In this document: piece by piece, positions 1-64,000 of the stretch | Numbering within the stretch: position 1 is the stretch's first letter | Layout of the letters: every line of letters starts with the position of its first letter | DNA from: Obrimoposthia wandeli | Lineage: Eukaryota | DNA length: 64,000 bases | Assembly: GCA_977020255.1 (NCBI GenBank) | Contig: CDROCS010001028.1 | Location: 186,001-250,000 of the forward strand | Reading direction: 5' to 3' | The notes under the pieces: model-generated | Databases searched by the model: none | What the model was told of the DNA's origin: nothing | What the model saw: only the letters and a program-made list of their open reading frames with translations | Program-made: the position numbers and the translations under genes

Positions 1-118
1 ATAACTATAAAAGTGAGAAGCATTAAATGGCTAGTACCTGAGTAATATCAGAAGACTAGCCAACGAATTGTTAATGACGAATCATGCCGATAGACACCTG
101 TTCTTCATCAATGATTAA

Positions 119-847
119 TTATAGACACGGCTCACAAATAATCGCTAATTCAGACGGATCTCGAATGATGTAATCAGGTTTAATAGACCAGTGTTCTGGC
201 GCTGCGCCACTGTACGCAACCGCCACAGAAATAACGGTTAATTTTTCACCAAAGGCAGCTTGCAGATTACGAGCAAACTGCACATCCGCTTCATGATCGC
301 CGATATACATCACTGTTTTATTCTCTGAGCTATCAAATAATTGTTCTAAACAAATTAAACCACCATCTGCAGCAGGTTTTTGAGCATCGCCTAATACATC
401 GTCGTAACCGATGACTGATTTGAAAAAAGAATCAATTTTCGCCTCAGATAAAACATTACGTATATTCTTTGAAGAATTCTGCGAGCAAATACCATGCGGA
501 ATAGAAGATAAACGTCGCACCGTATCATCAATCCCCGAAAACAATTTAACTGGCGTGGTATTGCTTAACTGATGTTCAGCCCATAACGAACCCGCTACCT
601 GCATTTCTGATTCTGTCATGCCATAGTAATTTACATAAAGTTCTTGCCAGTTTTTAGCTGCATGATTTGCATGATGATATGCCGCCTCACTGAGTAGGCA
701 TTTAGGCAGGTTATCACCAATTAATCGAGGCGCGACAATGGATAAAATACTTTTGGTAATCTCTATATTTTTAGGAACAGAGTTAACAATCGTTCCATCA
801 TAATCCCACAAAATAGCATCTAGCTTCATTATTACTCTCATATTCAT
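119..847 (-). CDS. HAD-superfamily hydrolase (phosphoglycolate phosphatase-like)
   Basis: Motif I DYDGT near the N-terminus, QKP lysine motif, YIGDHEAD motif IV. Confidence 0.9.
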   Translation of the reverse strand: MNMRVIMKLDAILWDYDGTIVNSVPKNIEITKSILSIVAPRLIGDNLPKCLLSEAAYHHANHAAKNWQELYVNYYGMTESEMQVAGSLWAEHQLSNTTPVKLFSGIDDTVRRLSSIPHGICSQNSSKNIRNVLSEAKIDSFFKSVIGYDDVLGDAQKPAADGGLICLEQLFDSSENKTVMYIGDHEADVQFARNLQAAFGEKLTVISVAVAYSGAAPEHWSIKPDYIIRDPSELAIICEPCL

Positions 848-946
848 TTATTGGTAACAGCTAAAAATATATCTGATTCATTCACTAGAATCATATTTAA
901 AACGTCTACACACAGAAACGATGAGTTGATTATTTTTCGGCAGGAT

Positions 947-2521
947 TTATCCTATTGTTACCTGCATATTAACCCCAACGTCTCTGACAAAATCTTTATC
1001 ATGACTGACTAAAATAAACCCTCCTTTAAAGGCTTTTAGTGCGGTTGCTAGCATCTGTTTTGAGTCGATATCTAAATGATTATCTGGTTCATCAAGCAGT
1101 AACAAAGGCGCATCATCAACGTGGCTCACCATGAGCATCGACAATTTCATTTTTTCGCCACCACTTAAATGTGCCACTTTGCGGTAGACGGAATCTCGCC
1201 TAAAACCAATGCCAGCTAATAAGATTCTAGCGTCGCTTTCAATAAGCCCTCGGCAATGTTGCATTAAGCTATCTAGCATCGAATCATCACGTTTTAATAA
1301 GCCAAAGTTTTGATCCAAATACACCGTGTTTACATACTGTTTAATCACCCCTGAATAGCTTGTGTGCTGCTGTTGAATCGCTTTTAATAACGTGGATTTT
1401 CCACATCCATTCGCACCATCGAGATAGCATCGATCCGTCTGAGATAAAGAAAAAGAGAACAGGTTTCCTAAGCCATAATCCAATCGACAGCTTTGGACGT
1501 CTAACAGCTTGCGTTTCTTTACTTGCTCAGATTGCTGTAAATACAACGCTTGGGGTTTCAATGCCTCTTTATGTACTTCTAAGCTTTGCAGTTTGTCTTG
1601 ATTACGGTCTACTTGATTTTGCTGATTGGTTACCTGTGCCGATTGACTGCGTCCCGCTTTGTCTTTCATCGCGTCCATTAAAATTTTAGGCTGACTACCC
1701 GATTTTCTAAGGCGGTTGCCTTGGGCTTCACGTTGCTGTGCCTTTTCTTTGTTGGCTTGGGTTTGACGCTCTATCTTTTTTTGTTCCGATTTCAGTTGCG
1801 CGATTTTTCTGTCTAGTGCTGTTGATTGAATCGTCGCCTGCTCTTGATATACGTCGTAATTTCCGCTGAAAAACGTTAGCCCTAAGCCCGTTAGCTGATA
1901 AATAGCATCGACATGTTTTAGCAAGCTTCTATCATGGCTAACCAAGAGTATTTGCCCTTCGAATTGCTCTAATTGATTAATTAGCCAACGTTTACCCGCA
2001 GAATCTAAGTGATTAGACGGCTCATCAAGCAGTAAGATTTCAGCACCAGATTCAAACAATTTATACAACTGCAAAAGGGCTAATTGACCGCCGCTTAACG
2101 TATGGCAATACGCGTTCAGTTCCGATGCAATACGCAGTGTGCTTAACGTCTGCTGTATTCGAATGTCTATATCCCAATCGTCGCCGATTAGATCGAAATA
2201 TTCCTGCTTACAGCTTCCCTGTTCAATGGCTCGAAGTGCCAGTAATTTATCGGTAATCCCTAAGTAATCAGAGATACGAATATTGCCATCTAGCAAATCT
2301 GACGGTAATTGTGAGTAATAAGCCATTTTGCCTTGGCAAGTGACATTTCCCTGAGTTGGAGAAAGCTTACCGAGTAACAATGAGAGAAAAACAGATTTGC
2401 CTACCCCATTACGTCCCACTAATCCTGTAATACCATTAGGTAGGGTGAAATTGAGGTTGTGAAATAGCCACTCCCCGGTATCGAGTTGGAATGACAATTG
2501 ATGTGTGATTAATGCAGGCAT
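947..2521 (-). CDS. ABC-F family ribosome-associated ATPase (resistance-type subfamily suspected)
   Basis: Two ABC cassettes (GRNGVGKS/LSGGQ/LLLDEP and GANGCGKS/LSGGEK/LLLDEP), long charged helical linker, no TM segments. Confidence 0.9.
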   Translation of the reverse strand: MPALITHQLSFQLDTGEWLFHNLNFTLPNGITGLVGRNGVGKSVFLSLLLGKLSPTQGNVTCQGKMAYYSQLPSDLLDGNIRISDYLGITDKLLALRAIEQGSCKQEYFDLIGDDWDIDIRIQQTLSTLRIASELNAYCHTLSGGQLALLQLYKLFESGAEILLLDEPSNHLDSAGKRWLINQLEQFEGQILLVSHDRSLLKHVDAIYQLTGLGLTFFSGNYDVYQEQATIQSTALDRKIAQLKSEQKKIERQTQANKEKAQQREAQGNRLRKSGSQPKILMDAMKDKAGRSQSAQVTNQQNQVDRNQDKLQSLEVHKEALKPQALYLQQSEQVKKRKLLDVQSCRLDYGLGNLFSFSLSQTDRCYLDGANGCGKSTLLKAIQQQHTSYSGVIKQYVNTVYLDQNFGLLKRDDSMLDSLMQHCRGLIESDARILLAGIGFRRDSVYRKVAHLSGGEKMKLSMLMVSHVDDAPLLLLDEPDNHLDIDSKQMLATALKAFKGGFILVSHDKDFVRDVGVNMQVTIG

Positions 2522-2524
2522 AAT

Positions 2525-2735
2525 AATACCTCCCCTTACGAATAGAATGTAAAAGGGGTCGTGTCTTTCTACATAGATAGAATGACTAAGCCGTTACTTA
2601 GGTATGATTGCCGCAAGAAGATGCAATGATATAAATGTGCCGTGACAAAGTAACGCCCACTAACCCCGAGAGTCCAAATAATGAATAGTTCATTGGATGT
2701 CGGTCAGTTAGTTGTACATTATGGCGTTAGCTCCG
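2525..2735 (-). promoter_or_regulatory. Putative translational-attenuation leader of the ABC-F gene
   Basis: Minus strand: GGAG followed by uORF MYN* (2708-2719), a 31-aa uORF (2598-2693), and CCCCTT able to pair with AAGGGG overlapping the AAGGGGAGGT SD. Confidence 0.5.
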
Positions 2736-2934
2736 ATAGATATGATGGTGGAATTATAATCAAGGCTATGGTTACTTTTCAAGTTCCTTGATCACAATCT
2801 TGAGCACAATCCCAATAACAGGTGAGTCACCATAAAATCAATTGTTCGTAAGGTATAATTACAATACAAACAAGGGCGGTCATTGAACAGTGGCGTGGTC
2901 TTTTTAAACAATACCCCATTAATAAAGGCATTTT

Positions 2935-3600
2935 ATGATTGTAATTACAGGCGCAAGTAGCGGTTTAGGTGCTGCATTAGCACACTTATATAGCACTGAA
3001 GGAAAACCATTACTAATCACAGGGCGAAATATACAACGCCTTGAGAGCGTTGCAGCCAATATGCCAAAAAAAGTACAGGTTAAACAAGCCGACCTCGGTA
3101 AAGTCACAGACGTCGAAGCACTATTAGATTCTTTAGAATGCGCACCAGATACTGTTATTCATTGTGCTGGCAGTGGTTATTTTGGACCTATCGAACAGCA
3201 AGATCCTCAAGCAATCAGCCAGTTAATTCAAAACAACGTGACCTCAACGATTTTCTTATTACGCGAATTAGTGAAGCGTTACCGTAATCATAAAGTCAAT
3301 GTAGTCGTTGTGATGTCGACAGCAGCACAAGCTGCTAAGGCTGAAGAATCAACCTATTGTGCTGCAAAATGGGCGGTACGTGGGTTAGTGGAATCTGTGC
3401 GACTGGAACTGAAAGGCTACCCAATGAATCTTATCGCGGTTTACCCAGGCGGCATGGCAACTGACTTCTGGAAAACGAGTGGTAAAAAATTCGATACCTC
3501 TTCGTTTATGACAGCAGAAGAAGCCGCACACATGCTGAAACGGGCACTAGTGGGCACTGAACACGGCTTTGTTTCAGATATTACGATTAATCGCCATTAA
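2935..3600 (+). CDS. Short-chain dehydrogenase/reductase (SDR)
   Basis: TGASSGLG nucleotide-binding motif, YCAAK catalytic motif, YPGGMAT. Confidence 0.92.
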   Translation: MIVITGASSGLGAALAHLYSTEGKPLLITGRNIQRLESVAANMPKKVQVKQADLGKVTDVEALLDSLECAPDTVIHCAGSGYFGPIEQQDPQAISQLIQNNVTSTIFLLRELVKRYRNHKVNVVVVMSTAAQAAKAEESTYCAAKWAVRGLVESVRLELKGYPMNLIAVYPGGMATDFWKTSGKKFDTSSFMTAEEAAHMLKRALVGTEHGFVSDITINRH

Positions 3601-3611
3601 CCTAAAAATAA

Positions 3612-3642
3612 AAGAGGCTATTGCAATGAGCAACAGCCTCTT
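3612..3642. terminator. Hairpin between convergent SDR and xdh genes
   Basis: AAGAGGCT...AGCCTCTT inverted repeat. Confidence 0.65.
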
Positions 3643-3686
3643 GAAGATAAAACAGACGATAAATGAACAAACAGTTAGTTCATTAC

Positions 3687-4568
3687 TTAGGCAAGTTGAG
3701 TTAACCAGCGCTCTAATAAATTCAATGACGCCCTGTGTCGATATTGCGCCGTCGAACGTTGATCATCTATAGGGATAATTATTTTACTGTAGCAACTCAA
3801 TATATTGTCAATAAATAGCGGTTCACGTAGCATCTCAATCGGCTGACCAATAATTTTCTGCTCTAAAACAGTGCTGCGCACAACGGTTGGACCCACAGCC
3901 CCAAACGCGACTCGCCAATCGACCACTTTACCTTGCTCAACTTTTGCTAACCCTGCAACCGACAGTTTAGTTAAAGCATTCGCCGCCCGTGTGCCTACTT
4001 TGTGATAGAAAGTAACGGGAAGATTAGCCTGAGGAATAACCACGTGGGTCAGTATTTCTCCTTGCTGTAAGCACGTTCTGCCAGGGCCGGTAATAAAGTT
4101 GGCTATCGGCATTTCACGTTGACCATGAATCGACGATAGAACAAGCTTCGCATCGAGCAAATACAAAGCGGGTAGCGAATCAGCAGCGGGTGACGCATTA
4201 CAAATATTACCCGCCATTGTGGCGCGGTTACGCAATGCTGGCGCAGCAATATTAGCGACACTTTGACGAAGTACATCTGGCACTAGCGGATTAATTTCAA
4301 TATCGTGCAAGCTAACACCAGCGCCAATACATAGACCAAACTGACATAAACCAGACTGTAAATCAGATTCTAATTCAATCTGCGTTATATGCTGTAGCTC
4401 TTCAATTGCATCAAGAAAAACCACATCATGCTTAAAGTTAGGGGTTATTCCCGGTCGCACGCTGTGCCTTACCATTAAATCGGTGCCACCTGAAAATAAG
4501 GTATGCTCACCCACGGCTAACTTGTCTAATGCTTGTTCTAAAGTGTCTGGACGATATACCGTTACCAT
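3687..4568 (-). CDS. Xanthine dehydrogenase-family FAD-binding subunit
   Basis: SGGTDL, RNRATMAGNICNASPAAD, DDQRSTAQYR motifs. Confidence 0.92.
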   Translation of the reverse strand: MVTVYRPDTLEQALDKLAVGEHTLFSGGTDLMVRHSVRPGITPNFKHDVVFLDAIEELQHITQIELESDLQSGLCQFGLCIGAGVSLHDIEINPLVPDVLRQSVANIAAPALRNRATMAGNICNASPAADSLPALYLLDAKLVLSSIHGQREMPIANFITGPGRTCLQQGEILTHVVIPQANLPVTFYHKVGTRAANALTKLSVAGLAKVEQGKVVDWRVAFGAVGPTVVRSTVLEQKIIGQPIEMLREPLFIDNILSCYSKIIIPIDDQRSTAQYRHRASLNLLERWLTQLA

Positions 4569-5065
4569 AACCCTTCCCCTTTAGTGGCCGCAATATTCGC
4601 CGCGTCGATAATCATTCCGTAACCCGTACAACGGCAGAGGTTACCTGAAATCGCGGTACGAATTTCTTTTTCAGTTGGGTGCTGTTTCGGATCGCTGCGA
4701 CCATTTAATAATACATACAACGCTAAGACCATTCCCGGTGTACAAAACCCACATTGCACCCCTTTTGCTTCTAATAGCGCATCAATCACGCACTGACCTT
4801 TAGCGGTTTGCCTTAAGCCTTCGAGCGTTATGATATTTGCGCCTTCCGCTTGCGCAATAGGCATCATGCAAGCGTTAACTAGTTGTCCATTAAATATAAC
4901 AGAACACGCCCCACACTCACCTTCACCACAACCTTCTTTCGTTGCTGTCTTTTTCAGGTTACCGCGTAATGTATTCAATAATGATTGCATCGGATCTGCA
5001 TCCACGGAGACACATTCATTATTAAGGAAAAATTCAATTTTCATCTTGTTCTCCTTGATATTCAT
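4562..5065 (-). CDS. Xanthine dehydrogenase-family 2x[2Fe-2S] subunit (alternative start 5044)
   Basis: KEGCGEGECGAC, QCGFCTPG, GNLCRCTGY. Confidence 0.95.
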   Translation of the reverse strand: MNIKENKMKIEFFLNNECVSVDADPMQSLLNTLRGNLKKTATKEGCGEGECGACSVIFNGQLVNACMMPIAQAEGANIITLEGLRQTAKGQCVIDALLEAKGVQCGFCTPGMVLALYVLLNGRSDPKQHPTEKEIRTAISGNLCRCTGYGMIIDAANIAATKGEGLW

Positions 5066-7248
5066 ACTGAGCTCCCTGATTCATTCGTTTCTATAACAAC
5101 AGTCTTAACAACCGCCGTATTTTCTGCATATAACGCTTCGCATACTTTTTCGGGCGTAACTGGAATAGATGAAAATGGTTTACCAATCGCTAACTCAACG
5201 GCAGCGGCAAATGCAGCGGCTCCGCCATTATGAGTGAGTTCACCGCCCCCTTTGGCACCATTAGGGCCATATGGGTACGGGTTATCCACTAAATCACTTT
5301 CAATCGAAGGCACATCCAGTGCGGTTGGAATCACATAATCAGCCATGGTTTTCTGAGCAAACACACCATCGCTAGTTAACTCCATTTTTTCACAACTACC
5401 GTAACCCAGAGCTTGTACTAACCCGCCATCAATTTGGCCTTTAAATACCAGAGCATCAATCGCGCGTCCAATATCGTACACCGCCCATGCACCCGTTATT
5501 TTTGTTTCACCTGTCGCCATATCGACATCAACTTCCACAACATTCACGCCATAACTGGTTACTTGGTAAGCATTGCCTTTATACGTATTTTGATCCCATA
5601 CGTGATAGTCAGGCTTACGATACACTTCTTCTAACTCTTGATGTTCGCCCTCTACCCAGCAAGATTTCAGCTTTTCTGCTGCTTTTTCGAGTAAATAGCC
5701 GACAATAACGATAGATCGCGAAGCAACAGTAGGGCCGGAATCAGGTACAACGCCAGTATCAGGTGTCGCTAAATGCACCGATTCAAGCGGTTTGCAGAGG
5801 CTATCTGCCACAATTTTACAGAAAGTTAAGCTTAACCCCTGACCCATATCAGTGTTCGATGCCAAAATAGTCACATTGCCATCAGGTTCTTTCACCAAAC
5901 GAACTTTAGCGCGTACTAAGGTATCTTCTAGATCACCCGCAAAGCCACAACCATGCTGGAAAATAGCCATACCAATCCCTTTACGGGTTGCTGTATTCGG
6001 CGCTTGATCCAAGTAGGATCGTGTTTTTTGATAATAATCAGATAAGTCAGTAATACGAGTCATCATTTGATCAAGCACCAGATCACCAAAGATCTTCGCG
6101 CCCGTTAATGTGGTCGAATCTGATTGTAAAAAATGACGTTGCTTAAAGGCTGCAGGATCTTGCCCCAATTGCTTTGCAACGTGATTAAGGTGGGTTTCGA
6201 TGCAGAAACAAGTCTGCGGTGAGCCAAATCCACGGAATGCACCTGTCGGCACAGTATTGGTTGCCCAAGCATGCCCTTCGATACGTACATTAGGAATATC
6301 GTACACATTGGTGACAGTTGTGATCGAACGCTGAAGCACAATGCCAGAAAGGCTAAGGTAAGCACCGGAATTCACATCGAATGTCACATCCATCGCGACA
6401 ATGTTTCCATGCTTATCAATACCTGTACGGTAGTGAAATGCGGCAGGGTGTCGCTTGGAGGTAAACGCAATATCTTCACTGCGTTCTAATACAATTCGAA
6501 TCGGTTGTTGCAACTTTTCTACCGCAACAGCTAAAGGACCGGCGAGTACATCAGGGTAATCTTCCTTACCACCAAAGCCGCCCCCTGTTGGGCATTGAAT
6601 GGCACGCACATGATCATGGCCAAGCACGACAGCCATACAGTGATGCACATACCACGGGCATTGCATCGAACCTTCTATAACTACTTTGCCATCTTGTGGG
6701 TAACCAACAACACCTTGGGTTTCTAAGTAAATATGTTCTTGGTAACCCGTACTGCATGTTTCTTCAATAATAGTAACTGCTTGTGCAAAGCCCTCGTCGA
6801 TATCACCTTTTGTCAACGCATGGGTATCAAATACATTGTCTGTTGAATGAATGGCGCCATCGATAAGTGCTTTTGATTGTTCAATGGTATAAGCAGGTGT
6901 CAGCGACGAATATTCTACGCTTATTTGTTTCAGTAATTGTTCGATAACATCAGGGACAGGACCAACTAATAGAAAAATCACTTGCCCAATATAACGTACT
7001 TCTTTTTCCGCGAATGCTGGCCAATCGATTTCAACGATCGGCAATACATTGTGTCCCGGAACATCTTTAGCACCAAACAAATGGTAGCCTTCAGGTAATT
7101 CCGGTACATGAACCGCTGTAATTACGCCTCTAGAACAAGAAGAGCGGAAAAACCGCCCTTCCAATAGTCCTTCGTAATGGCGGTCGGCAATATACTTCGC
7201 TTCTCCAGTGGCTTCTGCCAGCTTGAATCTAGTATTAACCGTATCCAT
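5062..7248 (-). CDS. Xanthine dehydrogenase-family molybdopterin-binding subunit
   Basis: GGGFGGK, AFRGFGSPQ, DMGQG, ASRS, KGGGE catalytic Glu motif. Confidence 0.93.
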   Translation of the reverse strand: MDTVNTRFKLAEATGEAKYIADRHYEGLLEGRFFRSSCSRGVITAVHVPELPEGYHLFGAKDVPGHNVLPIVEIDWPAFAEKEVRYIGQVIFLLVGPVPDVIEQLLKQISVEYSSLTPAYTIEQSKALIDGAIHSTDNVFDTHALTKGDIDEGFAQAVTIIEETCSTGYQEHIYLETQGVVGYPQDGKVVIEGSMQCPWYVHHCMAVVLGHDHVRAIQCPTGGGFGGKEDYPDVLAGPLAVAVEKLQQPIRIVLERSEDIAFTSKRHPAAFHYRTGIDKHGNIVAMDVTFDVNSGAYLSLSGIVLQRSITTVTNVYDIPNVRIEGHAWATNTVPTGAFRGFGSPQTCFCIETHLNHVAKQLGQDPAAFKQRHFLQSDSTTLTGAKIFGDLVLDQMMTRITDLSDYYQKTRSYLDQAPNTATRKGIGMAIFQHGCGFAGDLEDTLVRAKVRLVKEPDGNVTILASNTDMGQGLSLTFCKIVADSLCKPLESVHLATPDTGVVPDSGPTVASRSIVIVGYLLEKAAEKLKSCWVEGEHQELEEVYRKPDYHVWDQNTYKGNAYQVTSYGVNVVEVDVDMATGETKITGAWAVYDIGRAIDALVFKGQIDGGLVQALGYGSCEKMELTSDGVFAQKTMADYVIPTALDVPSIESDLVDNPYPYGPNGAKGGGELTHNGGAAAFAAAVELAIGKPFSSIPVTPEKVCEALYAENTAVVKTVVIETNESGSSV

Positions 7249-7262
7249 AACGGGATCTCACA

Positions 7263-8591
7263 TTAGTCTAATTGATCCATGGTTTTCCATAAACGCTGTG
7301 CCACTTTGCTGGCTTCTGCATAAATGGGCGCGATATCAAACGGGAATGCACGATCTTCGTATACGAAGCGCCCTTCCACTATCACACTATTCACGTTACC
7401 CGCATTCATACCAAAAGCGACATGACCTGCAAGGTTATCAGCAACAAATGGCGTTGGGCTGGTGTAATCCAGGATTGTTAAATCAGCCTTATTGCCTGCT
7501 TCAAGTCGACCGAACTTAGCACCAAAGTTACGGGCTAAAATCTCGTTACCATTCCAGAGGTTTTTCATGAAACTATCTGGCCATAACGGACCACCAGCAT
7601 CACGGTGTTTAAAGAACGAGAACTTCAATTCTTCAAGCATATCCGCCCCTATTCCATCGGTGCCTAAAGCGACATTTTTGAAACGGGTAAGCTTGCTGTT
7701 ATAGCCCACATTATTGTTCATGTTTGAACGTGCGTTATGCACTAAGAAACCATCTTTCGCATTTAGAATATCGATATCACGATCAGATAAGAACAAGCCG
7801 TGTGCTAGCAAGGTTTTCTCGTTAATCAGCCCGAAGCTATCTAAACGCTCGACAATATCTTGACCATAATGATGGTGGCTGTGCGTGACGTCGTAGCGAT
7901 CTTCTGCCACATGCACATGAATACCACGCCCTGTTGCTTGTACAGCTTCGGCCATCATGGCTAAGCCGTCGTTAGTTACCGTAAACGGTGCATGAGCACC
8001 AATATGGGCTTCAACTAAATACGGTTCGGTGCCTTCTTCTTTTGCACGATCAATCAGCTGAGCAAAGGCGATATTTTCTTCGACACCCGCCATCATTTCT
8101 TTCATGCCGCCATTACGATCTGTGGTCTCAAAACATGTCATACCGCGAAGACCTGCTTTGATGAAACCTTTACGCATCGTACTGAGTGAACCACCAATGT
8201 AATTCGGTGAAGCATGGTGATCGATAACCGATGTACAGCCACTTTTAATTGCTTCTAGCGAACAAATTAAACCGCTGTAATACACCGCTTCTTCATCTAA
8301 GGCGCGATCCATACGCCACCATAGATTCTTCAAAATCGAAATAAAATCAGGGCTTGGTTGAATATCAGCCATTACGCCACGGGCTAACCCTGAGTAGAAA
8401 TGGTTGTGTGAACACACCAGACCTGGCATAACGAGCTTGCCATGCATCTCTTTTACGATGGCATCTGGGTATTTCACTGAAAGATTAGCGCCAACTTCTT
8501 TAATTGTGCTGCCATCAATCGCAATATCGACCCCTTCTTTAATAAATGCAGGTTCAAATTGCACAGCAGTTGCGTTTTTAAGTAATAACAT
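7263..8591 (-). CDS. ssnA: Metal-dependent aminohydrolase SsnA
   Basis: CSHNHFYSGLARG, DHHASP, GTDGIG; follows ygfK as in enterobacteria. Confidence 0.93.
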   Translation of the reverse strand: MLLLKNATAVQFEPAFIKEGVDIAIDGSTIKEVGANLSVKYPDAIVKEMHGKLVMPGLVCSHNHFYSGLARGVMADIQPSPDFISILKNLWWRMDRALDEEAVYYSGLICSLEAIKSGCTSVIDHHASPNYIGGSLSTMRKGFIKAGLRGMTCFETTDRNGGMKEMMAGVEENIAFAQLIDRAKEEGTEPYLVEAHIGAHAPFTVTNDGLAMMAEAVQATGRGIHVHVAEDRYDVTHSHHHYGQDIVERLDSFGLINEKTLLAHGLFLSDRDIDILNAKDGFLVHNARSNMNNNVGYNSKLTRFKNVALGTDGIGADMLEELKFSFFKHRDAGGPLWPDSFMKNLWNGNEILARNFGAKFGRLEAGNKADLTILDYTSPTPFVADNLAGHVAFGMNAGNVNSVIVEGRFVYEDRAFPFDIAPIYAEASKVAQRLWKTMDQLD

Positions 8592-8606
8592 TCCCTAACT
8601 CCTTAC

Positions 8607-11600
8607 CTATACGTCCACTTTGCCAAGTAGGTAGCTATGATGTGCATGCACGTAGCTAATAATGGTTGCTTCATCGGCTAACGACTCTGGCATATCGAGT
8701 TGACTTTGCTCATTGATGCTGAAGGTGTAAATTTCCCCTTCAGAACGTACTAGCACTTCAGTTCCTTCGATATAGAAGCCTGCATTTGTGCTATTAGTAA
8801 AATCATCACGTAGATTAAACAGAGTGAATTTATCTTTGTACGGTTTGCTATCCCATGGGCAGAACTGGGCACAGTTACCACATTCATTACAGTAAGCATC
8901 GAGGTGCACTATTTGGAACTGATCACGGAAACCCGGAATAGGTAGAGAAATGTTTGCACGGTTAGGACATACGTCGACACACTTGCTACAAACATACGAG
9001 CACTCTAAACAGCGCTGTGATTCTTGTTGGATAAACGCTTCATGGTCATCAATTTCAAGCGTGTTAGCTTCAATTAGTTTGACCTGAATTTCCCCTTTAC
9101 GGGCATAAATATCGTCTACTTGCACATCTAATTTCGCGACAATTAACTCATCATTTTGAGCTTCTCGCGCAAGAATAGTTGTTGCTGCTTTACGTCCACC
9201 AGAAATGGCAGAAACAATGGATGACGGGCCTGTACTCGCATCGCCCATTAGGAATACATTCTCGACACTGGTTTCACCTGTTTCACTATTCACGACAGGC
9301 CAACCATCTTCGCCCATCGGAATACCAATACGGGTAAGTGCATCGCGATTGCTTTGCTCACCAACAGCGGTAATAAGCGCATCTACATGCAGCTCAACCG
9401 TTTCATCGGTTGCAACCGGACGACGACGCCCTTTTTCATCAGGCTCACCCAATTTCATAACGCGGGCAACTACCGTACCGTCAGCATTAAACTCTTCTGG
9501 GTTAGTCAAGAACATGAACTTCACACCATCTTCAACGGCTTCTTCATATTCTTCTTTATAAGCAGGCATTTCAGCCAATGTACGACGGTACAATACCGTC
9601 ACTGTTTCAACGCCATCGACTTGCAATGCCGCTCTTGCACTGTCCATTGCAGTATTACCTGCGCCAACAACAGCAACATGCTTACCCAATGTGTGCATTG
9701 CTGCGTGTTCAGGGCTAGCCGTAAACTCGCCATCATTAAAACTACGTAAGAACTCTAACGACTTGAACACATTGGTGTTATCACCCGTTAGCGACATAGG
9801 GTTGCCTTTATCTGCCCCTATACCCAAACATACATATTTAAAGCCACTCGATTTCAGTGTTTCCACCGTCAAATGCGGATTACAACCGTATTCGATATTC
9901 ACACCATGATCTTGCACAAAGTCGATATCGTGTTGAATCACTTCGGCAGGAATACGGAATTGAGGAATGATATTTTTAACCACACCGCCAGCATTATGTT
10001 CTTTCTCAAAAATCGTTACAGGGTGACCCGCACGCGCCATAAAGTAAGCCGCAGATAAACCAGAAGGACCCGCACCAATCACCGCAATCGGGTGTTTTTC
10101 ATTGTCTAGATCCGGAGCATGCCATTTGGCTTTATAGCCTTCCCAGCCTTTTGCAAGGGCAACCTTTTTCATTTCACGAATGTTCAATGCACCTTCGTAA
10201 TCACGACGGGTACAGTTGTACTGGCACTGGTGATCACAAATATGCCCAGTAATTGCAGGCAGCGCATTACGTGAATAAATCACTTCCAGAGCTTCGGTAT
10301 ACTGGCTTAAACCCATCAAACGAATATATTCAGGAATGTCTTGGCTAATAGGACATGCCGTTACACAAGGCGCAACGAAACAGTCGGTTAATGGCAGTGC
10401 TTTTTTTACACTGATTTCTTCTGGTCCACGCCATTCTTTTTGCGTGTATTCAGCCACTAATGATTTAGCCGCTAAAGCTTCCAGTTTCACCAAGTCAACT
10501 TTACCCATGCCCCATTCGCTGCTTGTTTCCAGCTCTTTGGCACAATCGGCTAAACGTAAATAACCACCAGGCTTCAACAGATCGGTTGCCATAGTGATAG
10601 GACGAATACCCGTTTCAAAAATCTCTTTGATATTGAATTTACTTGCGCCGCCAGAATATGAAATAGGCAACGTACCATTAAATTCACGCGACAATTCAAG
10701 CGCGACATTAATAGACAATGGGAACAAAGCACGGCCCGACATGTACATTTCTTTGTCTGGCAAGCGGCCTTTTTTGTTTAACGTGCCTAAGGTATTGGTT
10801 AATTTAACGCCAAAGCCAATGCCTGTTTCTTTGCCTAACGCGACCAAACGGTGAAGCATGGCTTTCGCTGGCTCAATTTGTAAATCGTGACTAAACGCTT
10901 CTTCACTTAAAGAAATATAATCAAAACCAGCGTTATCCATAATGCTACGAACACGGGTGTAACCGAGCAACGTTGGATTTAATTTTACGAAAGTATTGAT
11001 ATGTTTATCGGCAATCATATAACGACAAATTGCTTCGATTTCATTCGGTGGACAACCGTGCATGGTAGATAACGTAACGCCACGTGTTAGCTGAGTCGAA
11101 ACGCTAGCAGGTAAGTTCTCTAAGCGTGTAAGACGCTGCTCAAAACCGTAGGTTTTAATAAATGCAGGATCGTTAATGAAGGTTGTTAACTCTGCAATGT
11201 ATGCATGGAAGTTTTCATGTTGGCTAGAATCGACCATATCGTCGATATATTTCTGCATTGGGGCAGTTTCAATACCGGCCAAGTCATAACCGACGCTCAT
11301 ATTGAAAACAAATGACTTATCTTCCCCTTCTGTACGAGGGTCGAATACTTCTTCAAGTAGGTGCAGTGCAATCCACGCTTTTAAGTATTCATCGTACGCT
11401 TTTACCAAGGTGAACTCGGTAGACCATTCTGTATTGAAGCACTCATCTTCTGCATCAATACACGGTTTGGCTATTTCTAACTGATCCAATTTCTGGACAG
11501 TTTTAAGCTCCATGAAACGTCCGCCCGCTAGCCACGAACAAATAATGTTTTGTGCCAGCTGAGTGTGTGGACCGGCTGCTGGCCCTACGGGTGTTTCACA

Positions 11601-11750
11601 ATGTTCGCCCCAAACGGATAAGCTTTTAGCATTTTCTTTGCGATAAAACTGCTTCGATGGGATTCCAAAAATTGACTTGCTCTCTTTGTATTCGCTAAAA
11701 ATACGAGTGAGAAGTTCGCCAAATGGAACGGGACGCATGATGTCTCCCAT
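8607..11750 (-). CDS. ygfK: YgfK Fe-S/flavin oxidoreductase (putative selenate reductase subunit)
   Basis: MGDIMRPVPF start with AAGGAG RBS, GPAAGPHTQL, VKLTNT, GAGPSG, C-terminal CxxCxxCxxxCP clusters. Confidence 0.95.
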   Translation of the reverse strand: MGDIMRPVPFGELLTRIFSEYKESKSIFGIPSKQFYRKENAKSLSVWGEHCETPVGPAAGPHTQLAQNIICSWLAGGRFMELKTVQKLDQLEIAKPCIDAEDECFNTEWSTEFTLVKAYDEYLKAWIALHLLEEVFDPRTEGEDKSFVFNMSVGYDLAGIETAPMQKYIDDMVDSSQHENFHAYIAELTTFINDPAFIKTYGFEQRLTRLENLPASVSTQLTRGVTLSTMHGCPPNEIEAICRYMIADKHINTFVKLNPTLLGYTRVRSIMDNAGFDYISLSEEAFSHDLQIEPAKAMLHRLVALGKETGIGFGVKLTNTLGTLNKKGRLPDKEMYMSGRALFPLSINVALELSREFNGTLPISYSGGASKFNIKEIFETGIRPITMATDLLKPGGYLRLADCAKELETSSEWGMGKVDLVKLEALAAKSLVAEYTQKEWRGPEEISVKKALPLTDCFVAPCVTACPISQDIPEYIRLMGLSQYTEALEVIYSRNALPAITGHICDHQCQYNCTRRDYEGALNIREMKKVALAKGWEGYKAKWHAPDLDNEKHPIAVIGAGPSGLSAAYFMARAGHPVTIFEKEHNAGGVVKNIIPQFRIPAEVIQHDIDFVQDHGVNIEYGCNPHLTVETLKSSGFKYVCLGIGADKGNPMSLTGDNTNVFKSLEFLRSFNDGEFTASPEHAAMHTLGKHVAVVGAGNTAMDSARAALQVDGVETVTVLYRRTLAEMPAYKEEYEEAVEDGVKFMFLTNPEEFNADGTVVARVMKLGEPDEKGRRRPVATDETVELHVDALITAVGEQSNRDALTRIGIPMGEDGWPVVNSETGETSVENVFLMGDASTGPSSIVSAISGGRKAATTILAREAQNDELIVAKLDVQVDDIYARKGEIQVKLIEANTLEIDDHEAFIQQESQRCLECSYVCSKCVDVCPNRANISLPIPGFRDQFQIVHLDAYCNECGNCAQFCPWDSKPYKDKFTLFNLRDDFTNSTNAGFYIEGTEVLVRSEGEIYTFSINEQSQLDMPESLADEATIISYVHAHHSYLLGKVDV

Positions 11751-11869
11751 GATAAATCTCCTTGATGCTGTTCTTTTTGTTATATACAGCCAGCACATTT
11801 CTTCGTGCAATGCGTAGGGCTCAGAAAGTGAGATAAATGCCTTGATTTACCTCGTAATGCATTCAATTG

Positions 11870-11886
11870 AGCAACTACTGAGCCAA
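11870..11886 (-). promoter_or_regulatory. Putative sigma54 (-24/-12) promoter for ygfK-ssnA-xdh
   Basis: Minus strand TTGGCTCAGTAGTTGCT = GG-N10-GC, ~120 bp upstream of the ATG. Confidence 0.6.
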
Positions 11887-12053
11887 ACTTTTAAAACACG
11901 ATAAATAAGGAGGAAATTCGTGACGAATGTCGAAAGAAAGGTAGAGAGTGTGATTTAAGTCAATAAGCTGAATTTTCAGTTAATTAATAATAAAAACAGC
12001 CAATTGAGTATGATTCTTACTACGGTGTTAATTCCTATCAATTTAATAAATCG

Positions 12054-12083
12054 CTATCACTTTGATAATGGCAAAAGTGATAG
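12054..12083. promoter_or_regulatory. Inverted repeat, candidate enhancer-binding-protein site
   Basis: CTATCACTTT-N10-AAAGTGATAG, ~170-200 bp upstream of the sigma54 motif. Confidence 0.35.
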
Positions 12084-12133
12084 TGGGATGATTTGTCATA
12101 CTGGCACTTCCTGTCTACGAGGTGCTCATACAA

Positions 12134-12155
12134 ACCACCTTCTTTAGAAGGTGGT
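12134..12155 (-). terminator. Intrinsic terminator of the large orphan gene
   Basis: ACCACCTTCT-TT-AGAAGGTGGT stem just past the stop codon. Confidence 0.65.
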
Positions 12156-12180
12156 AATTTACTTATGGGTCAATCCTTGC

Positions 12181-15100
12181 TTAAAGCGTCTTAGGTGCGC
12201 CTTTATCTTCAATCGTCTTGCGTGCAAGTTTGGTCATCATGCGTAGTAGCAGACGGCGTAATAATCCGACTTTTTGCGGAGCCATTAAGATACGGCAAAG
12301 TTCGCCCTCATTGCTGTAACCCAATAATAGGCGGAAGCCTAATCGCTGTAAGTGTATGGCTAATACACTATCCGCTTGAGCTTGGTCTGGCTGGAATAAT
12401 TTGATTGGTAACTTAGCACCCAATTCACGTTGCCATTGGCTTGGGTTTGCTAACGCACAACTGGTAGCACTTGGTGAACCGAGTAATAGCTGTTTACCCT
12501 TAATGCGTTTTTCAATAAACGGTCTTAACTGGTTTGGCGCAACGTACCAATGTTTAGGTGTTTTTTCGCTCAGCCGTAGTTCGCAGAATGCCAATTTATT
12601 GTTTTCGCTGTAGCTATAAACATTGACCAAATTGTTCGATAGGCGATGGCCTAGGTTTAACGTGCCGCAAGGGTCTTTAACATCAATAATGTTTAATTCA
12701 TTATCGTGAATGTTAATGCTGCCCATGTGTTGCTGAGTGAGCGCATCATTTTGGTAACGCTCTACCAAATCATCGGTCAGAATAGACCGCATCTCAACCA
12801 CGTGGAAGGTCTTACTTTCAATAATATTGCTTTCACCGTCGACGATATCAATGCGGTAGATGCCAGGTACACACAAGCTCTTGTGCGAGAACGTCCAACC
12901 TACATAGCTTCTACAATCTAGGCTTAGCTCAATATCCCACTCAGATAGATAACCGTCATGAGAATGAATGTATGGATGATGAACGCGAACTTTTAGATTT
13001 ATAGTTTTTGGGAGCTCTTCCTCTGGGCGATCATCGCTGAAGTAACCGATTCTCATCCCAAACGTACGACCCACTTCCGCTTCAATCAGTAACGTTTCTT
13101 TGCGATGTTCTAGCGAGTGAATCGATACAAAACCCTCCTCCTCTGCGGTTTGCTCTTGCTCGGCTGCTTCTATCTGTTCTGGCGTACCACCTTCAGCAAA
13201 AATACCAAAATCAACAACCTCGATTGAATCCGAGTCTTTTTTGCTGTAACGCCCGGCATTAATCTCTGCGATAAGGTCGCGAATACGGCGAGAACTATGG
13301 TTAATGAAGGTCGCAATAAGTGGCTCGTAATTGCCTAATTTCGCCAGTTCAACCAATAAGGCATGGAGGTCTTCAGTGCTTAATTCTTTAGTAAGAGGCG
13401 CAAGTTCAAGTTGATCTGGGAATATATCTAAGCAATCTGTCCAATCTTCTTCAACAATAAATTCAAACAGCTTAATCTTGCTCATTCCTAGGGCGTAAGC
13501 GCGTTCACAGAGCCAACGTTGCTGCGTGGTGTCACTATTACCATGAAGATCCGAAATATCCATCTCTGAGTGATGAATGTAGATTTGCAACAAGTTGTCT
13601 TTTAGAACATCAGCTGTGTACCAGAATAGAAAACCGACTTCGGCTTCACCCCATGGTGTGCAGAAATCTTCGATGTATCGGCTTTCCATGATTTTGACCA
13701 ATTGGTCAACTTGTTCTTTAGTGGCCGTTGTTTTGAGCGACGCATACTGACGAGTAACCTCGATATCGTGCTTCTCTTCATCACTCAACTCACGATCATC
13801 ATGAATGGTATCTTCGATACGTTGTCTCACGCGAAGAGGAATAATGTTGACCAGTGTGTTTTCAAAGTATTCTGGCGCAAGTTCTGGGTTGAATTTATGC
13901 AGCTGCGCCATGAAGATCTGAGTGCAATGTTGCAAGATCACTTTCAATGCTTGATGCAACACACGCTGTTCTTCTGGCAAGGCCATTTCGTCTTGGTACT
14001 GCTTAAACAAGAGGGCAAATACCACGTGATAGTCAGCACCGCTTGGGACTTCGCTAATTAGATTCTCAACCATATAGGCAGTGGCACCAACATCGGTAAT
14101 GCCAGCCATCTGATTGACTAGCTTTTGGTTTTGTTGGTGAAGTTCGTCTGCGTCTACATTGCCAAAGCGAGAGATGTTGTAGAAGTAAGCCAGCATTCGA
14201 CATGTTTTGGTCGGTGCAATACGTAGCCAAAGCTCGACAAATCGTTCAGCAAATTTCTGAATTGGCGACTCAGCATGTTTTGATAATACCTGTGCCGCGA
14301 GTAGCAGTTTTTGCGCTTTGTTATCGTAATCGCGCAAGTAGCAGTAGCGCGGTTGAACGCGAAATAGATCTGTGTCTTTATCACTACGTCGATGATACTT
14401 CTCAAAATTAACCAGTGCAGCTTCAGTATCGTCATGTTCACCATTGAAGTATTGCTCGACCACCAGCCAATCTTGTTTGATTTGGTTAAGAACTGCGGCC
14501 TCTGGTTCTTCGTATTGCCATTCTGGCACTTTTGGCGCGCAGACAAATTCACTATTTTGGGCTATTGAGTCATAAACCGCGGCGACTAGGTGTTCATTTA
14601 GAACAGTCAATACGTATTGATTGAGTGTGTCTTTAGTACCGTTTAGCTGGTCAAAGTGCGCAATGGAGGCACACAAGCCGAGAATGGTTTCTCGCGGTTG
14701 CTCTTGCGGAAATTCTGGGTGCTCTTGAGGGAAGTCGCCATTTTCAATGATTTTTTTTACTTCATCACGATGCTCAAGTGACATCTTGTATAACGTTGTC
14801 GCTTCGCTTAACTCGACATTGCTGCTGTAACCCGAGAATGATTCTACGCAGTGGAAAAACAGCGCTTTCCAATCGCCGTTATAACGCGTCATGAACTCTT
14901 TATCGCTAAAGAATTCGTATTCGTTAACCATTTTGTCTATGAAGTTTGGATCAAAGCCTTGCTTGTTGTTCCAACAGTAGATGACATCCAACATGCGGAA
15001 CAGCTTAAAGCGCTCTTCCGCTTCGTTTGGCTCTTCATCATCGTCGCCATTAAGTGTCCAGTCTGCGATTAAGTCATAAATAATATGTTCAAGTTCACTG

Positions 15101-16341
15101 TCGAAGGATTCATAGTGACCAACGAAATAGTTGATTTTCCCCGCCAGTTTGTAATTACCTGCTTTCATCAGCGCAGAAGCATCACATGGCTCAATTTGGT
15201 CGAGAATGTCCGGGTTATCACCGGTGATGACGTGATCCCAAACTTGTCGGCCGTTGTCGAACTCTTCGCATACGAACGCTTTCCACTGTTCAATGCCTGT
15301 GCCCCAGATGTAATAGATATCGCTGTGTTCGTCCTCTTCTTCCTCTTTATCTTCAACAATTTGACGACCTAAATAGTCTTCAATTTCGATTTTCAGATCG
15401 GCGGCGGCATCATCGGCTGAGCCATCAATGAACATCGCTTTGCTCATGGCCTCACCCTTTTCATCTAAGTCGTAGCATTCTGTACCGCTATCGGTTTCGA
15501 CAAGAGACAGAACGATGCTGCGTATAGGATCTTCGTTGTAGTTACGCGGGTCATCGGTGTATTGCAGATAATCTAGCGCAGCAAAGCGCTCCTTGAGCAT
15601 TTGCTTGAATGTGGCAAATTCTTCTGGTTGGCTACGGAAAGTTTCAAGTAAAGACTGTGATTGGTTCTGCCCCATCGCATCGTTTTGTTCATCGTATGAG
15701 GTGGCTGCTAACGTGAACATCTTGGCGCGCGCCATGTGGTTGTCGCAGTAGCAGAAGGCTTTGAGCATGTAGTGGCTGTAACCGTGATGGCTAACTACGA
15801 TAGCAAGAACCTCTTCACCGAATGGTGCATGCTCCGTATCCCAGTAAGGCACAATGTAGCTGGCTAAAAGATAAGTGTATTGAGGGTATTTTAACGCCAA
15901 CATAAACATTGGGGTTAAGCCCAATACTTCGGTATCAGAAATCCACATACCTGATGAATCATTAACGCGGCGAGAAACGGTATTCAGCATGATTGCGGTC
16001 TGTTCGAGTTCAGCTTCTAATTCTGGGTGCAGTAAAGCACGCATGAAGAATGCCGTCTCTGGATCCACGCAGCGATCATTGAGCTTTTGTTCAGAAGAGA
16101 GTTTTTCAACATCTCTACCGTAGAAGGTAAAAATGGTTTTAGCGACAGAGTCTTCAAGCAAGTCAGCAATGCTGTCATCACTATTCTCTTCTAGGGCGAA
16201 AGTAACGTGGCAATGAAAATCGTAGAACGCACCTTCGTGCTGAATAAGCTGCCGATAAGACTGCAGACCTTGGCGTAGTGATTCAACATTTTTAGGGTTG
16301 TAGGAGATAGTTAGAGCTGAGGGATTTTCTAATACAGACAT
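12181..16341 (-). CDS. Large acidic protein of unknown function (possible C-terminal DUF3859-like and DUF4241-like domains)
   Basis: Uninterrupted 1386-aa ORF, very Asp/Glu-rich; TFGMRIGY...VHHP...IESKTFHV and GSINI...D.KDP...ELRLSEKTPKHW segments resemble those DUFs by eye. Confidence 0.8.
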   Translation of the reverse strand: MSVLENPSALTISYNPKNVESLRQGLQSYRQLIQHEGAFYDFHCHVTFALEENSDDSIADLLEDSVAKTIFTFYGRDVEKLSSEQKLNDRCVDPETAFFMRALLHPELEAELEQTAIMLNTVSRRVNDSSGMWISDTEVLGLTPMFMLALKYPQYTYLLASYIVPYWDTEHAPFGEEVLAIVVSHHGYSHYMLKAFCYCDNHMARAKMFTLAATSYDEQNDAMGQNQSQSLLETFRSQPEEFATFKQMLKERFAALDYLQYTDDPRNYNEDPIRSIVLSLVETDSGTECYDLDEKGEAMSKAMFIDGSADDAAADLKIEIEDYLGRQIVEDKEEEEDEHSDIYYIWGTGIEQWKAFVCEEFDNGRQVWDHVITGDNPDILDQIEPCDASALMKAGNYKLAGKINYFVGHYESFDSELEHIIYDLIADWTLNGDDDEEPNEAEERFKLFRMLDVIYCWNNKQGFDPNFIDKMVNEYEFFSDKEFMTRYNGDWKALFFHCVESFSGYSSNVELSEATTLYKMSLEHRDEVKKIIENGDFPQEHPEFPQEQPRETILGLCASIAHFDQLNGTKDTLNQYVLTVLNEHLVAAVYDSIAQNSEFVCAPKVPEWQYEEPEAAVLNQIKQDWLVVEQYFNGEHDDTEAALVNFEKYHRRSDKDTDLFRVQPRYCYLRDYDNKAQKLLLAAQVLSKHAESPIQKFAERFVELWLRIAPTKTCRMLAYFYNISRFGNVDADELHQQNQKLVNQMAGITDVGATAYMVENLISEVPSGADYHVVFALLFKQYQDEMALPEEQRVLHQALKVILQHCTQIFMAQLHKFNPELAPEYFENTLVNIIPLRVRQRIEDTIHDDRELSDEEKHDIEVTRQYASLKTTATKEQVDQLVKIMESRYIEDFCTPWGEAEVGFLFWYTADVLKDNLLQIYIHHSEMDISDLHGNSDTTQQRWLCERAYALGMSKIKLFEFIVEEDWTDCLDIFPDQLELAPLTKELSTEDLHALLVELAKLGNYEPLIATFINHSSRRIRDLIAEINAGRYSKKDSDSIEVVDFGIFAEGGTPEQIEAAEQEQTAEEEGFVSIHSLEHRKETLLIEAEVGRTFGMRIGYFSDDRPEEELPKTINLKVRVHHPYIHSHDGYLSEWDIELSLDCRSYVGWTFSHKSLCVPGIYRIDIVDGESNIIESKTFHVVEMRSILTDDLVERYQNDALTQQHMGSINIHDNELNIIDVKDPCGTLNLGHRLSNNLVNVYSYSENNKLAFCELRLSEKTPKHWYVAPNQLRPFIEKRIKGKQLLLGSPSATSCALANPSQWQRELGAKLPIKLFQPDQAQADSVLAIHLQRLGFRLLLGYSNEGELCRILMAPQKVGLLRRLLLRMMTKLARKTIEDKGAPKTL

Positions 16342-16645
16342 AATTTAGACACAGTGATATAAACTTCGGCTAGAATAGGGCCACACCGTGCCTATGTCAT
16401 TGTAAATATGTATTAAATATTAAAACTGTGATCGTTAGCCAAGGGTGAAATCGTGAATGTTTTTCAGTCAAATTTATGATTGAATTGACGATCTCAAGAA
16501 TCGATAGAGTTTGTATCTATTTTATCGCCATAATTTTTTGTTATCATTTTTATAAATAATGATAATTTTAAGAAATCAAAAGATAATCATATACTCATCC
16601 CATCAAAACGAACAATGAATCAATTATCTGAATCTGGGGCAAATT

Positions 16646-17131
16646 ATGAAAATGAATCATGTCGGTATTATGGTGGGTGACATGGATAAAGCTGTTGAGT
16701 TTTATACCAATGCTCTTGGCCTTAAAGTAGTAATGGGCAATACCAAAGTTGAAGAAGAGCGCGAAACAGCAATCGGTAGAATGTGTGTGGCCGTTTTTGG
16801 CGAAGGTTTTAAAGGCTTTAACATTGCACACCTAGTCACTACTGATGGTATTGGTGTTGAGCTATTTGAAATGAAAGAGCGCCAAGAGCGTCACGACGTT
16901 GATTTCTCTCGAATCGGTATTTTCCACTTCTGCCTTCAAACTGATGACTTCCATGGTGTTATTGAACGCACTGAAAAATTTGGCGGTAAAGTACGCATGG
17001 ATATTATGCGTTATCACCCAGAAGATGATAACAATCAAGCTAAAATGGTGTATCTAGAAGACCCGTTCGGTAACCTATTTGAGCTTTACTCGCATACTTA
17101 TGAAGAAACTTATGCCTCTGAGTATGAGTAA
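16646..17131 (+). CDS. VOC/glyoxalase family protein
   Basis: NHVGIMV, VELFE, FHFC, YLEDPFGNLFEL metal-binding motifs. Confidence 0.9.
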   Translation: MKMNHVGIMVGDMDKAVEFYTNALGLKVVMGNTKVEEERETAIGRMCVAVFGEGFKGFNIAHLVTTDGIGVELFEMKERQERHDVDFSRIGIFHFCLQTDDFHGVIERTEKFGGKVRMDIMRYHPEDDNNQAKMVYLEDPFGNLFELYSHTYEETYASEYE

Positions 17132-17154
17132 TTAATAACGCAAAGAACAATGAT

Positions 17155-17184
17155 AAGGGTTGGCCATAGTGCCAGCCCTTTTTT
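17155..17184 (+). terminator. Intrinsic terminator
   Basis: AAGGGTTGGC/GCCAGCCCTT stem followed by a T-tract. Confidence 0.75.
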
Positions 17185-17314
17185 GTGCTGCCTTTGCTTG
17201 AATTCAATCAGCTACTTTGGTTAGCGTGAATCCCCCCTAATGGAGTAAAACCTACATTCACTTGGGACTAATAAAACACGTCACTCCTCGAAAAATGAGA
17301 TCTAATAAAGCGTA

Positions 17315-17416
17315 TGTTTGCCAGATTAACTCTCGAGCTTTCAAGCCAACATCACCAGTCAAAACTTGATAACGATACTTCGTTACAAAAACGAAATGGT
17401 ACTGAATTTTGGAGAC
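17315..17416 (-). mobile_element. IS200/IS605 tnpA (Y1 transposase) 5' remnant
   Basis: Minus frame reads KIQYHFVFVTKYRYQVLTGDVGLKARELI, a typical IS200 N-terminus; no start codon, truncated. Confidence 0.75.
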
Positions 17417-17629
17417 TTAGAGAATCGCACGAACGACTAGGCTATGAGCATACTCAGGGCTACCACACGAACAGAGAAAAACTTAAGCGAGGTGCGGTTA
17501 ACTTGTGTAATTTCAGGATTATATGCTGAAAAAGTCATCAGACCGCTGTTTAATAGGGAGCGCTATCCGTATACTAAATACGCATTACGAATATAAGCAG
17601 TACGTGTTTATTATAAAAAGGAAATTTTC

Positions 17630-19489
17630 TTGAAGTTATTGAAACATAAAATAATATGCGGCTGTATAGCTGCTTGCGCTGTCATGACTGTATCTCTGAC
17701 CATTTCTTCTGCTAATAGCATTGATGAACTAACCGAAATTGGCATTAATTCTAGAGCAAACATTGCATCAGATCTTGTCTCTAAAAACTTGAGTGATTGG
17801 GTTGAAACGAAAAAAAGAGCTTTAGACTCTACTTCATTTAAGGGCAACATTAGTGACTCACTTAAGCAGAGTAAAATTTCTGGCGACTTTGATGCTGTGT
17901 ATGTGGGGGGAGAAGATGGCCTCTATATAGCCACATATGACGAGCCAGTAAGTAGCTCGTATGACCCAAGAACTAGAGGCTGGTACCAATCTGCAAAGTC
18001 GCAAGGGAAAGCGATTATAACCTCCGCCTATATGGGTTCGACGAACAAAATGCTCATGGTTACAATGGCCAAGCCTATATCAATGAGTAATAACTCTTCA
18101 GGGGTTATTGGGGTAGATATTCTGATTGACACACTAATCCAAGACATAACCTCTATTGATGTTGGCAAAAATGCTAAAGTCATGCTGATTGACGGGGAGA
18201 ATAATACCTTTCTAGCTCACTCTAAAAAGTCGATGGTTCTATCTAAAATTCAAAACTACACTCCTGAATTTACTGACTCAGTTATTAAGTCGAGAGATGC
18301 TATCAATATAAAAATACAGGGGGAAGAGAAAAGGATTTCTTTCAAGAAGATACCTAATACCAATTGGTTTGTAGCTGTCGAGTTTGATATGGCGACTGAA
18401 GAAGGATTTCATGATCAGTCTATTATCAATCTGATTATCGTATCTATAATCGTATCCCTTTTGGCTTGCGCTCTTGTTACTTTTGTTATCTCTTCCCTAT
18501 TTGCAAGAATTAATGGCGTAGCTGTAGCGCTTGAAGAAATTGTTTCTGGCGATGGCGATTTAACTAAGAAGATCAATATTCAAAAAGATGATGAGATTGG
18601 TAAGCTAGCTATGGGCGTTAATCGTTTCATTGATAATCTTAATGTGATGATTACTAGAATAGGCGTTATCTCGAAAAGTCTAAATCATCAGGCTGAAGAA
18701 GTGGCTGCTGGAGCATTAGAAAGAAGCCAGCAAATCAGCACGCAGCAAGATGAGATAAATATGGTTGCTACAGCGATAAACGAGATGGCGATGGCGACTC
18801 AAGAGATTTCTAGTAATGCCGAGTCAACATCTTCAAACTCGGTTAGCGCAGTGGCAAACGCTGAAGACGGAGCGAAACAGGTATCAAAGACTCAGCAATC
18901 TATATCTAACCTAGAGTCTAATGTCCAAGAGTCTGTTGATATCATCAAAGATCTTGAGACGCACGGAAATTCAATTAATACCATTCTATCTACCATTCAG
19001 GGGATTGCAGAGCAGACTAACCTACTAGCTCTAAATGCAGCTATTGAAGCAGCAAGAGCTGGGGAACAAGGGCGAGGCTTTGCCGTTGTTGCTGATGAAG
19101 TTCGCGTTCTTAGTCAAAACACTCAGAAATCTACTCAAGAGATACATCAGATGATCGAGACCCTACAATCTACGACCAAAGAAGCTGTCCGAATTATGGG
19201 CGAGAGTAGCAACCTTGCTATTAGCAGTGTTAGTGACTCCAACGACGCAGCATCTAGCCTTTCTGAAATCAAAGAGTCAATTCAGCAAATCAGCGATATG
19301 TCGGCTCAAATTGCTACAGCGGCAGAAGAGCAGTCAGCGGTTACTGACGAGATAACGAAGAATACTCAGGGGATTAGAGACGTATCTGATTCTTTGGCTA
19401 TTAGAGCTACTGAGGCAGCAGAGCAAGCGAGTGATCTATCTAGTTTGGCTGGTGAATTATCAGATCAGGTAGGACAATTTAAGGTTTAA
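17630..19489 (+). CDS. Methyl-accepting chemotaxis protein with dCache sensor
   Basis: TM-dCache(YDPRTRGWY)-TM-HAMP; [34 protein letters not shown]. Confidence 0.95.
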
Positions 19490-19501
19490 CAGGTAAAAAT
19501 A

Positions 19502-19531
19502 AGCCGTATGCAGAGTGCTTTGCATACGGCT
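19502..19531. terminator. Hairpin after the MCP gene
   Basis: AGCCGTATGCA...TGCATACGGCT 11-bp stem. Confidence 0.55.
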
Positions 19532-19620
19532 GAATCAATTTGAAAAATTCGACAAGTTTAAGTATTACTACTTAATAAATAGAAAGCAGCCCTCTCTAAC
19601 TGTATTCAGATCTATGTGTC

Positions 19621-19770
19621 ATGCTGCTTGCTATGAGCGAAAAAGAATTAACACAAATAGATGCATCAAGATTGCTCAACTTAACGCGAAGACACATTCA
19701 ACGGTTAGTTAATCAATACCGGTACAGCGCTGCATTAGACTTAGTTTCATTACATCGAGGAAAACCCAGT
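19621..19770 (+). mobile_element. ISNCY/IS481-like transposase N-terminal HTH remnant
   Basis: MLLAMSEKE...LNLTRRHIQRLVNQYR...RGKPS; internally deleted and truncated. Confidence 0.65.
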
Positions 19771-19896
19771 AAGTTAATGACCATCACTCTCTCTCCCACT
19801 TATCAATTAATTGCTTATTAATTGCCACCATAATCATAGCCTGACGAGACGCTATGGGGTGGGATGGTTCATTACATTAAAGCCTGTAGATATAGG

Positions 19897-19937
19897 AAAA
19901 ACACCAATATGCTTCAAAACAGTATTGGTGTTTTTTT
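19897..19937. terminator. Bidirectional terminator downstream of nanR
   Basis: AAAAACACCAATA...TATTGGTGTTTTT. Confidence 0.75.
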
Positions 19938-19945
19938 GAGAGCTA

Positions 19946-20650
19946 TTACGCGTTATTCATCACATTATCGAGGTGATGGCGCATTTCACGTTCAGCAAGA
20001 TCAGGGTTGCCTTGCTGAATGGCTTTGAAGATTTCGACATGGTGCTCGCAACTAATCTGATGCAGCTTAGCAAATGTTTCTGGGTTTCGAGAGCGAATCA
20101 ACCACTGTACTAAGGATTCATAAATCGTAGTCACCATTGGATTACCCAAAATTTCAGTAATCGTACGGTGGAATGCAATATCCGTGTCGATAAAACGATC
20201 ATAATTATCGACTTGCGCTAAGTTGTTTTCTAACGCAACAGAAAGCTTTTCAACATCTTCTTCAGTTCTGACTCGAGCAGCTTCACGTACCACAGCGATT
20301 TCAAACAATTGTCTAAGATGTTCGAACTGCATCTTCTCTTTATCTTGTGACAATAAACCAATAGCAATACCTGATAGACCACTAACGATCGTTTGAGTAC
20401 AAGGACGAGTAACACGCGTCTTTTCGCCACTATTGATTTCAACTAAGCCTTTTTGAGACAGTTTTTGCAAGGCTTCACGAACAGACGGACGCCCCACGCC
20501 AAACGCAGTCATAAGCTCTCTTTCTGAAGGCAAAACATCACCTTCTTTAAACGTGTTATCTAAAATTAATCTTTCGATTTCATCGGTCACAAAATCCGAA
20601 AGCTTAACCTTCTTTAGGGGTTTCAGTGTTAAATTGTCAAGCGTTGACAT
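19946..20650 (-). CDS. nanR: GntR/FadR-family regulator, NanR-like
   Basis: LPSERELM..FGVGRPSVREAL..L..KGLVEINSGEKTRV.RP and FEHLRQLFE closely parallel E. coli NanR. Confidence 0.8.
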   Translation of the reverse strand: MSTLDNLTLKPLKKVKLSDFVTDEIERLILDNTFKEGDVLPSERELMTAFGVGRPSVREALQKLSQKGLVEINSGEKTRVTRPCTQTIVSGLSGIAIGLLSQDKEKMQFEHLRQLFEIAVVREAARVRTEEDVEKLSVALENNLAQVDNYDRFIDTDIAFHRTITEILGNPMVTTIYESLVQWLIRSRNPETFAKLHQISCEHHVEIFKAIQQGNPDLAEREMRHHLDNVMNNA

Positions 20651-20702
20651 AACCAATCCTTATTAGCACATTGCTGTGTTAAGTGCATAATATCTTAAAA
20701 CT

Positions 20703-21686
20703 TTACTGGTCAAAACCAGGAATCAATGCTTTTTGTGCTTGCCGCGCTTTTTTCAAACGTTCCACTGGTACACTCTCGAATGGAAATCGCATGGTTGGTG
20801 TAATGCAGCTCCATATACCCATGGTAGCCATAAACTTATCGACAGCCGCATTACAATACCCTTCTTCAAGTATAAACGGTGCAATTTCTTCATTCATGAA
20901 TTGCTGTATACGTTGTTCAGTTTCAAGCGCCTGTGGATCTAACATTAAACACTGCTGAGTCCATATTTGTGTTGCTTTCGGGCCTAAACAACAGACGTTT
21001 GAGTATGCGCCTTTTGCTCCAACATACGCATCGGTCGCGAGAAAATGACCCGCAACAAAAATAGACGCCACTTGCGGTAATCCTGTAGCAGCGATTTCAT
21101 CAGTGATTCTTGGCAGCTTAAAACCTACTACAGTATCAATCTCATCAAATATAGTGCGAAGTTGTTCCGCGGTTAAACACACTTTAGCGTGAGGAGGATT
21201 GTATAAAATAATGGGTATACCTTGGCACACGCTTTCCACTTTTCGGAGGAAGATCAATGCAGTTTGAGTATTACACGGAAACCAATTTGGTAAAATCACT
21301 TGAACTGCCGTCGGCTGCAGAGTCGCTGCAAATTGCGCACGCCGAACCGCATCTTGTGGGTGGCAATGAGATGCTCCAATTTGAAACGGCATACCAACGA
21401 CACGACATTTCGTCGCGAGCAACTCACTGATACGCTCGAACTCTTCTTCAGTTTGGGTATAAAACTCCCCAGCCGTCCCATTGGAATAAATACCATCTAC
21501 ACCCGCAGCGATGAAATAATCAATCTGCTCGGCCAGCAGCGTATAATTAATAGCTTCATTTTCTATTGGTAACAATAATGTTGCCCAGTTACCTTTAATA
21601 GTTGCAGCGCTTTCTTTCACTCTTTTTTTTTCATTCATTGCTACATCAATAGTTGAAGGCGCATGCGTTTCTGTTGTCATATTCAT
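20703..21686 (-). CDS. DHDPS/NAL-superfamily class I aldolase, non-NanA subgroup
   Basis: SNGTAGEF, ILYNPP, GFK Schiff-base Lys; ATGA overlap with the upstream gene. Confidence 0.85.
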   Translation of the reverse strand: MNMTTETHAPSTIDVAMNEKKRVKESAATIKGNWATLLLPIENEAINYTLLAEQIDYFIAAGVDGIYSNGTAGEFYTQTEEEFERISELLATKCRVVGMPFQIGASHCHPQDAVRRAQFAATLQPTAVQVILPNWFPCNTQTALIFLRKVESVCQGIPIILYNPPHAKVCLTAEQLRTIFDEIDTVVGFKLPRITDEIAATGLPQVASIFVAGHFLATDAYVGAKGAYSNVCCLGPKATQIWTQQCLMLDPQALETEQRIQQFMNEEIAPFILEEGYCNAAVDKFMATMGIWSCITPTMRFPFESVPVERLKKARQAQKALIPGFDQ

Positions 21687-22147
21687 AGCCAATCTGCCTT
21701 CACTTTGATCACGATTTTTTCAATGGCGCTAGGTGTTTCAACGCAAAGCATCGGCCTATGCCATTCGCCAGGAAAAAAGGTGACGCATTGATGCACATAC
21801 AAAGTAAAAACTTGTTCATTAGCAATATCCGATTGTAATGCGGCATCATTATCAGCATCAAAATTCAGCATATTGTCCACATCTACGGTCGCAAGAGGCG
21901 CGGCGTACATCTCTTGCCCTGCTAGCACAATATGGACATCGATATAGCGGCCATGAATTTCTGACAATGCGTCATCCAATAGCTTTGTCGTACTACTGAT
22001 TCGATTAACGAAAACATTCTCACCGTCGATCACATTGATGCCTGTTGCAAACTGCATAGGATCTAGTGACATCACATCGAGAATAATACGTTCAAGGGCT
22101 GAAGGCGTGCTTTTGGCGGTAATGGTAGGAATCGTTGTTAAAATCAT
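21683..22147 (-). CDS. YhcH/YjgK/YiaL (NanQ-like) family protein
   Basis: EIHGRYIDVHIVLAGQE, FFPGEWHRP, KIVIKV. Confidence 0.88.
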   Translation of the reverse strand: MILTTIPTITAKSTPSALERIILDVMSLDPMQFATGINVIDGENVFVNRISSTTKLLDDALSEIHGRYIDVHIVLAGQEMYAAPLATVDVDNMLNFDADNDAALQSDIANEQVFTLYVHQCVTFFPGEWHRPMLCVETPSAIEKIVIKVKADWL

Positions 22148-22342
22148 GATGTATTAGCAGATTAACTGCCATCCTCACTGTCATATTAGAAGGTTATTTT
22201 TATTCGTTTTTTGATAGTTACTTTTTGCCAATAGCCATGCTTTGGTAAATATTATTATCAAATGTTCACCGTGCATTGTCAGTCACAAGCACACGGTGAA
22301 CTTAAGGGGTAAATTTTCTGACTAGTTAAAGCTACTTATCTC

Positions 22343-23608
22343 TTAGAGCAACATATTAGGTAAGAACAACACGAGTTGCGGGAAGAAGATAATCAGCAGT
22401 AGAACGGCAATCAGAGGAATTAAGAACACAATCACTGAACGCGCTAAGACCTCATAAGGAATATTACCGACCTTAGATACCACAAAGAGTGATACCCCCA
22501 TCGGTGGTGTCAAAATCCCGAGCATCATATTCAAGACCACAACCACACCGAAATGCACAGGATCTATACCCAGCTGAACAGTAATTGGTAACAGAATAGG
22601 AACCAGAATCAGCAACAATGCCAAGGTTTCAATGAATGCGCCCAAAATGAATAGCATCACAGAAACCATTAGCAAGAACACTATTGGTGAATCTGTTACC
22701 TGCAAAAATAATTCGGCAGCTTTCATTGGTATATCTTCTTTGATAATCAGATAGCCAAATAAACTCACACCACCAATCAAAAACCCGATAACAGCTGAAG
22801 TATTTACGGTTTCATGAATCAAACGTACCAAGGTGCTAAACGTCAATTCTTTGTAAACAAAGAAACCCAAAAACATGGCATACAATGACGCGACAACAGC
22901 GGCTTCTGTTGGCGTAACAATACCCGAGAAAATACCGCCAATGATGATCACTGGTGTCAATAAAGCCAAGAATGCTTCTTTAAATGAAGAGAAAATCATC
23001 TTCATCGATGCACGCGGGTAAACCTTGTAGTTTTTCTTTTTCGCAATGATATAAACCATCACCATTAAGGCTACGGTACATAACAATGCAGGTACAATCC
23101 CCGCCAAGAATAAAGCACCAACAGATGCACCAGACATCACACCGTAAATTACCATTGGAATGCTCGGTGGCATCAATGGACCTATCACACTTGATGCTGC
23201 AGTAATCGCACCTGAGAAACCATCATCATAGCCTTCATCACGCATAGCTTTAATTTCAAGCTGCCCTAACCCACCAGCATCAGCGTGGGCAGATCCTGAC
23301 ATTCCCGAGAACAACAAACTCGCTAAGATATTTACATGGCCTAATGACCCCGTAAAGTGACCCGTTAAGTTACGGGCAAAGTTGAACATCTTGTCGGTGA
23401 TACCTGCCGAATTCATTAATAACCCGCTGAAGATGAAAAAAGGCACAGCCAGCAGTGGGAATGAATTCAAACCAGAAATGATTTTTTGTGGAGAGAGTGC
23501 AATTCCCGAGTTCAACAGTAAATAAGCAATGGAGACGATATACAGCGTAAAAGCGACAGGCATACCGACAGCCAACAATGCTCCCCAGCCCGAAAAAATA
23601 CCTAACAT
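22343..23608 (-). CDS. TRAP transporter large permease (DctM/SiaM-like)
   Basis: SFPLLAVPFFI, SGMSGSAHAD, PPSIPMVIYG, TPTEAA, TPPMG. Confidence 0.95.
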   Translation of the reverse strand: MLGIFSGWGALLAVGMPVAFTLYIVSIAYLLLNSGIALSPQKIISGLNSFPLLAVPFFIFSGLLMNSAGITDKMFNFARNLTGHFTGSLGHVNILASLLFSGMSGSAHADAGGLGQLEIKAMRDEGYDDGFSGAITAASSVIGPLMPPSIPMVIYGVMSGASVGALFLAGIVPALLCTVALMVMVYIIAKKKNYKVYPRASMKMIFSSFKEAFLALLTPVIIIGGIFSGIVTPTEAAVVASLYAMFLGFFVYKELTFSTLVRLIHETVNTSAVIGFLIGGVSLFGYLIIKEDIPMKAAELFLQVTDSPIVFLLMVSVMLFILGAFIETLALLLILVPILLPITVQLGIDPVHFGVVVVLNMMLGILTPPMGVSLFVVSKVGNIPYEVLARSVIVFLIPLIAVLLLIIFFPQLVLFLPNMLL

Positions 23609-23617
23609 AATAAATCC

Positions 23618-24139
23618 CTATTTATCCGTAATTTTCATTAATGGGGAAAGTTGCTTTTTGTTCACGCGCATATCCTTTAATGCCGCGACAGAGGTGCCGA
23701 CATTCAATAATGATTTAATCAGAATCAGAGTGAAACCCAACGGTACTGCCATATACAAGACAGACATTTGCACATCCATGGTGATAGAACCTAGACGGTC
23801 CATACGTTGAGCGAATATATAGCCACGATAAACAATGACAACAGAGGTAGCTGCAAATATTAGGTGAATCATAATATCTAATACGTGTTTCGCAGATTCA
23901 CTCAGACGGTTTGGCACTATATCGATAGCAATGTGATCTCGACGTGACACTGCTTCACTTGCGCCCACAAAAATGATGTAGATATATAACCATCGGGAAA
24001 GCTCTTCAGTCCAAGGAATTCCAATTGAAAAGAAATAGCGACTCACAATCTGAACCGTCAGTACCAATAACATTGCAATAAACAGCGAAACTGAAATGTA
24101 TTTTTCCATCAGTTCCATTTTTCTTATGAGGTTTTTCAT
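23618..24139 (-). CDS. TRAP transporter small permease (DctQ/SiaQ-like)
   Basis: QIVSRY...PWTEELSRW, HIAID; four TM segments. Confidence 0.92.
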   Translation of the reverse strand: MKNLIRKMELMEKYISVSLFIAMLLVLTVQIVSRYFFSIGIPWTEELSRWLYIYIIFVGASEAVSRRDHIAIDIVPNRLSESAKHVLDIMIHLIFAATSVVIVYRGYIFAQRMDRLGSITMDVQMSVLYMAVPLGFTLILIKSLLNVGTSVAALKDMRVNKKQLSPLMKITDK

Positions 24140-24221
24140 TTTTCCATCACCATTAAACGGGCAGCAACATCATATGCTTACCACCCTACTCAGTATGATT
24201 GAGCTGCTGTATCAGGTATCG

Positions 24222-25187
24222 TTATTGTGTATCGATCAATGTTTGTGTGAAGTTTTCACCAAACTGCTTATTTAATTGTGCGTAGTACGGTTTCATCGCT
24301 ACACGGAATGGGGCTAAGTCAGGATAGGTGACTGTCACACCGGCTTCTTTAAACGTTGCTAAGTCTTTCTCTGTGCTAGCTGTAATCAATTTTTCTGCTT
24401 CTTCCCCTCCAACAGCTAAGGCTTTTATCAGCCAATCTTGCTCTTGCTTAGAAAGATCATTCCAACGATCACCTGAAATAGAAATTGTTTGGTCTTGCAC
24501 CACGTGGTTAGTCATTGCGAGATACGGTTGTACTTCGTAGAACTTCATTGCTTCAATAGAAGAAATTGGGTTCTCTTGCCCATCAACGGCATTGGTTTGT
24601 AGTGCAAGATACACTTCTGCATAAGCGATAGGAGATGGAATCGCCCCTACTCCTTTAGCGTAATCAATCAAAGCTTTAGCGTTTGGAGTCCGCAGCTTCA
24701 TACCTTTCATGTCTTCAATGGAATTAATTGGACGGTTAGAGCTCGTTTCACGTATACCAAAGAACCAACTATCGATCGGCTTAAGATTAAATTCAGTTTC
24801 GAGTTCTTGACGCGCGTCCATGCCCCAAGGGCTGTTGAAAATGGCAGAAAGGTGTTTGTAATCACGTACAAGGTAAGCGGTTTCTAAAGCACCAAGACGA
24901 GGCAGATATTGCGCATAGCCACCAAAAACTTGCATCGACATGTCCAACTCACCTAAAGACACTTGCTCTAGCATTTCATGTACGTTGCCAAGTTGCCCGC
25001 CCGCGTAAAGGCGTAATGTCATCTCTCCGCCTGAAATCGTCTTCAGTTCATCAGCCGCCTTTACCATGCCGTGGTAAATCGGACTATTGTAAGCTTCATT
25101 AAAACCCACGTTCAATTGAGTTTCAGCAGACACGTTTGCAGCAAATAATGCAGTGGCAACCATGCTTAGAGTAAAGAGCTTTTTCAT
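24222..25187 (-). CDS. TRAP substrate-binding protein (DctP/SiaP-like)
   Basis: Signal peptide, GIRETSS, KLRTP, AEVYLALQTNAVDGQENP, EVQPYL..TNHV. Confidence 0.92.
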   Translation of the reverse strand: MKKLFTLSMVATALFAANVSAETQLNVGFNEAYNSPIYHGMVKAADELKTISGGEMTLRLYAGGQLGNVHEMLEQVSLGELDMSMQVFGGYAQYLPRLGALETAYLVRDYKHLSAIFNSPWGMDARQELETEFNLKPIDSWFFGIRETSSNRPINSIEDMKGMKLRTPNAKALIDYAKGVGAIPSPIAYAEVYLALQTNAVDGQENPISSIEAMKFYEVQPYLAMTNHVVQDQTISISGDRWNDLSKQEQDWLIKALAVGGEEAEKLITASTEKDLATFKEAGVTVTYPDLAPFRVAMKPYYAQLNKQFGENFTQTLIDTQ

Positions 25188-25257
25188 ATTATGTCCTTAT
25201 TAGTATGTAGAGTGTTTCTCGTTATTGTTGTAGAGGTAGAACTATTCTTTCTGCGTA

Positions 25258-26187
25258 TTAATTCTTCACAAAAAATACGCCATGTTCTAACTGTTCACCG
25301 TCGAAAATTCGGCGAATTTGTCTTACGTACACATCGATTTTTTTTATATTTTCATTGCCACACCCACCACCTGTATGTTGGGTTAGGTGTATATTCGGTG
25401 TTGTCCATAACGGTGAATGAGCAGGTAGCGGTTCTTGCTTCGTGACATCTAAACAGGCAGTAAATGTACTGTCTGCTAATGCTTTTGCTACCAAGTCATC
25501 TTCATTCACGACTTGACCTCGACCTACGTTAACCACCATAGCTCCAGCACGCATCTTGTTGAACACTTCACGGTCCAGTAGATTATGTGTGGTATCCGTG
25601 GCTGGAATGGTTGATATCAAAATGTCGCAATGCGCCACTGCTTCAATCAAACCATTCTTTCCTTTTGCTTTCATAGCTGTAGTGTCAAAGCTATGTATAG
25701 TCGCCCCAAAAGCGTCGAACAAGGCAGCCGCTTGCTTACCAATACTGCCATACCCCAAGATCAAGATGTCAGCTTCACCGACAAGACGTTTAGTAAAACG
25801 GATAGCGTCTTTTTCCCATACGCTTGACGCTTTAGCTGTCTGCAATGCAGGTAGTTGACGATAAACACTCAAGACATTCGCGACAATTTCTTCTGCAACA
25901 GGAGCGGAAAAGAAGCCCTGTAGGTTGCATACTGTGATATGGCGGTTTTCTAGCCAGTCATAACCATTAAAATTATCGATCCCGACAGAATCCAATAAAA
26001 TGGTTGCCAGGCACGGCATGTCATTAATCCAATCTGTTGGAATATTACCGATAGCAATATCGGCATCTTTGGCTCTTTTAAACTCATTACTGCCATCATT
26101 AAAATGACAAGTCGCGTTAGCTGAGAGTTGCTGTGTTAAATAATTCGCTTCACGTTCGTTCAATACAGGATGAATATAAATGTTCAT
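25258..26187 (-). CDS. D-isomer-specific 2-hydroxyacid dehydrogenase
   Basis: GYGSIG, VNVGRG, LDVT..EP, TQH motifs. Confidence 0.9.
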   Translation of the reverse strand: MNIYIHPVLNEREANYLTQQLSANATCHFNDGSNEFKRAKDADIAIGNIPTDWINDMPCLATILLDSVGIDNFNGYDWLENRHITVCNLQGFFSAPVAEEIVANVLSVYRQLPALQTAKASSVWEKDAIRFTKRLVGEADILILGYGSIGKQAAALFDAFGATIHSFDTTAMKAKGKNGLIEAVAHCDILISTIPATDTTHNLLDREVFNKMRAGAMVVNVGRGQVVNEDDLVAKALADSTFTACLDVTKQEPLPAHSPLWTTPNIHLTQHTGGGCGNENIKKIDVYVRQIRRIFDGEQLEHGVFFVKN

Positions 26188-26244
26188 AAGGCCCTTCGAT
26201 TAATCGGCGCATTCAATAACGGAGGTTCACATTGAGTGGTTAAA

Positions 26245-27459
26245 TTACGCTTTCACCCAATGACGATGACTGTCTTCTAATTGTTGTAAGCCATCTTCCA
26301 TTGGAAAACAGTGGTACAGCGCATCGTTGGTATAAGGAAATTGGGCTTCAATATCATCGGTTAACGTGACACCTAAGCCAATATCGTCACCTAAATGGAA
26401 GTGGCCATCGCTAATGCGAGATTCGAGATTGCACATGGCGTTGCGCAGTTCAAAATGAGGCATCGGATATTCAATCAATGAACATCCTGTGGCAAACGCG
26501 GCTACATAATTCGCCATCATCGCAACCGGCCCACCCCAAGAGTGCACAACAGGATTCACGCTACGTTGCTGGGCGTATTCACAAACGGCAATCGTGTCGC
26601 CAATCCCACCTAAAACAGAAGCGTCGGGTTGCACCACGTTGTAATAATTGGCATCAATACGGTCGAACAACTCTTCTTTAGTGGTAACAATTTCGCCACC
26701 AGCAACCACAATGCCCTCTTGCAAAGCTAACAAAGGCAATTGAGTCAGTTTGTCGAGACCTAAGCACTCTTCAACAAACACCAACTCTTCACCGGTTTCA
26801 TGCTGAATATGGTCGCAAAAAGCTTTTACTTGCTCGGCAGTTTGCCCCTCAATCGTGAGATTCTGTGTCATATCAACAGCAACACGAATACCATATTGAC
26901 GACCAGCTTCAATGGTCCAAATAGTTTTAGCCGCTTGATGATGGCGCGCGCGAATTTTGATCGTTTGAATACCACGTTGTACTAGCTGTTCAAGCTCTTG
27001 GGCCATATATTGCGGATGTAACGAATCCCCTCCAGACCCATACATAGCAATTGACTCTACTTTTTTACCACCGAACAGTTCTACTGCTGGGATCTCACGC
27101 GCACGGGATAAGGCATCCACCAATGCAATTTCGATTGCCGAAATAACATGCTGCGCCGCACCTTGTAACGACCAATATGCTGTAACAGTTTTGGCTTTTG
27201 CCAACACATCACCGTAACCGTTACTGATGTCATCACCCGTAATAGCAGTGCCAACCAAGCGTGCAATGCTGGTAAATACATCCGGTGCAAAAACACCTAG
27301 ATACCCTTCTCCCAGCCCTTTTACACCATTATCCAGAGTGATCTCGACCATGGAGCATCCACGAATACCATTCGGCAAATGCAAGGCATTCTCTGCACAG
27401 CCTTCAAACCCGTAAGGTGCGCTCAATAACACTGGACGAACATTGACGATCGTGGCCAT
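26245..27459 (-). CDS. Enolase-superfamily (mandelate racemase subgroup) enzyme, probable acid-sugar dehydratase
   Basis: KIR, VDMTQ, EEC, GGE metal ligands, QPDAS..GG, VHSW. Confidence 0.88.
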   Translation of the reverse strand: MATIVNVRPVLLSAPYGFEGCAENALHLPNGIRGCSMVEITLDNGVKGLGEGYLGVFAPDVFTSIARLVGTAITGDDISNGYGDVLAKAKTVTAYWSLQGAAQHVISAIEIALVDALSRAREIPAVELFGGKKVESIAMYGSGGDSLHPQYMAQELEQLVQRGIQTIKIRARHHQAAKTIWTIEAGRQYGIRVAVDMTQNLTIEGQTAEQVKAFCDHIQHETGEELVFVEECLGLDKLTQLPLLALQEGIVVAGGEIVTTKEELFDRIDANYYNVVQPDASVLGGIGDTIAVCEYAQQRSVNPVVHSWGGPVAMMANYVAAFATGCSLIEYPMPHFELRNAMCNLESRISDGHFHLGDDIGLGVTLTDDIEAQFPYTNDALYHCFPMEDGLQQLEDSHRHWVKA

Positions 27460-28370
27460 TACACTAATCCTTTTAATTGAGGGAGTATTGCAGCACCGCG
27501 CACACCACTCGAATCACCGTGTTCCGCTTTCACCACTTGTGTAGTAACAGCTTTACTGAAGGTGTAACGGCTCAATTTGTCTTGTACCAAGGCATAAATA
27601 CAATCTTGATTGGACATACCGCCACCCAGAACAATGACTTCTGGATCAATGATATTCACAATGCTACCAAGTGAACGCGCTAGTTGGTCGGTATAGGTAT
27701 CGATATGCTGCAAGGCGTCTACATCACCTTGTTCGGCTTGTTCAAAAATAGTTTTGGCTTTTAACGGCACATGCTGAGCAGCATAGGTACGCTCAAAGCC
27801 CGTACCAGAACAAAACGACTCGATACAATTTGTTGACCCGCAATAGCACGTAACCGCTTCACCATCTTGCTCTAGCGTATAGCTGGGCAATGGGTTGTGC
27901 CCCATCTCGCCACCCAAGTTATTTAAGCCAGTTACAACGTCACCATTAATGATAATGCCTGAACCACACCCCGTACCGATAATGACGGCAATACAAGAGT
28001 TTTCAGCATGTTTTGCCGCACCGGATTTAAACTCAGAAATAGCTAAACAATCTGCATCATTAGCAATCGCAATTGGTAAGGCGATGTGTTTTTTCAAGTC
28101 TCCAATGAAATCTTCACCATTGAGATATAACAAGTTGGAGCCCTGCATACGCTGCGTATCTTTATTCAACGAACCGCAACAACCAATGCCCACCGATATC
28201 GGGGTTTGATCGCTTGATAACGCTTCAATGGTTGATACAACCGCATCAAGAAAAGCAGCATAGTTATCTTTTGGCGTCGCTACCCTGACCTTATCGATCA
28301 GGGTGTACGTTGAAGGGTCAAGGCTGACCCCTTCAATCTTTGTTCCGCCTATGTCTAGGCCTATTAGCAT
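27459..28370 (-). CDS. ROK-family sugar kinase, Mak (manno/fructokinase)-like
   Basis: DIGGTK, ANDADC, IIGTGCG, GEMGHNPLP, CYCG...CIESFCSGTGF. Confidence 0.9.
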   Translation of the reverse strand: MLIGLDIGGTKIEGVSLDPSTYTLIDKVRVATPKDNYAAFLDAVVSTIEALSSDQTPISVGIGCCGSLNKDTQRMQGSNLLYLNGEDFIGDLKKHIALPIAIANDADCLAISEFKSGAAKHAENSCIAVIIGTGCGSGIIINGDVVTGLNNLGGEMGHNPLPSYTLEQDGEAVTCYCGSTNCIESFCSGTGFERTYAAQHVPLKAKTIFEQAEQGDVDALQHIDTYTDQLARSLGSIVNIIDPEVIVLGGGMSNQDCIYALVQDKLSRYTFSKAVTTQVVKAEHGDSSGVRGAAILPQLKGLV

Positions 28371-29242
28371 ACACCCGCCTCAATCAGTGCATTCAAGGCT
28401 GCTTTGTGCTCATCAGTCACAACATTCAATGGACGGCGGCAATGTTCGTTTTGAATAATGCCTTTTTGCTTCAATACATATTTCAAACCCGGAATCACAC
28501 CCGCACCGACTAAGGCATCAATTAACACATTCGCTTCACGTTGCAAGGCTGTTGCTTGCTGCGCATTATTCGTGAAAATTGCGGCTTGAATATCAATCAT
28601 GCGCTGTGCTTGAATATTATAAGTAGAGCCAATACCACCATTTGCACCTGCAACAAGGCCAGAAGCCAATATTTCATCAAACCCGTTGAATACTGTTTTA
28701 TCAGGGTTTTGACGAGTAACTTGTTCCATTTGGTATAAGTTGGCAGACGTTTGCTTAAGAGCGACAACACCATCAATATTCAACAATTCATTAATTTGAT
28801 CACCCGATAGATTCATACCCGCGAAAGCTGGGAAGTTATAAACAATCATGGGTTTACCCGCAGCTTGAATCACATCACTGTAATGCTTCTTCAGCTCATT
28901 GAATGCCACCGGGTAGTAAAACGGCGTGACCGCTGAAATCGCTTGATAAGGCATCGCCCCTGCTGCGCGTGCCAAAATTTCACTTTTCCTCGTCGATATA
29001 TCACCTACATGCGCGATTAACGTCATATCTGCAGTCGCAGCTTCTGCTGTTAGCTCAAGGGTCTGAATCCGCTCTTCGGTAGAACAAAGAAAAGCTTCTG
29101 CTGTAGAGCCGCCCACGTATAAACCGTCTAAGCCACTCTCACAGTTGAACTTCACTAACGATGCCAAGTCATCATGGTTAATCGTTTCATCGAGATTAAA
29201 AGGAGTCAGTGTTGCTGCGTATAAGCCTGAAAAATTCATCAT
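28364..29242 (-). CDS. nanA: N-acetylneuraminate lyase family aldolase
   Basis: YVGGSTAE, VYNFP, LKQTS, GFDE, GSTYN substrate-determining motifs. Confidence 0.88.
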   Translation of the reverse strand: MMNFSGLYAATLTPFNLDETINHDDLASLVKFNCESGLDGLYVGGSTAEAFLCSTEERIQTLELTAEAATADMTLIAHVGDISTRKSEILARAAGAMPYQAISAVTPFYYPVAFNELKKHYSDVIQAAGKPMIVYNFPAFAGMNLSGDQINELLNIDGVVALKQTSANLYQMEQVTRQNPDKTVFNGFDEILASGLVAGANGGIGSTYNIQAQRMIDIQAAIFTNNAQQATALQREANVLIDALVGAGVIPGLKYVLKQKGIIQNEHCRRPLNVVTDEHKAALNALIEAGVC

Positions 29243-29269
29243 ATTTCCAATTACAGAGGACTAAGTTTT

Positions 29270-29296
29270 GGTGTGCCTAGTATGCTGTTATACCAG
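29270..29296 (-). promoter_or_regulatory. NanR-type operator
   Basis: Minus strand CTGGTATAACAG-CATACTAGGCACA; the first 12 nt match the E. coli nanA operator start. Confidence 0.6.
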
Positions 29297-29306
29297 CTTC
29301 ATTTTC

Positions 29307-29322
29307 TGTGATTGAATTCACA
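29307..29322. promoter_or_regulatory. CRP-binding site
   Basis: Perfect TGTGA-N6-TCACA upstream of nanA. Confidence 0.75.
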
Positions 29323-29443
29323 ACCAAAGAGGCTGTAGAAAATAAGTACAAATTATGTGATTACCGTAGAATTAATGGCAGGAAGAGTTGAATTAATAAG
29401 CAATGCAGGTTATTTCGCGCGTGAGGATTATGTAGGAGATTTA

Positions 29444-29489
29444 AAGAGAAAAGGCAGCTTCATTACAAAGCTGCCAAGGCACTTATAAG
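29444..29489. repeat. 46-bp direct repeat, copy 1 (minus-strand terminator-like)
   Basis: AAGAGAAAAGGCAGCTTCATTACAAAGCTGCCAAGGCACTTATAAG; 43/46 identical to 47372-47417. Confidence 0.9.
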
Positions 29490-29898
29490 TAAAAATGAAA
29501 ATAGATTTCGATTAAAACAAGTCAGAATACGCCTTATTTTATAGAATATGAGCCAAATATGGGGGTGAAGCGACTGAGTTAGATGAAATAACTAACAAAC
29601 AAAAAGGTTATGCCGTGCTGAATTTAAACTGAGACAGCACAATTAGTTCTCAAGCAAAACGACTCAAGTGAGAATTATCAAGCAATGATGTGGGGGGATC
29701 AATAATGGGCAAGTTAGTTCAAAATAAGGCCCCAAAAAGAGCGCCTTCGATTACACTAGGACGGGGTGTTTTACGCAGTAAGATTCGGTCAGAAAATACT
29801 GCCCATAGTTGCTTTATCAATAATACAACTATGGGCAATCTTTATCGCTATCGATTAAGTTTCATACAACTCAACACGCAAGCAAGACGAGGCAATAA

Positions 29899-30618
29899 TT
29901 AGTATTGAGAGTCCTTCACGACTTTTTCACCATAAATTCCATTCTTAGGAATCGCTTTATAGCTAGAGTTCGCAGCTCGCATAATACGAATACCTTCCGC
30001 CCCCGCATCACGAGCAGAAATGATGTCACCATCAGAATCACCGTAATACAATTTGATGTTATGTTCCTTAATGAATGGAGTCTTGGTGTAAGCCGTTTTA
30101 CTGGATCCAGCAAAAATCACTTTGTGCATATTATTGATGCCAAAAGTGTCCTTCAGGTATTGTGTTGTCATTTCGCAATCAGACCCTGTACGACCAGTGA
30201 TAAAATAAATGTCATCACCACGCTCTTGGTGCATAGATATTAACTTCTGACCGATCGTTTTAGGTAAGCTGAACGCTTCCCATGCACAGTTCATCTTATC
30301 CCAGAATTGTGGTGACTGAAGGTAGCTGTAACCATTAGGCGAAAATACTTGCTGACCGCGATTAAAGCCTGGAGAGCTGAACAGAACCGTATCATCAATA
30401 TCAAAACCCACAGCCATCGGTGGTTTGTCCGCAAGGCTGGCTTTAATTTCTTTTACCGAGACCCAATTAAGCGGTACTGATTCGCCTTTTTGCATTACAT
30501 CGATCGAGCTATACCCAGTTTCTGTTCCGGGTGTTTTTGGATCTGCCTGTACAGACGTCGACACAAAGGCGCATGCCATTAAAGAGGAAAGTGCGAGGGT
30601 AAGTAATTTTGTTTTCAT
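29899..30618 (-). CDS. aphA: Class B acid phosphatase
   Basis: Signal peptide, GFDIDDTVLFSSP, YYGDSDGDI, RAANSSY. Confidence 0.93.
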   Translation of the reverse strand: MKTKLLTLALSSLMACAFVSTSVQADPKTPGTETGYSSIDVMQKGESVPLNWVSVKEIKASLADKPPMAVGFDIDDTVLFSSPGFNRGQQVFSPNGYSYLQSPQFWDKMNCAWEAFSLPKTIGQKLISMHQERGDDIYFITGRTGSDCEMTTQYLKDTFGINNMHKVIFAGSSKTAYTKTPFIKEHNIKLYYGDSDGDIISARDAGAEGIRIMRAANSSYKAIPKNGIYGEKVVKDSQY

Positions 30619-31101
30619 TATGCTTTATTCATTAAATATCGTTATGCAAACGTACTCTCACTCAATAAGGATAAATGAGAATGCCATCACAGAATATTTA
30701 ATCGCAAAAACCGTTACAGAAAGCTAAGATTTCGCTTTTATTAAATACATTAAATAATAAGTAAAATTAAGGGGTTGTTGAAAAATCATGACGAAACCTA
30801 ACAGTCGTAATTTCATGACGTTTAAAACTTGCGTATCTCTATCGTCATAGAGATACGCATACTGTGTTGTGGTGCTAATATAGGCAAGCCTTCTCACTCC
30901 CATCATTAGGAGAGGTATTGCGGTGCAAAGCGGGCCGAGGGTATCCATATTTAAAGCGGCTAAAAATGTAGATGTTTGATACGCTTAATTCTTAAGAGCC
31001 AGTATATGATTAGTAACGTGAAGAAGCCGCCAATACTGGCTTCACGATTAGCCCATTACTATAATGGAGACATAATTTTTCGTTATCTCGGCAAACAATA
31101 C

Positions 31102-31142
31102 AAAAAAAGCCAAACACAGCTAACACCTTGTTTGGCTTTTTT
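31102..31142. terminator. Terminator at the end of the eut operon
   Basis: AAAAAAAGCCAAACA...TGTTTGGCTTTTTT. Confidence 0.8.
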
Positions 31143-31153
31143 ATCTCTTTTTA

Positions 31154-32266
31154 TTATGCGACTTTTTCTACACCTTTAACTTCTGGCTCTTCTGCCACGT
31201 TCATATTGCGTGTTACGTATACCGCGATAAATAACGCTGACACACCGCCAACCAATTTACCTAATACCACCGCTGAAATTAAGTCACTATTTACAGCAGC
31301 TGTGAAACCAAGGTGATCACCAAAAGCGAATGAAGCACACACGGCAAAAGCAACGTTGATGATTTTCCCACGGTTATCCATGTCTTTTAAGATATTAAAC
31401 ATTGCAATGCTATTCGCTAATGTTGCCACCAAACCCGCCGCTGCAGTTTCACCCATACCCATCGCACGACCAAGCTTAATCAATGGTTTATTAAAATGCT
31501 TAGTGATGAAATGAACCATCGGGAACGCACCTGCTAAAACAATCGCAATTGAACCGATAATTTCAATACCGTCAGAAATTGGCGCCATACCCGGAATAAC
31601 TACAAACCCTGTTAAGGTTTCAACCACAATGGCTGCCAGTGCTAGGGTGATTATCGCAATAACGCCTTTACCAAAGACTTCAAATCCACGGATCATCGCA
31701 TCTGGTTTTAGCCATAAACCCACAGCAATTAACCCTGCTACAATAACAATAGGTACAAGGTTTCCTAAGATCATCGCTAAATCAAACCCTGCAAATAACC
31801 CACCAACCAAACAACCTACCGGAATAGTCGTTAAGCCAATTAACACACCACGAGCAAGAAAAGGTGTATCTTCTTTATTGATAATGCCCAACGCGACAGG
31901 AATGGTAAACACAATCGTTGGCCCCATCATTGAGCCTAAAATTAGCCCTGCAAAGTTACCTGCTTCTGGTGTTTGAGCCATACTCATTGCTAACGGGTAC
32001 CCCCCCATGTCATTGGCTAATAATGTGCCCGCAAACATGGCAGGATCAGCACCCAGCGCAGTGTAAAGTGGAACAACAACAGGACTAAGTAACGTTGCAA
32101 GTACCGGAGCTAAACTCACAACCCCAACCATAGCTAATGCCAACGCGCCCATCGCCATAAAACCTTCATCAAACTTTTCGCCATACCCCCAACGATTTCC
32201 AAGCGCTTTATCCACCGCACCAAGAATCATAAAGCCGACCATAATGTATATAATAATGTCATTCAT
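31154..32266 (-). CDS. eutH: Ethanolamine permease EutH
   Basis: LANDMGGYPLA, GSMMGPTIVFTIPVALG, FAFGDHLGF. Confidence 0.93.
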   Translation of the reverse strand: MNDIIIYIMVGFMILGAVDKALGNRWGYGEKFDEGFMAMGALALAMVGVVSLAPVLATLLSPVVVPLYTALGADPAMFAGTLLANDMGGYPLAMSMAQTPEAGNFAGLILGSMMGPTIVFTIPVALGIINKEDTPFLARGVLIGLTTIPVGCLVGGLFAGFDLAMILGNLVPIVIVAGLIAVGLWLKPDAMIRGFEVFGKGVIAIITLALAAIVVETLTGFVVIPGMAPISDGIEIIGSIAIVLAGAFPMVHFITKHFNKPLIKLGRAMGMGETAAAGLVATLANSIAMFNILKDMDNRGKIINVAFAVCASFAFGDHLGFTAAVNSDLISAVVLGKLVGGVSALFIAVYVTRNMNVAEEPEVKGVEKVA

Positions 32267-32329
32267 GATATTTTTTCCCTAAAAATGATATGCAAATATT
32301 TAAAAATCAAAGTGTTAATCATTACTAAA

Positions 32330-32881
32330 CTAAATCGTACCTTGTAAAATTTCTTTCGATGGCTGTGCAATTACCACTTTATCTACCAGTACGCCTTTTC
32401 CTTTTATTCTTTCTGCTGCGGCATCAACGGCCGCTTGTACTGACGCGACATCTCCTGTTAACGTCACAAATCCTTTCCCACCAATCGCCATCGCCATGTG
32501 CACTTCTAGTAACTCCACATTAGCGGCTTTTACTGCCGCATCTGCCGCTTCTACAATGGCCGCAACAGAGAAGGTTTCAACAATGCCTAATGCCCCTGTT
32601 TTTTCTACCACTCGCGTTCCAGAAATAGCAGGAAATACATCAGGATGAACATTCGCAATAACCAGATCATCCACAACTTCACCACCACCAATTCGCAATC
32701 CAGTATCAATCGCAGCATTAACGGAAGCGACATCACCAGCCACCATAATCATGAATTTTCCGGGACAAATAGTTCGGTTAAATAAAATCTCTATATTTGC
32801 CGCTTTTAACATGGCATCAGAGACTAAAAAGCCACGAGCTATTGAATTTAATTCAATACAACCTATTGAAGTTAACATCAC
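32330..32881 (-). CDS. pduT: Tandem BMC shell protein (BMC-T), PduT-like
   Basis: IELNSIARG, RTICPGK (Fe-S ligand Cys), AIGGKG. Confidence 0.88.
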   Translation of the reverse strand: MMLTSIGCIELNSIARGFLVSDAMLKAANIEILFNRTICPGKFMIMVAGDVASVNAAIDTGLRIGGGEVVDDLVIANVHPDVFPAISGTRVVEKTGALGIVETFSVAAIVEAADAAVKAANVELLEVHMAMAIGGKGFVTLTGDVASVQAAVDAAAERIKGKGVLVDKVVIAQPSKEILQGTI

Positions 32882-32890
32882 GATCTCTTT

Positions 32891-34252
32891 CTAAATTCGT
32901 TTGATAACAATAACGTTATCCACTGAAATAACGGTGCCATCAATACTTGAATGCACAGCAACACTTAATGCATCAGGGGCTGCCTGACCAATAATTTGAC
33001 CTTTTTTTACACTGTCACCCACCTTAACTATTGCTACCGCAGGCTTACCAATATGTTGAGATAAAGGGATAGTGACTTGATTTATATCGACTGGTATTTT
33101 TGTTGACGTTTGATTTTTCAACACATCAAACTCAATGAATTCCGCTTTAATGTGGATATAATCGGTTAATTCTAAACGACGAACTAAACGCTTAGTTGGC
33201 ACACCTCGATATTCTCTTAATGGATGAACATCAATGGTTCTTTCTTGTAATTGAACCGGTGTAAGTAATTGATTATTATCTCGCAGGGTTCTTTTTGTTA
33301 TGCCGCATACTCGACTTGGATCTAACCCTTCAGGGCACGACCACATAGTACATAAGTTGCATCCACTACACGCTTGCGCTGCCAATGCATCAGGTAAGTT
33401 ATTTACACCAGAAACTTGCAACGAACGCATAGCTAAATGGGGTTGTATTGGATAACCAAGCAAGCCTCTAGGGCACATTGAGCTGCACATTCGGCATTGA
33501 TCACACGCCGCTTTACCAATGCGAAGTAAATCTTGCTCACTGCGCTGTTTAATACGGGCGACTCGGTTCGTTTTTGGTAGAACAAGCAATCCACTCGATA
33601 TTTTGGTCACAGGCTGAGACAAATCCTCAGTTACCGAACCCATCATTGGCCCACCTTCGACTACAACGAAATCATGACATGTGATTCCCCCCGCCAGATC
33701 TATCGCTTCTTGATAAGTGATACCAATTGGCAGCCAAGCTGTGTAAGGAGTAACAACTTCACCATGAACGGTAATCATGGTTTCTGTAACGGCAATATTC
33801 TTTGAGGCTCGAAACACATTGATAAACGATTCAATGTTATTCACCATCACACCAATGTCTTTTGGTAAGCCACCAGAAGGGATGCGTTTACCTGTGGCTT
33901 TATAGACTAATTCAACTTCATCCCCTGCGGGATACACATCATCCATCAAGCATAAATCAATCGTATTCGGTAATGTGGCTTCCAGTATCGCTATCGTATC
34001 GGTGTTTTTCTTTTTAATGCCAATCACACCACGGCTTGCCCCTACTTCTTTCATAGCAAGCAACATTCCGCCAAAAAGATCACTCGTCCAACGCTGCATA
34101 AGAATCTGATCTTTATATAATAAAGGCTCACACTCTGCACCATTCGCTAAGACCATATCCACCTGACAGTCTAGCTTAACGTAAGTGGGGAACCCTGCCC
34201 CACCTGCGCCAATAACACCACTGTCTTGAACCTGTTTTAACAACGGATTCAT
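32891..34252 (-). CDS. pduS: PduS-like (RnfC-like) cobalamin reductase
   Basis: GAGGAGFPT, NGAECEPLL, GGPMMG, CDQCRMCSSMCP, CSGCNLC..SCP, PLSQHIG. Confidence 0.88.
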   Translation of the reverse strand: MNPLLKQVQDSGVIGAGGAGFPTYVKLDCQVDMVLANGAECEPLLYKDQILMQRWTSDLFGGMLLAMKEVGASRGVIGIKKKNTDTIAILEATLPNTIDLCLMDDVYPAGDEVELVYKATGKRIPSGGLPKDIGVMVNNIESFINVFRASKNIAVTETMITVHGEVVTPYTAWLPIGITYQEAIDLAGGITCHDFVVVEGGPMMGSVTEDLSQPVTKISSGLLVLPKTNRVARIKQRSEQDLLRIGKAACDQCRMCSSMCPRGLLGYPIQPHLAMRSLQVSGVNNLPDALAAQACSGCNLCTMWSCPEGLDPSRVCGITKRTLRDNNQLLTPVQLQERTIDVHPLREYRGVPTKRLVRRLELTDYIHIKAEFIEFDVLKNQTSTKIPVDINQVTIPLSQHIGKPAVAIVKVGDSVKKGQIIGQAAPDALSVAVHSSIDGTVISVDNVIVIKRI

Positions 34253-34267
34253 CGACCACTCCTAAAA

Positions 34268-34924
34268 TCAGTTTGCAATAGGGTTGCGAGCAACATCAAT
34301 CACCGCGGCTTCAAATGCGTCACAAGCAGCTCGACACGCGGCCTGTGAACCCGTTAAATGACCACCACCAAAGTTTGTTTCTGATGGGGGAGCAAATAAA
34401 TTCACCAAAGTAACATCGGCCGCTTTTAGGGCTGCGTCTAACCCAACCATTGCTTCAAGTGGCGGAGCAATTAAATACGCTAGGGCTTCCCCTGTTTCTA
34501 CCCCTGCTTCTTGAGATAAAAACGTGCCAGTTGACGACACTAAGTGTGCAAAATAGGCAATATCTCCCGCTTCATTTGCACACTGAAAACCCGCTTCAAA
34601 TTCAATGTATGACTTAACTCTTTCAAGCCCTGCAATTACATCCGCAGGATTGGTCGCAGCAATAATACCGATAACCTCACCAGATGTTGGGCCTGAAGAA
34701 TGAGCAGCACCTGCATAGAAAGATTTGGCATAAACCACATCCACATTTGCTGCTTTAGTGGCTTCATCTAACGCACAATAAGTCACATCATCGCAATCGG
34801 CCGTAATTAAACCAATGCTGTTATGATGATCTTTCAGGCCTAATTTTTCTTTATAAACGGCGTCAACAGAAGCGATCACTCGTGTTGCTAAAACTGATGG
34901 TTGGATCTTGTCATAAATAGCCAT
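34268..34924 (-). CDS. eutL: BMC-T shell protein EutL
   Basis: ALDEATK.ANVDVVYAKSFYAG, PPSETNFGGG.LTGSQAAC. Confidence 0.95.
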   Translation of the reverse strand: MAIYDKIQPSVLATRVIASVDAVYKEKLGLKDHHNSIGLITADCDDVTYCALDEATKAANVDVVYAKSFYAGAAHSSGPTSGEVIGIIAATNPADVIAGLERVKSYIEFEAGFQCANEAGDIAYFAHLVSSTGTFLSQEAGVETGEALAYLIAPPLEAMVGLDAALKAADVTLVNLFAPPSETNFGGGHLTGSQAACRAACDAFEAAVIDVARNPIAN

Positions 34925-34937
34925 AGTTACTCTCCTG

Positions 34938-35834
34938 TTAACGCTTTAAATTAATGCCACTGGCTTGTTTAGCGATCATCTCTTTTACTAAATCAACGAT
35001 CACAGCAGCAGCTTCTACTGGTGGAGTGCCTCCTGCGTGAATATTCGAGATAACCGTACGATCCGATTCAACGGTATTTTCTGTTGGGTTATAAATGGCG
35101 TAACAACTTAATGATTCAGATTGGCCTAATCCCGGACGCTCACCAATCAATAGAACATTGACTTGTGCATTCAATAACATGCCAATTTCATCTTGCGCTT
35201 TTACTCGTCCATAGCGTAAGAAGAAAGGCGTACCCACATCTAACCCGGCATTTTTAAGACCGTTTAATAACGCAGGTAAAATTTCACCGTGGTTGCTTGT
35301 AACAGCATCCAAACTCAAACCGTCAGATAACACGACTTGCACTTGAGGTGCTTGCTTGCATTGATCTTTAAGTATCGTTTTTGCTTCATCATTTAACTTA
35401 CGTCCTAAATCAGGACGTGTTAAATATTGGTCTTTATCAATGGCACACGTTTGCACTTCAATTAAATTTCGTTCTTGTAACCAAGTAGATTCCACATTTT
35501 TAATTACGGTATCTTTAGAGCGAGAGTGATCGGCTAAGAAACGCAATAACGCCACAGTACGAGGACGAGGGCCAGCACGGCCAGTACCCATACGTGCATT
35601 GGTTTGACTCATTAAGTCATCGACAATTTTTGGGTCGGCTGCATTTTTAACGCCGTTCCATTTTTTAAAGCGCAGCTCACCAAGATCGGGTAAAGAATCA
35701 TCCCCGATTGGAGATTGGTTAATGGCATTAACGGAATCATCAACAATTTTTGTGATGGTTGATGGCTGAATATTGGTTTCACCAAGTTGGGCTAATACCG
35801 TCGCGACAATGCTTTGAATATTTTGATCGTTCAT
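34938..35834 (-). CDS. eutC: Ethanolamine ammonia-lyase small subunit
   Basis: [27 protein letters not shown]; N-terminal encapsulation peptide. Confidence 0.96.
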
Positions 35835-35844
35835 TACCTATTCC

Positions 35845-37209
35845 TTACTTAAAGAAAATTGACGGATCGCCTGCTTTTGGTGTTAGGCGTCCATTTTCCA
35901 TTAATCCCATTGTTTCCATCCACGCTTCAAATTCTGGAGCAGGACGTAAATTCAATAATTGGCGAGCGGTCGCTGTGTCATGAAATGCCGTTGTTTGGTA
36001 ATTCAACATAATGTCATCACCCATAGGCATACCAATCACAAAATTCACACCTGACGCTGCCAGTAATACCAATAAGTTTTCATTCGAGTTTTGATCAGTA
36101 TCGGCATGGTTGGTGTAACACGCATCACAGCCCATTGGCATTCCTGATAACTTGCCCATGAAGTGGTCTTCTAAACCAGCACGAATGATCTGTTGATGGT
36201 TATACAAATACTCAGGCCCAATAAAGCCGACTACTGTGTTAACCAAATGCGGATTGTAACGTTGAGCAAGGGCATAACAACGCGCTTCCATGGTCATTTG
36301 ATCGGCACCATTATGAGCATTAGCAGATAAGGCAGAACCTTGACCTGTTTCAAAGTACATCATATTTTCGCCTGCCAAATTGCTGTATTGCTTACCAATT
36401 TCATAAGCTTCATCCAGCATCTCGACACTCACACCAAATTCATTTAACCCTTTCTCTGATCCCGCAATACTTTGGAATAGCAGACCCGCAGGAGCGCCTT
36501 TACGAACGGCTTCCATTTGAGTTGTAATATGCGCTAATACACAAGGTTGAGTTGGTATATCAAACTTGGTGATCACTTCTTGAATGGAATTCAGCATTTG
36601 CGTGGTGTTCTCAACACTGTCTGTTACAGGGTTAATTCCTATCACCGCATCACCACAACCAAACGAAAGGCCTTCATACGTTTGCGCTAAAATAGAGCTT
36701 ACGTTATCGCGCGTGTCATTTGGTTGAAGGCGACAACTAAAACGTCCAGGAAGGCCAACGGTTGCATTCGCTTTCGTCACTACCGTTAGTTTTTTACCGC
36801 CATACATCAGGTCACTGTTTGAACTTAATTTTGCCGCTGCCGACACCATTTCAGCCGTCAGGCCTTTGCGTAAACGTTGATAATCTTCTCTGGTTGGTTC
36901 ATCAGACAATACGTATTCACGCAGCTCACTGACGGTCCAGTTTTTAATACTTTCAAATACCGAACGATTCAAACTGTCTTGGTTAATGCGCGTAATAATG
37001 TCCGACTCATAACTTACAACTGGGTTTTCACGCAGATCATTCAACGTCATTTCAGACAACACGTGTTTTGCAGCAATTCGTTCTTGAGACGTCTTGGCAG
37101 CAATCCCTGCTAATACATCACCAGAGCGCAGTTCCGATGCTTTTGCTAATACATCTTTTACGTCTCTAAATTGATAGCTTTGACCAAACAGGCTCGTTTT
37201 CAATTTCAT
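35845..37209 (-). CDS. eutB: Ethanolamine ammonia-lyase large subunit
   Basis: LRSGDVLAG, RLQPNDTRD, YFETGQGSALS, EDHFMGKL. Confidence 0.98.
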   Translation of the reverse strand: MKLKTSLFGQSYQFRDVKDVLAKASELRSGDVLAGIAAKTSQERIAAKHVLSEMTLNDLRENPVVSYESDIITRINQDSLNRSVFESIKNWTVSELREYVLSDEPTREDYQRLRKGLTAEMVSAAAKLSSNSDLMYGGKKLTVVTKANATVGLPGRFSCRLQPNDTRDNVSSILAQTYEGLSFGCGDAVIGINPVTDSVENTTQMLNSIQEVITKFDIPTQPCVLAHITTQMEAVRKGAPAGLLFQSIAGSEKGLNEFGVSVEMLDEAYEIGKQYSNLAGENMMYFETGQGSALSANAHNGADQMTMEARCYALAQRYNPHLVNTVVGFIGPEYLYNHQQIIRAGLEDHFMGKLSGMPMGCDACYTNHADTDQNSNENLLVLLAASGVNFVIGMPMGDDIMLNYQTTAFHDTATARQLLNLRPAPEFEAWMETMGLMENGRLTPKAGDPSIFFK

Positions 37210-37223
37210 AAAATACTTCCTAA

Positions 37224-38654
37224 TTAAGATGGAAAGGCAAGAGATTTAACGGTTAACGGTACAATCTCTCCACCGAAATAACTTTTCCCAATATCGATGT
37301 AGTCCCCTTCATGAGTCGCTACTTCGTCAATAACACTTAATGCATTTGTGGCCAATAACGGCTGCAGTTCCATGCCTAACGCCTTACCTATGTCGTTATG
37401 CAGAACCACTAAAAACATGACATGATGGTTACCATGCTTCTCATAAAATAACGCTAATTCACGAGCAAGATGCTGAACTGCTTTATAAGTGATGGGCATC
37501 GATTCATCAAAAGAGATAGCGTAATGATCATTTGATAACCCTAAATCCATTCGCTCCGCGGCAAGCACAATTTCACTGCAGATATCAGGAGAATCTTGCA
37601 GCCAATCTACCGATGGATGAACCACTGGAATATTCTTTAAAGGCAGTTCTTCTGCGTTTAACCAAATCGTCGAGCCCGATAACGTTAATGAATACGCACC
37701 AGCCCCAATAACCGTTGCTCTCACGGTTTGATTAGGCTTTTTAACAACAAATTTATCTAGTTCTTGATGGCGTAATAATGCTCTTGCCAGTAAAGGACCA
37801 ACATCACCAAATTGCATGGTGTTTTGCTCGCCTTGTTGTTGCGAATAAAAACACTCACCCACACCACCACTGATAAAGATGGCATCAATATCGGCAATGT
37901 CTTTTAGCTCTGGTGTTTGTAATAAACGAGCGGCTAATCCTGTTAACTTTCCGGTAAGGAGTTCAACAATGAGATCCGCCATTCGAGCCACAATACGTAC
38001 TAAATAATCATGGTTGATTTGTCTTGGATTTAACGCTTCACTAAACAATTCATTAATTACGGTAATGGCAGGTTTATGTAAGTAACTCACTTCTCCCTGA
38101 GCATTGAGTTCAACTAAGCGTCCACCAATATTCAAGCACGCGGTATCAACCACTTTTCCACTATTAAAAACCACGTAATTTGACGTACCACCACCAATAT
38201 CAATGTTGATAACTTTGGCGTGGTTCTTTTCTGAATATTCTTGTGCGCCACTCCCACGGCCCGCAATAATAGATTCTAAATTCGGCCCTGCCGTAGCCAC
38301 CACAAAATCACCCAATTGATGGGATAGGTCCATAATGGCATCGCGCGCATTATGGGCTTTGGCTGTTTCACCGGTAATAATAATGGCACCGGTCTCTACG
38401 CCTTGTTGTTCAAACCCTGCCAAGGCAATTTGTTGATCAATAAACTGGCGCAATGCCACCACATCAATGACACCATCATGGGCAATTGGCGTAAACTCAA
38501 CAGGGCTTTGATAGCTGATTTCGCGGTCAATAAATTCATACATCGGCACCTGAGAAGCGGGCGCTCGGTTAACGACCGTCAACGTAGAAAATATAACTTG
38601 TGTAGTGGTGGTACCAATGTCTATCCCAACACTGTGTATGATTTTTCTTTCCAT
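37224..38654 (-). CDS. eutA: EAL reactivase EutA
   Basis: SVGIDIGTTTTQ, IITGE, DIGGGTSN, GDYIDIG. Confidence 0.96.
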   Translation of the reverse strand: MERKIIHSVGIDIGTTTTQVIFSTLTVVNRAPASQVPMYEFIDREISYQSPVEFTPIAHDGVIDVVALRQFIDQQIALAGFEQQGVETGAIIITGETAKAHNARDAIMDLSHQLGDFVVATAGPNLESIIAGRGSGAQEYSEKNHAKVINIDIGGGTSNYVVFNSGKVVDTACLNIGGRLVELNAQGEVSYLHKPAITVINELFSEALNPRQINHDYLVRIVARMADLIVELLTGKLTGLAARLLQTPELKDIADIDAIFISGGVGECFYSQQQGEQNTMQFGDVGPLLARALLRHQELDKFVVKKPNQTVRATVIGAGAYSLTLSGSTIWLNAEELPLKNIPVVHPSVDWLQDSPDICSEIVLAAERMDLGLSNDHYAISFDESMPITYKAVQHLARELALFYEKHGNHHVMFLVVLHNDIGKALGMELQPLLATNALSVIDEVATHEGDYIDIGKSYFGGEIVPLTVKSLAFPS

Positions 38655-39898
38655 CAGCAGCCTTCCATTCTCAATTCGCCAGCGAGCGCTTGTTCAAGTA
38701 AGGTGACAATTTGCTTTGCATTCACTTGGCGAGGCGTGCCTGTTAAACAAATGTCAGACATGGCTTGTTCTGCTATCGCTGTAAAATCATGTGGGGTGAT
38801 ATCAAAGCCAGCTAACGAGGTAGGTAAACCCAAATCATCAATCAATTGTCTGACTCTCAAAATGGCGGCCTGACAGAGTTCTCTCTGTGTCATTGAGTCA
38901 CGATCAACACCCAATGCTTTGGCTATTTCTGCATAACCACTTTCACAACATAAGCGATTGAATACCATCACATAAGGCAATAAAATCGCGTTGGCTACAC
39001 CATGAGGAATGTGATAAAACGCCCCCACTTGGTGAGAAATGGCGTGCACTAATCCTAAGCCAGAGTTACTGAACGACAACCCTGCTTTATAAGCGGCAAT
39101 CGCCATGCTGTGACGCATATCCATATCATCACCACAACCAACAGCGATGGGTAATGCTTTGATCACCATTTCTATCGAGTGATACGCGTAAGCCTGAGCC
39201 AACGGATTTGATTGACGTGAGGTGTACGCTTCAATCGCATGCGTCAACGTATCTATCCCTGTTGCAGCAGTAATCGCAGAAGGCACACCAAGCATTAAAG
39301 CAGGATCAAGCAGCGCCAAATCAGGCACTAACGCTGGCCCTTTAATCGGCACTTTAATGCTATTTACCACATCTTTAATCACCGTAATGTCGGTGGCTTC
39401 AGAGCCGGTTCCTGCGGTAGTTGGGATCGCCCCTAATCCAACATTACGTGAGGCTAACCCGCCCACTTTAAATTCAGACAGTGCTCCCTTATAGTCACCC
39501 AGCACCGCAATCGCTTTGGCGGTATCTAATGCCGAGCCACCACCTAAACCTAATACAAAATCGGCACCGCTTTCCGTCAGTATCGCCACGCCTTTTGCCA
39601 CTAATTCACTGTCAGGCTCACCTTGAACATCCGTGAATAGCGTGAACGTTAACCCTGCTAATTCAATGGCGGTTTGGCAACTTGCCGTTAAGCCTAATTG
39701 CCATACCATTTTATCTACCACCAATAAAATGTGCTTTGCACCAAGCTCATGAAGTGCAGATCCTAATTGATTCACACAATACGGCCCTGTCACCGTAATC
39801 GCAGGGGAGCGAAACGTGAAACTGGTGTTAAACTGACATTGCTGCAAGGTTTGAGTCACGATTGTTGCAATGGTGGAAGGTGAAATAGTGTTTGCCAT
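38654..39898 (-). CDS. eutG: Iron-containing alcohol dehydrogenase EutG
   Basis: GGGSALD, PTTAGTGSE, GIDTLTHAIEA, HAISH, HGVAN. Confidence 0.88.
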   Translation of the reverse strand: MANTISPSTIATIVTQTLQQCQFNTSFTFRSPAITVTGPYCVNQLGSALHELGAKHILLVVDKMVWQLGLTASCQTAIELAGLTFTLFTDVQGEPDSELVAKGVAILTESGADFVLGLGGGSALDTAKAIAVLGDYKGALSEFKVGGLASRNVGLGAIPTTAGTGSEATDITVIKDVVNSIKVPIKGPALVPDLALLDPALMLGVPSAITAATGIDTLTHAIEAYTSRQSNPLAQAYAYHSIEMVIKALPIAVGCGDDMDMRHSMAIAAYKAGLSFSNSGLGLVHAISHQVGAFYHIPHGVANAILLPYVMVFNRLCCESGYAEIAKALGVDRDSMTQRELCQAAILRVRQLIDDLGLPTSLAGFDITPHDFTAIAEQAMSDICLTGTPRQVNAKQIVTLLEQALAGELRMEGC

Positions 39899-39901
39899 AA
39901 T

Positions 39902-40741
39902 TTACTCTTCTTCTTGCAATGCAAGCCCGTAGCTCGCAATCGCTAAAGGGGTTAAATATAACGCGCGAGACAGTTCTATGATTTCAATCGTTGGGAAGGT
40001 TTGTTTAAAAATATCAGAGAAGCCTTTAATTAACGTGCCACCACCCGTTAGGTAAATCGCCTCAGGTTGGTGACCTGAAATATGCCCAGCAACAATATCG
40101 GACATTTTTTCAATTACTGGTTTTGCCATTGCTGCAATCATAGGATCGTCGTGACTGCGGCGTTTACACAATTCTGCCTCTTGCATATCAATACCTAGAC
40201 CACCAGCAATGGTTAAGCTGACATGACGTCCTCCTGATGGCTCATCCAAAGAAAGCTGTAACTCACCGTTTTCAATGATCGCAGTACCTGTTGTACCTCC
40301 ACCCACATCAACAACTGCACCGTTAGTTATGTGCAACAATGCCGCCACACTGCAAGGTTCATCAATCACATGATTTACCTTGACTCCAGCCGATTCCACG
40401 ACGTTAATCGAGATCCTAGGATCTGTACCCGGTGGGTATGAGGTGATCACTTCCTTAGGTTCAATACCTAATTTTTCTTGTACTTTATTCAACTGGCTAC
40501 GCACAATTCTGCATGCGCCTGCGTAATCCACAACAACGCCATCTCTTACGACATCAGCCCAATCAAGAAACGCTGCGATAGGCGTTCCTTGATCATTTAT
40601 GACGACGGTTTGGATGTCTGCTGTTCCTAAATCGACCCCAATAAAGACATTTTCTGGACTGTTAAATGGCGTTTCATCATTTACAATCTCATCAATAATC
40701 AATAGGTTTTCATTAGCTTTCGCAAGATAATCCGTCTTCAT
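39902..40741 (-). CDS. eutJ: EutJ (Hsp70/actin-like ATPase)
   Basis: GVDLGTA, VVRDG.VVDY, DVGGGTTG. Confidence 0.93.
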   Translation of the reverse strand: MKTDYLAKANENLLIIDEIVNDETPFNSPENVFIGVDLGTADIQTVVINDQGTPIAAFLDWADVVRDGVVVDYAGACRIVRSQLNKVQEKLGIEPKEVITSYPPGTDPRISINVVESAGVKVNHVIDEPCSVAALLHITNGAVVDVGGGTTGTAIIENGELQLSLDEPSGGRHVSLTIAGGLGIDMQEAELCKRRSHDDPMIAAMAKPVIEKMSDIVAGHISGHQPEAIYLTGGGTLIKGFSDIFKQTFPTIEIIELSRALYLTPLAIASYGLALQEEE

Positions 40742-40744
40742 GGC

Positions 40745-42163
40745 TTATACGATCCTAAATGAATTTACAGCCGTACAACGACGCTTACGAGTAAAGGTTA
40801 ATGCGTTTGTCACGCCTTCCCCTGTTGGGGTTGAAATGGTCATGGTTGTCCACCCTTCACCACCCGCGCCAATCGCTGCTATAGAAGGGCCATTTTTCGC
40901 CAACAAACTGCAATCCATCTCATACGCCATGCGTGTTAACACATCGATATTTTTAGAATGAATCGCCGCGGTATGACGATTGTTATTCTCTAATTCAACA
41001 GCCCAATCAATGGCTTGATCTGCATTAGCTGCTCGAATAAGCGGTAAAATTGGCATCATCTGCTCTGTTACGGCAAATACATGAGATTTGTCCGCTTCAA
41101 AGATCAGCAAACGCGTCGCTTCAGGCACATCAATACCTGCGGCTGCGGCTAATTTAGCAGCATCACGACCAACCCATTTAGGGTTTGCTGATGGCTTGTC
41201 ACCCGGATAGCCCTTCAAGACAATTCGTGCAATGGCTTCTGCTTCATCTAACGTTAATAAATGCGCTCCATTTCGGCACATTGCGGCTTTTAACTCATCC
41301 GCAATAGCGTCAACCGCGATGATTTCTTTTTCTGTTGCACACACAATATTATTGTCAAAAGAAGCACCTTGAACGATAGAAACTGCCGCACGTTCAATGT
41401 CTGCCGTTTCATCAACGACAACTGGCGGATTACCAGGCCCTGCTGCAATTAATCGTTTATCCGTAATTTTTCGTGCGGCTTCAACCACTGCATCACCACC
41501 TGTCACAACCAATAGATTAATGCCAGGGTAAACAAATAAGGCTTCTGCATTTTCTAACGATGGGGTGGCTACCGTTGTGCAAATCGCATTTGGTCCACCC
41601 ACACTCTCACATGCTTTATTCACTAATTGAATTGCATACTGAGAGACTTTCTTTGCTGCAGGGTGAGGGGCAAATACGACGGCGTTGCCGCCAGCAATCA
41701 TACTGATCGCATTGTTAATAACAGTACAGCTTGGATTTGTACTTGGGGTAACTGACGCGATAACGCCCCAAGGTGCATTTTCCATTAAGCTCATACCCAT
41801 ATCACCAGAAGCGGCTTGCGGTGATAATATTTCCGTTCCCGGCGTACGCTGAGAAACCAAAATATGTTTTTTAATTTTGTCTTCAACACGACCAAAACCC
41901 GTTTCTTCGACCGCCATTTCTGACAGTTCTTGAGCGTGTTTTTTCGCCATACGACGAATTGCCGTGATCATCTGATCACGTAAGGCCACACTGCGAATTT
42001 GTTTCTGTGCTTTTTTGGCTGCTGCAACCGCACCATCTAAGGTTGGGAATACACCATAATTTCCTATTTCAGGATTGACTTGCTGATCCAAAGGAGTGTG
42101 AGTATTACCATTCAGCTGTAATACAATCTGCTTTACGATTTCTTCAATTTGTTTTGGATCCAT
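40745..42163 (-). CDS. eutE: CoA-acylating acetaldehyde dehydrogenase EutE
   Basis: PSTNP, AGPGNPP, FDNNIVCATEK, TPTGEG; N-terminal encapsulation peptide. Confidence 0.95.
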   Translation of the reverse strand: MDPKQIEEIVKQIVLQLNGNTHTPLDQQVNPEIGNYGVFPTLDGAVAAAKKAQKQIRSVALRDQMITAIRRMAKKHAQELSEMAVEETGFGRVEDKIKKHILVSQRTPGTEILSPQAASGDMGMSLMENAPWGVIASVTPSTNPSCTVINNAISMIAGGNAVVFAPHPAAKKVSQYAIQLVNKACESVGGPNAICTTVATPSLENAEALFVYPGINLLVVTGGDAVVEAARKITDKRLIAAGPGNPPVVVDETADIERAAVSIVQGASFDNNIVCATEKEIIAVDAIADELKAAMCRNGAHLLTLDEAEAIARIVLKGYPGDKPSANPKWVGRDAAKLAAAAGIDVPEATRLLIFEADKSHVFAVTEQMMPILPLIRAANADQAIDWAVELENNNRHTAAIHSKNIDVLTRMAYEMDCSLLAKNGPSIAAIGAGGEGWTTMTISTPTGEGVTNALTFTRKRRCTAVNSFRIV

Positions 42164-42193
42164 GTTCAATATACTCCACCACATCGACAGCGA

Positions 42194-42487
42194 TCATTTG
42201 CCGTAGCAACGCTCGCCGCCTGCAGTAACTTCATCAATAATACCAACAACACAAAGATCAACAGGAGAGCCATCAATAGAGCCAGAATAAGCGGTTCTTG
42301 CAGAGCTACCAGAAACCACCATTACCCATTCCCCTTCACCAGCACCAAGCTGATCCATGGCAATGTGAACTTCACCAGTGGCTTTCCCTTTTGGGTTTAC
42401 AAACTCAACCAAACACAATTTATCCATTTGCATGTTTCGACTGCGAACGGTTGCAATCACATGACCGATAACACGAGCTATTCTCAT
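42194..42487 (-). CDS. eutN: BMC vertex pentamer EutN/CcmL
   Basis: MRIARVIG, D..GAGEGEWV, PVD..VVGIID. Confidence 0.95.
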   Translation of the reverse strand: MRIARVIGHVIATVRSRNMQMDKLCLVEFVNPKGKATGEVHIAMDQLGAGEGEWVMVVSGSSARTAYSGSIDGSPVDLCVVGIIDEVTAGGERCYGK

Positions 42488-42543
42488 GACATCTCCTTGC
42501 TAAAGGTTTCCCCTAGATCCACCATGAACCTAAGGGGGAGCCG

Positions 42544-42825
42544 TTATTTTGATTTAGAAGTAATTGGAAATACTTTCTCTAAGTCTTTTGATGGACGTGG
42601 AATAACGTGTACTGCCACTAATTCACCTAAACGTTGAGCAACCACAGAGCCTGCATCTGTCGCAGCTTTACATGAAGCAACATCACCACGGATAAGCGCA
42701 ACAACATAACCTGAACCAATTTGTTGATAACCAACTAACTCAACACGAGCGGCTTTTACCATTGCATCAGACGCTTCAATCAACGCCGTTAAACCTTTAG
42801 TTTCTAAAATACCTAACGCATCCAT
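42544..42825 (-). CDS. eutM: BMC-H shell hexamer EutM (copy 2)
   Basis: [25 protein letters not shown]. Confidence 0.93.
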
Positions 42826-42848
42826 TTTTCTACCCTTCTATAAATAAG

Positions 42849-43178
42849 TTATTTTGAATTACGAGCCGATTTAGCGGCCGTTGCTTCTTTTTCTGGCGCA
42901 CTTTCTTCTAACTTAATAGGGAAAATGGCTTCTAAGTCACTGTGTGGACGAGGGATAACATGCACTGCTACCACTTCGCCTAAACGTTGTGCAGCCGCTG
43001 CTCCTGCATCTGTTGCCGCTTTACAGGCCGCAACATCACCACGAACAATGGCAGACACAATGCCTGAACCAATTTGCTTATAGCCAACTAACTCAACGCG
43101 TGCGGCTTTCACCATCGCATCAGATGCTTCAATAAGAGCAGTAAGGCCTTTTGTTTCAATAATACCCAGAGCTTCCAT
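42849..43178 (-). CDS. eutM: BMC-H shell hexamer EutM-like with C-terminal extension (copy 1)
   Basis: [11 protein letters not shown]...VIPRPH plus an [19 protein letters not shown] tail. Confidence 0.88.
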
Positions 43179-43217
43179 TTTATTTCCTTTAAATATCAGT
43201 CAGTTAAATTTATTAAA

Positions 43218-44189
43218 TCAGAGGTTAGAAGCCAATAGTGAGATGTCAACGATATCGTCAGCGCTGCACCCTCTTGATAAATCATGCACCGAACCAGCTA
43301 ACCCCTGTAACATTGGGCCCAACGCAATGTAGCCACCTAAACGCTGTGCCACCTTGTAAGCAATGTTGCCTGCATTGAGAGACGGAAAGATAAAGACGTT
43401 AGCCGTCCCTTCCAGTTGGCTACCGGGCATTTTTTGTGACGCAATCGCCGGAACAATCGCTGCATCAAATTGGATCTCACCATCAATGATCAAATCAGGC
43501 GCTCGCTCACGTACCATATTGGTGGCGTCAATAACATGGTTAATGGTTGAGTGATGTGCACTGCCTTTGGTTGAAAAAGACAGCATGGCGACACGAGGCT
43601 CAACCCCCGTTAAACGCTGGTAATTACGTGCTGTATCAATCGCAATGTCTGCCAACTGTTCTGCTGTTGGTAATGGAATGACCCCTGCGTCTGAAAAAGC
43701 AAATGTGTTTTGCCCATCAGGCGATAGCATCATAAAAAAACTTGATACCGTATTACTTTTCTCCGCAATTCCGACACCACGTAATGACGCTCGGATCACG
43801 TCCCCTGTCGACGATTGATTGCCCGCAATACAGATATCCGCATAACCTTGGTCAACCATCATCATTGCAAAATTGAGCGGCAGTTTAAGTAACTCAATCG
43901 CGACATCACGCGCCATTGGTTTACGCTGCTTGGCAATATAGCGCGTTACCATTTCATCAAAACAACCCGAAAACTCAGGCGACAACACGGTTAAACAAGG
44001 CATAGCAACGCCACTGTTATGGGCGTAATCTCGTAATAAGTGTGGGCTTCCTAATAAAATAGGCTCAGCAAGACCGGCTTGTTTTAAATCGTTCGCAGCA
44101 TGCAACAAACGAATGTCGTTCGAATCTGGAAAAACAATGCGTTTAGGTTGCTTTAAGCAAGATTCTCGGCACTTATCAAGTAACTTCAT
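43218..44189 (-). CDS. eutD: Phosphate acetyltransferase EutD
   Basis: [31 protein letters not shown]. Confidence 0.93.
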
Positions 44190-45033
44190 TTGATAAACCT
44201 TTCAGCAATAATTCATGCCCATTAAGATGTTGCCACACGAGAATCATGACAACATACACCGCACTAGACAGGCGATTTAACCCCGCAACAAGATCGTCGC
44301 GATTAACCCCATCACTGGTTAATTGCATGCTTGGATCAAGAAACGTATCAATTGCTGTTAACTCTAATTCACGTACTAATGCACGTAAATAGTTCAACTC
44401 TGCGACTAACTTTCCATAACTCACATCAGGCAACATATGATCATGCCCAAGGTACTTTAATGGGTTGTGCGACCAGTGATGAATAACAGAGGCATCAAAC
44501 TCACCCAGATAAAGCTCTGGCAATGGCTGACTTGTGACTTCAGATTGCAAAATTTGACCTAAATAAGATCGAATATCAGCCATAAAGCACGTTAAGATCT
44601 CTGGTTGTTGCTCCATCTCACATTGAACGATCACACAATAGCTAATGCAGGCGTCTAATTTTCCTCGTAATACAATACGAGGGTGTGTTTTTGGCACTAG
44701 AATTTTGTCATCAAGGTGCGTCATTAAAGACGGCTTTTCACCCACATTGGAATGACACAAAACGCAGCTGTTTTCAGGTCGAATGTTGTTGCTTTTTAGT
44801 GGATGAACTTTCTCAAATTCAGAGCTATCAGCACCTGACACTCCTTTCTCGACAAAGACTTGCCCTTTCTCATCACGCCAACGCACTGATATTTTTCTTT
44901 CAATCAACATTTGCTGAGCGGCAGGGGTGAAACGCGTTCCTGGTTCTAGTTGAATCTCACCATTTTGTCGCATACCAAAATACTGCTTCAAATAATCTTC
45001 AGTAATAAACTTAGGTATACTTTGCGTGTTCAT
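44176..45033 (-). CDS. eutT: Cob(I)alamin adenosyltransferase EutT
   Basis: [42 protein letters not shown]. Confidence 0.92.
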
Positions 45034-45035
45034 AG

Positions 45036-45737
45036 TTACAACCACTCAACAGGGTAAGTAATGTAAACGTAACGAACATGAGTTGGCGTACCGAATTCAA
45101 CAGTGCTGTTTTTAGGGATAAAGATAACTTCGCCTGGCTTTGCAATGGTCGTTCCAGACGCAGTTTTTACGTGAAGCTCGCCTTCAAGTACCACATTGAC
45201 TTCATCGTAAGTTAACGTCCATGGGAAGAATGCATTTTCCCATCCCATATAACCTACGCCCATGTTGCTGCCTTCTTTCGCTCCAATAACATCGGTTAAT
45301 CCAATGTTTTTTCCTGGTGCCCCATCAAACACATCTAACTTCACCGCATTACCGTGAATAAGCACGATGCCATCATCGTTAATTTGACGAGGAGACGCTG
45401 GTAGATTTTGATTAAAATCAGCCATTGCTGCTGCAATTAACTTTTGGATTTCAGCACTTTTTGCAGCATCAACACCTGATAATTTCGCTTCAATTTCAGC
45501 TTGAATTAACTGGCTTTGACCAACCTCAGGGGCAGATTCTACGGCAACAAGTTCAGGTACTTCAGGCGCAACCACTGGCGCAGAAATTGGGGCTGTATCT
45601 AATAACTCAATGCCTTCAACTTTTGCTACTTCACGTGCTTCTGGAGTAATAATAAATTCTTTTACGGGTGCAACAAGGTAGGTCTTTTTATCTGACTTTG
45701 CTTGTCGAATATCCGCAGCAGAAATTAGCTGTTTCAT
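45036..45737 (-). CDS. eutQ: EutQ cupin-domain protein
   Basis: IITPEAREVA, FPWTLTYDE, GEVIFIPK. Confidence 0.93.
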   Translation of the reverse strand: MKQLISAADIRQAKSDKKTYLVAPVKEFIITPEAREVAKVEGIELLDTAPISAPVVAPEVPELVAVESAPEVGQSQLIQAEIEAKLSGVDAAKSAEIQKLIAAAMADFNQNLPASPRQINDDGIVLIHGNAVKLDVFDGAPGKNIGLTDVIGAKEGSNMGVGYMGWENAFFPWTLTYDEVNVVLEGELHVKTASGTTIAKPGEVIFIPKNSTVEFGTPTHVRYVYITYPVEWL

Positions 45738-45782
45738 AACGTCACTTCCTTATCCGTTTTCACAACACCACCCCAGTAAAAA

Positions 45783-46238
45783 TTACTGCAATGATAATAA
45801 ATAGTGAGAAAGTTTATCTATCGAATCTTGGTCAAAAATAGAAACTTCAAAATAAGGTTCTGGAATTCTATTTTGTCTAAATAATTTTTTGGCATGTTCA
45901 ATATCAGCATCGATTTCATCGACCTTGCTAATAACACCTATAATATTTTTATTAGGATAAACATTGAGCAATCCATTTGGTGGTGCAAATCTTTTCCCAC
46001 TTGCAGGCTGTAACAATACAACCGACTTAACATTACAAATTGTTGTTAATAACGCGCCACTTAACGAACGTTTATCAATGAACTCTCCTGGAGTATCAAT
46101 AACCTTTCCTGGGTAAAATATAGGGGATTGTGTTTTACCTGTATTTGTTTCTATATTAACTAATTTGTCAACTAGGGCAGATTTTCCTGCATCTACCTCT
46201 CCAACAAAAACAACATTATCTAATTTTTGTTTTTCCAT
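45783..46238 (-). CDS. eutP: EutP/PduV P-loop protein
   Basis: GEVDAGKS, IDTPGEF, SKVD. Confidence 0.9.
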   Translation of the reverse strand: MEKQKLDNVVFVGEVDAGKSALVDKLVNIETNTGKTQSPIFYPGKVIDTPGEFIDKRSLSGALLTTICNVKSVVLLQPASGKRFAPPNGLLNVYPNKNIIGVISKVDEIDADIEHAKKLFRQNRIPEPYFEVSIFDQDSIDKLSHYLLSLQ

Positions 46239-46239
46239 A

Positions 46240-46590
46240 TTATGTTCTTGTTATTTGGCAACCATTGTAAGATAGCGTTCTATTTAATACATCACAGACA
46301 GTCTTTAATGCTTCATCTACTGCCGCAACAGAACCTGTGATCACTAACGCACCAGAAAACCGATCAAGGAATCCAATATGGACATCCGCTGATTTTGTTG
46401 CAATGTCACCAGCAATTATTGATGTTTCTCCAGGGGTTAGCGTCAATATCCCAATTGCACCGCTGCTCTCTACGCCAACTCTTTCACATAATTCTTCGGT
46501 TGGATTCGCAATTAAGTGGGCAAGAGTCACCTGCTTACCAGGTACAAACTCTTGGATAATTCTTTCTTTCCCTGACGTTAAATCTAGCAT
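46240..46590 (-). CDS. eutS: Permuted BMC shell protein EutS
   Basis: [29 protein letters not shown]. Confidence 0.95.
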
Positions 46591-46815
46591 ATAAGAAATA
46601 TATATAATTTGAATTTGTAGCGAATCTACTCCTAAAGTCTTAGCTAATCAACATGGTAAATTTCATTATTACTAACATTATTTATTACTTATGAGCATTA
46701 TCACAAATAATAAATAATTTATTTTTTAAATCAATTTTAATATGTAGATGTTAATGTAAAAATAAATTTTTTCAATTAACATCCTGTCATACACTCCCTT
46801 TTTTGGGAGGCCATT

Positions 46816-46895
46816 ATGCATATTGACCACTTTAAAGAACACTTTAGAGCATCACTGACCAGTACTAAGGTGACCCATTTCCTTTTTGAAATATT
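46816..46895 (+). mobile_element. ISAs1-family transposase 5' remnant
   Basis: GGGAGG RBS plus MHIDHFKEHF...KVTHFLFEI, resembling an ISAs1 N-terminus, then degenerating. Confidence 0.45.
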
Positions 46896-47119
46896 TTGTT
46901 ACATCATAAGAAAAAAATCATTAATCTTATATTTTATTTCACTTAAAAATACCGTCCCTTGCTAAAACCTGCCTATTTTTATATTAATTTCCATAGGCAT
47001 CATCGCTGAAACAATATAATGATTCAGTCGATGAATATATATTAAAACTATTTACGATTTAACTATATAGGAAGATTCATTCTTCTTGTGAATACTAGCT
47101 CTCACGAAAGTTCACCGTC

Positions 47120-47133
47120 ATGATTTAGATCAA
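47120..47133. promoter_or_regulatory. FNR-like site upstream of the eut operon
   Basis: ATGAT-TTAG-ATCAA, 9/10 to TTGAT-N4-ATCAA. Confidence 0.45.
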
Positions 47134-47235
47134 AAAACACAGGTCAGAAGAGTTAGTGTTTTATCAATATGAACAGCTTGTCACACTGGCATTGCTAAAA
47201 ATTAGCAATTTATCCCAAAACTGACTCAACATGAT

Positions 47236-47308
47236 AGTGTGATGTGACACTATTTATAATGTACACCCAAAGTTAACTCAGTATTATAAGTGTGATGTGA
47301 CGCTATTT
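47236..47308. repeat. Pair of 20-bp direct repeats 53 bp apart
   Basis: AGTGTGATGTGAC(A/G)CTATTT at 47236 and 47289. Confidence 0.8.
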
Positions 47309-47371
47309 GTAGAATTGAATTCATTGCAAAATGGCTAATATAAGTTTATTGGACAGGACGAAAAAAGAGGT

Positions 47372-47417
47372 AAGAGAAAAGGCCGCTTCATTACAAAGCT
47401 GCCAAGGTACTTATGAG
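47372..47417. repeat. 46-bp direct repeat, copy 2
   Basis: AAGAGAAAAGGCCGCTTCATTACAAAGCTGCCAAGGTACTTATGAG. Confidence 0.9.
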
Positions 47418-47655
47418 GAAGAGTGAAGGATGATTAAGCAAGTGGTTGAACTGACTAGCACCTATTCATTCAAAGAAGCTTTATACTCAAGGTGCTCGTT
47501 TCAGCGGGAATGATTCAGCGTTTCTACTTCTGTGTCAAATGTGTTGCACTTATTGTATTACTCCAGCGGAATGCCATTCCTACACACATTTCCCTTGAAT
47601 TAAACATGCTGTGATCACTCTGAATCCTGTATCTTGAGGTAGCTTGGGTATATGC

Positions 47656-47977
47656 TCATATTTGGGTCATGCTGCTAAATCTTTCAAAAAGAAAGTCCAA
47701 GAATAATCGAATACGTTTAGGCTGATACTTCTTACTAATGTACACAACATTCAAATCTGCGCTTGATACAGACATCGATGTATTAAAGTTCTTCATATGA
47801 CCATTAAGAACAGTGACAAGACGCAGGTTATTAATATCAGCTTGCACGTCTAGGACTGATTTAAGCGCTATCCCTACTCCGTCTAATGCCCAATATCTAA
47901 TCACCTCACCATCATCTGAAAATCGCTTTGGTACAACGGTAATTGCATTCTTCTTATCTTGCTCCTGAAAATGCCAT
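47656..47977 (-). pseudogene. Orphan 3' fragment of the lysR gene at 55662-56585
   Basis: 322 bp, ~27 mismatches by manual count versus 55662-55983; lacks the HTH and start. Confidence 0.92.
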
Positions 47978-48124
47978 CAGCACCGTCATTATGGTATTCA
48001 GTGGTGAAATCTGTTGGCATGTACGTCGCTAATACTATCAATCACCCCATATGAATAAACTGAACCAGAGGAACCTTGATAAACGCGATTCTCTAAAAAG
48101 AGAGGATTAGGATCAACCTAGATA

Positions 48125-48679
48125 TTAAAAGCACTCAGTAATTTTAAACCCACTTTCTCCTTTTAATATTCGAACATTAAAACCTTGCGCTTTAAGCGCA
48201 TCATAATTATGTCCGGCTATTGATGGCCAAACAGCAAGTGCCGATAATCGCAAGTTTCCCGTATTCACTAACCGATGAGCGATGAACCCACCGATATGAT
48301 GAATACTCCCCGGAAAGACTTTTTCAATGGTCACTGCACCAGTTTGAGCTTGCAAGATAAGCAGACCTTCACCAGCACTTCCAAAATAGTATTCAGCTTG
48401 TTCGATACGTTCGTGAAAGTGACCTCGGGTCATAAAGAATTCATCACCAACGCTACCCGCTTCAATATGTGATACACCAAAGTTAAGCTCTCCTTCTGCA
48501 GATTCTGCTGGCAGCATTTCAACACTGTATATAACACGATCCTCAGGTAGCGATGCATAGGCAGCTTTATCAGCAAAAATACCATCAAGCGATGATAACA
48601 ACGTTACTTTCTCAACAAGGTTTCCAGCGTTTATCTTACCTGTTACATAATTAATACTAGGGGGTGTTAATACGTTCAT
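48125..48679 (-). CDS. Cupin-type (archaeal-like) glucose-6-phosphate isomerase family
   Basis: FMTRGHFH, AEYY, HRLVNTG, AGHNY. Confidence 0.88.
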   Translation of the reverse strand: MNVLTPPSINYVTGKINAGNLVEKVTLLSSLDGIFADKAAYASLPEDRVIYSVEMLPAESAEGELNFGVSHIEAGSVGDEFFMTRGHFHERIEQAEYYFGSAGEGLLILQAQTGAVTIEKVFPGSIHHIGGFIAHRLVNTGNLRLSALAVWPSIAGHNYDALKAQGFNVRILKGESGFKITECF

Positions 48680-48688
48680 ATACCGTCC

Positions 48689-49855
48689 TTACTTTGCAAC
48701 TCTAAGCAGTTCTGAAAATGCTAAAAATAGATGATAAAAAGTACTCGCTGGTGAGTTTTTTTGTAATGGCAGCCCTTCGCAATCCAGTTGATCAAACCAA
48801 AGACCGTTCTGAGTCGGATTCAAGTAAGCGCTAAAAATCACATCAACAGCTTGGCAAACACGTTGTTCCCGTTCAATAGATGGGTTGCGTTCCCATAATG
48901 CTATCTGAGCTTTTAAGTATTCAGTTTGGCACCATAACCTCGACGTTGAACGAAATGCTTCCCCGTTATTTTTAACTTCATCTCTGACCAAACCGTTAAT
49001 GTTATGCCCATACATCGAAGCAAAACGATTCAACCTTTCAATGTAAACTGACGCGTCAATTCCTGTAAGCTTTTGATAATGATGTAGCAACCAAATCCAT
49101 TCATAATGATGTCCAGGATCAACGAGATTACTTAGAGGATGTTTAGGATCAAGCTGGCTATCAAAAAATTCACATAAATATTCATCTTGCATAAAACGGT
49201 CTGTAAACAGGTTAAAAATACTGCTTGCTCGATCTAGCCATTGAGCATTATCGGTATGTTCATAGCACACCATTAATGCTTCAAATAAATGCATGTGCGG
49301 ATTCTGGCAACGTAACGAAAAATAATGTGTTGATGAATAAAATCCACCATTTTCTACGTCTGCCAATTCAGACTGGAACCATTGATAAATAGCTTCCATT
49401 TTATCTAGACTAGTCTGTTCCCTAACTAACCGGTAATGCCATGCGTAACCCAATAACGCAAAAGCATGTTCATAAGCGTTGGTTTCATCATTTTTAATGT
49501 TCAGTTCATCATCAAGTGAGAATACAAATGTCTCTTTCTCAGTTTGAAATTGAGGGAAGCCAAGATTAATTGCTTTCTCTATCTCTTGCCTAGCATCAAT
49601 AAGACCAAGCTCTGTAGCATGAGCATAAACATATAATTGACGAGGCTGAACACGAAAGCGGATAACGTTTTCTTGGTAAACGCGGCCATCTTGATAAATG
49701 CCTTCGGGGAAAATACCGGTCTTTTTATCAAAGTAGTGATGCCATCGTGGAAGTGCGTGTTCAGAAAGCCATACCTGACAGCGTTTCGCTTGCTGCGAAA
49801 TGGTATTCATAGTGATATCTCTAAGTTTAGAAAGTAAAAGAATAGAGAGAGCCAA
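48689..49855 (-). CDS. AGE-family epimerase/isomerase (likely start 49810)
   Basis: RVQPRQLYVY, QNPHMHLFEA, PGHHYEW, RLWCQTE, YH. Confidence 0.88.
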   Translation of the reverse strand: MALSILLLSKLRDITMNTISQQAKRCQVWLSEHALPRWHHYFDKKTGIFPEGIYQDGRVYQENVIRFRVQPRQLYVYAHATELGLIDARQEIEKAINLGFPQFQTEKETFVFSLDDELNIKNDETNAYEHAFALLGYAWHYRLVREQTSLDKMEAIYQWFQSELADVENGGFYSSTHYFSLRCQNPHMHLFEALMVCYEHTDNAQWLDRASSIFNLFTDRFMQDEYLCEFFDSQLDPKHPLSNLVDPGHHYEWIWLLHHYQKLTGIDASVYIERLNRFASMYGHNINGLVRDEVKNNGEAFRSTSRLWCQTEYLKAQIALWERNPSIEREQRVCQAVDVIFSAYLNPTQNGLWFDQLDCEGLPLQKNSPASTFYHLFLAFSELLRVAK

Positions 49856-49878
49856 AGCCCTCTCATTATTTGCTTACC

Positions 49879-50727
49879 TTAAAAGAGGCCTACCGCGACA
49901 CCAAGGGCAGAGATGACAACCAAAGACAACATGGCTTTTACTGGGCTTAGGTTTTTCTTTGCCATTGCATACCAAGTTCCAAGCACGATCACTAATGGCA
50001 TCAGTTTAGGGAAAATACCGTCAAGCATCGCCTGAACATTGATATTCACACCATCGCTGGTCACAAACTCAAGTCCCGTACCAAGATTGACATAGCTTGC
50101 CGCCACGCCCCCCATAACAAAAACCCCCAGAAGCGAGAGAGCTTCTCGAATTTTTGTCGATTTATGACTTACCAGCACTTCTACTGACCCCGTCCCCATC
50201 TTATATCCCTTCATAAATAAGGTATAAGAACCGACAATGACAATGGCATTAAATGCAACGATATAAAACAGTGGACCAAGCATACTGCCACCAGCAGCTA
50301 AGGCCATACCGATACTGAGTAGAATAGGCACAAGCATGCCGGGTACCATAGAATCACCGATACCGGCAATCGGCCCCATCAAGCCAACTTTTAACGTATT
50401 AATGGTTTCGCCATCAATAGGCTCACCATTGGCTTTCTTTTCTTCTAAACCCACCGCCAATCCACTGATAATGGCGCCGAGCTGTGGCTCAGTATTATAG
50501 AAAGAGGAGTGGCGTTTCATTGCCTCCTGACGCTTATCTTTGTTGGGATAAAGCTTTTTAAGTGCTGGCATCATTCCAAGGCAAAAACCGAATGATTCTA
50601 AACGTTCGAAACTCATTGATGAAAGGTTGTACATCATCCATGAACGCCAACATTTAATGAGGTCTTTCTTATCTAACGCGATCTTGGCATTAATATCAGT
50701 GCTGAGTTGATCATGTTTTGTAGTCAT
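49879..50727 (-). CDS. PTS Man/Fru/Sor family EIID
   Basis: FYNTEP, KVGLMGPIAGIGDS, GLFVMGG-like motif, LDGIFPKL. Confidence 0.93.
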   Translation of the reverse strand: MTTKHDQLSTDINAKIALDKKDLIKCWRSWMMYNLSSMSFERLESFGFCLGMMPALKKLYPNKDKRQEAMKRHSSFYNTEPQLGAIISGLAVGLEEKKANGEPIDGETINTLKVGLMGPIAGIGDSMVPGMLVPILLSIGMALAAGGSMLGPLFYIVAFNAIVIVGSYTLFMKGYKMGTGSVEVLVSHKSTKIREALSLLGVFVMGGVAASYVNLGTGLEFVTSDGVNINVQAMLDGIFPKLMPLVIVLGTWYAMAKKNLSPVKAMLSLVVISALGVAVGLF

Positions 50728-51530
50728 TAGAATTCATCCTCATCGTCATCCATTACTTGATTTGGTGTTACAGCCGTAGGCTGTGGATCTGGCTTGTAGT
50801 TGTAATGCAGTAACGCAAACAGTGCACCGATCATCACAAGGCCAACCATATTGAGGTTCAGAAAGACAATACCGACAAAACCAACGAGGAAATAAATCAG
50901 CATCGACGTTTCTTTAATTATTTGTTTTAACAAGATGGCGATACCAACAGCTGGTAAAATACCACCAAGTACCGTCATGGTATTGATGACCAAATCTGGC
51001 AAGCTTGCCATGAAGCCTTCGATGTATTGATTACCAAAATAGACAGCGATAAAGGTAGGAATGAAACGCATCAAAAAGTTAGTGATCTGAGGATAAATGG
51101 CAGTATTCATATATACCCCCTTGTCATCCCCATCATCTACCGATAAATCGGCACGGTGGTTCCAGTAAGAGTTCAGTACCATCATGAAGTTAAAAATAAT
51201 GGTGCCAGCAATACCAATGGTTGCCGCAATCGCCACCGCAACTTCAACCCCCTGCCCTGACATAATACCGAGCGCAACAGCAGGGTAAGCAACAAAGTTA
51301 AGATCTGCAGGCATCGAACCGCCTGGCGTTACCATCGCAATATAAACAGCCTGAACAGCTACGCCTACCATTATCCCCGTCTGAATATCACCTAACACAA
51401 TGCCAACCAACATTCCGGAAACCAATGGCCGACTTAATGTATACCAACCACCAGTAAGACCTAATAGCCAAGGGGTTGATAACGCACCGAGATAACACAG
51501 TATCCCGATGACGACTGCTTCAAAAAACAT
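50727..51530 (-). CDS. PTS Man/Fru/Sor family EIIC
   Basis: RPLVSG..VG..LGD, GGSMPAD, GGILPAVG. Confidence 0.93.
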   Translation of the reverse strand: MFFEAVVIGILCYLGALSTPWLLGLTGGWYTLSRPLVSGMLVGIVLGDIQTGIMVGVAVQAVYIAMVTPGGSMPADLNFVAYPAVALGIMSGQGVEVAVAIAATIGIAGTIIFNFMMVLNSYWNHRADLSVDDGDDKGVYMNTAIYPQITNFLMRFIPTFIAVYFGNQYIEGFMASLPDLVINTMTVLGGILPAVGIAILLKQIIKETSMLIYFLVGFVGIVFLNLNMVGLVMIGALFALLHYNYKPDPQPTAVTPNQVMDDDEDEF

Positions 51531-51571
51531 AATCTATTCCTTCTAATCACGTTAAAGAGTTTGGACCGCTG

Positions 51572-52069
51572 TTATTTATTTAATTTTTTCTGTGCGGTAT
51601 CCCAGCTGTAGGCGCTGGCATCCGGTACGAGCCGGAAATCAATTTGATGCCCCAATTGAGATAGGTATTCAAAAGCTGAAACTTCATCTGGGTTTACGCT
51701 CTGATTATTTCCGATTGTTATTGTGCCTTCACGAGCACTCATTGGACCGACATTAATCTTCCCATTGAGGTTAGAAATATCGATACCGGCTTCACTGATT
51801 CTCTGCAGCGTGACTGGCGATTTAGCAATAACAAAATATTTCTTATCACTCGCTATCACTTTAGGCAGTTTACTAATCGCGGTATCTGCATCAAATAACC
51901 ACACTTTTACATCGGTCACTGCCCCTTTCATTACCTGAGAAAGCAATGGGTCAGCAGCGACAGCATCATCGATGGCAATAATGCCATCACACGGTAATTC
52001 TTTTGCCCAGCGTGTCATTAGCTGACCGTGAATCACACGATCATCAATTCTTACAAATGAAATAGTCAT
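51572..52069 (-). CDS. PTS Man/Fru/Sor family EIIB
   Basis: RIDDRVIHGQ phospho-His motif. Confidence 0.94.
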   Translation of the reverse strand: MTISFVRIDDRVIHGQLMTRWAKELPCDGIIAIDDAVAADPLLSQVMKGAVTDVKVWLFDADTAISKLPKVIASDKKYFVIAKSPVTLQRISEAGIDISNLNGKINVGPMSAREGTITIGNNQSVNPDEVSAFEYLSQLGHQIDFRLVPDASAYSWDTAQKKLNK

Positions 52070-52078
52070 GCTTACTCC

Positions 52079-52507
52079 TTAAAAATCGTCGTCTTGTTCA
52101 ACACTTACCGGCTTTGCAACCACAATAGTATTAAGCGCTTCTTGTTGTAATGTATGTGCAACGGATGCTGGGTCTGACTCTTCCACAAAATCAGCTGTCA
52201 TCAATAAAGTGGGGAAATTAATACCAGTAACTACTTCGACAGGAACAGGAAAACTGTCATCAAATGCGTAAGTACAGGCAATGTTATAAGGTGTACCGCA
52301 TTCCAGATCACAGAGCACCACAATGCCTTCAACTTGGCCTGCGATGTCTCGAATTTCCGTACTAAAATCTGTTTTAAATCGCTCTATTCCCCCCTCTTCG
52401 GTAAGCGATACAGATGATGTATTCTGAAGTTCACCAAACACCATTTTTGCGCTTGAAATTAATGCGTCAGCCAGTGGCCCATGAGTTGCTATTAAAAAAT
52501 GCAGCAT
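52079..52507 (-). CDS. PTS Man/Fru/Sor family EIIA
   Basis: IATHG, DLECGTPYN, GINFP. Confidence 0.92.
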   Translation of the reverse strand: MLHFLIATHGPLADALISSAKMVFGELQNTSSVSLTEEGGIERFKTDFSTEIRDIAGQVEGIVVLCDLECGTPYNIACTYAFDDSFPVPVEVVTGINFPTLLMTADFVEESDPASVAHTLQQEALNTIVVAKPVSVEQDDDF

Positions 52508-52509
52508 AA

Positions 52510-54270
52510 TTAACCTCTTACGTATGCTTTAATGGTTGCAATTTCTGCCCCTTCACTCGCCCCATGCGGCTGAATAATGTATTCGCCAACTTGAGCTGGA
52601 ATAACGAAGGTTTCTGCATAATGAACAACAAATGGATCAAATATATTGTTAGGGCTTAGTACCAGCGCCTCTTTACCTTCAACTAAATTCAGAACATTGA
52701 CGTTCCCCTCAGTATTGTGACTAACAGGTTGGCTGAACCAATGACGGCGCGTTTCGATGAATTCTCGCTCATGGAGTCCCGTCTTCTCTTCTCGCCATCC
52801 TTCGCCTTCAGCAATCGGCGTAATGGCATTGACTAAATGCTCAGCACACCATTCTGTATTGCAATCCCATTGAATAACTTCTTTACCATGCTCTAAATGC
52901 ACCGGACGCGGCTGGCCATCGAGACCTAAACGATCCCAATCCCAGAGTTTGAATGTGAAGATATATGGCGTGGCGCTAATCTCTAACACCATCGAATTCG
53001 AACCCGAACAGTGGACGGTGCCGGCAGGAATCAAAAAGTGGTCATGTTTCTTCGCTGGAAATTGATTGATAAAGCGTTCATCATCAAAGGTCTTTTCCCC
53101 TCGTTGTGCGGCTTCAAGATCAGCCATCATCTCATCGGGGTTCGTTCCTGTTTTAGTGCCTAAATATACACTTGCATCATCACCAACATCGAGCATGTAA
53201 TAACTCTCATCTTGGGTGTAGTGCATGCCAAACTCTTGCTGTATATATTCAGTCAATGGATGGACCTGAAGGCTGAGATGCTGGCCTTCCATGGTATCGA
53301 GGAAGTCAAAACGAATCGGAAATTCAGCGCCAAAACGAGCATGCACTTCTTCACCGAGTAATCGCTTAGGTTCGAGTAATACAAGATCTTGTGAAGGAAC
53401 TTCAATGGTCACATCATCGTATTTGAGCAAAAGACTATTTTCTTCCGGTACACAGTCAAAACACCAAGCGTAGTTTGGCTTTGTTTCATCTAAATCACAG
53501 ACTTCCTTCATCCACTGTCCACCCCAAACGCCAGGGTCAAAGAATGGCACTAGACGAAATGGCTGTCGCACCGTTTGCTCTAAACCCGCCATAAACGCTT
53601 CACCCGTCACCATTTTCGGCGTTAGTGCAGCGTTTGTATCCAACAGAAAATCAGCTTGAGGAAGTAATTTCGTTTTATAACGGTCGAAGACACGCCATTC
53701 AATGAAAAATGCGCGTTTATAGCGACGAAGGACATCTTCATCGGTATTTTCAACACCCCAGTTACCCAACTCACCACGACGAAAACGTTGTTGAATCTCC
53801 CATCGAGCAAGGTCGGCATAAATGAACGTATCACCATCAGCAAATAGTCTAGCCCCGTGGCCATACACCACAATTAAACCATCTGGTGCATTTTCAATTT
53901 GATGTTTGATCTCGGAGAGTTTTTCAGCATCAAAAAACTCATTCAATTTATGCGGCGAAATCACCCCAAACACACGATCATCGGTAATATTACGTTCTAA
54001 CATATCGAAGATGTGTTCTTCGCTATATTTAGCTTCATCTGTAAATACTACATGGCTAGGCTTTAATGGCGTAATAAGCTGCTCTAGTAACTCGTTATGA
54101 TCAACACCATGGTATGTATCGATAACCAAAACATGCTTTTGATTATTACTTACTCGTTGCTTAATTTGTTCAACGATCGTTGACCAACCTTGCCAAGCTT
54201 GATTATCAAATCCCTTAATGTTCACATGAGGAAATTTGTCATAATTCGAGTTGCCAGATAGATACTTCAT
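52510..54270 (-). CDS. Long-form class I mannose-6-phosphate isomerase-like cupin protein
   Basis: PFFDPGVWGG, LSLQVHP, QDESYY, IPAGTVH, EIS; ~230-aa extra N-terminal domain. Confidence 0.85.
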   Translation of the reverse strand: MKYLSGNSNYDKFPHVNIKGFDNQAWQGWSTIVEQIKQRVSNNQKHVLVIDTYHGVDHNELLEQLITPLKPSHVVFTDEAKYSEEHIFDMLERNITDDRVFGVISPHKLNEFFDAEKLSEIKHQIENAPDGLIVVYGHGARLFADGDTFIYADLARWEIQQRFRRGELGNWGVENTDEDVLRRYKRAFFIEWRVFDRYKTKLLPQADFLLDTNAALTPKMVTGEAFMAGLEQTVRQPFRLVPFFDPGVWGGQWMKEVCDLDETKPNYAWCFDCVPEENSLLLKYDDVTIEVPSQDLVLLEPKRLLGEEVHARFGAEFPIRFDFLDTMEGQHLSLQVHPLTEYIQQEFGMHYTQDESYYMLDVGDDASVYLGTKTGTNPDEMMADLEAAQRGEKTFDDERFINQFPAKKHDHFLIPAGTVHCSGSNSMVLEISATPYIFTFKLWDWDRLGLDGQPRPVHLEHGKEVIQWDCNTEWCAEHLVNAITPIAEGEGWREEKTGLHEREFIETRRHWFSQPVSHNTEGNVNVLNLVEGKEALVLSPNNIFDPFVVHYAETFVIPAQVGEYIIQPHGASEGAEIATIKAYVRG

Positions 54271-54332
54271 ACATCACCCTTGATTAATCTGTTGGTGATA
54301 TATTAATCAGCAAATGCGCTTTTCATCAAATA

Positions 54333-54462
54333 GGTTAACGTGGTTAACCCATCATTTATCATTTATTAACCCTCCTAATAACCCAATTTATCGATATTAG
54401 TCACAGTTATTCGCCGTTATTTTGCTCAAATTAGGTTAAACGATTAATCGTATAGTTAACCT
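54333..54462. promoter_or_regulatory. Palindromic operators in the divergent promoter
   Basis: GGTTAAC-GTG-GTTAACC (54333-54349); TTAAACGATTAA LacI-like core (54436-54447). Confidence 0.5.
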
Positions 54463-54478
54463 AAATATAGGGGCATTC

Positions 54479-55546
54479 ATGGCAAAGCCAACCATTGCTG
54501 ATGTGGCCAAATATTGCGGCGTTTCAACCGCAACAGTTTCGATGGTATTGACCAATAAGGGACGAATATCAGAAGCTACTCGCAGTAAGGTACTACAAGC
54601 AATTGATGAGCTTGGGTATGTTTATAATCAAGCCGCAGCCAATTTACGCCATAAACGGAGCAATCTTGTTGGATTAGTCATTCCTGATATCACCAACCCG
54701 TTTTATTCCGAGATGATTGCAGGACTTAGCCATTATTTGGAACAACAAAACACATTACTTTTTTTAGCCAACGCCGAAGAGAATGTAGATCGCCAAGATA
54801 AGTTTATCGACTCATTAATTAGCCAAAATGCGGGCGGCATAGTGATGTGCCCAGCCACTGATACCAATGTTGATTACCTCAAAACAGTAAGAGGACGAGG
54901 CTTTCCTGTAGTACTTGCTGTTCGTCCCGTTGGGGAAGGACAATTTGACTTTGTTGGCACCAATAACTTTTTAGGGCTACAAGTCGCCACCGAGCACTTA
55001 ATCCAACTAGGCCACAAACACATTGCCTTTATCGGAGGGCAAGAAAGATCCAAAACGCGTTCTCATCGCTTAGGGGGATACATGTCAAAACTAATAGAGC
55101 ACGGTATCCCCTTCAATGAAAAATATATTAGTACCTGTGGGGCTAGTCGGTCTGAAGGTGCACTTGAGACAAGAAAAATGCTTGAAAAGCACCCTCAAAT
55201 TACCGCGATTATTGGCTATCAGGATATTGTGGCGTTCGGTGTAATGCGGGCAATTAAAGATCTAGGCTTGACAGTAGGTAAAGATATTGCCGTTGTGGGA
55301 TTTGATGATGTTCCTGAGGCTTCAGATACCTTCCCATCATTAACGACCATATCTGTATGCGCAAAAGAGATCGGTAGAGCTGCTGGTGAAATCCTTTTAG
55401 CTAGAATGAATGGCAATGAGGAACCGATTAAAAGCCTTATATTCCCACCTAAGCTAATGATAAGACAATCTTGCTCGAGTGAAATCAGCTTAAATAATAA
55501 ACCTACTCCCAATTCCCCCCACAATAATTGTTATAGCTCACCATAA
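54479..55546 (+). CDS. LacI-family regulator (MalI-like)
   Basis: TIADVA..CGVSTATVS HTH, YN.AAA.LR hinge, VVGFDD. Confidence 0.95.
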   Translation: MAKPTIADVAKYCGVSTATVSMVLTNKGRISEATRSKVLQAIDELGYVYNQAAANLRHKRSNLVGLVIPDITNPFYSEMIAGLSHYLEQQNTLLFLANAEENVDRQDKFIDSLISQNAGGIVMCPATDTNVDYLKTVRGRGFPVVLAVRPVGEGQFDFVGTNNFLGLQVATEHLIQLGHKHIAFIGGQERSKTRSHRLGGYMSKLIEHGIPFNEKYISTCGASRSEGALETRKMLEKHPQITAIIGYQDIVAFGVMRAIKDLGLTVGKDIAVVGFDDVPEASDTFPSLTTISVCAKEIGRAAGEILLARMNGNEEPIKSLIFPPKLMIRQSCSSEISLNNKPTPNSPHNNCYSSP

Positions 55547-55568
55547 ACCATAAACCATGAACCATGAA
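55541..55568. repeat. 4x 7-bp tandem repeat CCAT(A/G)AA
   Basis: CCATAAA CCATAAA CCATGAA CCATGAA, overlapping the LacI stop. Confidence 0.8.
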
Positions 55569-55661
55569 CATTTAGCATAAACGCCATAGTCTTGTCTCAT
55601 CTAACCAATGAGGCAATCGTTATCATGAGTAGCAAAGAAACTGGGAGTTCTGCCGATGAAA

Positions 55662-56585
55662 TCATATTTTGGTCATGCTGCTAAATCTTTCAAAAAGAAA
55701 ATCTAAGAATAATCGAATTCTTTTAGGTTGATATTTCTTACTAATGTACACAACATTCAAATCTGCGCTTGAAACTGACATCGATGTATTAAAGTTCTTC
55801 ATGTATCCATTAAGCACCGTAACAAGACGTAGGTTATTAATATCGGCTTGCACATCTAGAACTGATTTAAGCGCTATCCCTACTCCGTCTAATGCCCAAT
55901 ATCTAATTACCTCACCATCATCTGAAAATCGCTTAGGTACAACCGTAATCGCGTTTTTCTTGTCTTGTTCCTGAAAATGCCATGTCTTTAGCTCCTCATT
56001 ACTACGAAGCATTGCTAGGCAATTATGATTAACCAAATCTTGGGGCTTTAATGGTGTTCCATGTTTTGCTAAGTATTCAGGTGATGCGCATAGCACTCGT
56101 CGGCTTGGTGATAATCGCCGTGATATCAAACTGCTATCTGCAAGCTCTCCATATCGAATCACAATATCCATACCCGATTCAGCAATATTAGAGATGTGAT
56201 CGTCTAAATATAGATAAGGCACAACATCTGGATACTGTTTACAGAACTCAGACAATATAGGAAGAATGTATTGTTTACCGATATCTTTTGGAGCGACGAT
56301 TTTTAGTGAACCTTTCACTTCCTTAACACCATTCTGAATAAGGTTTTCAGCTTCACTGACGTTATCCAATATCTCAATACAGGCTTTATGGTAGAGCTCA
56401 CCAGACTCTGTCAGTGATACATGCCTTGTGCTTCGATTAAGAAGCTTCACACCATACCGTTCTTCAAGTGCCTGAAGTCTTGCAGTCATAGTAGCAGGAG
56501 AAAGGCCAAGATCACGCCCTGCAGCCGCTAGCCCTTGATGCTTCACAATGCTCACGAACATTGCCATATCAGAAAACTTGTCCAC
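55662..56585 (-). CDS. LysR-family regulator
   Basis: GLAAAGRDLGLSPAT..RL..LEERYGVKLLNRSTR HTH; divergent from the MFS gene. Confidence 0.96.
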   Translation of the reverse strand: MDKFSDMAMFVSIVKHQGLAAAGRDLGLSPATMTARLQALEERYGVKLLNRSTRHVSLTESGELYHKACIEILDNVSEAENLIQNGVKEVKGSLKIVAPKDIGKQYILPILSEFCKQYPDVVPYLYLDDHISNIAESGMDIVIRYGELADSSLISRRLSPSRRVLCASPEYLAKHGTPLKPQDLVNHNCLAMLRSNEELKTWHFQEQDKKNAITVVPKRFSDDGEVIRYWALDGVGIALKSVLDVQADINNLRLVTVLNGYMKNFNTSMSVSSADLNVVYISKKYQPKRIRLFLDFLFERFSSMTKI

Positions 56586-56714
56586 GTCTCACCTCTATTG
56601 TTCAGATTAACCGAATAATGATTTCGTATTTTACTCAATTATCAAATTAATGCGAATAAATATAATAACAACCATCAACAAGAAATATTACAAAATATAC
56701 AAAGGTAAACAATC

Positions 56715-57899
56715 ATGAAAAAAGAAAAAATGCCATTTCAGGTCTGGATATTAACACTCGCCGCATTCGCCATCGGCACCGCAGAGTTTGTTATCGCGGG
56801 TATTCTCCCTCAGATAGCAACGTCACTCTCCATTACTGAAGGTCAGGCTGGTTACTTAATCAGTGCTTACGCGTTAGCCATTGTTATCGGCGGTCCAATC
56901 TTAACCATTTATTTAGCCCGTTTTAATAAGAAGATTGTACTTACAGGATTAATGGCACTGTTTATTATCGGTAATATACTGTCAGCGTTGGCACCGACCT
57001 ATAACTTACTATTAGTTAGCCGCGTTATTGCAGGTCTTGTACAAGGTCCGTTTTATGGCATTGGCGCTGTCGTGGCGACCAATTTAGTATCAGAGAAAAT
57101 GGCCGGTCGTGCTGTTGGGCAGATGTTCGCTGGTCTGACTCTTGCTAATGTACTGGGTGTTCCAGCCGGTACGTGGATCAGCTTGCAGTTCGGATGGCAC
57201 AATACATTCTTTACTGTTGCCGCATTCGGTGCCGTCGCAATGGTTTCAATTCTAACGTCTATCAAATCAACGGGTCACGGTGAAGCGAAAGACATTAAAA
57301 CCCAGCTTATGGCATTCAAAAATCCTATGCTGTTAATTAGCTTAGCTATTACTGCTTTATCATGGTCTGGCTTCATGACGCTATATGGCTACCTTGCTCC
57401 TATCGCTATGCATACTACGGGTTACGGTGAAGAGGCCGTTACTTGGATCCTCGTTATTGTTGGAGCTGGTTTAATCATTGGTAATATACTGGGTGGTCGT
57501 TCTTCCGACAAAAATCTGGGCAAAGCCTCCATGTTCTGGGCTGTTGCAATGATTATCTCACTGGTTGCCGTCGGTCTGGTCGTTGATAACAAGATTCTGT
57601 TTGTCGTCGCCGCTTTTGTATTCGGTATTGCATCGTTTGCAAACGTACCCGCAATGCAACTTCGAGTGATGAATCATGGTGGTGAAGGTCAGGAACTTGC
57701 AGCAACCGCAAACATTTCAGCCTTTAACTTAGCAAATGCGTTTGGTGGATTCCTTGGCGGCATGGTACTTGACAGCCAACTAGGCGCTGGCATGATCCCT
57801 TTCGCGGCAATCATTGTTCCAATCATTGGCTTACTGTTCATCGCTAAAGCAAACAAACGTGAAAAAACACAAGGTAAATTAGCAACCAACTTTAACTAA
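56715..57899 (+). CDS. MFS DHA1-family efflux transporter
   Basis: GTAEFVIAGILP, SRVIAG, GRAVG.MFAGLTLANVLGVP.G. Confidence 0.92.
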   Translation: MKKEKMPFQVWILTLAAFAIGTAEFVIAGILPQIATSLSITEGQAGYLISAYALAIVIGGPILTIYLARFNKKIVLTGLMALFIIGNILSALAPTYNLLLVSRVIAGLVQGPFYGIGAVVATNLVSEKMAGRAVGQMFAGLTLANVLGVPAGTWISLQFGWHNTFFTVAAFGAVAMVSILTSIKSTGHGEAKDIKTQLMAFKNPMLLISLAITALSWSGFMTLYGYLAPIAMHTTGYGEEAVTWILVIVGAGLIIGNILGGRSSDKNLGKASMFWAVAMIISLVAVGLVVDNKILFVVAAFVFGIASFANVPAMQLRVMNHGGEGQELAATANISAFNLANAFGGFLGGMVLDSQLGAGMIPFAAIIVPIIGLLFIAKANKREKTQGKLATNFN

Positions 57900-57955
57900 A
57901 GTTAATAATGAACCACCTATTACTAAGGCAAAATAAAGTAGCCCCATAAAAAGTA

Positions 57956-57987
57956 AAGCCCCAGTGTAATTTAATACACTGGGGCTT
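57956..57987. terminator. Terminator hairpin
   Basis: AAGCCCCAGTGTA...TACACTGGGGCTT. Confidence 0.75.
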
Positions 57988-58120
57988 ATTGTTATTTATG
58001 ATTAATCGCTAACTTAATCGTTAAGCTTCGGCTTCAATAGCTGGGTTGATGTAAATCATAACCTACCCCCCTGTTTGTGACAAAACCCTTCGTTGTCTTG
58101 TGCTTGAATCCAGCGTCTCA

Positions 58121-58216
58121 CTAATACAATAACAGCAACATCATCGAGCCAATAATGAATACGTTCAACCAAAAGCCACGGCGGCAAGGTATAGACGAGT
58201 GTTTATGTATATGCAT
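58121..58216 (-). CDS. Possible 31-aa small membrane protein
   Basis: GGAAGG RBS; MHIHKHSSIPCRRGFWLNVFIIGSMMLLLLY with a hydrophobic C-terminus. Confidence 0.3.
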   Translation of the reverse strand: MHIHKHSSIPCRRGFWLNVFIIGSMMLLLLY

Positions 58217-58250
58217 AACGAGACCTTCCAAGTTATTGTAATAAAGTGAA

Positions 58251-58697
58251 TTACACCATATGAGGTGGGTTCTGTACCGGATTTTGTGTATCGACAATAT
58301 GCAAGGCACAGGCAACAATAGTGACGATTAAAAGAATGAAAAACTGCGGTTCTAACTCACGATAAACCAACGATTCTAATGAACCCGTCACGTAGCAATT
58401 ACAGTCTAAATTTAGCCCTTGTTGAATCGCAAAACCGGCTAAAAATGTATATAACGAAACACAAAAAATGGTGGGTTTAAGACTCGCGATGTCAAAATAC
58501 GCAAGTAATGCACAGACAGTTAACGCAAAAGGAAAAGCGAACGTTATGGGTTCAACATACATTGCTGGTATTAGCCCTGTATCAATGAGCAGTACGCCTG
58601 TATGTTCAGGCATAATAAAGCCTTTTATCGCAATGGCTGCTACCGTAAAAAATACAAAACAAGTAATGAAGCGATGAACATATCCTTTGATTTTCAT
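58251..58697 (-). CDS. MauE/DoxX-like membrane protein
   Basis: Multiple TM helices, GLNLDCNCY CxC motif. Confidence 0.6.
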   Translation of the reverse strand: MKIKGYVHRFITCFVFFTVAAIAIKGFIMPEHTGVLLIDTGLIPAMYVEPITFAFPFALTVCALLAYFDIASLKPTIFCVSLYTFLAGFAIQQGLNLDCNCYVTGSLESLVYRELEPQFFILLIVTIVACALHIVDTQNPVQNPPHMV

Positions 58698-58755
58698 AAC
58701 GTCGCCCTCTCCTTCAAAAATTTTTGCTAAGGTGGGTACCTTTACTCACCTTGTG

Positions 58756-60354
58756 CTAACTCAATGTCGTCTGCTCTAGGTGCAACATGGCTTCCAGTAC
58801 GCTGCCACCAATGGCACGTGCTTTATCTGAAACCGTCGTGAAATCTGCCTCTATACCACGAGGATCGATATCACCAATTTTGAATCCTTCGGTTACGGTG
58901 AGCCCTTCGTTCAATAGCCCTCTTACCATGCCACTTAACGGGGTAACAATAGGGCTATCGGCAACATGTGCGATAACGTCACCTTCTTCAACAATGTCGC
59001 CGAGTGATACATGGTTATGCATAATGCCGTTGCAGGGTGCACGAAGAACCCGTTGATGGGTATAACCTGCAATATTGCCAGGTATGCCTGTATTCGCTTG
59101 GGTTTCACCTTGATAAATAACCCGCCCCAAGTAGTGCCCACGGTTAGTTTCGATCACGGCGTCGCAGTCAACACCCGCATTAAAACCGGGGCCTAACGCT
59201 ACCGTGACGGGTGCCATATCTTTCGTTGTACCAAGATTACGTTTCGCCAAAATCGCATCAACAACAAATGTTGGTTTAAGGTTATTAAGTGAACAGCATT
59301 CTTGATCCACCATTACCGGGATATTCCCCTGTTCTAGGACTGTAAATACCTCTTCACAACTCCGTGCTTTCTGGGCGGTAATACCTTCAACCTCTACCGG
59401 TTCACCATATAAACATTGAGCAAAAGAAACGGTACAACGAATGACTGTTGGCTGAGCAATATCAGTCATCACCACTTTGAAACCAGAATTATGCAAACGC
59501 ACAGCAACGCCTGTGGCAATGTCTCCCGCGCCACGGATTAGCACTAATTTATTGCGGTTCACGCGGGTATCATCTTTCATTAAGCCACCCGCTGATTGGT
59601 GTTGTACTTTTAACACTTCAGCCATAATACTAATGGCAATTTCATCTGGTGTTTCTGCGCCGATATTAAATCCAATAGGGGAATGAATCGCTTGAATGTG
59701 GGCTTCGCTCACATTGCTTTTACGTAGGTGGGTAAATAAGGTTTGTACTTTGCGACGGCTTGCCATTAAACCAATGTATTGGGTGTCACACCCCACTACT
59801 TTCGTGATCGCATCTTGGTCTTGATGATTCGTGGCTATTACTACGAAGCTGTTTTCATCAATCGTAAGTTGGTCGATGGCATCATCCATCGTTTTACCCA
59901 AAACACGTCTGGTACCTTCGGGAAAATGTTCTTCAGACAAGCTTTCTTCATACGCGTCGGCAACGGTAATATCAAAACCCAAAACATGGGCTGCATGGGC
60001 AACGGCACGGTTTACATGCCCAGCACCTATTAATAACAACGCAGGGCGTAATCCGAATACATCGATGAAGACTGTCATTGCACCACCACAATCCATTCCC
60101 ATTGCTTCAGGGCCTGAACGGGTCATTCTGCCTTTAACAACCCGCGGCTTGCGTTCTTGTAGCGCTTCTATGGCTTGCTCTATCACGTAACGCTCAATCA
60201 TACCGCCACCAACAGTGCCTATGATTGACCCATCCGCTTTAACAATCATCTGCCCTGAATGGCGAGGAGCAGAGCCTTTGGTATCAATAATGTTTGTAAG
60301 CGCGAATGGAATATTCTGTTGTTCTAACTGAGCTGCTTGTGAAAAAATGTTCAT
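58756..60354 (-). CDS. yqeB: XdhC-YqeB selenium-dependent Mo-hydroxylase accessory protein
   Basis: KGSAPR, GTVGGG, GMDCGG XdhC domain; RGAGDIATG, AILAKRNLGT, KIGDIDPRG YqeB domain. Confidence 0.93.
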   Translation of the reverse strand: MNIFSQAAQLEQQNIPFALTNIIDTKGSAPRHSGQMIVKADGSIIGTVGGGMIERYVIEQAIEALQERKPRVVKGRMTRSGPEAMGMDCGGAMTVFIDVFGLRPALLLIGAGHVNRAVAHAAHVLGFDITVADAYEESLSEEHFPEGTRRVLGKTMDDAIDQLTIDENSFVVIATNHQDQDAITKVVGCDTQYIGLMASRRKVQTLFTHLRKSNVSEAHIQAIHSPIGFNIGAETPDEIAISIMAEVLKVQHQSAGGLMKDDTRVNRNKLVLIRGAGDIATGVAVRLHNSGFKVVMTDIAQPTVIRCTVSFAQCLYGEPVEVEGITAQKARSCEEVFTVLEQGNIPVMVDQECCSLNNLKPTFVVDAILAKRNLGTTKDMAPVTVALGPGFNAGVDCDAVIETNRGHYLGRVIYQGETQANTGIPGNIAGYTHQRVLRAPCNGIMHNHVSLGDIVEEGDVIAHVADSPIVTPLSGMVRGLLNEGLTVTEGFKIGDIDPRGIEADFTTVSDKARAIGGSVLEAMLHLEQTTLS

Positions 60355-60393
60355 GAAATATAACCTCTAATTATCTGTAAGAGGTCCATATGA

Positions 60394-61296
60394 CTACCTC
60401 GTTACAATCTCTCTTATTGGCGTGTGATCGCACATCGCAGCAAGCCAAATTTCATCAAGTTTCTGGTTGTCTGTTATGACCTTTTCCGCTAACTGTTTTA
60501 CAGTGGAATAAGAACACGCAAGGTCGACTTTATTTATTAACCAAATCTTGGTGGCATGTTTGGGTGCTTGCTTAAACATTCCTTGTGGATCTGCAATCAA
60601 ATGACTGAATACTCGATGATCCATATCATCACCTTCCGAGCATTGAGTCAGTGCAGAGAATATGTTCCATCGGTGAATTCTCTCGGGGCTTGCCCGAGTA
60701 TGAATAATCTCTGCACCTGTAACGCCAATGACCATATCTGAACTAAGAGGAATGCAAGGCTCATGCCCAGAAGGTGCCTTTATTGGCAAACACTTAGCAC
60801 CATCAGCTTCAATAATAAAAACTGTGAAAGGCGAGTCATTTTTTAGCTTATCGACCCACTCAGGCGTGATCCCTGCTACCTTTTTTTTATCCGTTGCTGA
60901 TGTCTCATTTATTATTTTTTGATAGCAGAAAGTGATAGAAGGCTCTGATTTTTTCGATTGAAGTCGTGATACTAGTAAAGGTGTTTCCATCACATTTTGA
61001 GGCGATTCGAGATCAGAAGATAAAGAGCGGTTTATAGGTTGACTATCAATTTGATTGTTTGATTTATCAGCACTTAAAACGACACTTTTATTAATCAAAT
61101 CGGCACTGCTAATAAAATAGTCAGCCTGATGCTTATCTGGTAAATACATTTTGGTGGTTGTACTAACGAATACATAATGCCCACGCTTTTTATATTCTTG
61201 CGCCAACCAAAATGCTGTTGATGTTTTACCGCCCCCCCCCACTAAAGCGATAACAAAAGGGGTCGAAGGCTCAGTAATAAGACTATTTGGGATCAT
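60394..61296 (-). CDS. yqeC: YqeC selenium-dependent hydroxylase accessory protein
   Basis: VGGGGKTS, STTTKM, EADGAK.LPIKAP..HEP, INKVD. Confidence 0.92.
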   Translation of the reverse strand: MIPNSLITEPSTPFVIALVGGGGKTSTAFWLAQEYKKRGHYVFVSTTTKMYLPDKHQADYFISSADLINKSVVLSADKSNNQIDSQPINRSLSSDLESPQNVMETPLLVSRLQSKKSEPSITFCYQKIINETSATDKKKVAGITPEWVDKLKNDSPFTVFIIEADGAKCLPIKAPSGHEPCIPLSSDMVIGVTGAEIIHTRASPERIHRWNIFSALTQCSEGDDMDHRVFSHLIADPQGMFKQAPKHATKIWLINKVDLACSYSTVKQLAEKVITDNQKLDEIWLAAMCDHTPIREIVTR

Positions 61297-61350
61297 AACA
61301 ACGCCTTTACTTCGATTAAGTGGTTATAGAATTTAAATTGCGAGCACTGA

Positions 61351-61938
61351 ATGACAATGAAACAGAAGCATCTTGATTGTGTAATGCCAGCCGCTGGATT
61401 ATCGTCACGAATGGGTGACTGGAAATTAATGCTACCTTACCGCCAGCATACAATCCTTGATGAAAGTATCGAAAACGCACTCCATTTTTGTTCACGTGTG
61501 ATCGTTGTGGCAGGTCATCGACACGAAGAGTTAGTGAAACATTTTTGTCGCCACGATAATGTATTGGTAGTGGTAAACCCTCATTATCAGCAAGGTATGT
61601 TCAGTTCCATTCAAGCAGGTATTGAACACGTAGAAAGTGAACATTTCTTTATTTGCCATGGTGACATGCCCTGTATTCCCGCAGAGATTTATCAGCAAGT
61701 ATGGGCACTTAAAGGGAGGTGTACCGTTTTCCCTGGCACGTTAAACAAACCGGGACACCCTGTTTTATTACCCAAAAACATGATTGATGTAATAAGAAAC
61801 GCACCGATTTCCAGCAAAATGAAACCCTTGATTATGGCGCATACGGTGAAGTATCTCGGCTTGAAGTGTGATGAAATATATTTAGATATTGATACACCAG
61901 ATGCGTATCAGTCGTTGTTAAAAGCACAAAAGTTCTAG
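61351..61938 (+). CDS. mocA: Molybdenum cofactor cytidylyltransferase
   Basis: AAGLSSRMG.WK, GMFSSI, GDMP, GHPV, DIDTP; divergent from yqeC. Confidence 0.9.
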   Translation: MTMKQKHLDCVMPAAGLSSRMGDWKLMLPYRQHTILDESIENALHFCSRVIVVAGHRHEELVKHFCRHDNVLVVVNPHYQQGMFSSIQAGIEHVESEHFFICHGDMPCIPAEIYQQVWALKGRCTVFPGTLNKPGHPVLLPKNMIDVIRNAPISSKMKPLIMAHTVKYLGLKCDEIYLDIDTPDAYQSLLKAQKF

Positions 61939-62048
61939 TCTCTAAAAACGGTATTGTCATTTCTATTTCATCTTCCATTTAAATTTATCAAAATGATAGC
62001 CATCTTTATTCAGCACTATCATTCTGATTTACTTCGTTTACCCCAAAC

Positions 62049-62092
62049 AAAAAAAGCCTGATAGTTAGACGTGAAATCTAACATCAGGCTTT
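62049..62092. terminator. Bidirectional terminator
   Basis: AAAGCCTGAT...ATCAGGCTTT between convergent genes. Confidence 0.75.
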
Positions 62093-62119
62093 ACTCACAA
62101 AAGCAGTTACTTCTTACAT

Positions 62120-64000
62120 CTAATCGTTATTTTCTAACTCAACATGCGGGGCAATAGACCCTTGTTGTCGACTTGCTAACTCCTCATAGAGTTGCCATTT
62201 ACGCTCTGCCACTTTCTGTGCGCGGGCTGTAATATCAGCCGCAGCTTCAGGGTGAGTTCTACGAAGAATCTGATAACGTGCTTCATTATAACGATACTCA
62301 GCCAGTGGAATACTTGGGCGTAATGTATCTAATGAAAATGGGTTTTCATCAACATCTCGTAAATCTGGGTTATAACGGAACAATGGCCAGTGGCCTGACT
62401 TCACCGCTAATTGCTGCTGATGTAATCCCTCTTCCATATTAATGCCATGCGCAATACAGTGACTGTAGGCAATAATAATTGAAGGACCGTGATACGCTTC
62501 TGCTTCTCGCATCGCTAACAACACCTGCTGCGGATCAGCACCTAAGGCAACTCGAGCAACATACACATTGTTGTAAGAAATAGCCTGCATCGCAACGTCT
62601 TTCTTGGTGGCTTGCTTACCTGCAGTGGCAAACTTCGCTACCGCGCCCAATGGGGTCGATTTCGACATTTGGCCGCCAGTATTTGAATACACTTCGGTAT
62701 CCATCACCAACACGTTAACATCAGCACCACTGGCTAATACATGGTCTAAGCCACTAGAGCCAATATCATATGCCCAACCATCACCACCCACTATCCAGAT
62801 AGAGCGGCGAATAAGCTGATCGGCGACCGATATTAAGTTTAAGGCTGATTCTGTATCCAGTGTTTTAAGCTGTGTTTTTAACTTATCAACCCGTTTAATT
62901 TGGCTCTGAATATCGCTTTCGGTTTGCTGCTCGGCATGCAGTAGTTCATCAACTAACTGTGGATCAAGAGATTCCTTATTTTCCACCAGCAATTGTTCTG
63001 CCATCTCGTGCTGCTTGACCGCCGCAAGTCGGAAGCCAAAACCAAATTCGGCATTATCTTCAAACAACGAGTTTGCCCATGCAGGGCCACGACCATCAGC
63101 ATTTTTCGACCATGGTGTGGTGGGTAAGTTACCCCCATAAATTGACGAACACCCTGTCGCATTGGCAATCATTAAGCGATCACCAAATAACTGAGACATC
63201 AATTTAAGGTAAGGGGTTTCACCACACCCTGAACAAGCCCCTGAAAATTCAAACAACGGCTGCAAGAACTGCGCGCCACGCACATTAGAGAAATCAATAC
63301 GAGACCGATCGTTATAAGCAATGGTTTCAAAGAAGTGAAGATTCTGCTTCTCTTGCTCCATATACGGCGCTTTAATTTCCATGTTTATTGCTTTGCGTTC
63401 TGGTTTCCCGTCACTCGCTTCTTCGATCACCATTGGGCAAGCATCGACACACAACGTACAGCCTGTGCAATCTTCGGCATACACCTGCAAGGTATAACGG
63501 GTATCTGGGAAACCACGGGCAGTAATACCTGCCGATTTGAACCCATCCGGAGCCTGTTCAAGAATAGATTTATCGTAGAACTTGGCACGAATCGCAGCAT
63601 GTGGGCAGACAATGCTACAGTTACCGCACTGAATACAATCTTGCGATTCCCAAACCGGTATTTTCTGGGCAATGTTACGTTTTTCCCACTGAGTGGTGCC
63701 CGACGGATAAGTGCCATCGACAGGAAGCATAGAAACAGGAATTAAATCCCCTTTTCCTGCCATCATTTGTGCTGTCACTTGTTGTACAAAGTCAGGTGCT
63801 AGCTCTGACACAACTGGTTTAGGCTGGCTAATTGCTGTTACTTTCTGCTGAACCTCTACTTGGTATAAATGCGCTAAAGTATGATCGACCGCCGCGAAGT
63901 TTTTCTGTACCACATCAGGCCCTTTACGGGCATAGGTTTTTTCGATCGCTTTTTTAATTTTCGCAATGGCGACGTCTTTATCTAACACACCAGATAACGC
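62120..64000 (-). CDS. nifJ: Pyruvate:ferredoxin/flavodoxin oxidoreductase, C-terminal part (5' end outside the window)
   Basis: CIQCGNCSIVCP, CTGCTLCVDACP, GACSGCGETPY, GGDGWAYDIG, YSNTGGQ. Confidence 0.95.
   Translation of the reverse strand, partial: ALSGVLDKDVAIAKIKKAIEKTYARKGPDVVQKNFAAVDHTLAHLYQVEVQQKVTAISQPKPVVSELAPDFVQQVTAQMMAGKGDLIPVSMLPVDGTYPSGTTQWEKRNIAQKIPVWESQDCIQCGNCSIVCPHAAIRAKFYDKSILEQAPDGFKSAGITARGFPDTRYTLQVYAEDCTGCTLCVDACPMVIEEASDGKPERKAINMEIKAPYMEQEKQNLHFFETIAYNDRSRIDFSNVRGAQFLQPLFEFSGACSGCGETPYLKLMSQLFGDRLMIANATGCSSIYGGNLPTTPWSKNADGRGPAWANSLFEDNAEFGFGFRLAAVKQHEMAEQLLVENKESLDPQLVDELLHAEQQTESDIQSQIKRVDKLKTQLKTLDTESALNLISVADQLIRRSIWIVGGDGWAYDIGSSGLDHVLASGADVNVLVMDTEVYSNTGGQMSKSTPLGAVAKFATAGKQATKKDVAMQAISYNNVYVARVALGADPQQVLLAMREAEAYHGPSIIIAYSHCIAHGINMEEGLHQQQLAVKSGHWPLFRYNPDLRDVDENPFSLDTLRPSIPLAEYRYNEARYQILRRTHPEAAADITARAQKVAERKWQLYEELASRQQGSIAPHVELENND

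What the first reader, a model, noticed from the sequence alone, without database searches (positions are those of the whole stretch)
19946..29322. Non-canonical nan operon: likely an undescribed nonulosonic/acid-sugar catabolic pathway
Seen: ten co-oriented genes: nanA, Mak-like ROK kinase, MR-type enolase-family enzyme, 2-hydroxyacid dehydrogenase, SiaPQM-like TRAP, YhcH, a second aldolase and NanR, behind a CRP site and NanR box. There is no nanE, nagA or nagB. Known: canonical Neu5Ac catabolism is NanA-NanK-NanE-NagA and needs no dehydratase, dehydrogenase or second aldolase. Inferred: the substrate is a different nonulosonate (KDN, legionaminate/pseudaminate, or a modified Neu) or the product is routed through a new branch. 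This is the top candidate novel system.
Basis: partly seen in the sequence, partly recalled or inferred. Interest (0 to 1): 0.85.

Follow-up and report, generated by a model that had tools for sequence, protein, structure and literature searches.

The report
Second, non-standard sialic-acid-type sugar operon
This marine Photobacterium has an extra ten-gene operon for a sialic-acid-like sugar, probably Kdn rather than ordinary sialic acid, and it includes three uncharacterised enzymes that sit beside sialic-acid genes in many other bacterial groups.

Summary
Ten intact, co-oriented minus-strand genes (19946-29242) lie behind a perfect CRP site and a Nan box. They are a NanA-type lyase, a Mak-like ROK kinase, an enolase-superfamily (MR) enzyme, a D-2-hydroxyacid dehydrogenase, a SiaPQM-like TRAP transporter, YhcH, a divergent DHDPS-family enzyme and a NanR-like repressor. 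The window has no nanE, nagA, nagB, nanT or PMI.

Close relatives (P. frigidiphilum, P. indicum, P. profundum 3TCK) carry both this cassette's binding protein and the canonical SiaP. The canonical nan cluster itself was seen in SS9. The cassette is therefore a paralogous system.

Its binding protein keeps the carboxylate clamp. It replaces residues that matter for Neu5Ac binding in SiaP (A11E, D49V, R50H, E67V, R70G, N212Q). Kdn is the leading candidate substrate and would yield mannose plus pyruvate. This is not proven.

The MR-dehydrogenase pair is adjacent in 58 of the 65 loci that hold both. Outside Vibrionaceae its commonest operon partners are GH33 sialidase homologues, SiaT-like transporters and NanA-type lyases. 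It has no characterised relative above about 24% identity, and I found no paper describing it. Its chemistry is inferred only.

I rate it a new variant of a known kind, interest 0.65.

The parts
29307..29322 (-). CRP-binding site, TGTGAATTCAATCACA
   Evidence: Perfect match to TGTGA-N6-TCACA, starting 80 nt upstream of the nanA start. It is identical in P. frigidiphilum, P. profundum and P. indicum, near-identical in L007 and L016, and kept as a half-site in Vibrio relatives. Binding was not tested.
29271..29294 (-). Nan box (NanR-type operator), GGTATAACAGCATACTAGGCACAC
   Evidence: One exact and two degenerate GGTATA hexamers, spaced as I recall for the E. coli Nan box (own knowledge). The core CTGGTATAACAG(G/C)(A/T)ATA is conserved upstream of nanA in ten of the twelve related loci checked, with a related form in the minimal clusters L085 and L086. 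Loose matches alone are not above chance in the window.
28364..29242 (-). NanA-type sialic-acid (2-keto-3-deoxy-nonulosonate) lyase, 292 aa
   Evidence: NF003164 scores 343 bits, above its cutoff. It is 50% identical to E. coli NanA. S47, T48, Y137, K165, T167, G189, D191, E192 and S208 are all kept.
27459..28370 (-). ROK sugar kinase, Mak-like, 303 aa
   Evidence: PF00480 match. The best NCBIfam match is Mak/fructokinase at 285 bits, below its cutoff. It is 43% identical to E. coli Mak, 38% to NagK and 26-30% to NanK. The nearest structures are NagK.
26245..27459 (-). Enolase-superfamily MR-subgroup enzyme, a probable acid-sugar dehydratase of unknown specificity, 404 aa
   Evidence: MR_MLE_N and MR_MLE_C domains. 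No equivalog model is reached. Family-invariant residues include K168, R170, D196, E230/E231, E256, D279 and H306. The AF2 model has pLDDT 94. The best PDB and Swiss-Prot neighbours are acid-sugar dehydratases and cycloisomerases at 18-24% identity.
25258..26187 (-). D-isomer-specific 2-hydroxyacid dehydrogenase, 309 aa
   Evidence: PF02826 scores 131 bits. The sequence has a GxGxxG motif. R223, E252 and H271 are conserved in 56 family members. The only PDB relative is 3hg7, of unknown function. It lies within 150 nt of the MR gene on the same strand in 58 of the 65 loci that hold both.
24222..25187 (-). SiaP-like TRAP solute-binding protein with a remodelled pocket, 321 aa
   Evidence: It is 45-48% identical to canonical SiaPs, including the crystallised P. 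profundum protein 7t3e. R127, R147, N187, E186 and H209 are kept. A11E, D48N, D49V, R50H, T64S, F65M, A66Q, E67V, R70G and N212Q are changed throughout its clade.
23618..24139 (-). TRAP small membrane subunit (DctQ/SiaQ-like), 173 aa
   Evidence: PF04290. It is 29% identical to the canonical P. profundum SiaQ.
22343..23608 (-). TRAP large membrane subunit (DctM/SiaM-like), 421 aa
   Evidence: PF06808 scores 395 bits. It is 60% identical to the canonical P. profundum SiaM.
21683..22147 (-). YhcH/DUF386 protein, a probable anomerase or ring-opening helper for a 2-keto sugar acid, 154 aa
   Evidence: PF04074. It scores 96 bits on the NanQ equivalog against a cutoff of 160. It is 29% identical to E. 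coli NanQ. A 195-nt gap and a promoter-like site precede it.
20703..21692 (-). Divergent DHDPS-family Schiff-base enzyme ('DHDPS2'), about 307-329 aa, start codon uncertain
   Evidence: PF00701 scores only 47 bits. The equivalents of the catalytic Tyr and Lys (Y164, K192) are conserved family-wide. The NanA GxDE and GSTYN motifs are absent. H109, R118, H168, K170, H216 and K286 are additionally conserved. There is no close PDB relative. The gene called in relatives starts inside this ORF.
19946..20656 (-). NanR-like GntR/FCD transcriptional regulator, 234-236 aa
   Evidence: GntR and FCD domains. The NanR subfamily model scores 246 bits against a cutoff of 260. It is 46% identical to E. coli NanR.

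Best explanation
This is a second uptake-and-catabolism operon for a sialic-acid-like 2-keto-3-deoxy sugar acid that is not Neu5Ac. It appears to be controlled by CRP and a NanR-type repressor. The most likely substrate is Kdn (deaminoneuraminic acid), which is reported from fish and microalgae.

Proposed core steps, each inferred from family membership:
1. The SiaP-like TRAP system imports the acid.
2. YhcH speeds ring opening.
3. The NanA-type lyase splits the acid into pyruvate and a hexose, which would be mannose for Kdn.
4. The Mak-like ROK kinase makes the hexose 6-phosphate. This enters glycolysis through a phosphomannose isomerase encoded elsewhere.

A three-enzyme module is grafted onto this core. 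It occurs widely elsewhere and is uncharacterised. From superfamily chemistry alone, the 2-hydroxyacid dehydrogenase would reduce the C2 keto group of a 2-keto sugar acid that still carries a 3-hydroxyl. The MR-type enzyme would then dehydrate the resulting aldonate to a 2-keto-3-deoxy acid. A lyase, either NanA or the divergent DHDPS-family enzyme, would cleave that acid to pyruvate (or hydroxypyruvate) and an aldehyde. The operon would thereby accept a related or modified form of the main substrate.

The gene content, the conserved catalytic residues, the synteny and the regulatory motifs are shown. The substrate identity and every reaction step are inferred.
For: The ten genes and their families are established.

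It is a paralogous system. P. profundum SS9 has a canonical cluster (NanA, RpiR, NanE, NanK, SSF, YhcH, SiaPQM) that includes the crystallised SiaP. P. frigidiphilum, P. indicum and P. profundum 3TCK carry both the canonical SiaP and this binding protein.

The binding-protein pocket is remodelled. The carboxylate clamp is kept. A11, D49, R50, E67, R70 and N212 are replaced in the whole clade. Mutating or describing these residues in SiaP gives:
- E67A: about 1000-fold loss of affinity (PMC4089482).
- A11N: Kd rises from 30 nM to 42 uM (PMC9749026).
- D49: holds the glycerol moiety and R70 (PMC11550005).
- F65, A66 and residue 214 sit by the acetyl group (PMC11550005).

Canonical Vibrio SiaPQM does not take Kdn, and V. 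cholerae and V. vulnificus do not grow on it (PMC4959520).

The kinase is Mak-like, not NanK-like. NanA keeps all the residues that bind the polyol tail. The window has no NanE, NagA or NagB.

A minimal variant (GntR, lyase, ROK, TRAP, YhcH) with the same pocket signature exists without the extra module. PMI genes abut the cassette in two Vibrio species, and the two species' genes are only 45% identical.

The module is widespread. MR and the dehydrogenase are adjacent in 58 of 65 loci across many phyla. NanA-type lyases occur in 28 of 69 non-Vibrionaceae loci, DHDPS2 in 17 and GH33 in 18. The GH33 proteins are true sialidase homologues, and the SSF transporters are closest to SiaT. Compact operons in Opitutus and Brevinema hold only lyase, dehydrogenase, MR, a transporter, DHDPS2 and either GH33 or YhcH.

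Catalytic residues are conserved in all three module enzymes.
Against: - No ligand, growth or enzyme data exist. Kdn rests on pocket changes, the kinase type and two PMI neighbours.
- D49V, E67V and R70G make the tail side of the pocket less polar. This is not the obvious change for Kdn, which keeps the glycerol tail, and it could point to a deoxy or N-acylated tail, or to a shorter acid.
- NCBI names the binding protein SiaP and the lyase scores as N-acetylneuraminate lyase.
- The ROK is also 38% identical to NagK, and an AGE-family 2-epimerase lies 19 kb away. A Bacteroides-type Neu5Ac route is therefore not excluded.
- I know of no natural 3-hydroxy nonulosonic acid. Ko, an octulosonic acid, is the only such sugar I know.
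- The MR-dehydrogenase pair also occurs with no lyase or sialidase nearby, for example in Streptomyces with GH38, GFO, CE4 and FAD oxidoreductase genes. Its substrate may therefore not be a nonulosonate.
- Expression evidence is limited to a few short metatranscriptome contigs, which could derive from DNA.
Confidence: 0.5

Rival explanations
1. It is an ordinary second Neu5Ac/Neu5Gc operon. NanA gives ManNAc, and NanE/NanK of the canonical cluster, or an AGE-type epimerase with the ROK acting as a GlcNAc kinase, finish the pathway. The three extra enzymes are dispensable passengers or serve a side product.
For: - NanA reaches the N-acetylneuraminate lyase model and keeps all NanA substrate residues.
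- The NanR-like regulator uses the same operator as E. coli NanR.
- NCBI names the binding protein SiaP.
- The ROK is 38% identical to NagK.
- An AGE-family epimerase lies at 48689-49855. It would sit next to the cassette if the island between the 56-nt repeats were absent.
- Canonical nan genes exist in relatives.
Against: - The binding protein lacks six residues that matter for Neu5Ac binding in SiaP, including E67 and A11, whose single mutations cost about 1000-fold in affinity.
- Keeping two full transport and lyase systems for one substrate in three species is unlikely.
- The AGE and PTS neighbour is not conserved in relatives.
- The MR-dehydrogenase-lyase linkage recurs across phyla, which argues against passengers.
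Confidence: 0.17
2. The substrate is another microbial or algal ulosonic acid: Kdo or Ko, Dha, or a legionaminic or pseudaminic-type acid. The dehydrogenase and MR enzyme trim a variant (for example Ko to Kdo), and the lyases split it to pyruvate and a smaller aldose.
For: - The tail-binding side of the pocket has become hydrophobic or smaller (D49V, E67V, R70G).
- The GH33/BNR neighbours need not be true sialidases; Kdo hydrolases are also sialidase-like (own knowledge).
- Some distant loci mix GH43, GH5/GH10-like, pectate-lyase-like, fucosidase and sulfatase genes with the module.
- Reduction followed by dehydration would convert Ko to Kdo exactly (chemical inference).
Against: - NanA keeps D191, E192 and S208, which bind the glycerol tail of a nine-carbon acid.
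- A Mak-like hexokinase and neighbouring PMI genes fit a hexose product, not arabinose or a 6-deoxy-diamino sugar.
- Ko is rare in nature, as far as I know.
Confidence: 0.15
3. The MR enzyme, the dehydrogenase and DHDPS2 form an independent acid-sugar or C3-acid pathway that is merely co-regulated with the sialic-type core. It might be an aldarate or aldonate route, or hydroxypyruvate to D-glycerate to pyruvate. It could salvage a co-occurring compound such as glycerate from mannosylglycerate.
For: - In Streptomyces the MR-dehydrogenase pair occurs with GH38 and without any lyase or sialidase. It lies next to an MGH1-like GH63 in Tunicatimonas and near GH38 and PTS genes in V. scophthalmi. Both GH families include mannosylglycerate hydrolases (own knowledge).
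- The best weak family matches of the MR enzyme are aldarate and aldonate dehydratases.
- Hydroxypyruvate reduction is a classic activity of the 2-hydroxyacid dehydrogenase family (own knowledge).
- Polycladidibacter has the module with a different TRAP binding protein and an IlvD/EDD dehydratase.
Against: - The cassette has only one transporter, so any second substrate must enter through it or arise inside the cell.
- Outside Vibrionaceae and Streptomyces, the commonest operon partners are GH33, SiaT-like SSF and NanA-type lyase.
- Compact operons place the module between the lyase and the transporter.
Confidence: 0.15

Closest known systems
E. coli nan operon (nanR, nanA, nanT, nanE, nanK, nanQ/yhcH)
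   Same: NanA-type lyase (50% identity). NanR-type GntR/FCD repressor (46% identity) with a GGTATA-repeat operator and a CRP site. YhcH-family protein.
   Different: No NanE and no NanK-type kinase: the ROK is 26-30% identical to NanK and 43% to Mak. The transporter is a TRAP system, not NanT. Three extra enzymes are present: MR-type, 2-hydroxyacid dehydrogenase and a divergent DHDPS-family protein.
Vibrionaceae/Pasteurellaceae SiaPQM sialic-acid TRAP transporter (H. influenzae, V. cholerae, P. profundum SiaP structures)
   Same: Three-subunit TRAP architecture. The binding protein is 45-48% identical. R127, R147, N187, E186 and H209 are conserved. SiaM is 60% identical.
   Different: A11E, D48N, D49V, R50H, T64S, F65M, A66Q, E67V, R70G and N212Q. 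It belongs to a separate clade, which coexists with a canonical SiaP in the same species or genome.
Kdn-specific aldolase and Kdnase of Sphingobacterium (Nakagawa et al. 2022 and Kitajima et al. 1994, as cited in PMC10017367)
   Same: A dedicated bacterial enzyme set for Kdn rather than Neu5Ac. A MAG labelled Sphingobacterium thalpophilum and a Chitinophaga MAG (L073, L082) carry GH33 genes, a NanA-type lyase and an SSF transporter together with the same MR, dehydrogenase and DHDPS2 genes.
   Different: The Sphingobacterium-type lyase is only about 28-31% identical to this NanA. The residue reported to set Kdn specificity could not be checked because the paper is not held. The reviews and searches available mention no transporter, kinase or MR/dehydrogenase module.
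Acid-sugar dehydratases and cycloisomerases of the MR subgroup (D-arabinonate, D-galactonate and D-gluconate dehydratases, L-talarate/galactarate dehydratase, galactarolactone and 3,6-anhydrogalactonate cycloisomerases)
   Same: Same fold, with TM 0.7-0.88. Metal-ligand and His/Asp positions are conserved.
   Different: Identity is only 18-24%. No NCBIfam equivalog is reached. The motif is K-x-R where K-x-K is usual. This is a separate, large family at 42-50% mutual identity across phyla.
2-Ketogluconate route KguD-Edd-Eda (own knowledge)
   Same: The same order of chemistry is proposed here: a 2-hydroxyacid-dehydrogenase-family reductase acts on a 2-keto sugar acid, then a dehydratase, then a pyruvate aldolase.
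   Different: Here the dehydratase belongs to the enolase superfamily and the aldolase to the DHDPS family. The substrates are unknown, and no homology to Edd or Eda is implied. This is an analogy only.

Membership tests
Canonical Neu5Ac catabolic (nan) operon | N-acetylneuraminate lyase with the Schiff-base Lys, the Tyr and the sugar-binding GxDE and GSTYN residues | tested here: met
   NF003164 scores 343 bits against a cutoff of 281. K165, Y137, T167, D191, E192 and S208 are kept.
Canonical Neu5Ac catabolic (nan) operon | ManNAc kinase (NanK) and ManNAc-6-P 2-epimerase (NanE) | tested here: not met
   The ROK scores 117-126 bits on the NanK models (cutoffs 283 and 450) and is 26-30% identical to NanK. 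tblastn finds no NanE in the 64 kb.
Canonical Neu5Ac catabolic (nan) operon | NanR-type repressor with a GGTATA-repeat operator | tested here: met
   46% identity to E. coli NanR. The operator motif is conserved across most relatives. Binding and the effector were not tested.
SiaPQM sialic-acid TRAP transporter | DctP-fold binding protein with the Arg147/Arg127/Asn187 carboxylate clamp, plus Q and M subunits | tested here: met
SiaPQM sialic-acid TRAP transporter | Residues that matter for Neu5Ac binding or the water network: A11, D49, E67, R70, N212 | tested here: not met
   All are replaced (E31, V69, V87, G90, Q231) in this clade and in the minimal-cluster clade.
Enolase superfamily, MR subgroup | Three acidic metal ligands, a His-Asp dyad, and Lys at the end of strand 2 | tested here: met
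   D196, E230/E231, E256, D279, H306 and K168 are invariant in 19 diverse members. The fold is confirmed. The second Lys of the K-x-K motif is Arg170. Residue roles are assigned by position, not by structural superposition.
Any characterised acid-sugar dehydratase family (TalrD/GalrD, GalD, ManD, AraD, RhamD, Gci, AHGA cycloisomerase) | Reaching the family's curated score, or clear orthology | tested here: not met
   The best NCBIfam score is 94 bits against a cutoff of 500. PDB and Swiss-Prot neighbours are at most 24% identical.
D-isomer-specific 2-hydroxyacid dehydrogenases | Rossmann GxGxxG motif and the Arg-Glu-His catalytic triad | tested here: met
   The sequence motifs are present. R223, E252 and H271 are conserved in 56 members. 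No subfamily cutoff is reached.
DHDPS/NAL class I aldolase family (second enzyme, DHDPS2) | Schiff-base Lys and catalytic Tyr on the TIM barrel | tested here: met
   K192 and Y164 are conserved in 25 members.
N-acetylneuraminate lyase subfamily (second enzyme, DHDPS2) | GxDE and GSTYN sugar-binding motifs | tested here: not met
   They are replaced by AGHF and YSNV. The NanA models score 39-52 bits.
Kdn-specific catabolic system | Preference of the transporter, lyase and kinase for Kdn and mannose over Neu5Ac and ManNAc | not testable with these tools
   Indirect support only: pocket changes, a Mak-like kinase, and PMI neighbours in two Vibrio species.

The most novel reading that the evidence does not exclude
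The MR-type enzyme, the 2-hydroxyacid dehydrogenase and often the divergent DHDPS-family enzyme form a previously undescribed enzymatic branch of sialic-acid-type (ulosonic acid) catabolism. The branch is found in Vibrionaceae, Spirochaetota, Bacteroidota, Verrucomicrobiota, Planctomycetota, Chloroflexota, Deinococcota, Actinomycetota and Alphaproteobacteria. It would process a natural ulosonic acid or a modification of one that current pathways do not cover. The Photobacterium/Vibrio binding protein would be the first TRAP receptor dedicated to Kdn or such a variant.
Probability: 0.35. Interest if true: 0.8.

Novelty: new variant of a known kind. Interest (0 to 1): 0.65.

Why it matters
Sialic-acid use by bacteria is described as one lyase followed by the NanK/NanE (or epimerase and RokA) and NagA/NagB steps. 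According to a 2023 review, characterised inner-membrane transporters have mostly been studied for Neu5Ac.

Kdn is reported from fish and microalgae. I found no described bacterial uptake-and-catabolism operon for it. The characterised Vibrio SiaPQM does not transport it.

If this cassette is a Kdn-type system, it would give a concrete transporter, lyase and kinase to test. It would also explain how marine and fish-associated Vibrionaceae could use this sugar.

Separately, a conserved dehydrogenase-dehydratase pair sits inside sialidase, transporter and lyase operons of many phyla. This points to an unrecognised step or substrate in the degradation of host and algal glycans. It also offers two large enzyme families with no assigned function as tractable targets.

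Tried and rejected
- **Literature.** Searches for the module gave nothing relevant. The terms covered sialic acid with enolase superfamily and TRAP; Photobacterium with mandelate racemase; sialidase with mandelate racemase, 2-hydroxyacid dehydrogenase and DHDPS; nonulosonic acid catabolism; and Kdn catabolism. The one paper holding three of the enzyme terms concerns the bifidobacterial L-fucose pathway. The Kdn-aldolase paper is not held.
- **Known MR enzymes.** I considered an MR enzyme equal to 3,6-anhydrogalactonate cycloisomerase, galactarolactone cycloisomerase or L-fuconate dehydratase. I rejected them as family assignments because identity is only 18-24% and the curated scores are far below cutoff.
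- **Oxidative ManNAc route.** This would run aldose dehydrogenase, deacetylase, FAD oxidase or aminotransferase, 2-ketogluconate, dehydrogenase, MR, then KDG aldolase. It fits the extra genes in Streptomyces, Tunicatimonas and Cyclobacteriaceae. I rejected it as the general explanation because the compact operons of Opitutus, Brevinema and Photobacterium have no aldose dehydrogenase or deaminase.
- **MR as a racemase** paired with the D-specific dehydrogenase. This is unlikely because the second Lys of the K-x-K motif is Arg.
- **PMI linkage.** PMI lies next to the cassette in only 2 of the 12 Vibrionaceae loci examined, so this is a weak argument.
- **Expression.** Only seven short contigs from two marine-sediment metatranscriptome libraries matched. 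Two large RNA-seq runs gave no reads and are not a valid test.
- **Scan notes.** The genome-wide look-up of earlier notes returned unrelated items. The word search found nothing.
- **Nan box pattern.** A loose search of the window is not above chance (5 matches, 2.4 expected). The argument rests on position and conservation, not on the count.

Full report
**What is in the window.** Between 19946 and 29242 the minus strand carries ten intact ORFs. Pfam and NCBIfam identify them, in order of transcription:

- a NanA-type lyase (29242-28364; NF003164 343 bits, above its cutoff of 281);
- a ROK kinase (28370-27459);
- an enolase-superfamily MR_MLE protein (27459-26245);
- a D-2-hydroxyacid dehydrogenase (26187-25258);
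- the three subunits of a TRAP transporter (25187-24222, 24139-23618, 23608-22343);
- after a 195-nt gap, a YhcH/DUF386 protein (22147-21683);
- a weakly matching DHDPS-family protein (21692-20703);
- a GntR/FCD regulator (20656-19946) that scores just under the NanR subfamily cutoff.

**Regulatory region.** A perfect CRP consensus, TGTGAATTCAATCACA, lies at 29322-29307, starting 80 nt upstream of nanA. It is followed at 29294-29271 by GGTATAACAGCATACTAGGCACAC. The core CTGGTATAACAG(G/C)(A/T)ATA stands at the same place in ten of the twelve related Photobacterium and Vibrio loci checked. L008 has a near form and L013 has none. A related form, CTGGTATAACAGGTGTATAG, stands in a simpler cluster type described below. 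In the Vibrio copies two full GGTATA repeats are visible. From my own knowledge this resembles the E. coli Nan box, and the regulator is 46% identical to E. coli NanR. A terminator-like hairpin at 29475-29453 separates the operon from the upstream gene.

**Absent genes.** tblastn finds no NanE, NagA, NagB, NanT or PMI anywhere in the 64 kb.

**Organism, and a second system in the same species.** The MR protein is 96-97% identical to those of Photobacterium frigidiphilum, P. profundum and P. indicum. All ten genes are syntenic in eleven Photobacterium and Vibrio genomes.

P. profundum SS9 has a canonical nan cluster: NanA, an RpiR regulator, NanE, NanK, an SSF transporter, YhcH and SiaPQM. It includes the SiaP whose structure is 7t3e. 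The window's binding protein is only 48% identical to that protein.

Exact-sequence look-ups show that P. frigidiphilum, P. indicum and P. profundum 3TCK each have both the canonical SiaP and this variant. Vibrio sp. JC009 likewise has both types on one contig.

The cassette sits in different neighbourhoods in close relatives. It lies next to an aga-type PTS cluster in 3TCK and next to allantoin-type genes in another strain. In this window its neighbours are unrelated genes. It therefore behaves as a movable accessory cassette.

Maintaining two complete transport and lyase systems argues for a different substrate, not for redundancy.

**The core genes point away from Neu5Ac.** Aligned to canonical SiaPs, the binding protein keeps the carboxylate clamp and the hinge triad (R127, R147, N187, E186, H209 in H. 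influenzae numbering). Throughout its clade it replaces A11 by E, D48 by N, D49 by V, R50 by H, T64 by S, F65 by M, A66 by Q, E67 by V, R70 by G and N212 by Q.

Published work on SiaP shows why these positions matter:
- E67A lowers Neu5Ac affinity about 1000-fold (PMC4089482).
- A11N raises Kd from 30 nM to 42 uM (PMC9749026).
- D49 holds the glycerol moiety and R70.
- The acetyl group is packed by the backbone of F65 and A66 and by the side chain at 214 (PMC11550005).

The lyase is 50% identical to E. coli NanA. It keeps S47, T48, Y137, K165, T167, G189, D191, E192 and S208. Its substrate should therefore still be a long-chain 2-keto-3-deoxy acid with a polyol tail.

The kinase is 43% identical to E. 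coli Mak, the manno(fructo)kinase. It is 38% identical to NagK and 26-30% to NanK.

A simpler cluster in Vibrio sp. MACH09 and relatives holds GntR, lyase, ROK, TRAP and YhcH. Its binding proteins carry the same pocket signature, and it lacks the three extra enzymes.

Two Vibrio species have phosphomannose isomerase genes directly beside the cassette. V. scophthalmi has two copies 97.7% identical to each other, one on each side. V. nomapromontoriensis has one that is only 45% identical to those.

V. cholerae and V. vulnificus do not grow on Kdn, and their SiaPQM does not carry it (PMC4959520). Kdn is reported from fish and microalgae (PMC7845648).

Together these facts make Kdn the leading candidate. 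It would give mannose plus pyruvate, then mannose 6-phosphate. I put this at roughly 0.4. The loss of polar residues on the tail side of the pocket is not what Kdn alone predicts. Acids with a different tail remain possible.

**The three extra enzymes.** The MR protein belongs to a large family whose members are 42-50% identical across many phyla. Invariant residues in 19 diverse members include K168, R170, D196, E230/E231, E256, D279 and H306. By position these are the metal ligands, the His-Asp dyad and the strand-2 Lys of the MR subgroup, with Arg in place of the second Lys.

A confident model (pLDDT 94) has as nearest neighbours only acid-sugar dehydratases and cycloisomerases at 18-24% identity. 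No curated family is reached.

The dehydrogenase has the nucleotide-binding motif. Its R223, E252 and H271 are conserved in 56 relatives. Its only solved relative has no known function.

The second DHDPS-family protein keeps the Schiff-base Lys and the Tyr family-wide. It lacks the NanA sugar-binding motifs. It has its own conserved basic residues: H109, R118, H168, K170, H216 and K286.

**Where the module occurs.** I examined 80 loci from one genome per species.

- The dehydrogenase is present in 65 loci. It lies within 150 nt of the MR gene on the same strand in 58 of them.
- Outside Vibrionaceae (69 loci), a NanA-type lyase with the GxDE and GSTY motifs is present in 28, the divergent DHDPS type in 17 and GH33/BNR proteins in 18.
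- The commonest operon partners there are GH33, GntR/FCD regulators and SSF transporters.
- The GH33 representative is a true sialidase homologue by sequence.
- The SSF representative is closest to the sialic-acid transporter SiaT.

Compact examples:
- Opitutus: lyase, dehydrogenase, MR, MFS, GH33, GH33, DHDPS2.
- A Brevinema MAG: lyase, SSF, YhcH, MR, dehydrogenase, DHDPS2, beside a ROK gene and a lacto-N-biose phosphorylase.
- A MAG labelled Sphingobacterium thalpophilum and a Chitinophaga MAG (L073, L082) have the same set with several GH33 genes. Sphingobacterium is the genus in which a Kdnase and a Kdn-specific aldolase were characterised (PMC10017367).

Other contexts differ. Streptomyces has DUF6807, dehydrogenase, MR, LacI, GntR, an FAD oxidoreductase, a GFO oxidoreductase, a CE4 deacetylase and GH38, with no lyase. 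Tunicatimonas has an MGH1-like GH63 next door. Cyclobacteriaceae add FAD oxidoreductases, GH43 and a GH5/GH10-like protein. Sulfatases, PhyH dioxygenases, HpcH aldolases and IlvD/EDD dehydratases recur.

**How it most likely works.**

Core pathway, inferred from family membership:
1. The TRAP system imports the acid.
2. YhcH opens the ring.
3. NanA cleaves the acid.
4. The ROK phosphorylates the hexose.

For the module, the superfamilies constrain the chemistry. A D-2-hydroxyacid dehydrogenase interconverts a 2-keto and a D-2-hydroxy acid. An MR-type enzyme with a single His base removes the alpha proton of a carboxylate and expels a beta leaving group, giving a 2-keto-3-deoxy acid. A DHDPS-type enzyme forms a Schiff base with a 2-keto acid.

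The compact operons contain no aldose dehydrogenase or deaminase. The 2-keto acid that the dehydrogenase uses is therefore most simply the imported ulosonic acid itself, or a variant carrying a 3-hydroxyl or another 3-substituent. Reduction, then dehydration, then aldol cleavage would follow. This is the same logic as KguD, Edd and Eda in 2-ketogluconate use (own knowledge). I give this order about 0.3.

An alternative is that DHDPS2 releases hydroxypyruvate, the dehydrogenase reduces it to D-glycerate, and the MR enzyme dehydrates that to pyruvate. This would fit the GH38 and GH63 neighbours. None of these steps is shown.

**Rivals.**
- (a) An ordinary second Neu5Ac operon completed in trans. 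An AGE-family epimerase at 48689-49855, with the ROK acting as a GlcNAc kinase, could serve this route. That epimerase would adjoin the cassette if the roughly 18-kb aphA and eut segment between two 56-nt repeats (29444-29499 and 47372-47427, 89% identical) were absent. The neighbour is not conserved in relatives, and the pocket changes argue against Neu5Ac.
- (b) Another ulosonic acid: Kdo or Ko, Dha, or Leg/Pse.
- (c) An independent acid-sugar or glycerate module that is merely co-regulated.

**Comparison with the known, and novelty.** The cassette works like a nan operon and shares its lyase, regulator, operator and YhcH. It fails the membership tests for NanK and NanE, and for the SiaP residues that matter for Neu5Ac binding. 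The MR enzyme, the dehydrogenase and DHDPS2 are members of their superfamilies but of no characterised family. No paper in the searchable library describes the module or a bacterial Kdn uptake-and-catabolism operon. The library does not include most subscription journals, so this absence is not proof. I class the finding as a new variant of a known kind.

**Expression.** Evidence is minimal. Seven short contigs from two marine-sediment metatranscriptome libraries match the binding-protein, dehydrogenase, MR and kinase genes at 96-100% identity. DNA carry-over cannot be excluded.

**Earlier notes.** My analysis agrees with both as hypotheses and adds the comparative evidence. They are not independent support.

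Noticed in passing
window 29444-29499 and 47372-47427: Two 56-nt direct repeats, 89% identical, bracket the class-B acid phosphatase gene (29899-30618) and the whole eut/BMC locus, about 18 kb in all. This looks like an inserted or excisable island immediately upstream of the nan-like promoter. The left repeat contains the terminator-like hairpin at 29475-29453.
   Followed up: partly
window 48125-55546: A Man-family PTS operon (EIIA, B, C, D) with an AGE-family N-acylglucosamine 2-epimerase (48689-49855), a cupin-type GPI-like isomerase (48125-48679) and a 586-aa protein with no Pfam match (52510-54270). A divergent LacI regulator lies at 54479-55546. The substrate is unknown. The operon is not found next to the cassette in relatives.
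   Followed up: partly
L001 (Vibrio scophthalmi) 6768-7961 and 17418-18611: Two type-I phosphomannose isomerase genes, 97.7% identical, flank the ten-gene cassette. A PTS, GH38 alpha-mannosidase and GH13 set lies upstream. The duplicated flanks suggest insertion or duplication of the cassette within a mannose-related locus.
   Followed up: partly
Streptomyces loci, e.g. L051 8004-20349: A conserved Streptomyces block: DUF6807, 2-hydroxyacid dehydrogenase, MR, LacI, GntR-PBP, FAD oxidoreductase (PF12831), GFO/IDH/MocA oxidoreductase, CE4 deacetylase and GH38 mannosidase. It has no lyase or sialidase. This is a different context for the same enzyme pair.
   Followed up: partly
L002 (Tunicatimonas pelagia) 3834-18221: Here the GntR, unknown 433-aa protein, lyase, dehydrogenase and MR genes lie next to an MGH1-like GH63 (the mannosylglycerate-hydrolase family), a SusC/SusD pair, a DegT aminotransferase, an SDR and a GH3.
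   Followed up: no
window 12181-16341: A 1386-aa ORF whose only Pfam match is a weak DUF3859 hit near the C-terminus. Its function is unknown.
   Followed up: no
window 42561-42842 and 42914-43195: Two copies of a 282-nt segment, 75% identical and 353 nt apart, at the far end of the eut locus.
   Followed up: no
window 17630-19489: A methyl-accepting chemotaxis protein with a dCache_1 sensor lies convergent with the NanR-like gene. It is not found beside the cassette in relatives, so a role in sensing the same sugar is only a possibility.
   Followed up: partly

Follow-up and report, generated by a model that had tools for sequence, protein, structure and literature searches.

A candidate second NanR-type operon for a sialic-acid-family sugar acid in Photobacterium

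The window, a stretch of 64,000 nucleotides, contains an operon of ten genes, all located on the minus strand, with the genes for a sialic acid lyase (NanA2) and a ROK sugar kinase at its head. The operon may be a second one under NanR-type control, serving a sialic-acid-family sugar acid in a deep-sea member of the profundum/indicum/frigidiphilum group of Photobacterium, and this is the reading that we tentatively adopt. It is built on features read directly from the sequences, namely the gene content, the gene overlaps, the family assignments, the operator, the changes in the binding pockets and a separate canonical Neu5Ac cluster. The TRAP system of the operon, whose binding protein is a SiaP paralogue, would import a 3-deoxy-2-ulosonic acid other than ordinary Neu5Ac. 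NanA2 would cleave the imported acid to give pyruvate and an aldose. This aldose, which is most likely neutral and not N-acetylated, would then be phosphorylated by the translationally coupled, Mak-like kinase. Among the known natural substrates, KDN would fit best: its cleavage would yield pyruvate and D-mannose, and the mannose-6-phosphate formed by the kinase would be converted to fructose-6-phosphate by the housekeeping enzyme ManA. The route from KDN via mannose to mannose-6-phosphate, which was proposed in the earlier note, is the best single candidate, although we put it forward with considerable doubt. The Mak-like kinase, a NanA with the residues for the sugar tail, the lack of nanE and nagA in the operon and the separate Neu5Ac cluster speak for it, whereas the pocket of the binding protein SiaP2 and three additional enzymes speak against it. 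The operon is thus compatible with the breakdown of a sialic acid that is not acetylated, KDN for instance.

Organization and regulation of the operon

Upstream of nanA lies a promoter-like site (29352..29381, minus strand), a weak match in a consensus scan, which comes shortly after the aphA terminator hairpin (29453-29475). The Nan-box operator GGTATAACAGCATAC (29279..29296, minus strand) precedes the nanA start codon by about 50 nt and is nearly identical to the nanA operator of E. coli K-12, GGTATAACAGGTATA; this GGTATA-repeat operator is kept in all lineages with the cluster. The operon ends with the gene of a NanR-like GntR/FCD regulator (19946..20656; Pfam GntR+FCD), which reaches 246.1 bits against NF003011 and narrowly misses the subfamily cut-off of 260. 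Both the Nan-box and this regulator connect the operon with an inducer of the sialic type.

nanA (28364..29242; 292 amino acids, NF003164) encodes a lyase of the E. coli type for sialic acids (N-acetylneuraminate family), whose pocket is altered, and is followed by the gene for the Mak-like ROK kinase (27459..28370; 303 amino acids). Further downstream are the genes for an enolase-superfamily enzyme with the mandelate racemase subgroup pattern (26245..27459; Pfam MR_MLE_N/C) and a D-isomer-specific enzyme of the 2-hydroxyacid dehydrogenase family (25258..26187). The only transporter of the operon is a TRAP system, consisting of the solute-binding protein SiaP2, a paralogue of SiaP with a remodelled pocket that was recognized by its match to P. 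profundum SiaP (24222..25187), the small membrane subunit DctQ (23618..24139) and the large membrane subunit DctM (22343..23608). A YhcH/YjgK/YiaL (DUF386) protein, which is related to the sialate anomerase NanQ but has diverged from it (21683..22147; TIGR00022), and DHDPS2, a remote class I enzyme of the DHDPS/NAL family (20703..21692; Pfam DHDPS), are encoded in front of the regulator gene.

Translational coupling of nanA and the kinase gene, as claimed in the earlier note, agrees with the gene boundaries: the nanA stop codon TAA (28364-28366) lies within ATGCTAA, whose ATG (28370-28368) is the start codon of the kinase gene, resulting in an overlap of 7 nt. This overlap is kept in Photobacterium, Vibrio fluminensis, Enterovibrio, Aeromonas veronii and Aliivibrio fischeri and is therefore not due to chance. 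The stop codon of the kinase gene and the start codon of the enolase-superfamily gene likewise share TAATG at 27459.

It could be argued that the operon is a chance fusion of two unrelated modules, one for sialic acid (NanA, kinase and TRAP) and one with a dehydratase and an aldolase for acid sugars, which are just co-transcribed and act on separate substrates. Indeed, the NanA2-kinase core is also found without the enolase-superfamily enzyme, the dehydrogenase and DHDPS2, and the pair of enolase and DHDPS2 is found without the kinase. However, the operon has a single transporter, its gene order is unchanged from Photobacterium to V. fluminensis at 52-84% identity, and in unrelated phyla the enolase module is found with NanA-like aldolases and often with sialidase-like genes. 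A chance fusion is improbable.

Relation to canonical sialic acid systems

Two schemes of bacterial sialic acid use have been described, NanA-NanK-NanE and NanA-epimerase-RokA. The operon represents a third arrangement, conserved in Aeromonas and in those Vibrionaceae that are associated with fish and the deep sea. Its aldolase and its binding protein each have a pocket of their own, and its kinase is of the hexokinase type. The operon shares with the nanATEK-yhcH system of E. coli a NanA of 50% identity, a NanR-like GntR/FCD regulator, the Nan-box and a YhcH-family gene. Unlike the E. coli system, it has no nanE, a Mak-like ROK kinase in place of NanK and a TRAP transporter in place of NanT, and it contains three additional enzymes and a NanA with six pocket substitutions. 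As cited in PMC4959520, Hopkins et al. (2013) found that E. coli grows on KDN via NanT and NanA. The cleavage of KDN by a NanA into mannose and pyruvate would be common to both cases; in E. coli, however, it is a side activity of the Neu5Ac system, whereas a dedicated transporter, an aldolase variant and a kinase are proposed here.

The assembly that contains the window is a 1.35-Gb mixture of 6912 contigs with many bacterial copies per family, and related genomes of Photobacterium and Vibrio were used to test for the absence of genes. A canonical NanA-RpiR-NanE-NanK-SSS-NanQ-SiaPQM cluster is located elsewhere in the genome of P. profundum. Because the species with the operon also have such a NanA-NanE-NanK-SiaPQM cluster, the operon probably serves a different sugar of the sialic acid family. 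ManA (TIGR00218) is encoded in all five related genomes with the cluster. It had also been suggested that the pathway feeds into a PMI-like gene of the window (52510-54270); this gene, however, belongs to a separate LacI-regulated island for a mannose-family PTS, which is 23 kb away, and there is no evidence of a link.

The aldolase NanA2

NanA2 scores 343.1 bits with the NanA equivalog model NF003164 (cut-off 281) and 298.8 bits with the older model TIGR00683, which is under the cut-off of 382. An alignment to E. coli NanA revealed that S47, T48, Y137, K165, T167, G189, D191, E192 and S208 are retained, which include the Schiff-base lysine (Lys165), the carboxylate site (Ser47/Thr48) and the sugar site (Gly189-x-Asp191-Glu192 and Ser208); Val251 of the nine-carbon enzyme is also retained. 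Six pocket positions are changed (G49A, I139F, L142F, S143A, Y190F and F252I), and two of these, I139F and L142F, introduce bulkier side chains and are identical across five genera. Glu192 of NAL binds O8/O9 of Neu5Ac (PMC4016182). By sequence, NanA2 can be classified as a true E. coli-type NanA, which keeps the residues for O8/O9 of the nine-carbon tail. The NAL of E. coli uses D-mannose at 91% of the rate with ManNAc (PMC4016182).

The binding protein SiaP2

SiaP2 matches P. profundum SiaP (7t3e) with 302 bits and 48% identity. Its pocket is the main argument against KDN from the transporter: the glycerol tail is common to KDN and Neu5Ac, and residues predicted to hold it are lost. Compared to the SiaPQM systems of Vibrio and Haemophilus, Asp49 and Glu67 are replaced by valine, Arg50 by histidine and Arg70 by glycine across the whole SiaP2 clade; in SiaP, these residues either bind the glycerol tail or take part in the closure of the protein (PMC11550005, PMC4089482). 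Asn154 is replaced as well, and the loop around Asn10 is rewritten. The carboxylate/O2 site, in contrast, is retained with Arg127, Arg147 and Asn187, as are Glu186 and His209 (residue roles from PMC4089482), and the SiaP2 signature is conserved within its own clade. It has been shown that the canonical SiaPQM of Vibrio does not permit growth on KDN (PMC4959520) and that the binding of KDN by HiSiaP is weaker than that of Neu5Ac by a factor of more than 300 (PMC4646407); a dedicated system for KDN would therefore make sense. The hydrophobic replacements in SiaP2 also suggested legionaminic or pseudaminic acid, which were set aside since the aldolase product would be a 6-deoxy sugar that a 6-kinase could not use.

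The loss of the tail-binding residues together with the retained carboxylate/anomeric site would suit a smaller or C3-oxygenated 2-ulosonic acid: either Kdo, which would yield D-arabinose and, through the fructokinase-like ROK protein, arabinose-5-phosphate, or a 2-keto-aldonic acid as in the 2-ketogluconate route of Pseudomonas. A narrower NAL pocket favours the eight-carbon Kdo (PMC4016182), and the ROK kinase, the dehydrogenase, the enolase-superfamily dehydratase and DHDPS2 would match the logic of KguK, KguD, Edd and Eda. This analogy to the known pathway concerns the reaction types (kinase, reductase of the 2-hydroxyacid dehydrogenase family, dehydratase and pyruvate aldolase), whereas all four enzymes are of other families or subfamilies. 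However, NanA2 keeps Glu192, Asp191, Ser208 and Val251 of the nine-carbon enzyme, and the NAL of E. coli uses D-arabinose at just 1.2% of the rate with ManNAc (PMC4016182). Furthermore, the NanA2-kinase core occurs without the three additional enzymes, and a 2-ketoaldonate route would leave NanA2, the Nan-box and YhcH unexplained. A substrate of this kind is unlikely.

The ROK kinase and the NanE question

The kinase had been described as closer to Mak than to NanK, and this is borne out by the ranking of the HMM scores (Mak > NagK >> NanK), although every curated cut-off is missed: it scores 284.6 bits with the Mak/fructokinase model NF007108 (cut-off 443), 231.7 bits with the NagK model NF009835 (cut-off 380; 502.8 bits for the NagK of the same species), and 125.8 and 117 bits with the NanK models NF003461 (cut-off 283) and NF047821 (cut-off 450). 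The motifs GEMGHNPLP and CYCGSTNCIESFCSGTGF are present. In an alignment with Mak, NagK and NanK of E. coli, GE.GHNPLP, CYCG..GC.E.F.SGTGF and an N..LNG loop are shared by the kinase and Mak, but not by NagK and NanK, and Glu154 of the kinase and other ROK kinases is a histidine in NanK. In a phylogenetic tree, the kinase falls outside the group of Mak and NagK, in a separate group of Vibrionaceae and Aeromonas. HMM scores, motifs and tree thus classify the kinase as Mak-like rather than as NanK or NagK, and it is not an orthologue of Mak. A recent duplication of the Mak, NagK or NanK of the host was ruled out by identities of 36-37% and, in the case of P. profundum NanK, 25%. Both the specificity of the kinase and the identity of the substrate are inferred.

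Relatives of the kinase with around 60% identity are present in other vibrios; however, 22 of the best 30 loci are not located beside nanA, and these relatives were not used as functional evidence. The closest ones outside nan clusters are found in chitobiose/cellobiose-type clusters, and the one locus with annotated neighbours has a PTS/glycosidase context. No characterized member was found among them, including in the literature on the glucosamine kinase of Vibrio. In two vibrios, a Mak-like ROK gene adjoins a NanE-like gene, which is uninformative because the NanE there already has its own second ROK.

The Bacteroides route (NanL, an AGE-type epimerase and RokA) also combines a sialate lyase with a ROK hexokinase other than NanK (PMC8461474); however, the operon has no AGE-family epimerase, and its kinase belongs to a different ROK group. 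Two candidates for missing enzymes were rejected: a 475-aa amidohydrolase near the Enterovibrio cluster, considered as an analogue of NagA, is a TRZ/ATZ-type deaminase-like protein, and the GH88-like gene of a sister cluster, considered as an AGE-type epimerase, is a true homologue of unsaturated glucuronyl hydrolase.

According to the earlier note, KDN utilization would require neither NanE nor NagA. Neither gene is indeed present in the operon; however, NanE is encoded in all eight genomes with the NanA2-kinase core, compared to 72 of the 201 sampled Vibrionaceae (36%), which leaves the proposed dispensability of NanE without support. A ManNAc route with NanE acting in trans is thus possible. 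The substrate would then be a sialic acid with an N-acyl group or another modification, such as Neu5Ac, Neu5Gc or one of their derivatives. The ROK protein would be a non-orthologous ManNAc/HexNAc kinase, and NanE, NagA and NagB encoded elsewhere would complete the pathway. This would also be in line with the NanR-like regulator and the Nan-box, which resemble the Neu5Ac system of E. coli, with a second cluster variant in Aeromonas, in which the same core adjoins a BNR sialidase gene, and with the activity of ROK kinases of the Bacteroides route on GlcNAc (PMC8461474). The sialidase gene beside the Aeromonas core is in keeping with the main reading too. However, NanK is already present in the canonical cluster, the kinase of the operon has the motifs of Mak instead of those of NagK or NanK, and the operon lacks an epimerase. 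Moreover, Phe139 and Phe142 of NanA2, which are bulkier, and the altered loop beside Asn10 of SiaP2 would disfavour an N-acetyl group. An N-acylated substrate is unlikely. If the operon is a true KDN system, as we tentatively favour, it would be the first dedicated bacterial pathway for the uptake and catabolism of KDN and would account for marine bacteria feeding on KDN-rich fish glycans.

The additional enzymes

All seven sequenced operons of this type have retained the enolase-superfamily enzyme, the 2-hydroxyacid dehydrogenase and DHDPS2. These three enzymes have no role in the KDN route, which counts against it; they might act on the same imported compound or on a modified form of it. The enolase-superfamily enzyme has only weak matches to known dehydratases. 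It carries K168, D196, E230, E256, D279 and H306, which are invariant in its family, and is probably an acid-sugar dehydratase.

The module of enolase-superfamily enzyme and dehydrogenase recurs beside NanA-like aldolases, often with sialidase-like BNR genes, in Vibrionaceae, Alphaproteobacteria, Bacteroidota and Verrucomicrobiota, which hints at an undescribed branch of the pathway. A literature search for catabolic clusters for KDN, Kdo or nonulosonic acids with enolase-superfamily or 2-hydroxyacid dehydrogenase genes returned nothing. The two enzymes could form the conserved front end of such a branch of ulosonic/sialic acid catabolism, which is finished by the NanA2-kinase core: reduction of a C3-oxygenated 2-ulosonic acid at C2 by the dehydrogenase, followed by dehydration by the enolase-superfamily enzyme, would give a 3-deoxy-2-ulosonic acid, which a NanA-like aldolase could cleave. 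In the sister cluster, the homologue of the GH88 enol-ether hydratase might hydrate 2,3-unsaturated sialic acids, and both types of cluster would end with the NanA2-kinase core. We regard this proposal as improbable; whatever the substrate, the recurring module suggests that the metabolism of nonulosonic acids includes reactions still to be assigned.

The YhcH-like protein belongs to its family with 101 bits against TIGR00022 and misses the cut-off of the anomerase model (95.7 bits; cut-off 160), whereas the copy in the canonical cluster reaches 188.9 bits. DHDPS2 matches Pfam DHDPS with 46.7 bits and keeps the equivalents of K165 and Y137, and its GxDE sugar motif is changed to G-H. The listed start of its open reading frame is probably too far upstream, because the orthologues have around 300-309 amino acids.

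Organization and regulation of the operon

The NanA-like lyase and the ROK kinase of the window are part of an operon that probably serves the use of a compound of the sialic acid family other than plain Neu5Ac, the aldose of which would be phosphorylated by a hexokinase-type ROK kinase. This reading, which covers KDN as well as smaller ulosonic acids, is well supported; like the functional statements below, it is based on sequence, genomic context and published residue roles. The operon is a ten-gene run on the minus strand (29242 to 19946) without strong internal terminators. It encodes the lyase (28364-29242; NanA2), the kinase (27459-28370), an enolase-superfamily protein (26245-27459), a D-2-hydroxyacid dehydrogenase family protein (25258-26187), the TRAP proteins DctP (24222-25187; a SiaP paralogue termed SiaP2), DctQ (23618-24139) and DctM (22343-23608), a YhcH/DUF386 protein (21683-22147), a remote DHDPS-family protein (20703-21692; DHDPS2) and a GntR/FCD regulator (19946-20656). 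The stop of nanA and the start of the kinase gene share the sequence ATGCTAA, and this 7-nt overlap confirms the coupling of both genes observed in the earlier note. The kinase stop and the start of the enolase-superfamily gene have TAATG in common.

The operon proteins are 87-100% identical to their counterparts in Photobacterium profundum, P. indicum and P. frigidiphilum; the contig is of Photobacterium origin. The assembly itself is a host or mixed assembly of 1.35 Gb in 6912 contigs, which contains many bacterial copies of common families, including dozens of DHDPS and ManA proteins, so that for the window itself nothing can be argued from the absence of a gene in the whole genome. The ten genes also occur in identical order in P. 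minamisatsumaniensis, P. makurazakiensis and one more Vibrionaceae genome (58-94% identity) and in Vibrio fluminensis (37-84% identity). The V. fluminensis operon is preceded by an extra kinase paralogue; this second ROK kinase of the nanA-linked type (L055, 7869-8783) lies directly upstream of nanA2 and is 62% identical to the kinase of the window. Judging from protein matches on shared contigs, some strains of V. splendidus, V. scophthalmi and V. nomapromontoriensis probably have the operon as well, and homologs of the enolase-superfamily protein (66-67% identity) occur in V. coralliilyticus and V. mediterranei.

The regulator reaches 246 bits on the NanR model, the cut-off of which is 260. 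Around 50 nt upstream of nanA, the sequence GGTATAACAGCATAC is located at 29294-29280; the nanA operator of E. coli K-12, taken from the genome record, is GGTATAACAGGTATA. This Nan box is kept upstream of nanA2 in all lineages examined, which is direct evidence of descent from, and of control as in, an E. coli-type nan system. P. profundum possesses a canonical Neu5Ac cluster elsewhere, which consists of a Vibrio-type NanA, RpiR, NanE, NanK, an SSS transporter, NanQ and SiaPQM; the operon of the window is thus a second system.

The NanA2-kinase core

In Enterovibrio (L054, 7169-14265), Aeromonas veronii (L083, 6238-15397) and Aliivibrio fischeri (L084, 6161-13256), the overlapping NanA2-kinase pair is likewise accompanied by this NanR-like regulator and by the Nan box, but here it is combined with a different TRAP binding protein (25-27% identity) and a true homolog of GH88 unsaturated glucuronyl hydrolases (180 bits to 2zzr). 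In Aeromonas, a BNR sialidase is encoded nearby; in the other two genera, YhcH comes next. The NanA2-kinase pair is the constant core, while transporter and accessory enzymes are exchangeable, which supports the idea that the kinase acts on the product of NanA2. GH88 enzymes hydrate an enol ether beside a carboxylate; by analogy with this local chemistry, one idea is that the GH88 homolog may hydrate 2,3-didehydro-sialic acid.

NanA2 is 50% identical to E. coli NanA and, with 343 bits, lies above the cut-off (281) of NF003164, the NanA equivalog model of NCBIfam. It retains Ser47/Thr48, Tyr110, Tyr137, Lys165, Thr167, Gly189, Asp191, Glu192, Ser208 and Val251. Since Glu192 binds O8 and O9 of Neu5Ac (PMC4016182), the simplest reading is that the substrate of NanA2 would carry a nine-carbon polyol tail. 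Six pocket residues differ from E. coli (G49A, I139F, L142F, S143A, Y190F and F252I), and the same residues are present across Photobacterium, V. fluminensis, Enterovibrio, A. veronii and A. fischeri, except for Ser143 in V. fluminensis and A. veronii; this shared set defines a distinct NanA2 type. E. coli NAL uses D-mannose at 91% and D-arabinose at 1.2% of the ManNAc rate (PMC4016182), and the aldolase alone therefore neither demands nor excludes KDN.

The kinase was previously said to resemble Mak more than NanK, and HMM scores, motifs and phylogeny agree with this. It scores 284.6 bits for Mak, 231.7 for NagK and 125.8 for NanK, each below the respective cut-off. The motifs quoted in the earlier note are present in the translated kinase, and GHNPLP after the ExGH box, the zinc motif CYCG...C.E.F.SGTGF and the small-domain loop N..LNG are as in Mak and unlike NagK. 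P. profundum encodes its own NagK (502.8 bits) and a second Mak-like ROK protein, which are 36-37% identical to the kinase, as well as NanK (25%). It would nevertheless not be right to call the kinase a Mak: in a maximum-likelihood tree, it belongs to a Vibrionaceae-specific group outside the group of E. coli Mak and NagK and far from NanK. Kinases of the same group (57-64% identity) are mostly encoded outside nan clusters, one of them next to a cellobiose-type PTS, a deacetylase and a GH1 enzyme, which fits a general hexose kinase that may have been recruited into the nan operon.

Alternatively, the substrate could be N-acylated, with NanE acting in trans. NanE is present in 72 of 201 sampled Vibrionaceae genomes and in all eight genomes with the NanA2-kinase core, which represent roughly four independent lineages. 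This distribution fits dependence on NanE or an add-on system for sialic acid specialists, and we regard an N-acylated substrate as unlikely. At two Vibrionaceae loci (L081, 11612-13302, and L082, 7604-9243), each from a different genome, a diverged NanE-like gene that is 40% identical to canonical nanE has a NagK-like ROK kinase gene of its own beside it, along with two large unknown genes, and a Mak-like ROK gene is transcribed divergently from these.

Substrate binding and KDN as a possible substrate

The best solved relatives of SiaP2 are SiaP proteins (P. profundum 7t3e, 302 bits; V. cholerae, 276; H. influenzae, 228). The carboxylate/O2 site is retained (Arg127, Arg147, Glu186, Asn187, His209 and Asn150). 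Other positions (HiSiaP numbering) are changed, namely Asp48 to Asn, Asp49 to Val, Arg50 to His, Glu67 to Val, Arg70 to Gly, Asn154 to Leu, Ala11 to Glu, Glu17 to Ile, Phe170 to Tyr and Asn212 to Gln, and all of these changes are invariant across the SiaP2 clade. In SiaP, Asp49 coordinates the glycerol moiety and Arg70, Glu67 contacts Neu5Ac, with E67A causing an approximately 1000-fold loss of affinity, and Arg50 acts as closure latch (PMC11550005, PMC4089482). With the carboxylate/O2 site kept and tail-contacting residues changed, the ligand of SiaP2 would thus be a 2-ulosonic acid, and its distal part would be bound in a different manner from that of Neu5Ac. KDN and Neu5Ac have an identical tail, and these changes are therefore the main sequence-level argument against KDN; as several new polar residues are present in the pocket, this argument is not decisive.

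To our knowledge, no well-known natural sialic acid other than KDN gives a neutral hexose. The ecology also fits, since KDN is one of the sialic acids found in lower vertebrates (PMC4959520). With the canonical cluster only, V. cholerae and V. vulnificus grow on Neu5Ac and Neu5Gc and not on KDN, and KDN is not carried by VcSiaPQM (PMC4959520); for HiSiaP, the Kd of KDN is 42 µM, and Neu5Ac is bound more than 300-fold more tightly (PMC4646407). There is hence a real gap that a system dedicated to KDN would fill. The changes in SiaP2 and the three unexplained enzymes of the operon speak against it, and KDN as the specific substrate is possible, if rather doubtful. A search of the accessible literature returned no description of this cluster, of a dedicated bacterial KDN pathway or of a role of enolase-superfamily proteins or 2-hydroxyacid dehydrogenases in sialic acid catabolism.

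Three additional enzymes

The enolase-superfamily protein is remote from solved and curated dehydratases (best 60 bits in PDB, 94 bits in NCBIfam) and has invariant Lys168, Asp196, Glu230, Glu256, Asp279 and His306, the pattern of an active enzyme of the mandelate racemase subgroup. It belongs to a large family with 45-51% identity across many phyla. The neighbourhoods of eight distant members were examined, seven of which encode a protein of the DHDPS family that bears the sugar-binding signature of NanA, together with a 2-hydroxyacid dehydrogenase and/or a DHDPS2 ortholog: the NanA-like protein is accompanied by DHDPS2 in Polycladidibacter, Chelatococcus and Microvirga, by DHDPS2 and the dehydrogenase in Opitutus, and by the dehydrogenase in Tunicatimonas and two metagenome-assembled genomes. 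In several clusters, sialidase-like BNR_2 genes, a SASA domain of sialate esterases and transporters of the SSS or MFS type are encoded as well. The module is thus linked time and again with NanA-like aldolases. The combination of NanA-like DHDPS, dehydrogenase and enolase-superfamily protein recurs in Verrucomicrobiota, Bacteroidota and metagenome genomes (Opitutus L077, 7038-15249; L075, 6784-15190; L080, 1-10197; Tunicatimonas L074, 5037-10191), where it adjoins these sialidase-like, esterase and transporter genes.

Enolase-superfamily and 2-hydroxyacid dehydrogenase enzymes require a carboxylate with an alpha-hydrogen or a 2-keto/2-hydroxy group, so these two cannot act on mannose or ManNAc. 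DHDPS2 retains the Schiff-base lysine and Tyr137, and Gly-His replaces Asp191-Glu192. We infer two chemically coherent possibilities: a 2-keto reductase and an aldonate dehydratase could supply the aldolase with a 3-deoxy-ulosonic acid, or the route could be like 2-ketogluconate catabolism with its kinase, reductase, dehydratase and aldolase. The alphaproteobacterial NanA-like proteins (Chelatococcus L076, 2412-3302; Microvirga L079, 2753-3679; Polycladidibacter L073, 4804-5700) have Arg at position 142 (Leu142 in E. coli NanA), where DHDPS has its carboxylate-binding Arg; the aldehyde released in these bacteria may therefore be acidic. As substrates of the operon in the window, smaller or C3-oxygenated ulosonic acids are improbable in our estimation.

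The PMI-like gene and the PTS island

If the substrate were KDN, mannose-6-phosphate would be converted to fructose-6-phosphate by ManA, which is present as an ordinary enzyme in all five related genomes. The suggestion that the operon may feed the PMI-like gene at 52510-54270 is not supported, as nothing was found to link the two. This gene is the first of a mannose-family PTS operon, which lies 23 kb away from the nan operon and has a divergent LacI-type regulator of its own. Its product of 586 amino acids has no Pfam or NCBIfam match, and its language-model features, which are a lead only, are like those of clusters automatically named phosphomannose isomerase. The PTS island (48125-55546) encodes IIA, IIB, IIC and IID besides the LacI-type regulator, and a protein of 388 amino acids therein shows a faint resemblance to D-mannose isomerase (30 bits).

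What the first reader, a model, noticed from the sequence alone, without database searches (positions are those of the whole stretch)
31154..46590. Hybrid ethanolamine microcompartment: enteric EUT core with PduS/PduT replacing eutK/eutR
Seen: order S-P-Q-T-D-M-M-N-E-J-G-A-B-C-L-pduS-pduT-H. Known: the Salmonella order is S-P-Q-T-D-M-N-E-J-G-H-A-B-C-L-K-R; PduS (cobalamin reductase) and Fe-S PduT belong to pdu-type and some other BMC loci. Inferred: a self-contained B12 recycling loop (EutA, PduS, EutT) with a shell electron conduit, in a marine-type host where long eut loci are uncommon.
Basis: partly seen in the sequence, partly recalled or inferred. Interest (0 to 1): 0.72.

Follow-up and report, generated by a model that had tools for sequence, protein, structure and literature searches.

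The report
Marine EUT1 operon with PduS/PduT
The 18-gene operon for breaking down ethanolamine inside a protein-shelled compartment is really there, with two iron-sulfur genes (pduS, pduT) and without the gut-bacterial eutK and eutR. The same layout is common in marine Photobacterium, Shewanella and their kin and was already catalogued and described, so it is an ordinary member of a known kind.

Summary
Observation confirmed. A minus-strand operon (46590 to 31154) reads eutS-P-Q-T-D-M-M-N-E-J-G-A-B-C-L-pduS-pduT-eutH, with no eutK or eutR.

- The same order occurs in at least 26 other species genomes: 14 Photobacterium, Aliivibrio, Shewanella, Psychromonas, Ferrimonas and unnamed Vibrionaceae.
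- Sutter 2021 types such loci as EUT1, with their PduT in its own clade.
- Axen 2014 Text S1 describes EUT1 loci with a PduS homolog, and Marinobacter's as lacking eutR.
- Morganella's published operon is eut...LK-pduST-eutR.

It is not a recent hybrid. The EUT1-linked PduS forms a strongly supported clade, only 38-42% identical to PduS of true PDU or glycyl-radical loci. PduS and PduT distances track EutB distances (r about 0.85). Both genes are under strong purifying selection, and all iron-sulfur cysteines are invariant.

A complete internal B12 cycle (EutA, PduS, EutT) is plausible but untested. The missing regulator is the one open point. The scan's earlier notes on this finding cover this same stretch only, not other DNA.

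The parts
46240..46590 (-). eutS, permuted BMC-H shell protein
   Evidence: NF012012 at 2.7e-49, above cut-off. 70% identical to E. coli EutS.
45783..46238 (-). eutP, EutP/PduV-family small GTPase-like protein (acetate kinase by NCBI's name)
   Evidence: PF10662 at 3.8e-23. TIGR02528 at 1.5e-27, below the equivalog cut-off. 37% identical to E. coli EutP.
45036..45737 (-). eutQ, cupin-type acetate kinase
   Evidence: NF012001 at 1.3e-62, above cut-off.
44176..45045 (-). eutT, EutT-type ATP:cob(I)alamin adenosyltransferase
   Evidence: NF011595 at 2.9e-70, above cut-off. H81, C94 and C97 are invariant in alignment A2. The first Cys of the E. coli CC pair is Ser here, and Ser, Ala or Gly in the marine relatives.
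43218..44189 (-). eutD, pta-type phosphotransacetylase, the EUT1 hallmark
   Evidence: PF01515 at 2e-103. NF007233 at 1.9e-107. 52% identical to E. coli EutD.
42849..43178 (-). eutM copy 1, BMC-H, 109 aa with a charged C-terminal tail
   Evidence: NF012018 at 2e-48. Both copies are kept in all related loci.
42544..42825 (-). eutM copy 2, BMC-H, 93 aa
   Evidence: NF012018 at 9.1e-44. 73% identical to E. coli EutM. The two copies are 75% alike at the DNA level (D1).
42194..42487 (-). eutN, BMC-P vertex protein
   Evidence: NF011992 at 8e-30.
40745..42184 (-). eutE, acylating acetaldehyde dehydrogenase with an N-terminal encapsulation-peptide-like helix
   Evidence: NF011927 at 2.3e-192. The N-terminus from Met8 (MDPKQIEEIVKQIV) parallels the E. 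coli EutE N-terminus.
39902..40741 (-). eutJ, actin-fold chaperone-like protein
   Evidence: NF011660 at 1.1e-90.
38654..39898 (-). eutG, iron-containing alcohol dehydrogenase
   Evidence: Fe-ADH family. The EutG model scores 1.5e-91, below its equivalog cut-off. 41% identical to E. coli EutG and in the same operon position.
37224..38654 (-). eutA, ethanolamine ammonia-lyase reactivase
   Evidence: NF007993 at 5.1e-170. 52% identical to E. coli EutA.
35845..37209 (-). [quoted passage not shown]
   Evidence: NF011649 at 1.7e-194. 70% identical to E. coli EutB.
34938..35834 (-). eutC, lyase small subunit with an N-terminal encapsulation peptide
   Evidence: NF003971 at 4.5e-93, matching from residue 57. 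The N-terminus [17 protein letters not shown] parallels that of E. coli EutC.
34268..34924 (-). eutL, BMC-T (permuted tandem) shell protein
   Evidence: TIGR04502 at 4.8e-105, above cut-off.
32891..34252 (-). pduS homolog, an NADH/FMN flavoprotein with two 4Fe-4S clusters and a C-terminal RnfC_N domain
   Evidence: PF01512, PF10531, PF13534 and PF13375. GAGGAG at residues 15-20. Cysteines 250, 253, 256, 260, 295, 298, 301 and 306 are invariant in 45 of 45 homologs. dN/dS is 0.056 against the closest relative.
32330..32881 (-). pduT homolog, tandem BMC-T shell protein with a pore cysteine for a 4Fe-4S cluster
   Evidence: Two PF00936 domains. E 4e-51 to PduT structure 3n79 and 7e-51 to 3pac, with the TICPGKF motif aligned. 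The Cys is invariant in 45 of 45. dN/dS is 0.023.
31154..32266 (-). eutH, ethanolamine transporter, here the last gene of the operon
   Evidence: NF011666 at 3.3e-173, above cut-off. In ten related loci an eat-sized permease gene (472-478 aa) fills this slot; three of them were confirmed as eat, TIGR00908.
46591..47371 (-). AT-rich non-coding leader and promoter region upstream of eutS
   Evidence: No ORF of 70 aa or more. GC is 0.35. No Rfam family matches.
46690..46705 (-). CRP-like site TGTGATAATGCTCATA, about 100 nt upstream of the eutS ATG
   Evidence: Read. The same motif sits at the same distance in Aliivibrio EL58 and P. nomapromontoriensis. Function is inferred only.
29444..29499 (+). 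Left copy of a 56-nt direct repeat that brackets aphA plus the eut operon; it holds a strong terminator hairpin
   Evidence: 89% identical to the copy at 47372-47427. The terminator lies at 29475-29453 on the minus strand.
47372..47427 (+). Right copy of the 56-nt direct repeat, just 3' of a lysR C-terminal fragment
   Evidence: The lysR fragment lies at 47656-47904.

Best explanation
This is a complete EUT1-type ethanolamine-utilisation microcompartment operon. It belongs to the PduS/PduT-bearing, eutR-less variant found in marine Gammaproteobacteria, here on a Photobacterium/Aliivibrio-like contig of a multi-organism assembly.

Shown here:
- Gene content and order.
- Intact domains and cofactor ligands.
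- Purifying selection on pduS and pduT.
- Co-inheritance of pduS-pduT with the eut core.
- Wide occurrence of the same layout.

Inferred from the characterised Salmonella Eut and Pdu systems:
- EutH imports ethanolamine.
- Inside a shell of EutS, two EutM, EutN, EutL and PduT, the AdoCbl-dependent lyase EutBC makes acetaldehyde and ammonia.
- EutE makes acetyl-CoA and NADH. EutG regenerates NAD+. EutD recycles CoA to give acetyl-phosphate. EutQ and EutP yield ATP.
- EutA ejects damaged cobalamin from EutBC.
- The PduS homolog, a flavoprotein with two 4Fe-4S clusters, reduces that cobalamin with NADH so that EutT can re-adenosylate it.
- PduT, with a 4Fe-4S cluster at its trimer pore, docks PduS and may pass electrons through the shell.

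Control is unknown. No EutR or EutVW is encoded in the locus. A conserved CRP-like site suggests catabolite control.
For: Gene families and order. Identity of 37-73% to the E. coli Eut proteins, with a pta-type EutD.

The same order was confirmed in 24 fetched loci plus two more from the order sample.

PduS tree: the EUT1-linked PduS, with one nested locus type, form a clade with 100% support on a long branch. They lie apart from PduS of PDU loci (identified by PduG and PduO) and of glycyl-radical loci.

Co-inheritance: Mantel r is 0.85 for PduS and 0.86 for PduT against EutB, with 0 of 2000 permutations as high. That equals the values for EutL and EutE.

Constraint: the eight cluster cysteines of PduS and the pore Cys of PduT are invariant in 45 of 45 homologs. 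dN/dS is 0.056 and 0.023. The EutT ligands H81, C94 and C97 are conserved.

Literature: EUT1 typing of Shewanella KT99, Photobacterium, Marinobacter, Oleispira and Paraglaciecola loci, with their PduT in clade Ts_warmBlue. EUT1 with a PduS homolog, and Marinobacter without eutR. Morganella eut...K-pduST-eutR.

Environmental data: near-identical DNA occurs in runs of at least 14 studies. Contigs from marine-sediment RNA libraries lie on eutH, pduT, pduS, eutL, eutC and eutB.
Against: - No biochemical or genetic data exist for any EUT1-linked PduS or PduT. A corrin-reductase role is carried over from Salmonella PduS, which by the PDU-locus homologs examined here is only about 40% identical.
- PduS/PduT pairs also sit in B12-independent glycyl-radical loci, so B12 reduction cannot be their only role.
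- The PduT scores below the cut-off of NCBIfam TIGR02526 (128.7 against 250.3 bits).
- No regulator was found.
- The RNA-library contigs do not prove transcription, as the tool itself cautions.
Confidence: 0.82

Rival explanations
1. PduS and PduT act mainly as a redox conduit. Electrons from lumen NADH pass through the PduS flavin and clusters and the PduT pore cluster to the cytosol, or the reverse. This balances NAD+/NADH alongside EutG, and cobalamin reduction is not their main job.
For: PduS/PduT pairs occur in loci with no B12 enzyme: the glycyl-radical loci L048, L049, L051, L055, L056 and L058. The literature proposes electron transfer across the shell for such pairs. The pore Cys is invariant.
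Against: This locus already has EutG for NAD+ recycling. It also has the two other B12-recycling parts, EutA and EutT, and only the reductase step would otherwise be missing. The two roles do not exclude each other.
Confidence: 0.3
2. One reading: a recent hybrid in which a PduS/PduT cassette from a pdu-type locus replaced eutK and eutR in an enteric-type operon.
For: pduS-pduT sit where E. coli has eutK-eutR. The locus lies at different chromosomal sites in different species and is bracketed by a 56-nt repeat here, so it moves.
Against: - PduS of true PDU loci in the same family is only 38-41% identical and lies across a long branch.
- EUT1-linked PduS and PduT co-diverge with EutB over 25 loci.
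- Morganella has eutK, pduST and eutR together.
- The variant occurs in several families.
Confidence: 0.03
3. pduS and pduT are decaying passengers with no role in the Eut compartment.
For: PduS evolves faster than the eut core: mean pairwise distance 0.28 against 0.11 for EutB.
Against: The reading frames are intact in all loci. dN/dS is 0.056 and 0.023. All cluster cysteines are invariant.
Confidence: 0.03

Closest known systems
EUT1 locus of Marinobacter aquaeolei VT8, with the other marine EUT1 loci of the Sutter 2021 catalogue (Shewanella benthica KT99, Photobacterium spp., Oleispira, Paraglaciecola, Sedimenticola)
   Same: An EUT1 core with a PduS homolog and a PduT-type BMC-T. Marinobacter has no eutR. 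The conserved enteric neighbours such as maeB are absent. Shewanella benthica KT99 and several named Photobacterium species have exactly this gene order.
   Different: Nothing of substance. This copy is 87-98% identical in protein to that of P. nomapromontoriensis. Axen 2014 says the Marinobacter locus keeps all Salmonella eut genes, which would include eutK. I did not inspect that locus.
Morganella morganii KT operon eutSPQTDMNEJGHABCLK-pduST-eutR (PMC3521468)
   Same: pduS-pduT lie in the same order, right after the eutL end of an EUT1 operon.
   Different: Morganella keeps eutK and eutR, has one eutM, and has eutH between eutG and eutA. Whether its PduS belongs to the same clade was not tested here.
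Canonical Salmonella/E. coli EUT1 operon (eutSPQTDMNEJGHABCLKR)
   Same: Fifteen orthologous genes in the same relative order, apart from eutH. pta-type EutD, EutT-type adenosyltransferase, and N-terminal encapsulation peptides on EutC and EutE.
   Different: The window lacks eutK and eutR, has two eutM copies, has eutH at the 3' end, carries pduS-pduT, and has no maeB, hemF or yfeX neighbours.
Salmonella/Citrobacter PduS and PduT of the propanediol (PDU1) compartment
   Same: The same domain architecture and cluster ligands. PduT matches structures 3n79 and 3pac at about 1e-51 with the pore Cys aligned.
   Different: A different clade. PduS of PDU loci in related genomes is 38-42% identical. 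The partner adenosyltransferase would be EutT, not PduO.
EUT2B/EUT2D loci, mostly Firmicutes, which also encode PduS (Axen 2014)
   Same: Ethanolamine compartments with a PduS oxidoreductase.
   Different: EUT2 loci use a PduL-type phosphotransacylase and mostly the EutV/W two-component regulators. This locus has a pta-type EutD and neither regulator.

Membership tests
EUT1 BMC locus type (Axen 2014; Sutter 2021) | Signature enzymes EutB and EutC plus the reactivase EutA | tested here: met
   NF011649 at 1.7e-194, NF003971 at 4.5e-93, EutA models at 5e-170.
EUT1 BMC locus type (Axen 2014; Sutter 2021) | pta-like phosphotransacetylase EutD (PF01515) instead of the PduL-type PF06130 | tested here: met
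   PF01515 at 2e-103. The criterion is quoted.
EUT1 BMC locus type (Axen 2014; Sutter 2021) | EutG alcohol dehydrogenase and EutE aldehyde dehydrogenase with an N-terminal encapsulation peptide | tested here: met
   The N-terminal helices compare with those of E. coli.
EUT1 BMC locus type (Axen 2014; Sutter 2021) | EutR (AraC-type) regulator in the locus | tested here: not met
   E. coli EutR finds nothing in the window or in the 20-kb loci of relatives. There is no close EutR in four carrier genomes. Axen's Text S1 accepts an EUT1 locus without eutR, that of Marinobacter, so this trait is usual but not required.
EUT1 BMC locus type (Axen 2014; Sutter 2021) | Conserved neighbours maeB, hemF and yfeX (present in 90% of EUT1 loci) | tested here: not met
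   The flanks here are aphA plus a nan-type operon on one side, and a lysR fragment plus a PTS island on the other. The published outliers lack these neighbours too.
EUT1 BMC locus type (Axen 2014; Sutter 2021) | The published catalogue types loci of identical architecture as EUT1 | tested here: met
   S. benthica KT99, P. marinum AK15, P. lutimaris JCM 13586 and P. lipolyticum DSM 16190 are labelled EUT1 in the shell-protein trees. Their loci L018, L009, L011 and L004 have this order.
PduS (cobalamin reductase family; catalogue model HMMPduS_1) | Complex1_51K + SLBB + RnfC_N domains with two 4Fe-4S motifs | tested here: met
   PF01512, PF10531, PF13375 and PF13534. CxxCxxCxxxC at residue 250 and CxxCxxCxxxxC at residue 295.
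PduS (cobalamin reductase family; catalogue model HMMPduS_1) | Reduces cob(III)alamin and cob(II)alamin and supports an adenosyltransferase | not testable with these tools
   Needs an enzyme assay. Only the Salmonella and Citrobacter PduS proteins have been characterised (papers cited).
PduT-type BMC-T (single trimer with Fe-S pore) | Tandem BMC domains and a pore cysteine that ligates a 4Fe-4S cluster, next to a PduS gene | tested here: met
   Two PF00936 domains. Cys39 in TICPGKF aligns with the pore position of 3pac and 3n79. It is invariant in 45 of 45 homologs. The gene is adjacent to pduS.
NCBIfam TIGR02526 eut_PduT equivalog | Score above the curated cut-off of 250.3 bits | tested here: not met
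   128.7 bits. The protein belongs to the family broadly but not to that equivalog.
EutT metal-containing adenosyltransferase (enteric class) | The HX11CCX2C metal-binding motif | tested here: inconclusive
   His, the second Cys and the last Cys are invariant. The first Cys of the CC pair is Ser, Ala or Gly in all five marine sequences. Whether three ligands suffice was not tested.

The most novel reading that the evidence does not exclude
The most novel reading still open has three linked parts.
1. pduS-pduT is the ancestral state of EUT1. The textbook Salmonella/E. coli operon would then be a reduced derivative that lost its internal cobalamin reductase.
2. In the marine clade the compartment runs a fully internal B12 repair cycle, EutA to PduS to EutT.
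3. That clade is induced by an as yet unknown, non-EutR and non-EutVW mechanism.
Probability: 0.3. Interest if true: 0.45.

Novelty: already known. Interest (0 to 1): 0.15.

Why it matters
As a discovery it matters little. It adds one more copy of a catalogued EUT1 variant.

Its use is as a pointer to two small gaps:
- No EUT1-linked PduS/PduT pair has been tested. Such a test could settle which enzyme reduces cobalamin for EutT inside Eut compartments, a step that to my knowledge has no dedicated enzyme in the Salmonella model.
- These marine operons have no recognisable ethanolamine or B12 regulator.

Near-identical copies occur in seawater, sediment, cold-seep, food and invertebrate-gut data sets. 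Ethanolamine use through this compartment is therefore probably a routine trait of this marine lineage.

Tried and rejected
- **Riboswitch or known RNA upstream of eutS:** Rfam found nothing in the whole window.
- **Regulator next to the locus:** upstream neighbours in five relatives are unrelated genes: a VF530 DNA-binding protein, a CYTH protein, an M24 peptidase, MetH and an IS1595-like fragment.
- **EutR elsewhere:** EutR-like genes exist only beside a separate short eutBC locus in Psychromonas arctica (L037) and on another contig of this assembly, C5197, with no eutB within the 10 kb fetched. They cannot be tied to this operon.
- **Tandem 23-nt motif at 47236-47311:** absent from all related loci, so it is probably not an eut operator.
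- **Morganella-type pduST for a joint tree:** the class sample (0 of 400) and the order sample (no enteric EUT1 with PduS) did not supply one.
- **Careful tree search:** it did not finish in time, so the quick IQ-TREE result is reported.
- **dN/dS against more distant relatives:** failed because synonymous sites are saturated.
- **B12 synthesis in the host:** cannot be assigned, because the assembly holds 10 CbiC genes on 10 contigs and so is multi-organism.
- **Tsoy 2009 comparative eut paper:** not held in the library.
- **The big protein searches and structure prediction:** not used, because no protein here was left open.

Full report
**What is there**

ORF listing shows 18 co-directional, tightly packed genes on the minus strand from 46590 down to 31154. 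NCBIfam and Pfam assign them as follows:
- eutS, eutP (EutP/PduV family), eutQ, eutT
- a pta-type eutD (PF01515)
- two eutM copies, eutN, eutE, eutJ
- an Fe-alcohol dehydrogenase in the eutG position
- eutA, eutB, eutC, eutL
- a PduS homolog (Complex1_51K + SLBB + 4Fe-4S dicluster + RnfC_N)
- a tandem-BMC PduT homolog
- eutH

I fetched an annotated E. coli eut operon as a reference. Against it the proteins are 37-73% identical, for example EutB 70% and EutM 73%. E. coli EutR finds nothing in the window, and EutK matches only through its BMC domain.

**State of the parts**

- PduS has the N-terminal GAGGAG motif and two cluster motifs. Its eight cluster cysteines are invariant in all 45 PduS homologs I collected.
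- PduT aligns over its whole length with the Salmonella and Citrobacter PduT crystal structures (E about 1e-51). Its Cys39, in TICPGKF, sits at the pore position and is invariant in 45 of 45.
- EutT keeps the His and two of the three cysteines of the E. coli HX11CCX2C motif. The first Cys is Ser, Ala or Gly throughout the marine clade.
- EutC and EutE carry N-terminal helices like the E. coli encapsulation peptides.
- Against the closest relative, dN/dS is 0.056 for pduS and 0.023 for pduT. That is in the range of eutB, eutL and eutE (0.009-0.035), although synonymous sites are near saturation.

Both genes are therefore functional, constrained parts of the operon.

**How common the layout is**

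A scan of one genome per species with the PduS protein returned 25 loci. In 19 of them the order eutD-M-M-N-E-J-G-A-B-C-L-pduS-pduT is the same. These are 14 named Photobacterium species, Aliivibrio sp. EL58, two Shewanella (including S. benthica KT99), two Psychromonas and Ferrimonas. The upstream eutS-P-Q-T part was confirmed in five of them.

Sampling at three taxonomic levels gave these figures:
- **Vibrionaceae, 401 species genomes:** 17 carry a PduS at least 67% identical, and six more carry one at 60-62%. The one 67% locus and four of the 60-62% loci that I fetched are all this same EUT1 layout. This comes to about 6%.
- **Order level, 401 genomes:** four carriers.
- **Random Gammaproteobacteria, 400 genomes:** none.

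The last gene varies. It is eutH here, and in ten related loci an eat-sized permease gene takes its place, three of them confirmed as eat (TIGR00908).

The flanking genes differ between species, even between the closest relatives. In this window a 56-nt direct repeat (89% identical) brackets aphA plus the operon. The locus therefore moves as a unit.

**Not a recent hybrid**

Nested among them are those of one other locus type, which holds an aldehyde dehydrogenase, two alcohol dehydrogenases and an acetate kinase.

PduS from genuine PDU loci in the same family is only 38-42% identical and lies elsewhere. Those loci were identified by PduG reactivase and PduO. The same holds for PduS from loci carrying an approximately 845-aa ORF that I take to be a glycyl-radical enzyme; this ORF was not checked by a family scan.

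Across 25 loci, pairwise distances of PduS and PduT correlate with those of EutB (r = 0.85 and 0.86, with 0 of 2000 permutations as high). That is as strong as for EutL and EutE. The pair has been inherited together with the eut core for the whole history of this clade.

**What is already published**

- The Sutter et al. 2021 catalogue labels the loci of Shewanella KT99, several Photobacterium strains, Marinobacter, Sedimenticola, Paraglaciecola and Oleispira as EUT1. It places their PduT proteins in a named clade, Ts_warmBlue. Its text does not discuss the pair in EUT1.
- Axen et al. 2014, Text S1, states that the EUT1 loci of Marinobacter aquaeolei and Morganella morganii hold all Salmonella eut genes plus a PduS homolog. 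It adds that they lack the neighbours conserved in other EUT1 loci, and that Marinobacter lacks eutR.
- The Morganella genome paper of 2012 gives the operon as eutSPQTDMNEJGHABCLK-pduST-eutR. This shows that pduST and eutK/eutR can coexist.
- A 2012 paper already reported a long eut operon in Photobacterium profundum 3TCK. It worked by PSI-BLAST only and did not notice PduS/PduT.

**Likely mechanism**

By homology with the Salmonella Eut and Pdu systems, this is established knowledge carried over, not something shown here. The operon should build a compartment in which:
- EutBC, EutE, EutG and EutD process ethanolamine.
- EutA removes inactivated cobalamin from EutBC.
- The PduS homolog reduces that cobalamin with NADH.
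- EutT re-adenosylates it.
- PduT provides the Fe-S pore and the docking site for PduS.

The main rival is that PduS and PduT chiefly move electrons across the shell. It gains weight because such pairs also occur in B12-independent loci. The two roles may coexist.

**Regulation**

This is the one real gap:
- No EutR or two-component genes lie in or beside the locus in any relative.
- No riboswitch was detected.
- The only conserved upstream element I found is a CRP-like site about 100 nt before eutS. It is shared with the two closest relatives.

**Context**

The 'genome' is a 1.35-Gb, 6912-contig assembly with many bacterial contigs. It holds ten CbiC genes on ten contigs and further BMC loci on contigs C5170 and C5383. 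B12 synthesis therefore cannot be assigned to this organism.

Among five carrier genomes, three have CbiC and all five have a CobA/BtuR adenosyltransferase.

Near-identical DNA of the eutH-to-eutB stretch occurs in runs from at least 14 studies: seawater, sediment, cold seep, food and invertebrate gut. Short contigs from marine-sediment RNA libraries lie on eutH, pduT, pduS, eutL, eutC and eutB, most at 95-100% identity. One spans the pduT-eutH junction. This is suggestive of expression but is not proof.

**Verdict**

This is a real, intact and well-conserved operon. It is correctly read by the first stage, but it is an ordinary member of an already catalogued and described EUT1 variant.

Noticed in passing
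window 29444-29499 and 47372-47427: A 56-nt direct repeat (89% identical) brackets aphA plus the whole eut operon. The left copy contains the strong terminator after aphA. The right copy lies just 3' of a lysR C-terminal fragment. The eut locus sits at unrelated chromosomal sites in relatives, so this may mark an insertion or recombination joint. No integrase was seen.
   Followed up: partly
window 47236-47258 and 47289-47311: Two copies of a 23-nt motif (AGTGTGATGTGACRCTATTTRTA, with an inner inverted repeat AGTGT..ACACT) lie 53 nt apart, about 650-720 nt upstream of eutS. The motif is absent from all 70 fetched loci. Its purpose is unknown.
   Followed up: partly
window 46620-46640: A conserved block CTTTAGGAGTAGATT lies about 40 nt before the eutS ATG, which is too far for a normal ribosome-binding site. 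It is shared in recognisable form with Aliivibrio, P. nomapromontoriensis and P. profundum. It could be a leader element or could point to a different start codon.
   Followed up: no
L019, L020, L040, L045, L046, L047 (Vibrionaceae and an unnamed bacterium): A different BMC locus type holds an aldehyde dehydrogenase, two Fe-alcohol dehydrogenases, an acetate/propionate kinase (L045), an EutS-like protein and, in L040, a flavin reductase-like gene. Its PduS/PduT pair nests inside the EUT1-linked clade at 55-63% identity. No signature enzyme was recognised.
   Followed up: partly
window 44176-45045 (eutT); alignment A2: The marine EutT proteins have only one Cys where E. coli EutT has the CC pair of its HX11CCX2C metal motif. 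The His and the other two Cys residues are invariant.
   Followed up: partly
L004, L005, L016, L017, L021, L041-L044, L060: In these EUT1 + PduS/PduT loci the 3' transporter slot holds an eat-sized permease gene (472-478 aa) instead of eutH. Those of L004, L016 and L044 were confirmed as eat (TIGR00908).
   Followed up: yes
G000 contigs C5170 (about 1200-2950) and C5383 (about 1000-15000): The same assembly holds at least two further BMC shell-gene clusters on other contigs, one with a PduT-like and an EutS-like gene. G000 is 1.35 Gb in 6912 contigs with ten CbiC genes, so it is a multi-organism assembly.
   Followed up: no
L037 (Psychromonas arctica, G005:C13): This carrier also has a separate short eutBC locus with a divergent EutR-like AraC regulator, 31-33% identical to E. 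coli EutR. It thus holds a long and a short ethanolamine system in one genome.
   Followed up: partly
window 47656-47904: An 82-aa ORF is a C-terminal fragment of a LysR-type regulator, most like YafC. A full-length gene of the same kind lies at 55662-56585, beyond a PTS sugar island.
   Followed up: no
window 38654-39898 (eutG): EutG has an N-terminal extension (MANTISPSTIATIVTQTLQQ) that resembles the encapsulation peptides of EutC and EutE more than the E. coli EutG N-terminus does.
   Followed up: no
L036 (Shewanella benthica KT99, G004:C122): A CbiC hit lies about 15 kb upstream of the eut operon on the same contig. An IS1595-like transposase fragment sits directly upstream of eutS.
   Followed up: no
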